Source: Phyllosticta citribraziliensis
Taxonomy: Eukaryota
Direction of reading: 5' to 3'
Assembly: GCF_038025025.1 (NCBI RefSeq)
Contig: NW_027117349.1
Location: forward strand, 1,054,001-1,118,000
Length of the DNA: 64,000 nucleotides
In this document: positions 1 to 64,000 of the stretch, one piece after another
Layout: each line of letters starts with the position of its first letter
How positions within the stretch are numbered: position 1 is the stretch's first letter
Position numbers and translations under genes: made by a program
The notes under the pieces: generated by a model
Told to the model about the DNA's origin: nothing
What the model saw: the letters and a program-made list of their open reading frames with translations, nothing else
Databases searched by the model: none

Positions 1-78
1 TATCGGGCACATGGCTGTGATCTGGCAAGAGCGCCGTCCTATTCACATGGTCAGTTGAGGGTGCGGTAGTTCTAGGTC

Positions 79-290
79 TTGAATGCTCCTCAAGCGCGTA
101 GTGTTCAGGGCACTGAATGCTTCTTGTTTCCACTTTTTGCGCGCTTGAATGCTCCCTACACCTTCCGGGTTGAGAAGTTGAATGCTCCTTGACTGCGTCA
201 TGAAGAGGAGCTTGAATGCTCCTTATTTGCGTAATGGCAAGGGTATTGAATGCTCCCTGGCCGTGTTTCTTTCGACGCACGAATGCTCCT
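79..290 (+). repeat. Array of seven 12-bp direct repeats (consensus TTGAATGCTCCY) with unique 20-22 nt spacers
   Basis: GAATGCT cores at 81, 115, 147, 180, 214, 248 and 281 (periods 34, 32, 33, 34, 34, 33); spacers unrelated to each other. Confidence 0.9.
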
Positions 291-825
291 CAGGTGCTGG
301 CCCAATTCGTGGTGGAGAGGTAGGTGCTTTTGCCCTTTTTACTGTTGGACATCTTTCTCTGACTTGAAGGCCGAACTCTGCCCCGCGGCCAGCAGCGGGC
401 ACAGTACTTGAGCTCGCCAGCTTGGGAAGTCGCAACGCTTGTGCTGGTTGGCAACAAACACTCTCCGCCGCCCTCTCCCCTTCTTCCATTTCTCTGCATC
501 CCATCTCCTGACAACTATGGCCCATTGACCGTTTCCCTTAAACCTGGGTCGACCTCTGCAACCGCCGCGTACCGCCGCTCAGCAACCGCCTACGTCAACC
601 CAAGCTGACCTCACATTCGTGGGTCCAAGGTACGCTTTCATCTGTGTAATTCCATCGCGATTGCAGGTCAACTAACAGCAATGGCGCAGAAGAAGCTGCC
701 GATACCCAGTCACCGATTCTGCGGAGTTAGATACAGTACTAGGCCAAAAGTATTTACTTAATTAGCCAATAACGCAGAACACAAAATCGCGCACTTACAT
801 CCCCCCCCTTTACTTTACTACCACT

Positions 826-2504
826 ATAGCTCCATATACTCTATTAGTATAAGTCTTTAGTACTTAAGAGTATTATAAGGAGCTTACTCTAGTTTAAAGA
901 GCTCTTATTATTTTATCCTACTATTCTAGTAAGAAAGTCTTAATAATTACTTCTAAGCTTTCTATACTACTATTAATAGTTAAATATACCTTATAAAACT
1001 CTATACCTAACTATAGTAGTATATCTAAAGTATATACTAGTTAGCTAAGGGCTATATTAGATTAAGATAAATAGGTTATTATCTAGGAAGTATAAAAAAA
1101 TCTAAAAGTAATATATACCTAGCTCTATAATTTATATAGACTAATAATATTATCTAAAACCTATTACTATATTCTTAAGTAGTATAATATTACTAATTAG
1201 AAGGTAGCTAAGTAGCCCTTCCTTATAATTATATATATAGCTATTTAACTTACTTAGGCTAAGGTATAGTATAACTAGACTATAATAGATTAGGCTAAAC
1301 TTATCTAGTCTAATAAGTACTCTATAAAGTATAGTAAGGGTAAATAATATAAATAGATCTTCTATATACTAGACTAGAAGTAGGAGTAGGAAATAATTAA
1401 AATATATAAGAAAGGAAAAAATATATTAGTTATAGTCTAAATAATATTTTCTAGTACTCTTAAAAGGAGTAATCTCTTTATAATAATAAGAGATCTAGAG
1501 GTAAAGAGGAAGAGCTACTCTACTAACTTCTATCTTTAAGTTTTAGATAAAATAATTCCTACTTTATAGGAACCTAGTATAACCTTTATATAGAATAATA
1601 CCCCTATCTATAAGTTAAAGAAGATTATAAAATAGTTTAAAACTATAGCTATACCCCTTATTAATTAGCCCCCCTATTTACTAGTATAGGTAGGACTAGC
1701 TACTTACTAATATACTTACTTAGCTAGCTAAAATACTAGTACTAGAAGAGGTATAAGAGATAGTAACTAGTAGTAAATAAGTAGGCTCTATAGAATAGGA
1801 ATAAAATAACTACTAAACTAACTAAAATAAGCTACTATCTAGCTATTATTTTACTATCTAAGTAGTATAAGACTTAAGTATAAATAAATAAATAACTAAG
1901 TATTTAGTAGATAGTAGTTTAACTAAGTATAAAAGACTTTATTTATATAAGTAGTACCTCTTAATAAGTAGCTATAAAAGGGAGTATATAACTAGCTAAT
2001 CTACTACTAAAAATACTAATAATATAAGACCTCCTATTACTACTAAAGATACTAAGTTTACTTATACTTTTATTAGCTATTATTATTACTACTAAACTAT
2101 ATAGAACTATATTTTCCTAGTATTCTAGAGCTACCTATAGTCTTATTTTCTTACTAGCCTAATCTTCTACTTATATCTAAGCTAAAATTATAGCTAAGAA
2201 TAAGAATAATAATTACTAAAAGTAACCCTTAAAAGCTATAAAAACTATACTAGCTAGTAGTACTATACTAGATCTTAATCTAATTAAATACCTCTAGTAG
2301 TATCTTAAAAGAGAGGTCTACTATACTTACTCTAACCTCCTAATAATTACTAGTAGGGAAGAGTATATTAAAGAGGAGCTAGAAAAAGCTTTAAAAAAAG
2401 CCTAGAATAATTTACTATAGTAGTATTTTAATAATATCTTAGAGAGTATACCTAGGAGAGTAGTAGTAGTAATTATAGTAGAGAGGTAGTATATAAAATA
2501 TTAA
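826..2504 (+). pseudogene. Tc1-family transposase, RIP-mutated and split by an insertion
   Basis: Reversing C>T/G>A changes gives AKRPFL, IWSDECSV (WSDE 1306-1317), SVMVW, FMQDNAPIH (~1585), DWPPYSP / DLNPIEHLW (to ~2297) and SMPRRV..VI..EGWYTKY*. 34 residues lie between the second D and the E. Confidence 0.88.
1685..2267. mobile_element. 583-bp RIPped nested insertion, probably a solo LTR (alternatively a MITE)
   Basis: Interrupts YSP|DLNPIE exactly; flanked by CTAG duplication (1681-1684, 2268-2271); ends TATAG...CTATA (RIP form of TG...CA); internal TATAAAAGGG near 1974. Confidence 0.7.
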
Positions 2505-3225
2505 ACTAGTAGAAAAATTTAAATTACTTTAAATTACTTAATAAACTAGCTATAGAACTAATTAGAGCTATTAGAAATAGCTAGGGTATTAGGTTATTAA
2601 GTAGTAGCTAGGAGGTAGTTAGTCTAGCCTAACTAGGAAAATACTAGGCAGCTAAAGACTTTTATCCTCCTATATACCTCATAAGATACAATTGACAAGG
2701 ACTTTTCCAAAAACACCCCGACGGACTCTGAATGCACCGCCATGCCCCCGCCTCGGCCAGGTACCCGATTTGCTCGAACCTCGTCACAGCGCAAATATCA
2801 ACGAGCCTTTAGGCTTTGTCTGTCAATTTCACCGCATCGGCAAGTCGACCAGTTTACTACAGCCTACAATCGCGGCTTCGCCGCAGGCTAGGAGGCCTAC
2901 AGTGAATCTTTCATCAAGCAAGAGCCCGGTCCAGAAGGACAGGCGCCGAACTCGTCTTCCGTCCAGCGGCCTTTAGCACCCAGCCACAAACGAAAACAGC
3001 CCACTTCTAACAATGATTATGGCGTCCCGGAGAACAATAAGATGCCAGAGACTCACAGTGATCTGGAGAACAATGGAGTTCCAGAGGAGAACAGAGTTCT
3101 GGAGAACAAAGGAGGACCGGAGAACGATTGAGCGCCGGAGACCATCACTTGAAATAGCCTACCGTCTATCTTACAACCTTAACTGCCCAGCTGTAAATGG
3201 AAGCAGCACATCCCTTCCAACGACG

Positions 3226-3702
3226 ATGATGGCAGAGAAGATCAACAAACATCTCGACTCCGATTGCCAATCCCACCTTGTCGATGTTCCCAAAGCCTAC
3301 GAACAGTCAAGCGTCGCCCTCCTGCCATCTAACAGCGGTATAAGCACCAAACCTCATGTCGACGCAATTCAAGCTGCGTACAATCGCGGCTTTACTGCTG
3401 GTTGGAAGGCACATCAACAATCTTCCGTCGAGAAAGAGTCGGGTGCGGCAGACGCACAATCCTCCATCAAGCAAGAGTCGGCGACCATCGCGCCAAAGCC
3501 GAGCAGCCGCAAACGCAAACAACCGGTCGATTCCGACAGCGATGCGCCTGAGGTCATCACCCAATACGACCAGGGTGTCAAAATGATCCCCAAGGCAGTA
3601 CTTGCAAAGATGAACGAGACCAAGCAGCCTCAGGCATGGAGCCTGAGCGGCGGCGGACGAGCCTCGTGTGAGATGCTTGGCAAGAACATTAGAGAACTAT
3701 AG
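3226..3702 (+). pseudogene. Orphan gene copy B, not RIPped but probably 3' truncated
   Basis: Open frame with AYNRGFTAGW, IKQE and RKRKQP shared with copy A; the frame ends as it enters the RIPped tract. Confidence 0.5.
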
Positions 3703-3853
3703 AGTATTAGAGAACAATAATAGAGTTAGAAATTAATAGAGTGTTAGAGATTAATAGAGTATTAGAGATTAATAGAGTATTAGAGATTAATAGAATATTA
3801 GAGATTAATAAAGTATTAGAGGATAATTAAGTACTAGAGAATAATAGAGGCTA
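3689..3853 (+). repeat. RIPped 18-bp tandem repeat (TTAGAGATTAATAGAGTA, about 9 units)
   Basis: Corresponds to the less mutated PENNGV-like coding repeat at ~3027-3140. Confidence 0.8.
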
Positions 3854-4300
3854 GAGATTATTACCTAGTATAATTATAGTATTAAGATAATCCCTAAGGC
3901 AGTCCTAATAAAGATAAATAAGACTAAGTAGCCTTAGATATAGAACCTAAGTAGTAGTAGATAAGCCTTATATAAGATACTTAGTAAGAATATTATTATT
4001 ATAAATATATATAGTTCCTACCTAGACGGCCCTTAGTTCCTAAAGCCCTAGATAAAGGTAAAAGAGAATAGTACTACCTAGAATATTTCTAGAGTTCTTA
4101 AGTACTAGCCTATTACTACTAACCCTAATATAGTATAACTACTATATAAGAAAATAAAGGAGTATATTAATAGTTCTACTTCTATTATTAAATTTTATAG
4201 AGATTTCTTTTATATACTAAGGGATGTTTTTATTTAAGTATTAACTAACTTAGGCTACCTAGAGGCCTTCTAGCTATTTATTACCTAGGTTAAGGCGACC
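3854..4300 (+). pseudogene. RIPped paralogue (copy C) of the orphan gene
   Basis: 3854-3994 aligns without gaps to 3550-3690, mostly by C>T/G>A changes; 3' boundary approximate. Confidence 0.7.
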
Positions 4301-4740
4301 TACTTTCTATAAAAGTAGCTATATAGTATACTCTCTTTAATATCTTTTATATACGCATTATTTACTAGATAGGTAGCTTATTACTATATATTAAGTTCCC
4401 TTTTTTCCCTCTTTATTTCTATTTTTCCTATATACTAGGAGGAGTTATATATTAAGAATTATATACTTAAGAAGTATTTATATACTTAGTTCTATAATAC
4501 TAAAAGAGATAGAGTCTAGAAAGGAGTATACTATCTTATATAAATACTCCTTATCCCTATCTATAGTTATAAGTTAGTTAAATACTCTCTAACTTTATTA
4601 AGTAAGGAGTATTAAATAACCCCTTCCTATATTTTATATATAAAGGCTTTTAGTATATAGAATATTAAAATTTTAAATTATACTACTTTTAGAAAGATAG
4701 CTAGTTTACTAACTCCTCTTTTCTAGCTACTAACTTCTAC

Positions 4741-5126
4741 TTTTTAGATACTTATCCTTCTCTCCCCTCTCCCCTCCCTCTCTACTATTCTAGATAGTAA
4801 ATTACTACTTACCTTATAATATTTAAATTTATAGTATTATCTAATTTAGCTATAATATATATAACCTACTATCTATCTACCTACTATATATACTATATCT
4901 ACTATCTACTATATTATCTACTATACTAAGTAAGTAGTATACTAAGTAGGAGATATACTATAGTATATATAGGTAGTATAGTAGATAGGTAGTAGGTAAT
5001 ATATTATAGCTAAATTAGATACTACTATAACTTTTAATATTATAAGGTATAGGTAAGTAGTAGATAAGTAGATAAAGTAGGTATAAACTATATCTAATTA
5101 GGTAGGGGGGGGTTAGTATCTAAAAA
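4741..5126. repeat. RIPped long inverted repeat / foldback (MITE-like)
   Basis: Arms ~4805-4880 and ~4981-5060 include a perfect 23-bp inverted match (4838-4860 / 4999-5021); outer match TTTTTAGATACT 4741-4752 / 5115-5126. Confidence 0.75.
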
Positions 5127-5311
5127 AGGGGGGTTTTAAACTAGGCACCTTTAGAAACCTTAAGCAAGGATTCCGGCAGAAATATGAAATTGCTATTAAA
5201 GTGACTGTCTATCTACCGATATCTACTGCGCAGTATTCTCCGCCCATCCGCGTTGGCTCGTAGAATGAGACCGTTCGCAAAGACTTGAGTTGCTGACGGC
5301 TCTTTTACATG

Positions 5312-5710
5312 CTAGCCACTTCCATCGTCTTCCTCGCACAAGACATCAACCAGAATGTCGCGCAATCCATTGAGTTTGGCCTTGCTCTGCGAGAGAGCAT
5401 AGCTCAGTGCAGACTGAATGGCGATCTTGAGCGTATCATCGCTTTTGTCACCGGCACTGACCATTTCCGGGACGAAGCAAAGTGGGTCTTCAAGGCTGTA
5501 GATGCTGATGCAATGCTCGTGGTGCTCGTCGAAATAATCGAATTTGGAAATGGTATCTTTGACGGCGCCTGTGATTGGCGCAACATTTGCGTTCCTTGCG
5601 TCCTTTGAGGGCATTTGAAGACTGTCGTCGATCCTCTCATTGATTTCTTCGGCCTTGACTTTTAGCAGTTCGTTGAACCTTACCTCAGAGGTGGAGGTGA
5701 ATACTTGGGT
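5312..5710 (-). pseudogene. Possible orphan coding remnant
   Basis: About 130 open codons of protein-like composition; no recognisable motif. Confidence 0.25.
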
Positions 5711-6276
5711 TTAGTGGATCGCAGAGGCACCGGTTGGGAATTCGTCTTTTCGGGGCGCTTGACTACGGTCAGAGGTCTGGTGCCGGCGGTTCCCGAAGCC
5801 AGATCATGCGTTTTTGGGCGTGAGAGCGAAGCGAAAATCGCGTGCGTGGGCCAGCGCTGATGGGCTCAGAGCGCAAGACGATTTGAGTGTTTGCGCAGCT
5901 GCAGTGCGGCCGGTTGACCAGATGACGCGTGATGGGGGAGGTGAAAGGCTTTGGTGCCAGAAGTCAGGCAGATTCTGTGGTTGATGTGTCGTGGCGTAGA
6001 ACGCGCGCAATGGGCGAGGGCAGCTGGGAGGTGACTTGCTGCTTCGTACTTCAAGAAGTCCGCTCTGTCCCAATTCTCACACTGAATGCACGTCAAGCAG
6101 CACTGGCAAGGGTTTAGTTTGACGACTTCTTCTTTCGAGGAGAGATATCAATGCTCGCAGTTATCGTTCAGAACTCTCCATGTCAGCCTGTGCAAATCTA
6201 TCCCACTCGTAGCCAGTGTTTTGATTTCTCATGCTCTCTGTGTCAACCATAGCAATTTCCCAGTCACGCCCCTTCT

Positions 6277-7365
6277 TCACGCCTCGATTGTCATCTCTCC
6301 AATAATCCTCACAAGGCCCTTCAGCATCCCAAGAAGAGCCTCCTCTCCGGCCAAAGTGTGCGAAAATACACTCCTGACAGCAGACACAAAAGCATTCCTG
6401 ACAACAGTGGGGTCGTCGGTGACGGGACGCGTTTCCAAAAACCGGCGTTTGACTTTGTCGTCGAAATCTTTGGCCCTGTCGACAACTTCTTCCAACGACA
6501 CAGCCACCGCCTGCAGAACCGACGACTGCTAATCGAAGTTCAACGTTTCCTGAACGACCTCCAGCATCTCGTGGATAGTATGAGTGTCGTTCGCCACTTG
6601 CACTTGAACAAGCGCAAAAGTGATGCCGTTTATGAAAGCCTGTTTGGCGAGGTGGTCTCCGACCGCAACACGATTTAGGTTCCAGCTATTGTCGATTGCG
6701 TCGTTCAACAAAGCGTCGGTTCCCGGCCCAGTATTCTTCTGATTGAACAATTCAGCCTGGGCAATGGTATGTCTAATTGCCTCTTTGACGCAGTGCATAT
6801 GTAAGATCTCCTCATCGAAGCTTAGAGGCTCGTTCTTGCCGCGAACCACGTTTTCAAAAGCCGCCTTTGCGTTGTAATTGCCGGCGGCAATGTCCTGCAT
6901 TCGCAATTTGTGGACCTCCTCTAAGAACGGGGCCAGCATTGTGTACTTCAAGTCAACTTTCTGTTCAACAAGCTGCTTTTTGAGGGTGCCAATGAGATCT
7001 TTATCGTCGGGGGCACCGTCGATGCCCGGCCACTTTTTCTTCCACTCGACAATCATCTGGATAGAGTCGCCGGATGTCCATTCCGTCGCTTGGCCGTCCA
7101 CGAATTTCCGTAGTGCTGGGTAGGTTGGACGCGGTCCAGGATATTTCATGGCCTGTTCCAAGGCCTCTAGAAGCGAAGGGTCTCTTGAGCGATCGTATGC
7201 GCTTGTGAGCAGAGCGAGTCGGCTCTCTCTGTCCAGCCTTTTGTCCAGGATCACCTCCACTCCGTTTGCAGCTCTTGCCTTCTGTGACTCCATGGTCTGG
7301 AAGTGAGGAAGCATGTTAGTGATTTCCTTGCCACGAGCGAGTACTGCTTCCTCATTGACGCTCAC
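6277..7365 (-). pseudogene. Hypothetical helical protein with a probable premature stop
   Basis: ORF 6529-7365 and ORF 6277-6507 share a frame, separated by one TAG (6529-6531); start not identified. Confidence 0.5.
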
Positions 7366-8139
7366 CTTTATGGCTTGTTGGAGTACAAGGCGAATTCGGA
7401 CCAGAAGCGGCGGAGTGAAGCGGAATTGACGGGGCAGAGTATTTCGACAACGAGAGCAGCGCTCGGCAGGTACGGTGAGCAGCTGACGCTATACACGCTG
7501 ACGGGTTGGAAGAGGCGGCTATTCTTAGGCTTTTCACAGCAGTGCCAGAAGAGAGTGGAGCAAGCTGGGCTGGCTCAAGTCGCCATAGGCAAGTTGTGAT
7601 TGTGATAGGTAATCCGTCCCGCGCTCTAGCAAGGAATCCCTGACGCTGTTTCCGCCATGTGTGCGGTCTTTGCTAAGCACTTGCAAGGTAGCACCAACGG
7701 CGATTGTGCCAAGCGCTGTGGTCAGCCCGGGGCGGTGACAGGGACAGGGCAGCGGCTGGCGGGATCTAATTGGCGAGTATAACTGCTGGAATAGGAAGGA
7801 GGGTCCAGGGAGGCAAACCTAGTTTGAGTAGCACAACACCATGGCGGGAGACGAGAACGATGTATGCAAGCTGGTTTGGAGCATTTGTGCGTTTTGATTC
7901 GTTGCAATTATTCATTAAGCCGTTCGCCTGTGCGATCTGGTATCAGTCAAGGAAAGTTCTCCAGAGCCTTGCGCGAGACGCGCGCGGAGGTTGCGGAGAA
8001 ATCTACGGTATGTACAAGAAGACCCTGTGACCTTGTCCCGTGTCCTCTGAGCCACTAGTGACAAAGAATGGACTGGTCTGGACATAAGGTGCAATGTGAG
8101 AAAGGTGGAAAGAATACACGCCCTACACGACCATCCGAT

Positions 8140-10500
8140 TTAGTCGTCGGTAGGGAAGCGGGATAGCCACTTGAACGTCTCGAGACCAGAGATGATGTTG
8201 TCCGCAGTGGCGTCGCGGTAGACACCGTCACCGCTTGGGATGCCGACAGTAGTAAGAGCCGAGCCGGCGTCGCCAAAGGAGCCAACAGTCTTGCCGAAGC
8301 GGTAGGCGTTCAGGAGGATCTCGCCCGGACGCCCAGCTGGGTAGAGGGTGCTGCTAGAGTTGCCCGAGAAGAGATCCTGGGCGCCAGAAGCGACAATGAC
8401 TGCATCAAAGTCGGTGGCATCAGAGGCTGCGTAAGTTTGGTCGATGCCAGTGGCGAGATGCTCCGCCACAACCTTGACGTCGACTTCCTTAGCGCTCAGA
8501 GCAGACTTGATGGAGCTGATGGACGAGTCATTGGACGCTTTGACCGAAGAAAGAATGCCGACTTTCAGGCCGTCGAGCTTGAGAAGCTTGTCGCTGAAGG
8601 GGCGGACGGACTGGGTCGTGTTGTCGTGGTAGTAGGTAGGATCGGGGTCAGGAGCTGTCAAGCCAATGGCGGTAGCTACACGCTGGGCAATCTCATGTGA
8701 TACTCTGTTGAGCTGAATGAGAACGTTCTGCTTGACAATGTCCGAGGTGAGTTTGCTTGTCTCGAAGCGAATGGCATTGATCAGAAATTGCTTCTCAACC
8801 TTGTTGAGCGAGTTCCAGAACAGGCGAGGTTGGCTCCAGACGTCGGCAAACGTGTCGGAAACAGAGCGCGTCAGAGTGCCAGAGACCTTCCGGTTGGACG
8901 TGAAGAACCCGCGGCCCTGAGTCTTGTTCGCCTGTTTCGGCCAGCCACCACCAACAGTGTTAGGGCTGTAAGCAGCAGTTCCGAGAGGAATAAACATTTG
9001 CGCAGCACCGTCACGGTTGTTGTTGTGGACCTTGGTGCGCGGTTGGTTGATGGGAAGCTGCTCAAAGTTGGGACCACCGTGACGGTTGAGTTGCGTGTCG
9101 AGGTACGAGTAGATGCGGCCCTGGAGCAAAGGGTCATCCGTAAAGTCAACACCACGGACCATATGGCCAGGTTGGAACTGTCACTGTCAGAATGGCGCTC
9201 TTTGGTTGGGTTGAACAAGTCGTACCATGGACTGCTCAGTCTCGGCAAAGTAGTTCTGAGGGTTGCGGTTCAAAGTCATCTTGCCGAGAGGAGTGACAGG
9301 GACATATTCCTCGGGAACAATCTTGGTAGGGTCCAACAGGTCAAAACCGTACTTCAAGTCGTCACCCTCCTCCATGATTTGGACACCGAACTGGGCAATC
9401 ATCAGCGAAGTCATCTCCCACATCAGTACTCCCGAAGCTTACCTCCCACTCAGGGTAGCGACCAGCCTCAATGGCCTCGTACAAGTCCTGGCGGTGGTAG
9501 TCGGCGTTCTTGCCAGCCACCGTCTGAGCCTCCTCCCAAGTGAGGCCCGCCTTGCCTTGAAGGGACTTCCAGTGAAACTTAACGAGCTTCGTGCTGCCAT
9601 CATCTTTGACGAAACGGAAGGTGTGGATACCAAAGCCGTCAGTGTGGCGGAGGGACCGAACAATTCCATGCTGAGCCATGGCCCAGAAAAGCGTGTGGAG
9701 ACTGCTGGGCTGCTGGCTGAAAAAATCCCATGCAGTATCGTGCGCAGTGGCGGCCTGGGGAATCTCATTCTGGGGTTGAGGCTTGACGGCGTGGATGAGG
9801 TCAGGGAAGAGAATAGCATCCTGGATAAAGAATACAGGAATATTGTTGCCGACAATATCTGGAACAGTCAGCTTGGCGACACAGGCAGGCATTGATTTGA
9901 AGCTTACCAAAATTGCCCTCATCCGTGTACAACCTCACAGCAAAACCGTGGACATCGCGAGCAGTATCTGCCGAGCCCCTACTGCCTGCAACAGTCGAGA
10001 AACGGACAAACACAGGTGTTTCCTTGCCCTCCTTGGCGAGGAACGAAGCACCTGTAATGTTGGACCAATCGCCGTAGGAAGTAAAGACACCGTGGGCACC
10101 AAAGCCGCGAGCATGGACGGCACGCTCAGGGACACGCTTGGCAGATGTTAGATTTGAATTTGAGCGCAAACTAGAGGAGATGACGAACCTCGTGGTCAAA
10201 ATGTTGAATCTTTTGGCGGAAAATAAAGTCTTCAAGGAGAGTTGGGCCCCGATCGCCAGCACTCAGTGAGTTTTGATCAGAGATTGGGCCGCCAACATCG
10301 CTGGTAAGATATTCGCCAGTGCTGTTGATCTCGTACTGGGCCAGGAATTCTTCTGTGCCGGAAGGAGGGTCGTATTCGCGGCGGGCAAGGTCAGGGTGGC
10401 CTTCAGGTACGTCGCGGGCTTGAAGCTCTTCGCCCATGAAAGGACAGGCTGCTGAGGCCGAGCCCGCAAGGGCAGCGGCAAAAATGGTTGTGAGAAGCAT
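8140..10500 (-). CDS. catB: Secreted large-subunit monofunctional catalase (CatB/CAT-3 type)
   Basis: Signal peptide [50 protein letters not shown]; heme-ligand [10 protein letters not shown]-terminal DJ-1-like domain. Introns 10137-10188, 9859-9907, 9391-9442, 9178-9225. Confidence 0.96.
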
Positions 10501-13500
10501 GACTTTGAAGTTGGAACGTCTACACCGCTGACCAGGAAAAGAAAACACAGGGCGACCAAGGGGCTTTATACTCGCGTGGGGAAGGACAGGCACGAGCCTG
10601 GACCAGGAGCTTACAATGACGGTCGACGTGATTGAGCAGGCAACCCAGTATTCTTGGCCTCGGGAGCGCAGCGAGTCTCAGGCCATAACGGGCGGACCAG
10701 CTCTTGGGCCTATAGCTGAGGTGATGGAAAGTGGATCGGCGGGGTTGTGCAACAGTGAATCGCAAGTGCCACTCTGACATGGGGTGGCCACGCACAACCA
10801 TGCGATTCTCAGCACGCGCCATATGGTAATTGGGAAGGCACACAGAAGCAGAACGGACGGAGAGTCAAGCCCCAACGGACGGCGGCCGTGGAACCCTGGG
10901 CTGATCCCCGCCCTTGGGAAACTGATCCATGCATGGTATATCCCCGAATGCTCAGCGACGGCATTTCGCCGCAGCTGACGGCAAACATTTTGCAAATCCA
11001 AAGACGCTGACTTGCTAGACTCATCAGGCGCCAGGTGACAGGGTACAGCCACCTGGTCAACAACAAAGGTTTCGGGAAAGGCCAACCGTCTGCCGGCAGC
11101 GTGTGCAGTGAACACAGGCTGCATGCAGCATCAAAGTTCAAGGCTGATTATGACGAGAGAAGAAAGGATGGTTGAAGGATCAGCCAGCATCAAACAAAGC
11201 ACGCCTGAAGCGAGGTAGCCGGGTTGCAGAATCAAAGCATGGCGTGTGAAGGCGGACCAGGACTACGCGTGCTAGCGACCCGGTTTACGCATACCTACAG
11301 ACGGAGTTCCGTGGAGGGCAATTCCTAGAGATTCGGCGTGCAGACAGCCAAGATGTGGCGCAGACAGGAAACGCAGAGCCAAGCAGGGAGCTTTCGGGAG
11401 CTGTCCACAAGGGGCAAGCGGCGACCTGGGCCACGCCGCGTGCAGGTGATCAACAACTGACGGACAACGTTGGTGTGAGATGGAGCTTTGGGTGCTTAGC
11501 AAGTGCGGTGAGCCAGAACCTGGGCTGAATAATGAGCTAGAAGCGACTGGCAGGGTGGAGATGGCCCCCGGAGGCTTCAAGGCAGGCCGTTCGGCGACGG
11601 GGCCAGGACGAAGCCGGAGCGCGGAACAATGACAGCGGTGTTTGCAGGGAGAGACTCGATGGGCGGGCTGGAGAAGCGCGTCAGGGCCGGAGCGGGCGTC
11701 CAATATCCATCGGGATGACGTTGATGGAGTCTGTGCTGAGGTGGACGGTATTGTGGGCGAGAGGGAGAGGTCGACGTCTTGCGGCTAATCGCTGGCAAAA
11801 GTCCCGCTCGGTTATGTTGCCAGTCCTGTCAGCTGTGCTACCCAACCACAACACCCACTTCGCTTGCTCTGCTTATGATACTGATGCGGTCCAGAACCAC
11901 CATTACTTTTCATCGATCGCAATCTGCCGCCATTGCGGAACGAAACGTCTGCTGCATCGCATACAATGGACGCCACGACCTCGCTGAAACCTCTGCTCGC
12001 TCCCGAATGACGCACGCTGCCTTGTAAGGAAGAGAGTCGTCGTTGTCGGCAAGCCTCTGGCCCCCACCGCGGGAAATCTGTCGTTGGTGTTTGCCTTGCG
12101 GCTCTGCCACAGCGCCACAGCCATTTGAGAGACATGGAGTCGAAATCTGATACCGGACAATTCATGCCGAGTCGTAGTCCTTGCCGCCAGCAGCATCAAT
12201 CTCACCATGGGAATGTGGTAACGCCATGGACGGGAATTGCTTCGAACGTGTCCCATTCCGTCAGCTTCCTGGAAGATGCACTATTTTCGTGCCCACTCCA
12301 CCCGTCAGCCCATGCGCCCGATTAGATCCGGGAATCGATCAGCCTGCGGATTCTTCGCTTCTAGAATGCAGCTATCAGCTAAGCCATCGTCATCTTCTAT
12401 TTTTCCAGAAAGACACGCCACAGTGGTACCTGCCAGTTGGCTTTGCATTGCTTGATTCCAGGTCCTGGATAGCGGAATAGCCACTGACGAAGCCCTCTGC
12501 CCAACGGAAGGGTTCATGAGGATAAGGAGCATTGCCACTCCGGCGCTGAGGTCTCGTGGCCCTGGTCTTTGATGCAGTACGGGGCTACCCACCACAATCT
12601 TCAATCCAGGCTGTGTGGTGGTCCAGGGACACCATTTACCGTGGCCGAAGCCCCCTCGCTACCTTGGCCTCAGCTTTGCAGGAGAGGACAGGTTTATGGC
12701 AGCGGACAATGTCTTCTCAATTCAGGACGAACATCATGCTACTGCGCTGATCACTTGGAACCAGTACCAATCCCCCCTGAGTCTGAGAGACTCCACTGTC
12801 GCCCACCGCAACCCTGTGCCGAGAGACCCAGGTCGTTCCCCGAACGAACCGCGTAACGCGCGGCAGCCAGGGACACAACGAAAAGTCGAATTCCTGCCGC
12901 GATCTGTTTGTCACGCGCACTGTACACTGGAGGCAGAGCAACGACAGTCATTCAGGGCCAAGGGACCGAAGAAGGGGCCCTTCAAGCCAGTTGGACGTCT
13001 CGGTTAGTTTTGTCAAACTTTGAGGGCGGGATGACGTCTGAACCCGGGCGCATAAAGGCCAAGCAATATGCTTGTCGTTACCTGCACGTCGCACAGCTTC
13101 CCTGAGGACGAGATCTTGCTCCGCCGTTTCCACCCCGCGGCAGGCTTGTTTTGCTTTCCTCTCCTTGGCGTGAATCTCGAGTTCGGTATTGCGCCTTTCC
13201 GCCAACGCATACTGAAGAAGTCAATTTGTTTCCACAAAGTCTGATGAATCATTTTCTTACCAAATGAAAAAGACAAATTGCTTACTAATATCCACCGACA
13301 CTGCCCACGCTCTCGACCAGCGCCCCTCTTTCGCAACCCGAACAAACTCATCATCAGCGTTGGCGCCCTATACAGAGCCCGAGTTGCACGAACGATCAGA
13401 CGGCAATGTAGACGACAGGCCAGCGAACAGAGCAGCGATGGCGTCTTACCCGAGCCTCGCAGACGCACTCCTGTGCCGCTGCCCTTTCGCTGTTGCACTG

Positions 13501-15552
13501 TTGGTGCAAGCTCTCACAGAGGCTGCTCAGCTGTGTATAAGCTTAGAGGAGCTACAGACCGTCTAACCCGAAGTGGAAACACGGGGATGCGGATTGACTC
13601 TCCAATCTACCATGTCCTTGCCCGGCCGGCCGCCTTAGGCGCAACATTCGCACACCATAGCGGAATGATTTGACCAATGATTTGACCAACAATCAAATCG
13701 CTGGAGTCTTTCCTCAGATTAATGCCAGACTAATCACCATCAAGCCATCCTTCTGCTGAGGCCGCAATCCTTCTACAAGTCTTTTTCGGGCTTTGGCACA
13801 TCCTGGCAGCCTGGCTCGAGTCCAACGGCCCAAACTTAATCATTGCGGGGCGATGCATCCAGACGCGCTTTTCCGAGGACCAGACGAGTGGTCTGACAGT
13901 CAGGGAAGCCTCAAGACCGCAGTAGTGGTCAGGTCAGGTACCCGACCTTCCGACGACGTTCTACGACAGACAGGCGGGCGTCCGTGTACGCGGACGGGGC
14001 AGGCTTGCTCCCCAGGCTTGGCCGGGCAGCGGGACCCCAGACCGGATGTGATCGCGGCCCTCACGGTTCGGCCACAACCCTGTCCGCTGCGGCGCCAAGG
14101 AGCCGAACCAGGACATCTGACCCGGCTGGCCACGACGCTTTTCGCGACTCTTATGACTGGCTGGTCGCTGTTGGTCCCTCGCCAAACGCTTTGTCGAGCA
14201 CGCCTGAGCCCAAGCCGTAGATGGCGGGCGCGCGGTGACGCGGATGGCTGGCGACGCGGCATTCGGTCATTTGCGAAAGGAACAGCAAAGGTTGTTTTGA
14301 CTTGACGAGGAAAGCTCGAACAACAAAAGTTATGGCCGGTTATGGCCGGTACCCGCCCACAGACGGACCAGCGGCCGGATTCCCGTCCCCACGACGATGA
14401 CTTGTCTGGCAGTGTGGCGGTAAAGCATGCATCGCGCCATTATTATCCTCATCACCTCCGCGTCACAACGGAGGACGACGCGCAAACGGACATCTTCATT
14501 TCCCGTTCCTGTGGACGAAAAACCCCGGGCGCTTGGCTGCGTCCGTTCTCCATATGCCCAGCTGTACAGCTATGCAGAGGTGAAGCCCGTGCGCTCGCTC
14601 TCCATAGAGAACCAGCCACGGCAGGGATCGTCCGAGGTTTGCTCATCACGTCGAAGTACAATGAATGCGTCGCTATTGGCCTGACTCGGACCGTGATTAT
14701 TTGCAGCGCAAGTCATTGGTCAACGCGAGCAATCTTGCTACACGAGCACTCAAAGCCTCTCGACGGACGAATAGTTCGCCATCCCTTTCCATGAATTGCT
14801 CACCAAGTCGGCAGTTCCAGCACCTCTCTCGAAGTCCCAGGAACCTCATCTCGCGAGCCGCGGCATGATGAAACCGCGCGTCTCACCCTCAAAACCAGAT
14901 GGAAAGAAAAGCGGGCACGCAAGTTTGAGGCTGCCCGCCGCCCCAAACTCTAAAATGCAGTTTGTTTCTAGCCAAGCTTCGTTGGTTTGCTGGATCGGCG
15001 TCGGTTAGGTGTGAATATGGGCCCTTATTTTTCGAGACGCGCCCTATTGTTCCTCACTCCATGCTCTTTTGCTCTGTGTGGGCCCATCTTTGCTGCGGTT
15101 GACCAAGCAGTAGATCAGCATCGAGGCATCCTATCGTCGAGCCAAGCGCTTGAATAAGAGCGAGAAGCGCCGGCGCGTCGCATGCCGCTGCAACATGGTC
15201 ACTTTCACAAGCTTTGGTCTATGCCGCAGTCGCAAACGGTCGAGTTGCTGACCGCTCATCACAGGCTCAGTGAATACAGACTGGACCAACCATGAGGCGC
15301 TACGAATACTTCAAACCACCCCAAAAGCGCTGGGTGGACCAGTCGACGTCCCCCAACAATGCCGCCGCACGATTGGATGGTGAAAATACATCGCGCCATC
15401 CCACTACAAACCAAAAGACCTCCATTTCAAGCCGCACACCAGGTCCAGTTTTGGTTGGAAAACGGGACACAATCAGGACGTTTGCCAACCACGCCAAAGT
15501 GCATACAAATCGCCACTTGCCCGCGCATCTTCATGTGTGTCCGTCCAGAGCG

Positions 15553-15665
15553 CATGAATGCTCCCCGTCGCCCAGCTCCTCAGATCATGTATACTTCGCG
15601 GTCCCTACCTCTCCAGACGGACGAATGCTCCCTGTCCTCATCCCACCTAGAGAATGCATGCTCTT
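15553..15665 (+). repeat. Degenerate ~33-bp phased GAATGCTCC array
   Basis: Cores at 15556 (9/9), 15589 (6/9), 15623 (9/9), 15656 (7/9). Confidence 0.55.
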
Positions 15666-18600
15666 CATAGCTCTCCCTTCAGAGCGCATAGCTCCTGCTC
15701 ATCCCACACAAACAACGAGTCCAGAAGCCCCATTTCTATATTCCGTGCAAGCCAATAAATTCTCCTGGTCGTTCTTACTCAACATCTGTGTACGCACTGC
15801 ACTGTATACCAATATGTACCAAAACAACGAAACAAATTCTCCGGCAATCGCCTCCCCCGCCCTATTTCTTCTGTCTCTCGTCGTCTCTCGTCGTCCATCG
15901 AAGACGACAACGTCAACATTCCCAACGCCATTCGTTGGCACCATTCGACAGGAACAGAGGGAAGTCGATTGACGAGATCAAAGCCGAAGCCGGCTGGCGG
16001 GCTGCCTCCACCGCATCGGCTGCTGTAAGGGGCGTAGCGCGTGCTCGTCCCGGGGTTGGCACTCAAACCGCCGACTGGCAACCCAGGCAGCCGTGTCTGG
16101 CGTGTATTGCGCCGGCTGCGGCAAGACATTCAGGGTCCAAGGTAAGCGTCCAAATCGTGTTTTGTTCCCGAAATCTCAGGAGAGCAACGCTGCGGGAGTT
16201 CCTTTGAGAGATCCTCCGATCAAGACTACTCACTGACTGAACAAAAGGATATTCGGTGTTTTCCTCTGACAACACTTCCAACATACCATATCACTGCCAG
16301 GCGAACGCAGAAGACGGTCAGGGTGTAGACTGGCTTGGGAAGCTGTCCATCGGACCCCGCCAGCCGTTGCAATTGGAGCTGGATGAGCAGAGACACGAGA
16401 AGTCGTTTTGCGGAACAGGGCGGAAGTCTGTAGCAGAATTCGAAGATAGGTACCCGTCAGCAGTGGAAATGGAGAATCGGTACTATTGCAGGCCAGAGTC
16501 GTCCACGAGGTGCGTGTGTTGCTAAGCTGGACAGCGGGCAGTCACAAAAAGTACATGTACTCGAGCGCGCTTTCTGGGACTGTGCCACCGCAACAATCAA
16601 CAACGCAGCTCTTCCATCCAACCTCGCGCCTCTTCGACATCCCATTTGAGCAATTCGACTCCGATGAAGCTGTCTCTGCCCTCGAATCGACTTGAGGTCT
16701 GAGCGCGTCGGTGCCGTCGCCGTCACCGTCGCCGTCGCGCGCTTTCCGCTTCGAATCATCGCGAACGCTGCACGACCTGCACATCGACGCTCGTGGCCTA
16801 GCATCTAGTGACGAGTCTCGTGCTTCATCTCTAATCGGTTACCTCTACACAGCTGCGTACCTGGCCCGCCTACCTTACTGTCTATGTTACGCTTTGCCGC
16901 TCTGCATAGGTCATGGGCTGCAGAGGCTGTTCCACAACCGCGGCATGCACCTTTCCAGAGCAATCCCACCACCTCATAAGCAAACACTGGGGCGCAGTGA
17001 GCGAATGAAGTCACCTGTCCAGACCGCGCCGGGCAAGTCGCGCTCAGTTGTCATCTGCTTGCTACGAAGACCACTTCGACGATACTTCCTGACGGCTGCA
17101 CGTGCAGCAGAAACCGGCCTCACTCTCTTCTCCGATACACTCGCTTCGGGTAAGGCCGCGCGCCATCCGAATCCGAACTCTAACATTCAGCAAACCACAG
17201 CAATCCAAAACGCTTGAGGCACCCATCGCAAATAGGCGCGGTTTGCCAAAAAGGTACCTCGAGCAGCGCGCCACGCCGCGCCCGCTTCCCGCTCTGTCTC
17301 GCCCTGTCTTGCCCCATTCAACCCTGCCTGTCTCACCCCTACGCCACGCGGCGGGAGGGCGACGGGGGTCAGGGAGCAGCGGGCGATGGCAGCCGGGATG
17401 CGGGTTCGTTGGGTTTCTCCTGTGCAGATGCACTGGGCGTCTGCTGCGCTGATGTTCGAATCCAAATAGACGGTGGAGGTGGCAGAGATGACAAAGCTGA
17501 AGATTTTGTTGGTCCCGGTGGCGGGGATGAGGTGGGATAAACGGAGCGTGGTATTGTGGGGACGGAGAAGAAGGGACGGGGTGTTTGTGCAACTGTGGCA
17601 CGGGTCTCAAGAACAGGCTCGCGTTCCTGGAACGAAAGTTAATAAGTTTGCTGTGTTTGGTGCTCAGTTGACCTCCTTGAAAAGCTGCGTCGTTGGAGAG
17701 GAAATGCAGAGCCTGTACATCCCTCCAAATATTTGATCAATCAAGCCAAAAGCGCAACCGTGCAACAGAAATATTGCGCAAATCTACACCAGTATTTCGA
17801 CATTTGCGTTCGCCCTCCTGTCTCCAGCGTCCAACGCGACCCAATCCACAAATCGTCAGTACTGCGCCTCTTCTTCCAAACATAGCCTCTCATCTGTCAT
17901 CAGAGAAGCCTCTCAGCAGCACAAGCAGTGAGACGAAGTAAGAAGTAGAAGCCGACCTGCCAGGGACAGCGGGGTCCGTTCGTCCCACCATCCACCGTCA
18001 CACTGAGCTGTTCTTCAGGCCTGTGACTTTCCTTCGTGCGAGGCAACGTACATCTGCCATTTCCACCTCCATTCGCATCGGCTTGGACGCGGGAAGAGGT
18101 GGAGTGACGATCCTACGCCGCTCTGCTTTTACCTGCGCGGTTTGGTTTGACGCGCCGCGATAAGGCGAAGCGGTAGGGCGGTGAAAGGCTCGATCATAAG
18201 TGAGCCGGACAGAGTGGCTGAGTTTACTGCATGTGCGGTGGTGTTTCCTGCGCCATGCGGGCTTGGGATGCGGGTGTTGGTGTGGCGCTGGATCCTTTGT
18301 CTGCCGTGTTTCATGCGCTTCTACTGACCCACGCGCCGATGATGCGGGGAATCTTTTGTGAAAGACTGGGAAAGGGCACATGTTGCTGCGGTGTAGCCAT
18401 GATGGTCATTAGTTAGGTAAGAGAGAATCGAAATCTTCCCTACAATCTCACTGTGGTCCCGCCCTGGGTTCAGCAACATTCGTCGCTTTTGAAATTCTTC
18501 ACTCTCCCACAATGACGGTCTTCATGACCTTGGCTCGACAGATTTGGAGACTCCAGAGTCGCGTAGAAACCAACGCACCTGCCGCACAAAGCAAAGAGAG

Positions 18601-19531
18601 AAGGAATAGTAGGTAGGTAGGAGTATCTTCCTCCCCACCCACAGCAGGCACAGTAGGTGTGGTAAGTCTCTTTGGCTTTTTCAACGTTGAGTCTGCCTCT
18701 GTGTGTGGAAGGTGTTTGCTGGGGAGCAAAGCCTCGAATTTGTAGCGGAAGATCTGAATGCCGAGAGTGCTGCCTTGAGCATGGACCGATGGCACACGGG
18801 CGACGACCTCATCGTGCGCGGAGAATGGCCACATGGAAATGCACGGCGCCATGACATGGCGACGCGCGATGATGTCGCCATCAGACTCACAAGGAACATT
18901 TCGCCAGAAGCATGTGGAAGGTCGAAGAGGCTTGCGACAGAAACTTCTGCTGGCAACGGTAGCATCCCGATGATCAAGGAGCATTCATCGGCGATGGAAG
19001 CTTGCGGTCCTGTTTTCTCGCACTGGAACAGTAGCCTGTTGCTCTTTTCTTCGCGTTGTTTCTTTCCGCTTGTTGGGCTGTGGCGATTCCTGTGCGCATG
19101 GTCCGCGAACTCAGGCCAAGATTGCCCCTGAAACTGCCAGCCCCTGACACCCCCTGAAGCAGGAAAACGTGATGCAGTTCGCGTTTTACCATCGGCAACT
19201 GCAACAAAGCATTCGAAAAGATGTTGAACGCGCCTCCAATCGCAATGGTCTATCCACAAAGCGCAAGATAGCCGTTCATCCAAGTTCTGCCCACCGGCCG
19301 CGGCGAGGGCCATATCACAACAACCATCGATCGCATTGTTTCACAAACAAGACTGAGGGCTCCCCATCTCCTTCAGAGCCTATGGACTGCTAAAGATATA
19401 GCGTCGATCAATTCAACGACTGCAATCGCTGTGAAAACTCCAAAAAACCCTCCTGCACCCCCAACTCCTCACTTCATGATTCTACAACAGTAGACCATCA
19501 AAACGAATCGCTTTTAAAGCCAAAAGAGTAA

Positions 19532-19667
19532 TGCGTCGGCCGGGAATCGAACCCGGGGCTCATCGAAGTCGAAACTGTCGTGATATCCTGATGGTGTTGA
19601 GGTTTTGCTCAGACTCCACTAATCACGTGCTTGGCAACGATGAATTTTACCACTAAACCACCAACGC
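19532..19667 (-). tRNA. tRNA-Gly(GCC) with a 65-nt intron
   Basis: 5' GCGTTGGTGGTTTAGTGGTAAAA; anticodon stem CATCG/CGATG; GCC at 19635-19633; T arm GGTTCGATTCC; 3' CCGACGCA; intron 19567-19631 at position 37/38. Confidence 0.95.
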
Positions 19668-20165
19668 TTTTGAGTGGATTATGAAAATTGCAGTGCCCAA
19701 TACAATATATATACGTAAATTTTAATGACTCGGATAAGCCTCCAGTCCCCTTGAAGACCCCCATGTCCCCTCCCCTAGTGACATGGTTTTAGGGAGTTTT
19801 TGAATTTCCTGCTTCTCGGATCAGTCTTTAGGTAGAATTCCGCCTTCCAACTAAGCGAGAACTTGGAAGCCGAGGTTTTTGATGTATCAACAAATAAATA
19901 TACGAAACTCAAGCAAGATTTATGTTGTCCATGCATGTATTCTGGAAAAACGTATGGCTCGCCGCTTTTTCCGCATCTCGCCCCCACTCCTTAAATAGAC
20001 AGCATATTCTGTGATACCTGCAGGATCCACTTATTCTCTACACGATTGGTCGCAAACGCGGGGTGCGGCACAGCATCTCATGATCTGTTGATGGTGGGTG
20101 TCGACCGCAGACAACCTTCACACCACCAGAACGGGAGGAAGCAATCAATTCTAAGCATTTGCACC

Positions 20166-21650
20166 ATGGAGACTTCGTCTACAATAGCATCATGGCTCTC
20201 TTTCCTTGTGACATCGGTCGGGCTGGGCTCGCTCATCTCACAAGCCAGCGTCATCAACGACAAAATGGACCCCTTTCATGACCAGCGCTCAGTCAAACAC
20301 CTGGGAATCTGGTTCTGCCGACAGCCGCAATTTCCCTTTTGGAAAGTCGCGAAGCCACCTCCAATTGGACCCGAGATCAACGCAAAGCTCAGCGATGGGT
20401 TCTGCGGATTAAGCGCTGTACACCTATCTAGAGTGCCCGTGTCACAGCAAGCCGGCGAAGCGGGATGGGCCACGTTCCTTGCCGTCATCCACCAAGAGCA
20501 GTTGCGAATCGTATCTTCTTCCGCTGGCGACATCGAAGCCGAGAAAGGACTGCTTCTCAAGGAGATTGAACGCGAATTGATTCGTAACGGCTGGGAGTCT
20601 CTGCCAAAGTCCCCCCTCGTCCGCCACAGGAAATCGGCGTGCATTACAATCAGCCGGACCACGCTTTTGACCTTGCTCTCCATAACGAATGCGCGGCCTA
20701 TTTTCCGCCATAGCGATGCAGCAGGACATCGCGCAGCCTATGCATCTTACTCTGGACAGTGGTACATTGACTGGCCCTTGGGTTCGCCGGCAACCGTCAG
20801 CTTTGCCGCCCACGACTCCCACTCCGCCGCAACAGATGTGTATCCCCTTTCTTTCGAACGGAGAGTCGACAAGTGTATCCAGATGACTGCAGGAATCATT
20901 GCGACATTCGACTTCAAAGTTGCGTTTCCAGGCCGCAAAGCACCGGGAAGATATGTTCTCGAACACATCCCCAAAGGATTTCCAGGTGCACACGGAAGTC
21001 GACACCTCTACAACATGATGGGTGGAAAGGTCTACGAGATTGACTTTTTGTTCGCGCGGAAGCTTGGCCCCAACGACCCTGAGCCACCGCAGGCAATCAA
21101 GCTCAACCTACCCAGTACTGCAAAAGGCGAAGTCGAAATGTTCGTCTGTGCGCCGGAACAGGAAATCTTGAGTCGAGCGATGGATAGTCTGCCGTGGTCA
21201 TCACTCTCCTGGAGCATTCACCGGGGTCTCCGTGATGTTCTCATGGCATTCTCAAAAACTCGCATGGATGAGCTGCGCTCGCGGTTTGCGTCTACGCTCC
21301 GCCAAGCCGTGCGAGACAATCCTTTGGCGCTGGATGCACTCGGATGGGAGCCGACTTTTGTTCGGCAACACATGGGAGACATGGCTGCGGGAGCAGTCGT
21401 TGCCGGCAGCGGGAATTCCGGAGATCTCGTTCGCGTCGTCACTGACATGACTCTGGCACTGTGCGGCAGCAATAATCTCAAAGACCTCGACGAAATCACG
21501 TTCTGGCGGTCTCCTGTCCAAGATGCTGACGCCACAGATCTCGATCGACAAGCCATCATCGCCTTGACAAAGTGTTTCATCCTCGAATGGAGCACAGAAC
21601 TTGACTACCAGATGTATCACGACCTTCCCCTTAAACTGTATTTTGCATAG
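20166..21650 (+). CDS. Uncharacterised protein (~494 aa) with a hydrophobic N-terminal segment
   Basis: Long uninterrupted ORF, good start context (CACCATGG), globular composition; no family motif recognised. Confidence 0.8.
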   Translation: METSSTIASWLSFLVTSVGLGSLISQASVINDKMDPFHDQRSVKHLGIWFCRQPQFPFWKVAKPPPIGPEINAKLSDGFCGLSAVHLSRVPVSQQAGEAGWATFLAVIHQEQLRIVSSSAGDIEAEKGLLLKEIERELIRNGWESLPKSPLVRHRKSACITISRTTLLTLLSITNARPIFRHSDAAGHRAAYASYSGQWYIDWPLGSPATVSFAAHDSHSAATDVYPLSFERRVDKCIQMTAGIIATFDFKVAFPGRKAPGRYVLEHIPKGFPGAHGSRHLYNMMGGKVYEIDFLFARKLGPNDPEPPQAIKLNLPSTAKGEVEMFVCAPEQEILSRAMDSLPWSSLSWSIHRGLRDVLMAFSKTRMDELRSRFASTLRQAVRDNPLALDALGWEPTFVRQHMGDMAAGAVVAGSGNSGDLVRVVTDMTLALCGSNNLKDLDEITFWRSPVQDADATDLDRQAIIALTKCFILEWSTELDYQMYHDLPLKLYFA

Positions 21651-24600
21651 TCGGTTTCTTGGATCTTCCAGAAGCTGCCGTCATTGAGCGCATACGTCTT
21701 TCTTTTTGGATTGGTTGTGTTTGGGACCAGTGTGTTTGAGGAGAGCGAACCGAAGGCGTTCCGAGCGTCGTATTCTCCCGCAACTCTGTGCCTGGAATGT
21801 TCTCATGAGCTCGTAAGCAGCCGGCGCCGTTTGTTTCGTAGAAACCGAGAGAGTTCCCCGTGAGCCGCAGCACCGAGTTTGACCACAATCCGACCATCTC
21901 TTGGGTGTTTGTCTCTCATTTACCCACCCGCTATTCCGAAACGAAACGGAGCGTTTTCACAATGCCTCAGAGCTGTGGAGGTCCAGAGAACGCGGCCCGG
22001 CAGGAAACGGCTGGTAAATCTGCCATGGCACGAAACAGCGAGAGGATCCCTCCTACTGAACCAGCGATTGTCTCTGCCTACGCGGCTAGCTCCGCTCGCA
22101 TCGCTCGGCAAGCTACCCATTACGTGAATCTTGTCGGGTATTTCGGCGTCATATCCAGGTAGGTGTCTGCAAGCCCTTGATTTCTCTCACAAGGAACTCC
22201 ATGTTTCGGCGAGCGGCTCTGTCACTTGTGGGAGGGATTGCTAGGCGGAAACAGGGCGATGATGCATAGAAGAGGCAGGGCAGGTGAGGCTATCGTGACT
22301 GTCCAGAACATAAGAGCCTCATGACCAAGTCGCTCGGCTCGACAAGAAATTCCATGGTGTGGTTGGCATAGCGGGACGCTTCAATTCGCGGTTTCTGACG
22401 CTCCGTTGCGGCGTAAGCGCGGAGGGTTGTAGAGGGGCTGAGGTGTTCGTCCGTACGCAGACGACACGAAGAAGGAGCCAAGGCAGCGAGGTGGTGAAGG
22501 CAGACAAAAGTTGGAGAGCTCAAGGATTTCAAACGTCTCGTCCTTTCGGCGGAGAAGCGACGAGCTCGGTTCGGTTGACGATCTCGAAAAGCGCTATGAC
22601 TCGCAGATCGACGGCCACGACTTTCGACATGCCGGGCTGCCATCATTCAACACCAAACCCTTTCATCTCGACACTTGACAAATACTCCTCTTCATCGTTC
22701 ACTGAACATTATCTCCGAGCCACAGAGTTGTTGACCTCGAGCAGGTGTCTTATCGCAGGTCGAAATCATGATTGGCGATGATGCCTCGCTTGCCGAAGCC
22801 GTTGACTGTTAGGTTCTTCGTCTGCCATCTTTTTCAAACCATCATCCCGCCATGAGAGCACGCCATCCAGTACCTGCTAGATTTTCCTTCAAGCTCGTAT
22901 GCAGCCCGAAGAAATTCGCTCTGTAGATGAACAAAGGGTCCTTCGTCCTGCAACGTCGAAACGGTCCGGCAGGCGTTGGCTGTTGGCAGATGCCGGACGC
23001 TCTCGGGATCGAACGATCGCGGCGCGGAGCGTCGGGCTCCCGCTACTGTCCTAAGCCTTGAAGCCGCTGCCATTCGGAGGCTCTCCCTGGTAGTGAGCGC
23101 CCTGCCAGGTTTTGTGGATGTCCGTCCTCTCCGATGCACTACAGAATCCACGCATCCTCGACCTCGCGCCTGCCTAAAGGATTTCCTAGCCCTCCCGATT
23201 CCAAGTCTTGGAGATGCCAATGCGCTCAGTACACTTTTCCAAACCTCACTCAGGGCATGTTCGAACAAGAGGTACTAAGCCTAATCATGTGGAGCCAACC
23301 GGGCAGAAACTATGAAGACGACAGTCAGACATTAGTCGCTTGTTCATGTTTCAAAAAAACAGAAGAAAAGAGGCAGCTTTCTCGTCAACCACTCCCCATA
23401 CTGGCTCAGAAGCCGAGATTGAAATGACTTTGGCCAGGCAAAGTAAAGATATGCCCTGCTTAGCGTCCATGTCAACGGACCCAGGACGTATCAGGCAAGT
23501 CGCAACATGTTTTGATTGGTGCAAATGCTCAGGAATTATTCTAGCAATGTTTATGCACGGACCGATGAATCTGTCATTGCATTATTTGTGGCTTTAGAGA
23601 AAATGAGGCAGTATTCTGTTTCAAAAAGAGGCGGACCCCGGGCACGTGCCAGATCTAGTGCACCCAGACGCCCGCAAGTCCTACACGCACGTACGGTTTC
23701 CTTGGCCTTATGCAGTGACCAAGGCATGTGCACGAGTACCAGCGATCTGTCAGAGCCTGGCTCTTTGCGCACCGAGAGGAAGCCGTTGACTTCCGTCTTC
23801 ACGGCTTATTCCTGGACCACCAGCAACTGCGTAAACTTTGAAGAAGAGTTGTGTCTATCGTTTGGTAAACAGCATCGGCAGTTTGGACATGTCAAATATC
23901 GCTAGGGTATAAGTGGCAAGATCGATTTGTCACTTCACACATTACAGGTAACGGAGCCTTCTTTTCCATGCGCTCGTGCGTATTTGGTTTCAGCTTCGAG
24001 AATACGCGCTAGATGTCAATCTCCCGCTCTCTCTGCTCCAACAGACCCATGGAAAAGACCAGTGGATTGAATTGCATCTTCAAAGATCCATCGAACGGAA
24101 TCATTGCTCCTCAAGCTCCCGTTGACTTGGAAAGGTTACTACTCCTCTCGCACACTTCAGAGTCGAGTATCGCCTCCTGAAACCCAAGTCATAGCAAAAG
24201 CACAATCTCGAAGTGCAGCTGACTCAATGTTTGCTCGGCCTTGCTGACAGGAGCTCGCCATCCGGTCGAGCCGAGAATGCCATTGCCCTTGGACTTTTCC
24301 AAAGGGCAACTCCATGCGCGACAGTATTCGCCTTACGCGTCCAAGGGTTTCAATGTCACTTGTCACAGAATTTTCTATGCCGGACCGTCGGTACTCCGTC
24401 CGCCTTGACCACGGCTGCATAGTGCAACAGCCCTTGTCAAATTCAGCTTTATGGAATCTGGAAGCACGAGAGAAGGTCATCCAGGAAGCCTTGCGGCTCT
24501 GGACTGCCAAGTGACCTCGCTGCCTAGGTGCAGCCCTCGTGATGGTACTGTACAAAGTAAGGCGGACGCCCGCCAACGGGTCGAGGTTCTCCTGCTTTCC

Positions 24601-24939
24601 GAAAGACCCAAGTTCCACCGCTGCCTGTTGAAACTGACCGCGGCATCCAGGCCAACTTTTTTGTTTGGCTGTTTCTCCGTGCCTAGGCCCCTGTTCTGAA
24701 TGACGTCAAGGGGACCGATTGTTTGGATTCTCCGCTCTCGTCCGCAAGTGATCCTCCGGCATGTCGGCCTCTACAGGATGGAGAGGCGATTCTATAAGTA
24801 TAGCCTCAGTTCACTGCAAGAAGTTTCGTTTCTCATCAGCTCCACAGAACAAGTCAAATACTCCTATCCTCTCCACTTTTCAGAGAGAAAATCTCTGGAG
24901 TCAGATCCTCCGCCACCTTCTCCTCGGGTCCAACGACTC

Positions 24940-25100
24940 CATCTACAGACCCTTCACCTCGAACAATTACGCTTGGAACGGCAACTTCTTCAAGAACTTT
25001 TTCTCCGCGAACTCTACCTCCAGCAGCTGTATCTGCAACAGCTCTACCTTCGGCAGCAGCTACAGCTCCAGCAAGAGCTCTGCCGCGAACACATCTACCT
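24940..25100 (+). repeat. Degenerate 15-nt repeat (CTCTACCTCCAGCAG-like)
   Basis: Reads LYLQQ/LHLEQ pentads in one frame and Ser/Asn-rich in another; lies upstream of ATG 25157. Confidence 0.55.
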
Positions 25101-25156
25101 CAAGCAGGGAAAATCGGCATTACCGGATCCAATCCAGCTTGCCCGAATTCTCCAAA

Positions 25157-26761
25157 ATGGGTCGAGTGTTTCGGATCTTGGCCATTTCGGCCGTTCTGGC
25201 TGCAGCCAGCCCCTTGCCGGCCTTGCCAGGAAGCCCCTCTCCGCAAGCTCATCAGGGCGAGGCACGTCCTCTCCCTGCTGACAGTGGCAAGAGCTTCACG
25301 GACGAACTTGTCGATGGCATCAAGACCAGCTACGCGAAAGGGATAGCTCTTGCTACTGGAGACTCTCCGATTTCGGTTGATGTGCCAAAGGGCATGCCAG
25401 TCGAAGTCGACCGTGGCCACAACGGCATTGGCGTTTCCGTCGGCGGTATCGGGGTCGATGTTGGAGATGGAGGAGTGGGAGTGGATGTTGGAAAAGGCGG
25501 CCGCCCCGGAGTGGGAGTAGACGTGGGCAAAGAAAAGGCCAAGGTCCCAGCGAAGCGAGACATTTACGACATGGACGAAGACTGGAGCCTCACTCGACGC
25601 GACGACCTAGTGGACGCAGCAAGCCTTCCCTACATGCACACTGGTCCCGTCGACACCACCCATCGGGAAGATCAACCATCAAATGAAAACCGCATCCAGG
25701 CCAGAGATGACGACCACCACGACGATGACTGGCGTGGCGGTCGTCGCGGCAGGGGAAATCGTGGATTCCGCCAGGACCGCGCTTGGGGAGGCCGTGGCGG
25801 AGGCCGTGGCGGCGGATGGGGAGGACGAGGAGGCGGCTGGGGCAATGGACGCGGTGGCCGTGGCGGCGGATGGGGAGGCCGCGGTGGACGCGGACGCGGC
25901 TGGAATCGAATTGCATCGGTCGACGAAGCAGACTTGGCCGGCTCTCAACCATCCAACTCTACCATCTCCTTCAACCCTCCTACGAACAACCGAGGATCCG
26001 GTCTGACTGGTAGCCCCAATCCGTCCAAGCCCGCCAACTCTTTCGGCGAGCCTGACAACAGCTTTTCCGTACCGGTAGGCGAGGCTGGCGAGTTCAATCA
26101 GCCTGGCTCAAGCAACACGATCCCTGGGTCCGATACAAACAACACACCGACTCCTAATGGCTCATCTAGCCCCGTGATCGTGCCAAACCCCTTCAACCAG
26201 ACCGGCTCCAGCGACCAACAACAAAGCGGCTCAACCGATCAAACCAACGGCTCCACAGACCAGACCAACGGCTCTACAGATCAATCAGGCGACTCAGACG
26301 GCAGCCTCATCATCGATAACGGCAGCGAAGACCACCAGGATGAGGGAAATGACAGCGGCAACGACAACAAACTCAAGAAGCGCGACGTGATCCGCTGTAA
26401 CGGCGACGACAACGATAACCGCCTCCAATGCTTCTGCGACGACAGGAATGACAACCGCCGCTGGAGGAATAACCGCAACAACAACAACCGCGTCATTCTG
26501 GACCGGGACCACGACCTCGACCGACGGGACTTGGAGCGCCGCGATGTCGAAGCCAGCGCCTTGACCCGCCGCCACTGGGGCCATCGTGGGGGCGACAACT
26601 GGGGCCTAGCGAACGTAGGGGTTGACGTAGACGTAGATGTAGACCACAACGACTGGGACGACGATTGGAGGCCACGGAGGGGTGGAAACAATGGAGGTGT
26701 TGCGGTTGGTGTTGGGCCTGGTGGAGCCGTTGGCGTGGTTGGAGGCGGCGACGATTGGTGA
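25157..26761 (+). CDS. Secreted low-complexity protein with multiple dibasic (Kex2-type) sites
   Basis: Signal peptide MGRVFRILAISAVLAAASP; KR/RR sites followed by Asp; GVGVDV, RGGW, GSTDQTN and Asn/Asp/Arg-rich blocks. Confidence 0.85.
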   Translation: MGRVFRILAISAVLAAASPLPALPGSPSPQAHQGEARPLPADSGKSFTDELVDGIKTSYAKGIALATGDSPISVDVPKGMPVEVDRGHNGIGVSVGGIGVDVGDGGVGVDVGKGGRPGVGVDVGKEKAKVPAKRDIYDMDEDWSLTRRDDLVDAASLPYMHTGPVDTTHREDQPSNENRIQARDDDHHDDDWRGGRRGRGNRGFRQDRAWGGRGGGRGGGWGGRGGGWGNGRGGRGGGWGGRGGRGRGWNRIASVDEADLAGSQPSNSTISFNPPTNNRGSGLTGSPNPSKPANSFGEPDNSFSVPVGEAGEFNQPGSSNTIPGSDTNNTPTPNGSSSPVIVPNPFNQTGSSDQQQSGSTDQTNGSTDQTNGSTDQSGDSDGSLIIDNGSEDHQDEGNDSGNDNKLKKRDVIRCNGDDNDNRLQCFCDDRNDNRRWRNNRNNNNRVILDRDHDLDRRDLERRDVEASALTRRHWGHRGGDNWGLANVGVDVDVDVDHNDWDDDWRPRRGGNNGGVAVGVGPGGAVGVVGGGDDW

Positions 26762-27271
26762 AGAAGGCAAGGCAAGGCAACCATTTCCCCAGCGCAGCAC
26801 TTTCGTCCATCCTCCTTTAGCACCTGTTCTTCCGTTCGGTATCGTGTTCGAGGAAGGCTAAATCTGGTTCCATTCTCTGAGCATATTTTCCTGGCATACT
26901 AATATTTCCCTTCTGCTGTTTTCCGTTTCCGTTGCTGATACCGCTTTTGTTTCTTTCCTCTTTTCTTTCTTGTCAACTCGGAAGTCTTGGTCACTGCACA
27001 GCAACACATCCCTCCTCTCAAAGGATTGATTGTACACCAACCCCTTCTTGTAACATAAGGCATACCAACACCGAGACTGGATATAATAACAGAAAGCTTT
27101 GAATCCACTTCTGCTTCCAACTGCGTCTTGAAATCTACCCACCCCATGGACTCAATGATTGGTGGGATATGTGCTATGGAAGGAATATCTGAAGTGAACT
27201 TAAACACGCAAGACCAGGTTTCCCATTCATTACTGCTGCGAACTTAATGCTGACTCTTAGTTTTGAAACTG

Positions 27272-27385
27272 CACGAACGCTCCCTCTGTGTGTCCATCTT
27301 CACCTACGAACGCTCCCTTTATGTATCTCGTCCGATGAAAGAACGCTCCCTCTCTGTATCCTCCTCAACACACGAACGCCCTTTG
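27272..27385 (+). repeat. 33-bp period array of GAACGCTCCCT (4 units)
   Basis: Cores at 27275, 27308, 27341 and 27374 (last one degenerate); spacers partly similar. Confidence 0.85.
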
Positions 27386-27740
27386 CCCCATCCGCACCCC
27401 CATCCGCACCCCCACCCTCTCGGCAGCTTTCTTTTTCTTCAAGAACTCCACACTCCCGCCCGCACATCCACCGCTGTAACGCAAGCTCCCTCCACCCTTC
27501 CGCCTCATGCCGCTGCATCCACTAATGGGGGTGCAAGTGCCCATCTCTCAATCCGTCCGCTGAAGAGCAGCCACTGCGCAAAGTATATCTAGCAACGAGT
27601 GGCTCAACATAGCACGACACACACAGGTACAGCACACAACCACATACTCAACCTCAAGCATCGAGCACTCAAACAGTACGGTTAAAACGTACAGAACAAT
27701 TGCAATGGGAGATTGGAGATTTGATATAACAACGACAACA

Positions 27741-27762
27741 GCACGCACGCACGCACGCACGC
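27741..27762 (+). repeat. (GCAC)n microsatellite
   Basis: GCAC x5. Confidence 0.8.
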
Positions 27763-28168
27763 GGCAGCGAGCCAGCCCCCTTCCATCCTTCTACGCCTGA
27801 GTAAGGAAAAACGGGGAAAGGGCATGCGAAAGGAAAAGTAAAAGAGTTTGTTGATGAGCACGTTTCAAAAGGTGCGCATGTGTGTGTTGAGTGTGTTGTG
27901 TTGTGGAGAGTGTACCGTACGTCCGTCCTTTGTCTGCTTGCTTTGTCTGCCTCCGCCTCCGGCCGACGTCGTCCGCTCTGCCGACTCGACTCGTTTCGCC
28001 CGAATTCAATCAATCAATCCACGGTCCGCCCCAAATGCTCAACGACAGCAACGACGAAAAAAGTCTACCTACATGCTTGCTTGCTTTCTTTGCTTTTCGC
28101 GCAGCGCTGCCCGCTCAACCAGCAGCGCCGCCACTCACAAATCCATCCGAGCGATCCAGCAAACGCAT

Positions 28169-31032
28169 CTATGCTGGAGGAGTGCCAGGCGGCGTAGGCG
28201 GAGCGCCGCCGTCCTCCTTGCCCAAGCTAGTCGGGGGGAGGTCATCCTCGCCAGGCAAGCTGTGCTCAGCGCCAAAGTACTTGGTAAAGTCCTTGGGGTC
28301 CTCAAAGGGGCGCTTGCCGAGGAGGCGCTCGAGGTCGTCGCGGGTCAGCATCTCCTTGCGGAGCAGCTCCTCGGCGACGAGGCCGATTTCCGCCTTGCGC
28401 GCCGCCAGCAGGTCGCGGCACTGCTTGTACGCGTCCTCGACGATGCGCCGCACCTCCTGGTCGATGTTGCGCGCCGTCTCCTCCGAGAACGGCTTGTGCA
28501 GCTGCGACTGCGGGTCGTCGTCGTAGTGCAGGTAGCCGATCTTGCGCGACATGCCCCACTTGGTCACCATGGCTGACGCCATGCGCGTCACCTTGTTGAA
28601 GTCGTCCGACGCGCCCGACGTCACCGTCTCAAAGTGCAGCTCCTCCGACACGCGCCCGCCGAGCGCCATGGCCATGCGGTCCAGCAATTGGTTCATCGTC
28701 ATCAGGTACGTGTCGCTGGATGGAAGGTATTGTGCGTATCCAAGAGCGCCGCTGCCGCGGGGGATGATGCTGACCTTGAGGAGGGGGTCGGCGTGCTTGA
28801 AATACCAGCCGCAAATGGCGTGGCCAGCTTCGTGGTAGGCGACGGTCTTCTTGTCGTTGGGAGAGAGGACCATGGACTTCTTCTCGAGACCACCAATGAC
28901 ACGGTCAATGGCTTGCTCAAAGTGCTTCATCTCTACCGAGTCGGCAGAGTATCTGGCGGCTGCAGATTGTTAGCGTTCTTGCGTCCGAAAAATTCGGACA
29001 ACATACCAATGAGAGCAGCTTCGTTGACACAGTTGGCAATGTCAGCGCCAGCGAATCCAGGGGTGAGGGCAGCCAGACGGCCAGTCAAGAATTCAATGTC
29101 TTCTCTTGTCGCGATTCTCTTCAAGTGCACGGCAAAGATTTGCTTTCGTCCCTCCATGGTAGGTGCGTCAATGGCAATGTGTCTGTCGAATCTACCCGGC
29201 CGCATGAGCGCCCTGTCGAGCACATCCGGTCGGTTGGTACCCGCAAGAACCACGACTTGCTCCGAAGTGTTGAAGCCGTCCATTTCGGTCAAGATCTGGT
29301 TGAGCGTGCTCTCGCGTTCGCTGTCACCGCCGCCAATGCTCTGTTTGGCACGCGATTTTCCAATGGCGTCGATTTCGTCAATGAAGATGATGCACGGCGT
29401 GTTTTTCCTTGCCGTCGAGAACAAGTCACGGACGCGCGAAGGACCCACACCGACAAACATTTCGATGAATTCGGAACCGCTGACGCTGAAAAAGGGCACA
29501 GCCGACTCTCCAGCCGTCGCCTTGGCGAGCAGCGTCTTACCCGTACCAGGAGGACCAGACAGGATGGCACCGCGGGGAATCTTGGCTCCTAGCCGTTGGT
29601 ACACGCCGGGGTTCTTGAGGAAGCTGACAAATTCCATAATCTCTTGCTTTGCCTCGTCCATGCCCGCCACATCGGCAAACTTGACCTTGATGTCCGCCTC
29701 GTGGTTGAATCTCTTGGCGCGACTCCGGCCCATGCCAAAGACACCACCGGATCCGCCGCCGCCACCTCCAGCTCTTCTGCCCAAGTAAAGCAGGGCGCCG
29801 ACAAATAGTATCGTAGGGCCAAAAGACAGGAAGGTGGCTACCCAAGGAACCTCGTCATTGTACGAAACCGGAATACGTTCGGCAGTAGGAATGTCCAGAC
29901 GGTCCTGGACGGCCTCGAGCTTCCTCTCAAAGACATCGACTGAGCCAATTGTGAAGTAGTAGTGGAAGTTGGGGTTTACGGCGGGAGAGTCGGGATACAT
30001 TGATTGAACGGCGTCTCTCTTGAGATGTACCCTTGCCCTGGAGTGACCCATGACAACAATCTTCTCAACGAGACCCTTTTCCAAAAACGTGCTGGAGAAT
30101 TCTTGGAACGAGATTTCCTGCGTCGCCTCACCGGGGGAAAGGAATCGGATAAACATGTACGTGAGGAATAAGGACGTCAAAGTCGTTCCCAGATCAAAAG
30201 ATACTGCTGATGAGAAATCCTTCTTCTTGTCGCCGTATTTTCCTTTCTGGTCGCCCTGCTTGCCATCCTTGCCGTCTGGCCCAGGATCCTCGCCCGTCTT
30301 TTGATGCGGTTCCTGTTGATTGGGTTGTTGCTGATTCGGGTCGTCCTTCTTTGGCTGATTCTGTTCCGGTTGGTCCTGGGTGGGCTGCTTTTGCTGAGAA
30401 TCCTTCTGTGGTTGACGCTGGTCAGATTGGGCACCCGAGCCGGAGCGACCCTGTTGCGGTTGACTTTGGTCTTGCGGAGTTTCGTTCTTCGATAGATCTT
30501 GACCGCTCGATTTCTTCAACTCTTCTGATGTTATGACGCTTAGGAGCTTGGTGACGTCGCTGAGGGATGGTCTCTGCGGGCTCATCATAACCTTGTGCAT
30601 ATCCTTGTGAATACCATTGACTTTCCATTCCTCAATGTACCGTTCGAGCTGCGTCCTCATGAACTTGGGGCAAATTTTGAGGACAATGTCGAGACGCTCC
30701 AAATCCGATTGCGTGAGCTTGATGTAGTCACCCTTGTCACCCTGGCCAGGCGTCGGATTTTGGTTGAAGTTGGGCGGTTTTCCCCCTTGCCCGTTGTTGG
30801 CTGCCGGGCTGTTCTGCTGTCTTGCATTATCGCCACTATTCCGGGAGCCTTTCGGGTCGTTTGGGGGCTTGGGCTTTTGCGTGGCATATCGTCGCGTCCG
30901 CTGGTGGGCGTAAGCTTGTCGCGGTAGGGACGAGATTGGAAGAAGAGGTCGTAATGAGATGCGCGATGCTAGGTCGATGTTGCTTCTCGATAACCGCGCA
31001 AGATGGCCTGACCGCAGTGCCAAAGTCGTCAT
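28169..31032 (-). CDS. yta12: Mitochondrial m-AAA (FtsH-family) metalloprotease, Yta12/Afg3-like
   Basis: Arg/Leu/Ser-rich presequence, two TM segments, Walker A GPPGTGKT, Walker B IFIDEID, RPGRFDR, zinc motif HEAGH; intron 28960-29006. Confidence 0.95.
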
Positions 31033-32937
31033 GTTCCAGGGAATTGGCGGCGCGCGTCGGACGGAGGGAATGGAGAGGGATAAGAACGGCTTTTGCAATT
31101 CACCATCCAAAGGACAATGTCAATGAAGGACTGCGGAGTGGCGAGATTGCGCGTGTTGGTTGTCGCCTTGATGACGAAGATGACTTTCGGTCCCCATAGA
31201 CTCGGCCTTCGGTGGAGAGGTTGATCCGGCCGCCCCGCAGGCGGTGAGCGATCACCAAATCAAGACCGCAGTCCGGTCCTCACCTCTCTCCATTTCATTT
31301 CATCTTACGGTTTCATGTTTCTATCCTTTCGCGCTTCGCATATCTTGAGTGAAAGATCATCTCGCCTTATCATCTGATGGCGGTGTGTCGCGGATTAATC
31401 CCAGACCCCTTTCTCTACCATTTTCTCTTCGACGTTTTTCCTCCCTCTCACTGTAACTCGAATATTTTCTGACGGACGGTGCCTCCTTATGTTCATCTGA
31501 AAAACTTCCAACAATGTGTATTTCCACGCCGCGAAAGCATACCGCTCCGCAACGCCAATGCCAAGCGAGCAAGTCGCAATACCCCGTGAGTAGACCAGAG
31601 CCCATCCAAGTGCGCGCCACTGAGCAAATGACATCACAAAGCGCATCAAGTAAGCAAGCGTGCGCCAGAAACTAACCAGCACACGCCATAAGCACGCACC
31701 ATCACCACAACAAGTGCATCGGGACGAGCCAGGTGAGATCCAACGACGACGACGGCGACACCACCACGACGCCTCGTCCATTTCCATGTAAATACTATGT
31801 ACAGTGAACACAACGACACAGAAAAGACACGCGACGGGGCGAACGACAGAAAGCCGTCCCGTCTCCATCGCGTGCCTTGCCACTGGGGGCAGCAGGGCAA
31901 CTGGGGGGATATCAAACCGAGCGCAACAGCAAGAGCAGCAGAACAGCAGAAGAGAAAGGAGAAGAAGAAGAGAAGAATTGACAAGAGAGAGGTGGGAAAG
32001 GAAGGAGAGAGAACAAGTGAAAGGAACAAGAGTTGAGGGCCTATTACAGCAAGCAGCTAGCTGCACAAGCTTAGCTTGCCAAGAAATCGGGAGGAGAGCA
32101 AGGAAATCGACGGCTAGAGAGCCGACTGGAAAATGCCCATATGTTTCAAGGACGAGGAGTCAGGGCTCAATCCGTAATCCTCCTCGTACCACGATGAATC
32201 TTTTCCATCCACCGTAGATAGACAATTCCCAGCCCTCCAACTCGAACGAAAGGGAAAACGCAGGTCGGTTATCCAAGGTATAAACAGAAACCTCTCGCCG
32301 AGCCCGACTCGGGCCAAGGTTTGTGAAAAGTGAAACAAGGCAGGCGCGGCAGCAGCGAGACTGTATTTACAAACTGCCAAAAAAGGGGTGATGGCAGAGG
32401 CTGTGCTCTAATTTTGTGCGCACCGCCCCAACCAAATCCAGCGCTTGTTTGCTTGCATTGCATGCATACCCGCAGGGCCGCCAGACTTGGAATATAAGGT
32501 TGGAAATATCATGTACAAGAAAATTAAGAAGGGGGAATGAGACAAGACATGTGGAAGGAAGAGCGCGTACCTGCGCTGTGGAATATTGACAGTGGCGCAA
32601 GCTCCGCAGCCTCTGCGCCTCAGGTGACTGCAGTGAGACACAAGAGTGCTGCAGAAGGGGCCAGACCGCGTGGCAAGAGAAAATATTATTCGACCAGGAA
32701 AATTGGGGAGGATCGATATTCAACATTAGGCCGCGCGCGCTGATTGTTGTGACACTCCAAAAAATCAAGAAACGGTTGTTTGATGAGACTCGAGGCGGTG
32801 AGCCAAGGCAAAGGGTCTGGGTATCAAGTCTTATCCAAAACAGCTGATCCTCTTCGCCTTGGCCGCAAACCGCAGAGCCTCGAAAAAGAGGATCTGCCTC
32901 CGATCGAGTGAAAAGGCCGTATGTTGCAATTGTTTCG

Positions 32938-34975
32938 TCACACATCTTCCGTAAATTTTGATCCTCGTGATCCGTCGTGTGACCCGAGACTGCGACCCAA
33001 TGTCCCCCGACTGCCCGGCCGAGGCGGTAGGTCAAACACCTCGTCAGGCCCGGTGAACATTGAAGGGTGTCTGGGACTTTGGTGGACAACTGGGGTCCGA
33101 GCGGGACTGGGTCTCAGCGTCTCCACGGGCGTTCCAGGAGTGGATGGCCTGTCAGGGCCAAATCCTGGCGTTGAGGGGCCAGCCGCTGCAGCACCGCCCA
33201 GAGCGACAGCCGCCGCAGGGGACATGGGGGGTGAGCCGTAGCCACCGTGTAGGTTTGCATTTTCGCGCGGGACTCCAGGGAAAGAGGTAACGCTGGCATT
33301 GTCGTCGCCGAACGGGTCTTCGGACGTCATTCCCGGGCTAAAGGCAGATGGCAGCTTGCGTCCAGATATGCGCTGGAAGCCACGTTCTGCTGGAGGCGGC
33401 GGTGGCTCAATCTGACGATTTCCAGACAAGCGGCTGAGAAGGCCACCCATGGCGAAGGGTCCACTGCGTTGTGCCATGCCCTGACCACCACTGCCACCGT
33501 CGGCCGGCGCAGTAGGATCCGCGAAGGGGTTTTCCGGATTGTCTCCTGCAGCGCCCAGTTGCTGTGGCCTCTTTTGCCTTTGCTTGTACCACCGAAGTAC
33601 AACCAGCGCAATGATCAACAATACCGCAAGACCGCAAAGTCCACCGATAACACCGCCAATAATTTGTGGTGTAGTTGCCCCGTCGGAGTTGTTCCCTCCG
33701 CTGTCTGCGCCGCTGGTTGAATTGCCCCCTGCAGTGGTCGCTCCACCGTCACCGGCGACAAAGGTGCCTCCAGTAGAAGTAGGTTCCGATGTAATCGAAG
33801 AAGAATATTCTGTGGTTGAGCTCGAAATGGTAGAAGATTCGGATGTCGAGGACGATGTGGACGAAAGCGAGGTGGAGGACGTGGAAAGCGAGGTGGAGGA
33901 TGTGGAGAGCGAGGTGGAGGACGTGGAAAGGGAGGTGGATGATTCCGATGTCGACGACGTCAAGGATGTGGTGGATGAAAGCGAGGTGGAGCTAGTGGAC
34001 GTCAAGGATGCCTCGGAAGTGGAACTGGTTTGTGTTTCAATTGTGGAGGAACTCGTAATGGAATCTGCCATGACGGATGCAGCTGACGTGCTCAAGGTGG
34101 ATCCTGAGGCGCTTGATGACGGAGAAACTATTGGAATGTTAGCTTCATCTACAACACATTTTCTGAAACAACGGCCGCAATACATACACGTCGAGACTGA
34201 TCCACTGGTTGTGGCAGCCGCGAAAGAAGTCGTCGATGGGGTTGAAGATGGAAGGAGATTCGAAGACGTCGATATGGAGTTTGGTATGAACGGTATGACC
34301 GTCAACGAGGAAGAGGCGCTCTCCGACGTTGATAACGTCGATATCGCACTCGAAGGTGTCGAAATGGCGATTGGCGTAGTCGGAATCGTGTTTGAAGGAG
34401 TAGAATTGTTGGATGGCGTCGTACGTGAGCTGGCATTGGGAGTGAGTGGGCCAGGAGTTGATGTTACGACCGGGAGCGTGCCGGAAGATGTCCTGAAAGG
34501 TTGGGAAGAGTATTGAGGAGTTCTACTTCTGGAAGAGTAGGTCGCCGGAGAGCTCCGAGTTTGCGGCGTGGAAAACGATGGCGCTGGACGTGACGTGCTG
34601 ACAGAGGACGACGAAGTAGGTTGAGGTACTGAAGACTGTGTTCCAAGACTAGTACTACCCGAGGCTGAAACCGAAATGCTCAAGCTCGAAGTCCCAGGAA
34701 TCGGAGGCGTATTGAACGGGTAGGACGGGACAGTTGGAACGCCAGGCGACGTGGGAAACGGCTGTACCGTCGGAACCGCAGGCACCGTCAGGGATGATGT
34801 GCTCGAGGGCGTCGGCACCGGAATGGACGAGGAAGAGCTTGTCAACGGAGTCGCAGAGGTCGAGGAAGATGCCAACGGGCTCGTCAAAGTTGACGAAGTT
34901 GACGAGGTCGACGAGGCCGAAGGAGTTGACGTCGAGGTCGAGCACAAGGTTGAAGACGAAGAAGATGTAGTCGTT

Positions 34976-35007
<32 letters not shown>

Positions 35008-35361
35008 AGGTAGAATTTGATCAGAACTCTTAGGAGTCAACGAGGTCATGGTCCTGATGCCAACAGTGTTCCCGGCCTGGTCTATTTGGCGAACAACAGT
35101 AACTACAGAGACTCCCTTTGCCTCTTCAGCATCCATCTCTTGCCGGTGAACCAACTTGTGCCTCAGGCCCAGCTTCCTAGGATCGCCGCGCTTCTCGCGG
35201 AGCAGCAGTGGCTCGTAAATGGTCGGGGCCGCCGTGGGAGCAGGAGTACTGTGAAGGACCGTCTCCTTGGCGACTTGCATTTTCCCAAAGCCCATGTCGT
35301 CATCCGCACGCAGGCGGCCCTGCCCTCGCCACACCCGCCTCCGTTTCGCGGGGCTCTCCAT
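32938..35361 (-). CDS. Ser/Thr-rich single-pass membrane protein (Mid2/mucin-like architecture)
   Basis: Long S/T tract with 21-bp repeats; TM IIGGVIGGLCGLAVLLIIALVVL followed by RWYKQRQKR; Pro-rich tail; in-frame intron 34128-34187. Confidence 0.85.
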
Positions 35362-37900
35362 GGTCGGGGTCGGGGCGCGTTGGTCTCAAAACGAGGTCGA
35401 GTCGTAGGGGACGCAGAATTTGTCGCAGATGAGGACCACGGATCGCAATCCAGGCGGCCGTGGCGAAACTCGTGGCCAGCCGACGTTTGGCGGAATAGTG
35501 AGCGTATTAATGGGTGGACTTAAGGAGTGGACGTCTTCGCGGAAGGCCAGGAGAAGGAAAGGGTTGGCGCGGTATGGGGGATGCTATGTACGCCGAGTGC
35601 GATTTTTGGGAAACGAATGGACGCCGGTCGTAAAGTGACTGGCAGCACTCTGGACCTGAGGATCGGTCAGTTACTTGGATGGACCCTGAGGGTGCCGCAA
35701 CGTGGGCGGCGGCGGAGGATCGGCAGGACGCGCCTTTTAGACTACCTCAACGCAGCTGCATCTGCCTGCTCATATGTACTGGAGGAAAGGGAGGAGAGGG
35801 AGGAGGGTGTGCGGCAAAGGTACCGGTACGGGCTTGGGACGGCGTTGTCGAGAGGTGGACGGGTCGCTCTGTCGCTCAGGCGTCGGGGCAGTTTGATTGC
35901 TGGACGCGACTCAACGTTGTGCGACGGATAAAAGTGGACTGAGGTGGCTCGACGGGTGCCGTGTTTGACCTGAGCGAGCGATTGGCGGACGGTGTCTCAG
36001 ACGAAGCTCGTCGGGGGCTGGCGGAGAGGAAGAAGGGAGGAGCCGTCTGGTCGCGGTCGAAGTCGAGGTCGAGGACGGGGACGGGGACGGGGACGAGGAC
36101 CCTCGCGATGGGAGGAGAGGAGAAGAGGCGGCGAGCGAGGGAGCCGGAGTAAAGAAAGAGAAAGCGAGTGACAGTCGAAGCGACGGAGAGGGAAAGGCGT
36201 GGAGTTGTCGACCAGGCAGGCTGGTAGTCAGGCTGGCTGGCTGCCGTGGCTCTGGCTGGCTGTGGTCTGGGTCGCTGCAGCGGCTTGCCGATGTGTGGAT
36301 ATGGCCCAAGCAGCGCGGGATCCCTGCAATGGACGCTGGCAGGTAATTAACCGCAACAACGTGCTGGCGACTGAGTGTCTATTTTCAGCACCCTTGTCCC
36401 TCTTGGCGGGCCATGAAATTCAGTCGTACCTCTATAAGTCGTCCTGGCTTTGCAGAGTTTTCTGTTTGCATGCGCAGACGATATTGTGTCCGTCGTTGTT
36501 GTTGCTCGCCCACGCGACCCCACACTGGAGTCTCGTCCGCTCTCTTGCTCTCCCGCCTCGCTCCCCTTCTGCACGCACTAGTCGTCCGTCCATGCCAGCG
36601 CCGCGACGCCGATGCAGCAGCCCAAAGATAGAATTATGCTCTGCTCTAGACCATGTCTTCCGCTGTCGTTGCCAGGCCCGACACGTGTGCTGCGCTCTGC
36701 ATCTCCAAGTCGTGCTGCTGCCATGTGCTGCCCTCCCGGCCCGCCTGGCGCATGTTGCCCGTCGACGGACGGCTACCTGTAACAGGAGTCGACCATCGGC
36801 CGATTCGCCAGACCATTTGGAAGCCCCAATTCGTCGTCGGGTTCAATTCAAAAACAACAGATGCGGCCATTGTCGTCTGCAAGCGTCCCGGTCCTAGCAT
36901 TGTCAGGGTAAGCGTGCCGGTGTCAAGATGCTTCGTCGTGGTGAAAGCATTCTAGCCTTGTCAGGCTTCTGACGAGCTGTGCAGTGGCCCATGTCGCTGC
37001 AGGTCACCAATGTAGCGCCGTATGTATAGGCTCGTAACGTGAGCTGCAACCGATACATGCACAGGTACGAGCGCTTGCGGCGGAAGGGCCAGAATCATCA
37101 AGCTGGCTAGCTTGGCGTGCCTAATGGAGGTGTGCCGTGGGTGATACGGGAAGCGGTCGTAGGACAGAGCAACAAGATGAGAGTTGCACGCAGATGACGA
37201 CAATAGAGGCTTGTGCTCGTGAGTTGAAGGGCTGGTGGGCTCGCCAGAGGGACCATGAGCACAATGGCCACGCAGCGATGGAATGCAAGTGCCCAGCTAA
37301 AAAAAGAACATGAGGTGGACCGTTGTGTCTTTCCACGCGGGCGCGAGAACAAGCGTCGGCCCGCAATCGAAACCGGCCGACCTGCCCAATCGAAACAATC
37401 ATTACCTGCCCGTAAGCGACGGCAGCCAATGACAGCGCTGGCCGCTCTTTAGCCGGTCTGGCAGATTGATCTGTGCCGGTTTCGGTTAGATCCCGAAGCA
37501 ATTTTACTCCTTCACCGTCGGGACGTGTTTCGATGCCCTTGACCTCCATCACCTCAGTCCAGTTCTGCCGGCCATCATCACCTCACGTGCTCTCCGCCTT
37601 TTGTTGGCCAACCTGACCTGATCGACCAGGCTCTGTCGTCATTCGCTACCTGTACCCCGCAACACCTCTCCGCCCGTAGACGATTGACAGGTTGCAACCT
37701 CAGGCCAGGTCTGTCACATTAGATTTTCACATGACAGCGCGGGAGCTTGCCAGGCCCACCGCCGCTTCCCCTCCGCTCTGCGCATGAAGCTCAGCCTCCA
37801 GCAAAGCCCCCAGATCGAATACGAGAACCCGATGCTGTAAAGGTCATCTTTCCCATGCTCCTCTCGCTGTACCTACCCAACTGCTGTACGAGCCGCCGCC

Positions 37901-40308
37901 ATGAGTCCACCGCCGCTCCCTCCCCGCCATTCCCGCTCCCGCTCCGATAAACCTCACTTGACGCCTGATCCAAACGCCCCGTACAGCCGTGGCGCTGATG
38001 CGGGCTTCCACGACCCACGCTCCTCTTCGACCCAGTCCCTCTTGCCCGAGTCCCCGCCTGCTTACCACCATGATCCGCGCCGCACCCTACTCATGGTCTT
38101 TGTCCATGGCTTCATGGGCGACGAGACCAGCTTCCAACATTTCCCCGCCCACATCCACAACATCGTCACCTTGACCTTGGCCGAAACACACGCCGTGCAC
38201 ACCAAAATCTACCCCAGGTACCGTTCGAGACGCCGGATCGAATATGCTACCGAGGAATTCTCAAAATGGTACTTTTGCCGCTTCTGATTGGTAGCAAATG
38301 CGAAACCGTTGACTGACCCTGCAGGCTTCAACCTCACCTAGGCCCCGATACCGATGTCATCCTCCTGGGCCACTCAATGGGAGGTCTCCTGACGGCTGAT
38401 GTGGTGCTTCTCCCTGGCGCGAGCCCTCGGCCGCTCCGACATCGTATCCTCGGGACCATTAGCTTCGATACGCCATTCCTCGGTATGCACCCTGGAGTCA
38501 TCAAGAGCGGGCTATCGAGCATCTTTCGGCCCGCCCCCGAAAAGTCACCTGAACGTCAACCCGAGTCCGGCTTGACTAGCCAATCCTCGCAAGCAACCAG
38601 CACTAGCACGCTCCAATCGTTCTACACGGCAGAGGCCTCACCGCCTCCTCGAACAGGCACCCTCTTCTCAACTAACCCCAACGATCCAAACTACAACCCC
38701 TCCTTCCAAAACGATGTCGTCCTTCCCGTGCGCAAGGGTTGGAGCAACGCTTTGCATTTTGTCAACAAGCATTCCGATGGTCTCGTCACCGCATCCAAGC
38801 AGCTTGTCAAGTCCCACCTCGAATTCGGCGGCGCCATGGCCGATTACGGGGCCCTGAAGAGGAGGTACAAGCGGATCAGGGCGCTTGAAGAAGAGGACGA
38901 GACGCGCCGACGAGCCGCAATAGACGGGCGTCCTGCATCCGCTGTCCCGCGTGTTCGATTCATCAACTTTTACACCGCCAGCACAGGACGGCCCAAAGCA
39001 GCCAATTCCGGTCACGCTTCACCAAACAGGAGTATACAGACTTCGGATTTGAATTCTGGCCTGTCACAGCTAAGCTTGACATCAACCTACCAAGACTCGA
39101 GCTCCCTGCGAAGTCCCAGTCTGGGACCATCACTGGCCTCCCCGCCAGCCGGCAGAGACGAAGCAAGAGAGCATGTAGACTATTTGACCCCATCTCACTC
39201 TCGTTCCGACTCGGCGTCTCCGCGCGGCTCAGCCGACATGCAGCGAATGTCGCCGCGGCCCATCTCCGAGGCCGACAGCCTTCCTCCCCAGACTGAAGTC
39301 ACGCCTGCGACGCCCTCTTCGCCCACCATGCCAGATGCCACGTTCCCGGACGTGCCTCCGCCTCCTGTCCCCGTACTGCCAGACCCGGCAGAAGTGGACG
39401 CCAAGGCGCGCAAGGCAGCAGACAAAGCGCAAAAGCAGGCGGCCAAGCAGCGCGAGCAGGCTCTCAAGCAGCAGGAGAAGCAGGCCGCGAAGGCGGAAAA
39501 GGAGGCGCGCAAGGAGGAGGCGCGGCGCGAGAAGGAGAGGGCGAAGCAGAAGCAGTCCAAGAGCTCGCTAGATTTGAGCAAGGGTGCAGATGGAGGGGAC
39601 GAGCTGGAGGCGACGCAGAAGTCGGGAGAAGAGCTGAGGCAGGAGAAGGAGCGGCAGCGCGTCGAGGCTGAGGGGCGGCGCATGGCGGCGGCTGAGGCGG
39701 AGCGTTTGCGCGTCCAACGGCGTATGCTGGGTTTGCCTGAGGAAGAGGAAAAGGAGGAGGCAGCGCCTGAGCAAGAGCAGGATACGGCATGCGGCGCGGA
39801 AACAGATGAGCGGCGAGGCAGAACCGAAGTGGAAGAGGGAGACGCCATCTCTGCCGCGAAGCACCAACACCTCCCCATCTACTCTTCCCCTCCACCATCC
39901 CACCACCACTCCCCCGCCCTCTCACCCTCTCAATCCCGCTCTCGCTCCCCCTCCCCTTCATTCTCCCACCACGCCCCCAGCATCGCCACCATCACAACCA
40001 CAACCTCGTCCACGCACCCCGCACGCCCGTCTCCCTCTCCCCACGGTCCCTCCTCCTCATCCTCCCCCAAACCCCCCAAAGACCGCAAGTTCTGCATGCT
40101 GCCGTCCAACCACGCGTCCGACCCCACCTGGATCCGCGTCTTCATGCGCGACGTCGACGAGGTGGGCGCCCACTGCGGGCTCTTCTTCGTCGGCGACACG
40201 TACGCCATGCTGGTCGGCGAGGTGGCGGCGACGGTTGAGAAGTGGGTGTTGGAGGATGTGGGGGAGCGGTGGGCGCGGAGTGCGGGCGAGGTCGGGCAGG
40301 TGGTGTAG
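37901..40308 (+). CDS. DUF676-like alpha/beta hydrolase with a charged coiled-coil insertion
   Basis: FVHGFMG, nucleophile elbow GHSMGG, FDTPFLG, C-terminal DEVGAHCGLF; intron 38269-38324. Confidence 0.88.
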
Positions 40309-40475
40309 ATGGAGATGTGGTGTGGGTTGGATGTGATATGAGATGAGACGAGACACGACGAGACGAGAGGTGTAGAGCGAGGATTAGAATGCACAGAGCG
40401 CCCTGTTTTCGTAGAGCGATAGAAAGATACCTAGCTAAACACGATACCCCATCCCCCATCTCCCAGCTACATAAT

Positions 40476-41087
40476 CTACAACCTCGCACCCACCAAAAAC
40501 GCATACGCCACCACAGCCCCCAAAACAACCAGATTCGTCGCCGAGCTCACGCCGTGCAAGATGGCAAACTTGCGATTCAGCGCCTGCATCTCCTCGCTGT
40601 GCGGGCCCGCATCGTAGCTCTTCTTCCCGTCGCGCGTCTCCTGGTGCTTGCGCTCCTTCATGACGGCCGTCGTCTGCGGGCCGACGAGCACGAGGTTCAG
40701 CAGGCCGCCGGCGGCCATTGCGATGGTCAGGTTGGTCGCTGTGTTGAATGTGCTCGTGGGGGACAGGGAGGCATTGGAGAGGGAGGAGGGTTGCGTCAGG
40801 TAGAGGGCGGCCGGGATGAGCGTTTGCAGCGTGAAGTAGACGGGGAAGATTTTGGATTGCAGCGAGGCGAATTGCGGGCGGGGGAGGACGCGGAAGGCGA
40901 CGACGCCGCCGATGAAGGATTGGAAGAGGGTGCTGCCGAGGAGGGTGCCGTAGCTGTTGGGGACGTGTTAGTGGGGTGGCTTCAGGTGCGCGATGCGATG
41001 GAGTGGTGATGGGAGAGAGTGGTGGTGGACTCACGCAAGCAAGTGGTACGGCGCGGGGTCCCCGAGGCTCGCGAATGTCGACGTCAT
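40476..41087 (-). CDS. TMEM205-like (DUF4149) membrane protein
   Basis: PYHLLAYGTLLGSTLFQSFIGGVVAFRVLPRPQFASLQSKIFPVYF ... LNRKFAILHGVSS; intron 40954-41034. Confidence 0.88.
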
Positions 41088-42364
41088 GTCGGCGGAACGT
41101 AGGTAGATGGGCAGACGCGTCGCGCGTGGGTGTCGCTTTAGACTCGAGCGCAAAATGAAGTGGCTACTGGCGGGCAGCAAAGTCACAGCAGGTAGACGGA
41201 CGGCCGTGCGGAGTGAACACAATTGAAGGTGGAGGTGGAGATGGCGGACGGGCGGTGGAGCGAGTGAGGTGAGGTCGTTTATGCTACGGGCTAGTGGCGA
41301 GACATGGATGGATGCTCTAGCGGCGGGCCAGTCGTGATGCAGTACATCTCCGCCCCGTCCCGTCTTTTGTGCCTCGAGTGGCTGGCCGGCTGCCTGGGGC
41401 CCTGTGAGGGAGCTTTGTGGATGTAAGTTGTTGCGTTTGAATTTAAGGCGTTGGGGGCTCATTTCGTTTGCTTTGGGATTTGGGTGGGGTAGAGAGCTTG
41501 GTGTCGGAGTCGTTTCCTATTATGCGGCTAAGGCAAGTGTTTCCGTTGCCCATCTTGAGGGAACTTTGGATGGTGAATCCATCTTCTCTCCAGAAGCGCT
41601 GCATGTAGGGAGATCGCGTTCTGGTTTCTGGAGTCGTGACCAAGGAAAGAGTAGGTGGGCGGGTCTGTGCGCGCCACATCCAATAGGTCTGCATGAGGTG
41701 TCCATGGATAGGTATATTTTCATAGTTACAACAACAGTGTTTCTTTCCCACATCAAGATGGCATCGATGTCAGTGCCAATTGCATCGTCTATGACTGAAA
41801 GCAGCTAACCATGATTATAGCTTCACCAATCGCCCCATCACATTTGCCTTTTCGCAGCCGCCGCCGGTCACCATGCGGCCCGGCCAGCGGCGCGGCGATG
41901 TGGTGTTGCCTCCCCCTCGCTCCCCGACCCTAGCACCATCGCCTTCTCCTCCTCCACAGGCCTCGGAGCCGGTGCCTTCTGTGTCGCGTCGGGTGGACGA
42001 GCCCGAGTTCTCGCCTCTCCCCCGCCGCCCAAAATACCAAGCGGGCGAGATAGACAAAGACGAGGTGTTGGATGCTGGAACAGTCAATGATTCCGGCCAG
42101 CAGCTGAGGTGACATCACAGCGCGGTAGGCGTCAACCACCAATCAACGCAGGCGATCTTCTTTGAATTTGCTGACTAACCATGCACGGACCTCACAGCAC
42201 GTGTTGACGCGCCGACCCGGCAACGCAGCTCTCCAAAGAACGCGACTGCTGCCTTCGGATTGTCGAGCACCAAGCGATTCTCGCGCGCCAGCAGAAATGC
42301 GCGCCACGCCGCTCTCCTCTTCCTCTTCTTCCTGATTTGTTTCTGCATCGCCTCGTCCTGCACC

Positions 42365-44681
42365 ATGACCGACAAAGAGGCCACAGTTTACGTCGTCGAT
42401 GTCGGCAAGTCGACGGGCGAGAAGCGCGGTGGAAGAGATGAGTCCGACTTGGACTGGAACATGCGCTACGTGTGGGACAAGATTACCACGACGGTTTCCA
42501 CAGGCCGCAAGACGCTGTTCGTTGGCGTCGTGGGGCTCAGGACTGATGGTAAGATTTCATCTGAAAGCGCGCCCCACGTCATTGACACCATCCAGAAACC
42601 AAGGTCAATCTGGATGACGACGAGGGATATGAGCACGTTTCCATTCTGCAGCCGCTGAGCCAGATCCTGATGCCACAGGTCCGCCAACTGCGTGACCACA
42701 TCCGGCCCAGCAATACCAACAAGGGCGACGCCATTTCAGCCGTGGTCGTTGCCATGCAAATGATATCCGACCACTGCCGCAAGCTCAAGTACATTCGACG
42801 CATCGTCCTCGTCACCGACGGCCGCGGAAGCATAGACCCAGACGACTTGGGCCAAATCTCCAACAAGCTCAAGGCTGAAAACATCGAGCTTGTCATTCTC
42901 GGTGCCGACTTTGATGATCCGGAGTATGGCGTCAAGGAAGAGGACAAGGACCCCGACAAGGCTGTCAATGAAGCCATCCTCCGCCAGTTCGCTGAAGATT
43001 GCAATGGCGTGTGTGGCACCATGGCGCAGGCCATTGACGAGCTCGATATCCCGCAAGTCAAGCCTGTAAGACCAATCCCTGGTTACAAGGGACCTTTGAT
43101 CCTAGGAACGGGCGACTCTGCCATGGAAATTCCCGTCGAACGATATCCCAGAATTATGCAAGCAAGACCGCCGACTGCCAGCTCCTATGTTCACAGATCT
43201 GACCTCGCGCCAGGCGAGTCTTCCCAGATTCAGTCTTCGGCCACCGTTGCTGGAAATGGCGACGGACCACAGACAGAGCACGACAGTCTGGCGGCAGTCA
43301 AGCAAGCCACCACCTTTCATGTTGCCGAAGAAGGCGCACCAGGTGGAAAGCGCGATATCGATCGTGAGGACCTGTCAAGAGGATATAATTACGGAAGCAC
43401 AGTGGTGCCAATCAGCGAATCCGAAAATGACATTGTCGAGCTCAAGACCGAGGCCACTCTCGACATCATCGGCTTCATTCCAGCAGACAAGTTTGAGCGC
43501 TACCTGCAAATGTCACGCACCAACACCATCATCGCTCAAAAAGCAAACGAAAAGGCCAGCATGGCGCTCTCATCATTGATCCATGCGCTGTACGAGCTTG
43601 AGTCTTTGGCTGTTGTTCGATTCGTAGCCAAGGATATGAAGCCGCCTGTCATTCTCGTTCTGGCGCCCGAGATCAGCGCGGACCATGAGTGTTTGGTTGA
43701 TTGCGAGCTTCCATTCGCAGAAGACATCCGCGGCTACCGCTTCCCGCCCCTTGACCGTGTCGTCACGGTATCTGGAAAGACGATTGAAGAGCATCGCAAT
43801 CTGCCCAGCAAAGATCTCATGAGCGCCATGAGCGACTATGTGGACAGTATGGACCTATCGACAGCAGGCACAGACGAAGAGGGGTAATTGTCCTCTTCCC
43901 AGTCATTTGTTGATCGACTAACTCTTGCCAGGAATCCTGCCGAATACGCCCTCTTTGAAGACGCCTACTCTCCCGTCCTCCATCGCGTACAGCAAGCTAT
44001 CCGCTGGCGCGCCGTTCGTCCAATGGACGAACTGCCACCTCCTCCCGGTATCCTCACCCGCTTCATGCATCCACCAGAACATGTCCTTAAGGCAGCCGGC
44101 GCCAAGCTCGATGCACTTATCAAGGCGGCGGATATCAAGCGCGTCCCGCCTAAGCAAAAAGGTCGCAAGCGCACGCGCGAATTCGAAAAGCCACTCTCTG
44201 GTCTCAACATTGAAGCTCTACTTGGCGGCAATCGGTCCAAGAAAGTCAAGATCACGCCTGAAAATGCAATTCCAGAATTCAAGCAAGCCTTGTCGGCGGT
44301 GGAAGATCCGACTGCTATCAAAGGAATCGCAGATCAGTTGACCAAAATTGTCCACGGCTACATCAAGGAGTCGATGGGAGATAGTGGCTACGGAAGAGCT
44401 GTTGAGGCGATACGAGTGTTCAAAGAGGAAGTGGTCGATCTGGAAGAGCCTCAGATTTTCAACGACTTTCTCAAGGGATTGAAGGAGAGAATCACGAGTG
44501 GTGAGCTGGGCGCTGACAGGAGGGAAATGTGGTATCTGGTCAAGGTCAATCGGCTGGGATTGATCGACAAGCGGACAAGCGAGTTGAGTGATGTCAGCGA
44601 GGAAGAGGCCAAGGCGGTAAGTCGTTTCTCTAATTTTCCAGGCTTTCGCTGACCTGCATGCAGTTCATGTCGACGAAATGA
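42365..44681 (+). CDS. ku80: Ku80, non-homologous end-joining DNA-binding subunit
   Basis: [14 protein letters not shown] vWA start, [44 protein letters not shown]; introns 42549-42595, 43884-43931, 44617-44663. Confidence 0.95.
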
Positions 44682-45371
44682 TGAAGTCTAGATCAGCGGC
44701 CCTTGCATAGCCTTCAAAGTTGAAGCAATAGTCTTGCAAAATGAAGGTTCCCAGTCCAGTCATGCAGGTTCCCAAAGCGTGCCGTTCGTTGCTCTGTGCA
44801 TCTGCTCCATCCTATCCCCAATTCGTACGTATCACACAGCACACCACTCCTTCCACAGCACACGACAGCAATCTCCCGACGCAAGCCGCGGCCACGGCCG
44901 CCGCCCAGGCTCGCCCGTTTTGATTGGCGATGGACACGTCCACGAGGAAATGTCCGCCGTGCTGGGTCTGTCATACCTGCCCTGTTTTTTCCTGCCGTGA
45001 CGGACGCTGTGCCACGGTCGCCGTTTGCTGCCGCCCCGGCCCTGCTGTGCCTGACTGAGGCAAGGGACAAATTAAAAACGCTGCTGTGTCACGCTGCACG
45101 CGGAGAGCGCAGATGGCTTGGCTCTTGCGTGCAAACGGTAGGGTGCGGGTGAGACTCACTAGAGGTGCTACTATGGTGTTGCAGGCTGCGCGGGTATTGA
45201 AAGATGGTGTGCTTATTGTGGAAGGTGAGTTGTGCTCCTTGGATTTCCCTGGTTTGGTGGCTAATTGTCTCGTTTTGCTATACGCCTGGGAGCATACGAA
45301 CAGAATCAAATATCTACAACTTCTGTATCGAAAAGGCTAGCTCAGACTCTTCTTCCGCCCTACAATAGCAA

Positions 45372-46943
45372 TCACTCTCGAGCAACCTTCAGCCGCGCCT
45401 TTACTCCCTCGTGTCGCGGGCCTGGAGCACACACGATTGTAAAGTTGTGGTAATCTCGACTTGGATCCACGTCCACTCCCTCTATCGCCTCGAACCTCTG
45501 CAGCATCCGCACAATGACGTACCCGGCCTCCGTCAGGGCAAACTGCTGACCGATGCAAATTCTCGGACCACCATTGAACGGCGCATACGTCCACCCAGGC
45601 CTCCTCTTCTCCCACCGCTCAGGCACAAATTCATCAGCGTCCGGACCCCAGAGATCGTGGCGGCGATGCATGACGTGCGTGCTGAAGTTGACCTCCGTCC
45701 CCGCCGGGACGAAGACAGGAGCCGTGCCATCCGGACCACCGCCCGTCGGCAACGTCGTGTCGCGGACGGCGCAGCGGCTGTTGAACGGGACGATGGAGTG
45801 CAGGCGCAGCGTCTCGTTCATGACGTGCTGGAGATAGGCGCAGCCCTTGAGCTTCTCGAACGTGATGGAGCCCTGCTGCTCCTCGCGGTACGGCCCAAAC
45901 GTCTCGAGCACCACGCCGCGCAGCTTCGCAAACACGCGCGGGCTCCGGATCAGGCAGTAGAAGGTCCAGCTCATCAGCGACGCCGTCGTGTCGCGGCCGG
46001 CGGCTAGCAGCCCCAGCACGTGTTCGCGCACCTCGGCCGCGTCGGAGCAGCGCGAGATGAGTGTGTTGAGGAAGTCGTACTTTTTGTGGCTGCCGTGCGC
46101 CTTGTTGTCGCGCTGCGCCGCCTGGGCCTCGCTCATGGCCTTGTCGACGAAGGCGTGGAGGATGCCGATGCAGCGCGAGAGCTCGCCTTCGCCGTATAGC
46201 CAGTAGAAGCTCCGCAGCCGCATGCGGATGCCGAGAAGCTGCTGCACGCGCTCGAATGCCTCGTGGAAGTTGTTCTCCTCTTCGCGCCCCCGCAGTTTGC
46301 TGAGAAGAGAGTGTGTTGACTTTCCCAAAAACAGCTCCGTTGACGAGTCAATCGTCAGGCTGGGGAAAAGCGCGGCCAGGTTGACGGGCGCCGTCCAGCC
46401 ATCATCGCCAATCGGCATGCATTGCAGCATGAGGCGGAAGTGTTGTTCGAGCAAAGCCAAATCGGACACGTTCTCCCTCGAGAAAATCGGTCTCACCACC
46501 TCGCGCGCGGCATGCCACGCCGCGCCATCGACGGCAAAAATACTCCTTCCAAGCACCCTCTTCAAGTTCGTCCTGCGCGCAGCACCCATGATGAAGTCGC
46601 CAAACTGCGTCGCAAGCACCGCCTGCACGTTCTTCGGCTCGGCAGTGATGAAGTTTTCCGTCCCCAGGATGCGCAGCCGCCACGTGTAGCGCGGGCCCAT
46701 GGCGTTGAAGCGCTCGACGACGAAATCCGGCGTCCGCTGCTCCCGGTCGGCGCGCAGGCCGGCAAGCACCATGTCGATGCCCAGCGGCCAGCGGGTGGGC
46801 TCGACGGGGACGGGCAAGCAGCCCAGCGCGGCGGCTTTGCGCGAGATGCGCAGGCGGCGGACAAACCGGTCGACGAGGTTGACGACGACGAACAGCAGCA
46901 GCGCTGCGGGCACGATCGTCGTGATGTTGCTGGAGAGCAGCAT
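45372..46943 (-). CDS. Cytochrome P450, CYP52-clan-like, intronless
   Basis: N-terminal TM anchor, AGRDTT, ETLR, PERW, heme motif FNGGPRICIG. Confidence 0.95.
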   Translation of the reverse strand: MLLSSNITTIVPAALLLFVVVNLVDRFVRRLRISRKAAALGCLPVPVEPTRWPLGIDMVLAGLRADREQRTPDFVVERFNAMGPRYTWRLRILGTENFITAEPKNVQAVLATQFGDFIMGAARRTNLKRVLGRSIFAVDGAAWHAAREVVRPIFSRENVSDLALLEQHFRLMLQCMPIGDDGWTAPVNLAALFPSLTIDSSTELFLGKSTHSLLSKLRGREEENNFHEAFERVQQLLGIRMRLRSFYWLYGEGELSRCIGILHAFVDKAMSEAQAAQRDNKAHGSHKKYDFLNTLISRCSDAAEVREHVLGLLAAGRDTTASLMSWTFYCLIRSPRVFAKLRGVVLETFGPYREEQQGSITFEKLKGCAYLQHVMNETLRLHSIVPFNSRCAVRDTTLPTGGGPDGTAPVFVPAGTEVNFSTHVMHRRHDLWGPDADEFVPERWEKRRPGWTYAPFNGGPRICIGQQFALTEAGYVIVRMLQRFEAIEGVDVDPSRDYHNFTIVCAPGPRHEGVKARLKVARE

Positions 46944-47492
46944 GTTGGTGGTGGTTGCAGGTGTGAGGCGGCTGGGTGGTCTCCCCGTGACATATCCAAG
47001 GGGTATTTAACGCGGGTCGGGGCTGTCTGGGCCGTTCGTCCCTGACGCGTGCCTTTTCCCTGCCTCTGTATTGGCGCGCTGCTGCTACGCCTTTTCGGCC
47101 CGAGCCGATTCAAGACATGGTCTGCTGGACGGGGATTCCGGGTCTGCTTTTACGAGGTTTGTTGTTCAAGCTTAGGCGGACTTCGCTGGTTCCCTGAGGT
47201 ACCATGTGCTTGATATCCGGTCCCGAGATCCGGGACTACGCCCTGGAGATGGGGTTTTGGAGGCTTTCAAAGTAAACGCTATCTGGTGGCATGGTTTGCG
47301 GGAGGTCTATCCTGCAGCCAACTCAATTCTGTTTTTTCGCTTCGTCATCGGGAAGAGTGGTGATGCAGGGGCCTCATCTGATGGCGATTCGACCAAGCAC
47401 TTCCCCATTATTCACCAGACAAGGCACAAAAGTCTTCATCTCGCAATATTCTGTTTACAAAATCTCTGCCAGTCCCCAGTCCTCTTCAAACA

Positions 47493-49152
47493 TCACTGTC
47501 GCGGGCGGAAATGAACCATCAACGGCAACTTCTCCCACACGATGTACGTCCCTTGCTTCTCCCACCACGGCTCATCGGGATACGCCAGCTCCATGTCAAA
47601 GTTGAACACAATCTTTGCCAGAACAATTCGCATCTCGGCGTACGCCAGACTACATCTATTAGCCACGATGTCACAAGAAGGGGTTCTAGCATCAAACTCA
47701 CCTCTTTCCGATGCAGTTTCTTGAGCCGAAAGAAAACGGCTGAATGGCGGCGCGGTCGTCGTTGGCAAACTCGGATCCGGGCGGCAGCTCCAACCATCGC
47801 TCGGGAATAAACTCGGACGCCCTGGCAAAGTTCCATGTCATGTGGCCGGTGCTGAATTGATGGACTCCGACCGCTGTCCCTGCGGGGACCCAACGGCCGT
47901 CAATTTCGTCGCCGCCAGGGGGGACGAAGCGCGGAAGGGTGCTAGGTGCTGGCGGGTACAGCCTCATGGACTCATCTATGCAGGCCGTCAGGTACTTGAG
48001 GGCGCTGGTCGACTGCATCGTGATGTCGTCATCAGAGGCAAAGGCGCCGCGGACCTCGTCGACCAGGCGCTGCAATTTATCCCGATTACGCAGCAGGAAG
48101 TTCGTCGTAGCAGTGAGAGCGCTGGCACCGGTACCGCTGCCCGCCACGATGAAGCTGGACGCCATGATGACGAGCTCCAGGTTCGACAGCTGCTCCGTCT
48201 TGTTCTCCACAATGTACGACATGAAGTCCTTGCCCGGGTTTTTCTTCTCGAGCCGCTGCTGCACCTTGGCCGACGTCAGCTCAATGTGCTTCTGCCGTGC
48301 CTGCACCGTGTACTTGGGCGCCATCCAGTTCATGAAGTTGAAGAAGCCGTAGTAGATGGCGAGCTGGAACCACACGATCGACTTGGCTCGCGTGCCAATC
48401 ACTTGCAGCCACGGTTGATCGGCGTTGTTCAAGCATCCAGCTGGCTGGCCAAACGCCAGATCTATCATCCCGTCAGCTTCCGCTTGAATTGGAGTGTTCG
48501 GGGGAACTCACCGGAAATCACATCAAAGGTCGTCAAGCTGTACCACTTGACCATATCCAGCGGGCCCTCATGACACCTCTTCCTCAACTGGCTCATCAAA
48601 TTCTTGGTATGCGCCTGCAAATAGCCCTCCTGATCGCGCAGCGCGCGCTCCGAAAATGCCGGCGCAATCGCGCGCCGCAGCCGCGCGTGGCGGTCCTGGT
48701 CTTCGGTCACGATGCCCTTGATGCCGTTGATGCTGGGCGGCGCCAGCCCGCGGCCGTCGAGAGCTTTGCTGAACTCCGGGTTTCGCTGGCCGTAGATCTT
48801 CTTCCATGCGCCGCTCGTCGTGTAGCTCAGCTCGTCCGGCGCGATACGCACTACCGGACCGTACTGCTGGTGCAGTTCGCGTAGTCGCCATGCGAGGCGT
48901 CCGTGTAGGTTCACCCAGTTCCAGGGGAGACGTGATATTGCCCAGAGCTTTGGGCCAGGGTATTTTCGCAATGGGTGTAGGAAGAGGTTGTAGAAGATGG
49001 AGCCGACGATGTACAAGGTCAGCTATTTCCGATTTGTTAGTTTTCAAGCTCCTGTTCTTCGGAAAATGTTAACTGACCAGTCCAAAGGTTGTCAGTATCG
49101 CCTTTCCAACTGTCCAACCGGACAGGATGGATTCAAAACCAACATCAGCCAT
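47493..49152 (-). CDS. Cytochrome P450, CYP65-like (secondary metabolism type)
   Basis: HPLRKYPGP, YGPVVRIAPDELS, ESMR, PERW, FSFGSRNCIG; introns 49023-49077, 48462-48511, 47650-47701. Confidence 0.93.
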
Positions 49153-50054
49153 GTCGTCTAGCCCTAGAGTTCTTCAATAATTCACGGGCGAGGAAAATGG
49201 CGAGCAAGACTGTACTAGGTAAGCAGCTTCAGCTGCTTTATGAGAGTCCTCCTCCCAACCCAAAGCTCGTTCGGTCCCATCCAAACCCCCGAGTCCAGCT
49301 CCTCGTCTCCATCCCGTACACCACGCACACGGCAGCCTCGGATTCAGGCGACCTGACCGCCGCAGATGGGGGAGCGTTCCTCGCGTCGAGCCCGGTCGAC
49401 CCTGAAGCTCTCTCATCCGCAGTGCCATAGCTCCTCGTGCCTGACTAGCCCACCGACCTATCGGAACGCGGCCTCGACCACGTTTTTGGATGGAAGCGTT
49501 CCCATTGACCGGCTGCTTGCAATTATGACCAGAATACGACTCGCCCTCGCAAAGCCTGGTTGCAGAGAGTGGCCTGACAGAGAGGGGTATGCGAGTAAGG
49601 CGTTGCACGCAGCGTCAGGGACGAACGAGCAACGGACAGATGGTCAGCCAACCAACCACAATGCGCGGCCTGTACCCCGCGGTCAGCAACAGCAGCAGCA
49701 ACGTGGCTCTGAGTCGATCTGGGGACCCACATGCCCGGTTAATGGTCCAGCCTTGGCCGCTTTCTTGGGACGCCTCGCACACACCGGCCCGGAGCCTGTG
49801 TCCCCTTTCTCGGCACCTCCAAGGTTTGCTTGTCGCCGAAGCTTATTTGGAGGATCGCTCGACAGGGTCTGCGGCCCTTCTCGGCTGCGTTCATGGGTCT
49901 TGCTTGCGAGCCGCTGCTGCACGTCATAGCCAATCAGTGTTGCTCGTGGATTTCTTTGATGGTTGCTCGCTTGACAGCTGGTAGCGGGCAATCGAATGCT
50001 CCTCATTGAACGTGGAATTCAAATCTCAAACTCTATGTGGTGCTGTTGCCGCTC

Positions 50055-51682
50055 TCACAGGAGCGGTTGGTACCAGCAAAATACATTGTCCGGGTCGTAG
50101 AGCCTCTTCAAAGCCCGCAGCTTCTCCAACCTCCACGGCTCATATCCGTAGAGAGCCTCGGGTGGATCTTGCATCGTCGATGTCGTGTTGCCGTAGTTGA
50201 CATACTGTTGTAGCCTGCCATACCCAGACACTTTGATGAAAGTCCGCTTCCACTGGTCGAGGTGGTTCTCAAAGGCCTCGCGGTCTTCCATGCTGACCGG
50301 AGTCGCCGTCATCATCCTTCATCCTCGTTAGCCCTGCACTGCAACCATATATTTGGGGCGCTTACAGGTGGTGATTTGTGCCCCATCGCCAAGGGAAGGC
50401 GCTGTAGTCGTCTGGAAACTGCCTCGTCCGATGGTGCGGCAAGCACTCAAACATGGCGCCAAACCAGCCTTTGCCGGCCCACTTCTCATTCATCTCCTTG
50501 ACGCTCTCGAAGAAAGCCCGCGTGGTCTTCAAGTCGAAATCCTTCACGCTCACCGCACCCATGGCCTTGTATGGCGCATATTTCCAAACTTCTGGCCGGC
50601 TCAGCGCCTTGTTTTGTCCGCCGTACGTCGTCCACGGCAGCTCGGCCCACGTGGTGCTGACTTTGCCGCTGTTCAGTACTGGATCCAGCGCCTCGAATTT
50701 TTGCACCCAGGGTGCGGCTGCGTCTTCTTGACCGGACCAGACGAGGTTGACAAGAATCAGATGCTGCGTCCGATTAGCTCAACTATAGCTTTGAACTTGG
50801 GGAGCGTCCTCGAACCTTGTGCCCCCCGGCGCTTTCTCTCCGCCACAGTACAAATATGGACAATTCCGGCGGCATAGTCTCGTGGACACGGTTCAGAGTC
50901 TCGAATACCTCCTCGCATTGCTCCAACTTGTACTCGAGGTCCCATGTATGATGCAGCCCGCCATTCTCCTGCGGGTACACCTTGAACGTGGTCTCGAGAG
51001 CAATCGCAAAATTGTGTCCAGCGCCACGTATGGCCCAAAACAAATCGGAATGCGACTCTTGGGATGCTGTAACCACCGACCCGTCCGCTAGGAGCAACTT
51101 GCACGAGACCATGTTGTCATTCAAGTAGCCATACTTGCCCTGGAGCCTTCCAAGCCCTGCACCAAAGGCCACTCCAATGACGCCGGTCGTCGGACAGGAG
51201 CCAACGGTGACCTCCATCCCGACTCCTTGGAGGAATTGCGCAAAATCGTCGGTGATGACGCCGCCGCCCACCGTCGCTTGCTGCTTCTCCGCATTGAACG
51301 TCATGTGATTGAGTGGTCGCATGTCGATGAGGATCCCGTTTTGCAGCTTCCTCATGGTTGTGGTTACGCAGTGGTGTCCAGAGCGAACAGAGAATCCAAT
51401 CTTTCTCGAGGTTGCGAATCGAACAGTTTCGATGACGTCGTTTTCGCATGTTGGCTTCACTGCGGCAAAGTAAGTCTGTTCGACGTCAGAACTGATTGCA
51501 TTTCTTAAATTTGGTGTACTTACCGGCCGCTCATACTCTGTAAAGCGCAAATTCGAGCTCTCAAATTCTTCTGACGATGGGAAGGATATCGTTGCTCCTG
51601 GAGAGAGCTCTGGAGCAAGCTTGGACTGGAGCTCTGCTCTCTGTGTCTCCAGCTCTGGAATTTCAACGCTGATGCTGCCCAT
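50055..51682 (-). CDS. FAD-linked oxidoreductase (berberine bridge enzyme / PCMH family)
   Basis: VRSGHH, DLFWAIRGAGHNF, C-terminal YVNY...LKRLYDPDNVF; introns 51476-51523, 50764-50815, 50317-50365. Confidence 0.92.
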
Positions 51683-53371
51683 GATTGCAGTTATGCCGAC
51701 GTATTCTCGCGAGAGCACTGCAGGTTGGGAAAACCGCTACAAGTTGAACTGTCGACCTCGAATGCTCCTAATCGTCTGACCATTCGAAGGTGAGCTCCCC
51801 GTCGTTCCCTTGCCCAAGGAGCTATATCCACCGAGCACCTCGTGCACGCAGCCGCGTGGAGGTCAGCGATGGTCCAGGCCTCGTGTGCCTTGGCTTGGCA
51901 TCTTCGTCTTGCTGGTGTTCCTGAACAGCCCGCGTCGAGGATTCAACTGCCGTTTTTGTCGCAAAGTGACAATGTGCTTCGAATCAGCCACCTCATTGGT
52001 CACTTCAAACACACCGAAAGTACGAGGCCGGTGACGTGGTTGGTAAGCGAAGCGGATTCGGGCCTACCCGCTGGTGCTTCTGGCGGGCTTGCTCGACTCG
52101 TCGGGAGGATGGTACAGTCCAACAACTTCCGAGATGGCTCCGTTTGGCTGTTGCTATTCCGAATCCGACCACCTGGATAGCCCAAGGTTTCTGCACGCCA
52201 TCTTGTGCAGTAAGCATATACTCCAAAGCTAATAGTAGCACAGGGCTGAGCTTAACCAAACTACCTCTACCACTTTGAAGAAACTCTAGAACTACTTAGT
52301 ATGGAGCAAAACTGGGACAAAGATGATATACAGGGTCTCTCCACAGTGGAATGAGTCCCACAAATGCTCGATCTGATCCCTCAGGGACAGCGGAGATCAT
52401 ACCGTCAGGACCATTGCTGATCAATCCGACGACCGAATCTTTCAGGCAGTCGCTTCAAGAACTCGAACGCGAACTCGGAAGCCCCGAGCACAAGGGAGGG
52501 ATCCAACGAATCGGGTTGGTCCAAGTGCGAGGGGCATTCTGCTGACTCTGTTTTCCCAGCAATAATTCGGCAGAGGGTCTCTTGCAGTGACGCAGTGCTG
52601 TGACGACAGCCGAGACGCATTTTACTTTGTCTACACGTGGTTTGGTTCCTGCCTGGACTTTGCGTCTCGGGTCAGTCTCGAAGGAGCATTCAATCCAGGC
52701 CGACGTCTTCAGATTTCAGACAATGGAAGCTCTAGCAGATGATGACCGCTGGAACATGGCGGTGGTCGAGTCCTCCGAGTCAATGCAGATTCCGGCCGTA
52801 TGTCGTTCTATCTGAATTCGTTTCGCGTTTCGCCTTCAGCAAGACAATCTATCCGCGTGTACTTAGGGCATGCTCGTATGGACCCACTGGAGGGACCTGC
52901 CCTTCTCGACGGTTCAGGCACACACCACGTCTTGGCCCATCTTCAACCGCCAGCCTGAATGGGACTGCCTATCACACCCCAGGTTGCCTCAGTTGATCAC
53001 GGTCCATTGTCGTCGTGGGGTACACCATGCCGCCATACTGCCTGACGGCCCCTCCTGTTGCCCCTCGATTCGCGAGCCACTCAGCAGGCTGATTCGTATC
53101 ACCCCAATGCTCACACACGCGTGGGCCTCGCAACCTCGCAATTGGACAGTCCTTCAACCCCAAACTTCAGGCCAAAGACGGACTTCGCTTCGGGCAGTGA
53201 CCGGCATCCGTCGGGGCGCTTGTCTAGGCTCCTCTTGCATGAGTTGGGCTTCCCATATCAAGAGCTCCCAATGCTCAATTATAGTGAGTATTTAACCCCC
53301 CAAATACGCAAACTCCAGCTCCTTTTCAGGACTCAACTTACCTCTGATACCCCATACTAGACCCATTCACC

Positions 53372-56300
53372 ATGCCTGCCCCCATCTCTTCTTCACCTTC
53401 CACTTCAATGCCGATCGCCATCGTCGGCATCGCGCTCAGAGCGCCAGGGGATGGCTCTGACCCAGAACGCTTCTGGCAGATGTTGCTGAATGGTCGTTCG
53501 GCAAGGTCTGAGATTCCCAAAGACCGTTACAATGTCGATGGCTTTTACCATCCTAATCCAGAGCGTCTCGGAAGCATTCAGCCTCGGCATGCCCATTTCC
53601 TGGAGCAAGATTTCAAGGCCTTTGATGCGCCTTTCTTCAGCATCACGCCCAAGGAGGCAAAGGCGATGGACCCCACGCACAGGATTCTGCTGGAGGCAAC
53701 CTACGAAGGATTCGAGAATGGTACAATGTCCCCGTGCCTCCCTGGTTGTTACGAGTACTGACATCGACTTAGCCGGTATGAGTTTGCAGGATGTCGCTGG
53801 AACACGCACGTCATGTAAGTCAACGTTGTATCAAAGTCAGACCGCATCGAGTACTTATCTTCTCCAACTAGGCTACATTGGCACTTTCACCGGAGACTTT
53901 CCGAACCTTCAAGCTAGGGACAATGACGGTCCCTCGATCTACCGTAAGTTTCACAGCCACGTGAGCGCCACCAAGGAGCATTCAACTCACAACCCACCTA
54001 GACGCAACTGGACTCTCTTCATCGTTGGCATCGAACAGATTGTCTTGGTTTTACAACCTGAGAGGCCCTAGTATGACTGTCGACACGGCCTGCAGCTCCA
54101 GTCTGATGGCTTTCCATCTGGGATGCCAAAGTATCCGGACGGGTGAAGCGGAGATGGTAAGTGATGTTTCATCTACCCACAACATATTTCAAATGCTAAT
54201 CATCCTTCCAGAGCTTGATCGGTGGTGCAAACCTCATGTTCGGTCCTGACATGAGCATTCTGTTGGGCGCCGCAAAAATTCTTTCCCCTGACGGAAAGTC
54301 TCAAATGTGGGACCACAAGGCAAATGGCTTCTCCAGAGGCGAGGGCTTTGGAATCACCATCCTGAAGCCTCTTGATGCTGCCCTGAGAGATGGGAACACG
54401 ATTCGTGCCGTTGTCCTTGCGTCCGCCGCGAACGAAGACGGCAGGACGCCGGGAATTTCATTGCCGAACAGCGAGGCGCAGGCGGAGCTCATTCGCACGG
54501 CTTACCGTCAGGCTGGCGTAGATCCCACGGAAACGGGATATGTAGAGGCCCACGGCACTGGTAAGTCCTCAAATTTCTCCTGTTACCCTTGAAACCCCCT
54601 AACCTTTCCCTTATCCCACTCCGACCGGATTCTGGAGAAATAACTGACACTGCTTTTCAGGAACCCAAGCTGGAGATCCTTTGGAAGCGAAAGCGATCCT
54701 CACGACCATCGGAAACAACCGCAAGGACGACCTCTATGTTGGGTCTGTCAAAACCAACATTGGCCATCTCGAGGGTGCGGCTGGAGTTGCCGGTGTGATC
54801 AAAGCCGCGCTGGTGGTCGAGCGCGGATTGATCCCTCAAAACCTTTGGTTTGAGAAACTCAACCCGCAAATTGAGCTTCCGGAGAACGTCAAGATACCCT
54901 TGGAGCTCACCCAATGGCCTCATGACGGCCCACGGAGAGCAAGCATCAACTCTTTCGGTTTTGGTGGAGCAAACGCTCACGTCGTCCTCGAGGATACTGC
55001 CTCTTATCTTGCCAGAAATGGTCTGACCGGTCATCACGCTGCTGCTGTCAAGGTGGCGCCTCGCATCAACGGTGTAAACGGCGTGAACGGCATCCATGAT
55101 CAACAGAAAAAGCCAAAGCTCTTTCCCCTTTCTTCCTACGACCAAGAAGGTGTGAAGAGGATGGTGAAGAGGCTCGGCGAGTACTTGGAAGTCAAGTCCC
55201 TGGGCCATGACGCCAAGTTCCTCGACAACCTGGCCTACACCCTTGCAAAGAAGCGGACCATTCTTCCTTACAAGTCCTTTGCTATTGCGGAAGATGTCAA
55301 TTCGTTGATCAGCAGGCTCGAGGGCATCCCAGCAGCCAGTCGTTCTTCCGACACGGATGCTCCCAGGATGGCATTTGCCTTTACCGGCCAGGGTGCCCAA
55401 TGGTTCACCATGGGCAAGGGACTGACAGTCTTCAAGGCCTTTTCTGACAGCTTGCTTTCTTCTCAGAGCATTCTCTACGCTCTGGGTTGCCCCTGGAATC
55501 TGATTGAGGAGCTGAACCGCCCCGAGACTGTCAGTCGTCTGCATCTTGCCGAGTTCAGCCAGCCAGCCTGCACTGCCCTGCAGGTCGCTCTTGTCGATCT
55601 TCTGAGCAGCTGGAAGATTCGTCCGGTCGCCGTCGTCGGTCACTCGAGCGGAGAGATTGCTGCTGCTTACTGTGCCGGTGTGATTTCGAAAGAAGCGGCT
55701 GTCAAGATCGCTTGGCTTCGAGGTCAATTTGCCGGATCTGTTGGCCAGAAGTACCTCAAGGGAGCCATGATGGCTGTCAGCGCTGACGGTGAGTCCATGA
55801 AGGCTCGTATCCAGGGACTTACCCGCGGCCAAGCTGTCGTCGCCTGTCTCAACAGTCCAAAGGCATGCACCATTTCTGGTGATGAGCCCGCAGTGGACGA
55901 GCTGCACGAGATTCTCAAGGCCGAAAACATCAACTGCACCAAGCTCCAAGTGGAGGTTGCCTACCACTCGCCTCACATGGCTGTTTTCAGAGACGCCTAC
56001 GAGTACGCCCTGCAGAACCTTGGAACTACCTGCAGCAAAGACACGATTCCCATGTTCTCGTCAGTGACTGGGGAGCTCATTGCCCCTGAGAATCTCGGTG
56101 CATCTTACTGGGTTGACAACTTGGTTTCGTCTGTCAACTTCACCGGCGCCGTCCGCTCTCTGCTCCACTACTCCAAGGAGACCAAGAGGTCGCACGACCG
56201 CACTGCCTTTGCCAGCGCTTTCGTTGAAGTTGGTCCTCACTCCGCTCTGAGGTCATACCTCTTGGACATCTTCAAATCCGAGGACCGCTTCAGCGATTTG

Positions 56301-59300
56301 TCTTACACCACTATGCTGAGAAGGAAGTACGACTGCGTTCAGACCTCCCTCCAAGCCATGGGTGAACTCTGGACCAAGGGCTGCGCGGTCGATCTGAATG
56401 CCATCAACGAGACGCCTTTCGATGTCAAAATGCTCGTTGATCTGCCTCCTTATGCCTGGAACCACTCGCTCACTTTCTGGGAGGAGTCGTACCTCAGCCG
56501 CGAGTACCGCATGCGCGAGAAGCCTCGCATGGACTTGATCGGATATCCTGTACCCGGATGCACCGAGCCAACGTGGAGGAACTTCCTTCGCTGCAACGAG
56601 AACCCATGGATTCGCGAGCACAAGGTCCAGGGAGACATCCTCTACCCTGGTGCCGGTATGGTCATCATGGCGATTGAGGGTGCTCGTCAGCTCGCCGACA
56701 CCAACGAAGAGATCCATGGCTACGAGCTGCGGGATGTTGCCATCACCAGCGCTCTGCGTGTTCCGGATGACGAAAAGGGAGTCGAGGTGATGGTCAACTT
56801 CCACCCGCGCAGGACTGGCACCAAGGCTGCTCCCTCTTCCACTTTGAATGAGTTCACAGTCTCGTCTTGGTCTGGAGACAGCAATCAGTGGACAGTGCAC
56901 GCCAGAGGTCTGATCTCGGTCACGTACAAGTCGTCGCTCTCTCCTTCGATGCAGCAGGAACTGACTCTCGAGAACGAGAGGTGCAAGAAGTCCTTTGAGG
57001 ACGCCAGAGAGAAGTGCCCCACTCCCGCAAGAAGCTTCCTTTACTACACTGTCGAAACCATTGGCATGCACTACGGCAAGACTTTCCGCAACATGGCAGA
57101 GCTGTATGCTGGTGACAGCGCCAGCTACGGTATTATCACGGTTCCTGACACCAAGGCCGTCATGCCCGAGGGCTTTGAGTATCCTTGCGTCGTCCACCCA
57201 GCCACTCTTGATTCCGTGCTTCACTTGCTCTTCCCATCCATCAGTGGTGCCGAGCAGTCTCTCAATGAGGCCGTCGTTCCCTTCTCCTTCGACCGTATCT
57301 TTGTCTCTGCAGAGATCCCGACGACTCCTGGAACCAAGTTGCACGGCTTTTCGACCGCCCAGAAGACGAGCTACACCACTTGGATGTCTTCTATCACGAT
57401 TGCGACTGAGGACTTGGCCACGCCAACAATCATCATGGAGGGTCTTGGTCTTGCTTCCGTCGGCGCGAGCGAGAACCAATCTGCCAAGGAGACCAGGGCT
57501 CAGTGCTTCGATCAAGTATGGCACCCGGATGTTGATCTCATCTCGTCGGCCCAAATCAAGGAACTCGTCCACAAGAGGACGATTCCCAATGCCGATGACG
57601 ACTCGGTCCTGGATCATTTGGAGTACGTCTGCCTGGTCTACATCTACCAGTGCCTCGAATGGTTCGAAGGCAAGGGCAAAAAGTACATTCCCCAGGACGG
57701 TTTCTGGAAGCTTTTCGTCGAGTGGATGCATGACCGCATCAAGGACTTTCCGCCTCTCCCAAGCGACCCAGAAGTGATTGAGACGCAGCTGGAAGTATCC
57801 AAGAAGCGCATCGTCACTTCTGACAGCGGTGACATTACGCTGCAGATGATTGACAGGATTGGTCAGAACTTGACCAAGATCTTCAGTCGCGAGGTCGAGC
57901 CGCTCCAGGTCATGCTCGAGGGCGACTTGCTGTACACCTTCTACCGCGGTGCCTTTGGAACCAGCTTCAACTCCAACGTTGCCGAGTACGTCGGACTGGT
58001 TGCCGACAAGAAACCTGGCCTCAGTATCCTTGAGATCGGAGCTGGCACCGGTGGAACTACCTACCACGTCCTCGAGCGTCTGCGCAATGAGGATGGATCC
58101 TCCAAGGCCACACGCTACTTCTTCACCGACATCTCACCCGGTTTCTTGGCCAAGGCTGCTGAGCGTTTCTCCAAAGATGCCTCCATCATGGAATTCGGCA
58201 CTCTCAACGTCGAAGACGACCCTCTAGACCAAGGCTTCCAGCCCGAGAGCTTCGACCTGATCGTTTGCGCAAACGTCCTCCACGCCACCAAGTCCATCCA
58301 GGAGACTCTGGCTCACTGTCGAAGCCTCCTTAAGCCGGGTGGCAAGCTCGTCCTGTCCGAGGTCACGATCAAAAGGATCTTCTGCGGCTTTGTCATGGGT
58401 CCTCTTCCAGGATGGTGGCTTGGAGAAGACGATGGCCGCAAGGGCGGTCCTCTTCTTGATGTCGAGGAGTGGGATGTCGCGCTCAAGAAGGCGAGTTTCA
58501 GCGGAGTCGACATGGACGTAAGGGGCGACTGCGAAGAGTCGAAGGAGCCTGTTTCGCTCATCGTCTCCACCAAGCCTTTGGCCTCTCAGTCAAAGCCTGC
58601 GTCCTCGTACGCCATCCTCAGCACGGGAACAGCGGCTTCAAACGCCCTTGCCGAGACGCTCCAGAAGACTTTCCAGTCCCGCGAGCTTGACTCGGTCATT
58701 CTTCAGTGGGGCACCTTCACACAGGCTGATGTCCAGGGTAAATACTGCATTTCGCTCGCGGAGTGGGAGCATCCCCTGTTGGCTACCATTAGCGATGAGG
58801 ATTGGGAGACTTTCCGTCAAGTCATCCTCAGCTCCGCTGGCACTTGTTGGATCACTGGCGGCGGCGCAATGGACTGCCCCTCCCCTCACAAGGCTCTCAT
58901 GGTTGGTCTCTCGCGTGCGATTCGCAACGAGAACGCCGGCGTCATCCTCGCCAACCTCGACATCGACACTTCCGACAAGATCGACCTGGAGGCATCTTCT
59001 TCTGCCATCCTCGCACTTGCTTTCGACCACAGCCGTGGTGAGAGCCCAGACGGCGAATACGCTGCCCGCGGCAACTCCATCTTCGTTCCCCGTGTCGAGA
59101 AGACTCCCAAGGTTGACGCCTCCCTGCGCAAATATGAGTCCAAGGGCGAACCAGAGCTCGTTTCCTTCACCGGCTGCGGCAGGCCTCTCAAGCTGACCAT
59201 CAAAACTCCTGGTCTCTTGGACACCTTCCGCTGGGAAGAAGACGAGACCTACTACAAGCCGATGCCAGAGGACTGGATTGAAATTTCCGTCAAGGCCGTC

Positions 59301-61353
59301 GGTCTCAATTTCAAGGACGTCCTGGTCGCTTTGGGCAACCTCAACGAGAACAAGCTCGGTGTCGATGTCAGCGGTATCGTGACCCGTGTCGGCTCGGCCG
59401 TCACTGACCTCAAGCCCGGCGACCGCGTCATGACTGCTTCCTGCGACACCTTTGCCACCTTTGTCCGCTTCCCTAGCCAAGGTGCTATCCGCATGCCACC
59501 AGGAATGAGCTTCGAAGACGCTGCTTCGATGCCTTTGATCTTCTTGACGGCCTACTATGCTCTTGTCACCGCCGGTGGACTCGTCAAGGGCGAGAAGGTC
59601 CTGATCCACGCTGCCGCCGGTGGTGTCGGCCAGGCAGCCATCATCCTCGCAAAGCACATTGGCGCGGAGATTTTTGCCACTGTGGGACCTCAGGAGAAGA
59701 AGGAACTCATCATGAAGCAGTACGGCATTCCCGAGGATCACATCTTCAGCAGCCGTGACACCAGCTTCGCCAAGGGTGTCATGAGGTCCACAAATGGCCA
59801 AGGTGTCGACGTGGTCCTGAACTCCCTTGCTGGTGAAGCTCTCCGCATGAGTTGGCACTGCTTGGCCAAGTTTGGACGCTTCCTGGAAATCGGCAAGGCG
59901 GACCTGTTCGCCAACACCGGTCTCGACATGAAGCCTTTCTTGGACAACAAGAGCTACATTGGTGTCAACCTGCTCGATTTCGAGAACAACCCCACCCCCA
60001 GGGCCGTTGCTCTCTGGAACGACGTCGCGCGTCTGATCCAGGACGGTGCTTTGAAGCCTGTTTCCCCTGTTCAGCTGTTCACTTTCGCTGAAGTGGAGAA
60101 GGCATTCCGCTACATGCAGACAGGAAAGCACATGGGAAAGGTGGTTGTCCGCGTCGACGAGAACGACGTGGTCCCCGCTGTCCCGAGAACACCCAAGGTT
60201 GGCGTTCGTGCTGACGGCACGTACATCTTGGCCGGTGGTCTGGGTGGTATCTGTCGTGAAATTGGCCGTTGGCTCGCAGAGAAGGGCGCCGGTAACCTCG
60301 TCTTCCTGTCGAGGTCTGCCGCGAGCGGCGATGACAACAAGGCCTTCATCGAAAACCTGCGCAAGACGTACAACACGAATGCGCTGGCCTTCAACTGCGA
60401 TGTTGGCAACCGACAGTCGCTGCAGTCGGTCTTGGACCAGATCAAGGATCTGCCCCCTGTCAGGGGTGTGGTCACTGGTGCAATGGTTCTCAAAGTAAGT
60501 CACGCAAATACCCAGAATTGAAGGATGTGAAACTGACCAGATACAGGACACTCTTTTTGACAAAATGACCGCAGACGATCTGCGCATTACTGTGGGCCCG
60601 AAGGTCCACGGCACCTGGAACCTCCACGACATGTTGCCCAAGGACCTCGACTTTTTCGTCATGCTGAGTTCTTTGGCTGGTGTCATGGGTCACCGCGGCC
60701 AAGGCAACTACGACTGCGGCAACATCTTCCAGGATTACTTCGCCAGCTTCCGCCGCTCCTTGGGTCTGCGCGCCATGACCATCGATATCGGCTACCTTCT
60801 TAGCGTCGGCTTCGTAGCCGAGCACGACGAGTACGTCGACCACGTCAAATCAATGGGTCTGAAGGTGATGCACAACTCCGATCTCCACGGTCTCATGGCG
60901 ACGGCCATGGAAGGCTCGGAAGCCCATCCTCCCCAAGTAATGTGCGGTCTTCCGTACAGCGAGTACTCCGAGTCCTGGTACTGGATTCAGGACGGCAGGT
61001 TCGCGGCGCTGCTCAATCGCGCCCAGGGATCTGGCGCTGGCTCTGGCTCGACCATTTCGCTCCGTGACGAGCTGTCTCACTGCACGGACATGGCTGGCGC
61101 AGTTGACACGATCACTGGTGCCATGGTCGAGCGCCTTGCCAAGCTCATGATGGTTCCGGCAACCGACATTGACGCCAACAAGCCAATGAGCGCCTACGGT
61201 GTCGACTCTCTTGTCGCCGTTGAGGTGCGCAACTGGATCGCGAAGGAGATGCAGGTGGAGGTCAGTGTCTTTGAGATCATGGCAAACATTCCGCTGAGGC
61301 AGCTTGCTGCCGATTTGGCTGGAAAGAGCAAGTTGCTGGAGGAAGTGAAATGA
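53372..61353 (+). CDS. Highly reducing iterative type I PKS (KS-AT-DH-CMeT-ER-KR-ACP)
   Basis: KS DTACSSS/EAHGTG/NIGHLE; AT GHSSG and [15 protein letters not shown]; CMe[31 protein letters not shown] and GQGNY; ACP GVDSL. Introns 53721-53772, 53815-53871, 53944-54001, 54157-54211, 54561-54660, 60495-60546. Confidence 0.97.
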
Positions 61354-62049
61354 GTGTTGCTTTTGTGACTTTCTAGCATTTTTGGTCTGGCGTTGAGATG
61401 CATCTAGACGGTTTTGGAAGGCTTGCATGGCGGAATGATTAGTTCGGAGTTCGGTTTGAGATATTAGCGCGAGCGTTAGACTTTCTTTTCTTGAAAATCA
61501 TGAATTCTCCAGAAAGCTGCAGAACAAGTTGGCAGCGACTCACAAATGCTTCTCCAAGACTCCACCTTCGCATCCCCTAAAGTGGAAATCGAGACAATCC
61601 TCCTCAACACCACCAAAGATCTTTGACCGAAAGTTTCATCCCCCAAGACGGACATTGAGGCTGTGAATTTCGCTCCGTGCAGTCCGCGGCCAGAACTCCA
61701 CGACCGCTCCAATTCACAACATTCGATCCAATGGCTTCTCATGAATGGCCCAAGTGCTCACCTCGGGGCGTCCTGGCGGTTGGACGGGCCGAATGAGATA
61801 TATATTAGAGGTGCGGAGGCCCCCCAAAGCGTCGTATCTCTTTTCCACACATCAGGTCCCGCGCTTGAGGTGTTGAAGTCTCCCGTTCCAAAATTCTGAA
61901 CCCCGTTCTCTTCCACGTCCTCCCGCCTTCAATCATCAATAACCCAAAGCATCTGTTTCCATCTGTCAGTGCGGTATTCGCACGACACGCAAAATTCACT
62001 TCTCCGGTGGCGCACAGTCCGGTTCCGACCATCCGGCCAATCTCAAGAA

Positions 62050-63803
62050 ATGACACGTCCATCATCCCCCCACGATGTCGAAAAAGCAGCAATCTCGGCG
62101 CCAGCCTCGTCAAGCGATGGCATCGAAATGATGGAGCGAAGCACATCGATAGACAAAAATTCCGAAGACCGCCTACGGCCTGGAACGGAGCCAGACCAAA
62201 AAGAAATGGACTGCGCCAAAGTAGACGAAAAAGACCAAAATCAAAATCTCGTACGCAGACTTTGACTACTTCTCGCGTGCACACAGAATGGCAAACTGAC
62301 AGAGCAAAACAGGTGACGTGGAACGGCGATGCGGACCCCGAGAATCCCAAAAACTGGAGCAGAAACCGGAAATGGGTGGCCTGCGTGTTGCTCTCCCTCT
62401 TCAATTTCGTTGGTCCGCTCTCTTCTGCAATCGCTGCACCGGCACTGGATTCCATAGCTGCAGACCTCAACACGACAAACACGGTTGGTGTCATGATCCT
62501 ATCCATTTACATGCTCGCATTCTCCGTCGGACCGCTCTTCACCAGTCCCCTGAGTGAGCTGTATGGTCGTCTTTCCGTCTTGCAGATTTGCAACACATTT
62601 TTCTTCATCTTCAACACAGCGTGTGGTTTTGCTCGGTCGAGCAGCCAGATGCTGGCTTTCCGCTTCCTGTCCGGAATTGGCGGGTGTGCAGCGCAATCGG
62701 TATTCTCGCAAGCCAATCCTTTGGAGCATTCCTTTGCTGACACATTGAAAGATAGGCGGAGGCATTCTGAGCGACATGTTCACGCCTCTCGAACGTGGCA
62801 AGGCTCTCGCGGTGTATAGTATTGCCCCGCTCCTGGGACCCATCGTTGGTCCAGTCGCGGGTGGTTTTCTCGTCGAATACGTATCCTGGAAGTGGTGTTT
62901 CTGGATAATCTCTATCCTCGATGTCCTCGTACAAATTTGCGGACTCATCTGTCTTCGTGAGACTTACCCGCCGGTCCTATTGCAAAGAAAACGCGACGTT
63001 TTGATCAAAGAGACTGGGAACGCGGAGCTGAGAACGGAGTTTGATGGCAGCAAGGATTGGAAGCGACTGCTCAACGTCAATCTGCAGCGGCCATTCTTAC
63101 TGCTTGGAACTCAGCCCATAGTGCAAGTGATGAGCTTGTACATTGGATATGTTTATGGGCTGGCCTTTTTGGTCTCTGGTAAGATGAACTCACAGCTGGG
63201 GACGATCATTGCTGACAATTTCAAGCGACTTTCCCTATGGTCTGGGAGGGCGTGTATGACGAATCTCCCTCCATTGCATCTCTCAATTACATGTCGAGCG
63301 GAATAGGAGTCATAATCATGTCGCAATTGTCTCCTCGACTGGGCGATCGCATCTTCAAAAGACTCATTGCTCGCTCTCCCAACAACCAATCTCGCCCAGA
63401 GTTCCGCCTCCCATTGCTCTTCCTCGCCGCGACCATGTTGCCTGTCGGACTCCTGATCTATGGCTGGAGCGCAGAGAAAAGAGTCCACTGGATCGTACCA
63501 AATATTGGTGCCGCCATCTTCAGCGCAAGCACGTTTGTGACGTTCATGTGCGTCCAACAGTACTTGATCGACGCTTACACGGTCTATGCTGCCAGTGCAC
63601 TCGCTGCCTCGACCGTTCTGCGAGGGCTTTGCGGCTTTGCCATCCCCTTATTTGCGCCAAGCATGTACAAAGACCTCGGATTTGGTTGGGGAAACACGAT
63701 ACTGTCGGGGGTTGGGATTGTCGTCGGATTTCCGGGAGCTTTCATGCTTTGGAAGTGGGGTGCCGCTCTGCGAGCCAAAAGCCAATACGTGTCCAAGAAG
63801 TAA
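62050..63803 (+). CDS. MFS transporter, DHA1 drug:H+ antiporter family
   Basis: WNGDADPENPKNWS, PLSELYGR, AFRFLSGIGG, GPIVGPVAGG, ETYPPVLL, PEFRL; introns 62251-62312, 62700-62751, 63179-63225. Confidence 0.94.
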
Positions 63804-64000
63804 CACTGAGTTGAACCAAACTTTGAATGGGCCACCAGGGACACATGAATTGGCAAGATTTCAGGATTTGTGAGGGGCCGATCGCCGGCTGGATATGTCG
63901 ACGCACCAGTGCAAGTCGCCGACGCGTGTGACAAGCTTGGCCAAACGTCCAAGTACACGGCGACTTACCACAGATCCCAGACGCGGAGCAAGCATCCTAA

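Follow-up and report, generated by a model that had tools for sequence, protein, structure and literature searches.

The window analysed here, a whole 64-kb stretch of ascomycete DNA from Phyllosticta citribraziliensis, carries close to its left end a row of seven nearly invariant cores set 32-34 bp apart (array 1). We give about an even chance to the view that array 1 is a row of putative recognition sites for one sequence-specific DNA-binding protein, within a small family of dispersed, non-coding Phyllosticta elements that are probably mobile. In favour of a mobile element is the occurrence, within 64 kb, of three arrays having the same core and period and standing at three stages of spacer decay. 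The species is described as a citrus endophyte (PMC9073689). AT-rich, RIP-damaged blocks lie at about 732-2690 and 3700-5200 of the window. The arrays, and the best-kept palindrome of array 1, are as follows.

79..290, plus strand: array 1, seven GAATGCT(C/T)C cores with a period of 32-34 bp
207..222, plus strand: best-kept 16-bp lopsided palindrome, with a weak arm to the left and an invariant one to the right of a 2-base centre; 6 of the 7 left-arm bases complement the right arm
15556..15697, plus strand: array 2, made up of about five units of 33-34 bp; two cores are intact and lie 67 bp from each other, and those at 15589 and 15656 are degenerate
27275..27382, plus strand: array 3, a recognisable minisatellite of four 33-bp units whose cores are of GAACGC type

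Core, palindrome and spacing of array 1

The cores of array 1 start at 81, 115, 147, 180, 214, 248 and 281, with gaps of 34, 32, 33, 34, 34 and 33, and an earlier, sequence-only reading of this DNA had given the same positions and range of spacing. For a 9-bp core, the inter-core linkers measure 23-25 bp; the spacers are 20-22 nt long. That reading had described a 12-mer repeated seven times. The seven cores are real, but the 12-mer TTGAATGCTCCY is exact in only five of them (the core at 115 is GAATGCTTC, with CT before it, and that at 281 has AC before it), and the conserved part is wider than 12 bp. Across the seven 9-mers, 62 of 63 bases agree. GAAYGCTCC was found 19 times in the 64-kb window vs 1.49 expected, and none of 100 shuffles got to 19. 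Array 1 was not among the repeats reported by Tandem Repeats Finder (score 30). The longest ATG frame starting within 1-516 has 61 codons; hence, the array 1 region is short and non-coding. The period is no constant multiple of 3, as had been stated earlier in holding that the repeat does not code. Array 1 shows no RIP, though a RIP block is only 440 bases away.

The 7 bases that precede each core of array 1 form a degenerate inverted copy of the last 7 bases of the core, around a 2-base centre. Matches in this inverted arm numbered 26 of 49, compared with 12.4 expected; none of 20000 draws reached this, and the centre was the best of 19 tried. At the same centre, array 2 gave 8 matches of 14 (p 0.012). 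The arm was absent in array 3 (7/21 matches) and in the 11 solo sites tested (24/77). The conserved unit of array 1 is, then, a lopsided palindrome of ~16 bp. Two half-sites of opposite orientation, one strong and one weak, would fit the mark left by a putative dimeric DNA-binding protein.

It had been proposed that array 1 is a phased binding-site array with about three helical turns between sites. At 10.5 bp/turn, the mean spacing of 33.3 bp corresponds to 3.17 turns, and the helix phases of the sites are 0, 85, 102, 154, 240, 325 and 17 degrees; they come into phase only near 11.1 bp/turn. The seven sites spiral round the B-DNA helix and share no single face. Since they wind through the full circle at 10.5 bases/turn, the 33-base period is better explained by the length of the unit as inherited, or by the stretch of DNA that a bound dimer covers, than by alignment on one face. 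A binding array is still the likeliest function, as suggested by core retention, the half-degenerate palindrome and the recurrence of the spacing at two loci, but the sites do not face one way.

The inner spacers of array 1 have an identity of 0.48, vs 0.48 in shuffles. Their alignment score slightly exceeded that of shuffles (p 0.011 and 0.032), and this excess was abolished on removal of the last 7 spacer bases, i.e., the inverted arm (p 0.19). The claim that the spacers lack evident similarity is thus correct for identity and for the spacers without the arm, while a slight score excess exists with it. With the arm removed in the same way, the spacers of array 2 were related to one another (p 0.007), and so were those of array 3 (0/1500 shuffles). 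Taking a minisatellite as a repeat with units alike along their whole length, arrays 2 and 3 are minisatellites and array 1 is not. The probability of keeping 62 of 63 core bases under uniform decay is at most 1e-5, even with units still 65% alike. The cores of array 1 are protected by something, and neutral decay is excluded; the argument that a neutrally decaying minisatellite should not keep so few of its bases is upheld.

Sister arrays, solo sites and copies in public runs

Array 3 sits between a long plus-strand ORF and a minus-strand AAA-protease gene, and neither array 2 nor array 3 is adjacent to an AT-rich RIP block. Comparison of spacers across arrays showed arrays 1 and 2, and arrays 2 and 3, to be alike (0/1500 shuffles each), but not arrays 1 and 3 (p 0.24). 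The related spacers within arrays 2 and 3, along with the likeness across arrays, indicate that a 33-base unit was duplicated in tandem and that the arrays have since decayed to three different degrees. Array 1 would accordingly have arisen, like arrays 2 and 3, by tandem duplication, followed in its case by drift around a protected site. The inter-site distances of 33, 67 and 100 bp that had been predicted do recur at two further loci within the 64-kb window. No fourth array was found there; the best other train of three sites scored 11.9, similar to other spacings. Clear flanks common to the three arrays were not found in the window, the only one of 36 comparisons to stand out having p 0.014 on retest.

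Outside the arrays, the word also occurs singly.

18978 (minus), 21211 (minus), 49994 (plus), 51760 (plus), 52683 (minus), 53975 (minus) and 62723 (minus), span 18978..62731: seven solo GAATGCTCC sites, no fold-back, no shared flanks
49371, minus strand: one solo GAACGCTCC site, no fold-back, no shared flanks

The seven solo GAATGCTCC sites compare with 0.58-1.15 expected under Markov orders 2-5 (P 3e-6 to 2e-4), and at least two of them (21211, 62723) are inside long reading frames. Fold-back around the solo sites was not in excess at four sizes of surrounding sequence, nor at 250 bases. A phase signal around these sites was not accepted: offsets of 32-33 were among the lowest mismatch values, but 67 and 100 were not. 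It may be noted that five of the eight solo GAAYGCTCC sites cluster, with several one-mismatch sites, at 49371-55473, near a polyketide synthase gene whose neighbours are FAD-binding, P450 and MFS genes. Separately, GGGTCGGGG is also frequent beyond 6000 (7 copies), at least part of which comes from a 6-base repeat at 34976-35006.

The array stretch, or part of it, was present in 6 of 11 listed public runs, of which X1, X2, X4 and X6 were compared. Run X6 (organism C) gave five contigs on 1-900. Three of these are alike over cores and spacers, at 85-93% identity; the other two are a 47-base two-core match and a RIP-damaged neighbour.

85..368, plus strand: block in common with a 2532-nt X6 contig (record 9), with unlike DNA on both sides and one 34-base unit fewer
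1..312, plus strand: block in common with a 448-nt X6 contig (record 8), left flank included, with two units (67 bases net) fewer
117..190: block in common with the third X6 contig, with unlike DNA on both sides

Array 1 and its look-alikes thus have 5, 6 or 7 units, and the gain or loss is of whole, internal units. As the look-alikes extend over the spacers, with different flanks and whole-unit gaps, the spacers are inherited and not acquired. At least two of the look-alikes lie at other loci, and the earlier statement that the spacers are unique is refuted by their presence in run X6. The 34-base skip in X6 might be taken for a GT..AG intron; it was read as a unit gap, being equal to one unit, with 16 ambiguous letters. 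No close second copy of the whole array was seen in X1 (probably RNA) or X2 (~4-fold deep), the 47-base match apart. That match, at 178-224 in X1, X2 and X6, is anchored by two cores, and was not accepted as proof that spacer 4 comes from another array.

Differences in the X6 contigs were scored only at ~31 bases or more from a contig end. They affected 4 of 61 core cells vs 11 of 112 spacer cells (Fisher p 0.58, a low-power count of cells and not of events). Three of the four core changes run away from the consensus, and all three are in the two contigs with unlike left flanks (3 in 34 scored core bases). The contig with the common left flank had no off-consensus change in 27 core bases vs 6 changes in 55 spacer bases, which fits continued selection, in numbers too few to test.

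The ends of a possible element were sought around array 1, where a weak inverted repeat is present.

24..46, plus strand: left arm, 17/23 match with 312-334
312..334, minus strand: right arm, 17/23 match with 24-46

Depending on the scoring, this repeat had p 0.03-0.41 over eight settings, with just 78 bases left of array 1 inside the window, and neither X6 boundary (312, 368) meets its outer edge. On these grounds it was not accepted as a terminal inverted repeat. Arrays 2 and 3 showed none (p 0.5-0.98), and neither a significant terminal inverted repeat nor a target-site duplication was found at the three arrays or around 18 tested positions. No joint skipping the whole of array 1 appeared in the compared runs. 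The likeness to X6 ends at 85/368, at or left of 1/312, and at 117/190 in the three contigs; hence, the copies have no common ends or length. Old decay could blur the ends of an element, and the left end at array 1 may lie outside the window. Dispersal into unrelated flanks is nevertheless observed, both in the two of three X6 contigs with unlike left flanks and in the three arrays of the window. Array 1 works like a transposon-borne site array; its membership in a MITE family is not established, because the terminal repeats are weak and the copies share no ends.

Downstream of array 1, a single contig of run X1 bears on transcription.

517..731, plus strand: broken reading frame, neighbour of array 1; a TGA stops it at codon 4, and RIP-damaged DNA breaks into it from about 732
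630..689, plus strand: intron of this broken frame, missing in the X1 contig and kept in the DNA runs X2 and X4
1..726, plus strand (covering 1-627 and 688-726): single 1049-nt X1 contig without the 60-base GT..AG intron, reaching 383 bases left of the window

Spliced RNA therefore probably runs through array 1, as judged from one study in which X1 is guessed to be RNA.

Origin and putative reader of the arrays

The following course of events would account for array 1 as part of a mobile element. A 33-bp unit with a ~16-bp lopsided palindrome would have been duplicated in tandem, as seen in arrays 2 and 3 and presumed for array 1. Selection for binding may have preserved the strong half-site, the filler around it drifting until it was random; the non-neutral retention of the cores is observed, and binding is its putative cause. 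Slippage or unequal exchange between cores would have added or removed whole units, as the counts of 5, 6 and 7 suggest, and arrays or pieces of them were copied elsewhere, as in run X6, presumably by a transposase. By analogy with Muta1 and VANC (below), the reader would most likely be a transposase or accessory protein encoded by the parent element, and its multimeric binding would tighten as sites are added. The copy at array 1, now in a probably spliced transcript ahead of a broken gene, may be a relic. Among the X6 contigs, cores are not detectably better kept than spacers (p 0.58), as expected of relic copies. Against a mobile element are the lack of a significant terminal inverted repeat or target-site duplication, of clear common flanks, of an identified parent transposase or reader, and of a close second copy of the whole array in runs X1 and X2. 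Should array 1 prove to be what remains of a small transposon, it would contribute a fungal example of a known design and not much else.

That design, site arrays formed via tandem duplication, has precedents. In VANDAL21, a 9-bp motif bound by VANC21 occurs in same-direction tandem arrays that gain and lose units, and sporadically outside the element (PMC5735166). Array 1 resembles such VANC arrays of the Arabidopsis VANDAL (Mutator-like) transposons in having a 9-bp motif, dense same-direction non-coding arrays, a probable tandem origin, unit turnover and solo motifs (PMC5735166). It differs in its fixed 33-bp period, half-degenerate palindrome and RIP-bearing fungal host; no VANC-like gene or autonomous element was found here, and binding is putative. 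In Muta1, a foldback MULE of Aedes aegypti, the nine 12-bp repeats are alike except for their linkers, and transposase binding and excision increase with the number of repeats (PMC5499845). Muta1 and the non-autonomous Muta1NA1 share with array 1 a repeated short site, differences in the linkers and a varying copy number (3, 7 or 9). The Muta1 repeats, however, are inside both terminal inverted repeats and have 3-4-bp linkers, while the sites of array 1 run in a single direct array, are separated by linkers of 23-25 bp and have no proven terminal repeat around them (PMC5499845).

Thirteen MITE families are described in Zymoseptoria tritici, ten short ones being without RIP dinucleotide bias (PMC4522978). 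Like fungal MITEs, array 1 is short, non-coding, dispersed in gene-rich DNA and free of RIP; unlike them, it has no terminal inverted repeats or target-site duplication that we could find, and an internal site array is not mentioned for the Z. tritici MITEs in the sections of that paper that we cite (PMC4522978). Neither MITEs nor minisatellites were found mentioned in the text of two Phyllosticta genome papers (PMC12506662, PMC9073689). The literature search gave no description of the GAAYGCTCC word, or of such arrays, in fungi. One 9-bp word, repeated at a fixed period of 33 bp in arrays that have naturally decayed to three different degrees, makes a sharp, testable target.

The main rival reading, about which we are doubtful, is that GAAYGCTCC is the site of a host DNA-binding protein (a general regulator, insulator or anti-silencing factor), solo sites and arrays acting as weak and strong signals under current selection, and mobile elements having merely captured arrays. 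The enrichment of solo cores outside any element context (7 GAATGCTCC sites vs 0.58-1.15 expected, with neither fold-back nor common flanks) is explained more simply by a host site than by a mobile element. A host site would also agree with the retention of 62/63 core bases amid random spacers, with array 1 being RIP-free 440 bases off a RIP block, and with the finding that no core is degraded in the X6 contig having the left flank in common. It does not agree with the loss of cores in array 2 while the spacers remain related, nor with the 3 off-consensus changes in 34 scored core bases of the two other X6 look-alikes. Moreover, the solo sites at 21211 and 62723, at least, lie within long reading frames, no AT-rich RIP block adjoins array 2 or array 3, and the frame downstream of array 1 is broken.

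Wider searches also bear on a host site. A metagenome scan of 241 million records for three cores at 32-34 bp gave 65 loci, all of them ordinary tandem repeats with related units (59 scored; the other 6 are 16-17-bp repeats). None of the 65 had unrelated spacers, so no wide conservation was seen, in records whose fungal coverage is uncertain. One metagenome contig (L133, 1494 bases) has GAATGCTCC cores 32 bases apart in a longer common motif with partly unlike filler. A viral scan with free spacing gave 98 loci, mostly with coding-type periods (36, 45, 27 and others), and no preference for 33 bp. The TEA/AbaA, HSF and B-box motifs do not fit the core. The Drosophila gypsy insulator, carried by a transposon, is a cluster of short conserved Su(Hw) sites that a host protein recognises, and the filler between them varies; array 1, unlike this insulator, has no retrotransposon context, and its reader and any insulator activity are only putative.

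An extension of the host-site reading, which we regard as unlikely, makes GAAYGCTCC a genome-wide address. A putative fungal DNA-binding protein would coat the 33-bp arrays cooperatively and shield them and their neighbours from silencing or RIP. The host would use this system, with unrelated small transposons exploiting it, and array 1 would be live and under selection at the edge of a RIP block. Such a shielding protein would be a fungal counterpart of VANC or of an insulator. Should the reader turn out to be a host or anti-silencing protein, the arrays would represent a sequence-specific chromatin signal of a kind that we have not found described for filamentous fungi.

That the array acts at the RNA level, forming small hairpins in a row or offering sites to an RNA-binding protein within an untranslated region, seems to us improbable. 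The probably spliced X1 contig does cover array 1, and the plus strand folds better than shuffles (z -2.36, 3/200; 2/150 with cores fixed). The fold is irregular, though, each core being paired to a different kind of partner with no repeated unit; the palindrome alone favours folding, and the minus strand has the same trend (10/150). Rfam has no match for array 1, its sole match in the window being a tRNA at 19532-19667. The core AUG is missing from array 3; hence, use as upstream ORFs would not be general. A chain of stop-start micro-ORFs (TGA then ATG in each core) was likewise rejected because array 3 has no ATG.

A neutral minisatellite, or chance decay with no selected site, is very improbable overall and, for array 1, already mostly refuted. 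In its favour, arrays 2 and 3 can be recognised as minisatellites, whole-unit gain and loss is seen, and the length scatter of +/-1 should need no selection on spacing. Against this are the core retention (P at most 1e-5 under uniform decay) and the finding that core and period are shared by three loci whose spacers differ. Whether array 1 aligns as a plain minisatellite had been put forward as a check, and it separates the loci: without the arm, the spacers of array 1 are unrelated and those of arrays 2 and 3 related.

A CRISPR-like array or small-RNA precursor, with spacers as acquired foreign pieces or excised 20-22-nt RNAs, is hardly credible: the spacers have that length and are near-random, and transcription of array 1 is probable, but they are inherited in the look-alikes, bear an inverted half-site at their ends and are related in the sister arrays, and units differ internally and not at one end. 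The spacers had no match in the rest of the 64-kb window; nor did 50,697 phage records contain one, which for a fungus is a weak test, and no nuclease or cas Pfam family was found in the 20 ORFs scanned of 96 listed for the window. CRISPR arrays resemble array 1 in their repeat-spacer look only; array 1 differs from them in its 9-16-bp repeat, inherited spacers, related sister-array spacers, eukaryotic host and lack of any cas family found. The suggestion of a precursor cut into small-RNA-sized pieces was not borne out, given the inherited spacers, the internal turnover of whole units, the irregular RNA fold and the absence of an Rfam match.

Broken frame and other features near the arrays

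Array 1 was said to end upstream of the ATG of an orphan gene at 517. The ATG is there, but the frame that it opens is broken at codon 4 (TGA), and then cut by RIP-damaged DNA from about 732. For the later part of this frame no homologue, family or Atlas match was found, and the protein P0121 of the orphan region (517-3860) had no homologue among 38 candidates. The same region has internal duplications, including two AYNRGF-containing stretches, one of them with a TAG stop. An 18/36-base coding repeat is present at 3029-3114, and a RIP-damaged copy at 3688-3860.

In the broken frame, exon 2 holds a RIP-damaged insert (732-~1680), which starts with CAGT after TA. By eye, it resembles the relic of a Tc1/impala-type transposase, with a degenerate catalytic-region motif in one frame; no Pfam match was found for the insert. 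Further on, at 4741-5126, there is a RIP-damaged fold-back element of ~390 bases, with nested inverted arms of up to 51 bases at 94% and no GAATGCTCC word. Small hairpins lie beside arrays 1 and 2 (375-405, 15452-15491), and a loose X2 end at 375 fits a fold-back at the first of these.

A 23-base match around a GT donor was observed downstream of arrays 1 and 2 (613-635, 16126-16148; p 0.014), with a weaker collinear match near 445-458 and 16054-16068. The match is possibly due to ancient paralogy or to chance. A downstream exon common to the two arrays was not accepted, this being the one comparison of 36 that stood out. Elsewhere in the window, the tRNA match at 19532-19667 (Rfam, 48 bits) is on the minus strand, has an intron-sized length and was missed by ARAGORN, and a Ku80 frame has 100% identity to a protein named for P. 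citribraziliensis and 91% to that of P. paracitricarpa.
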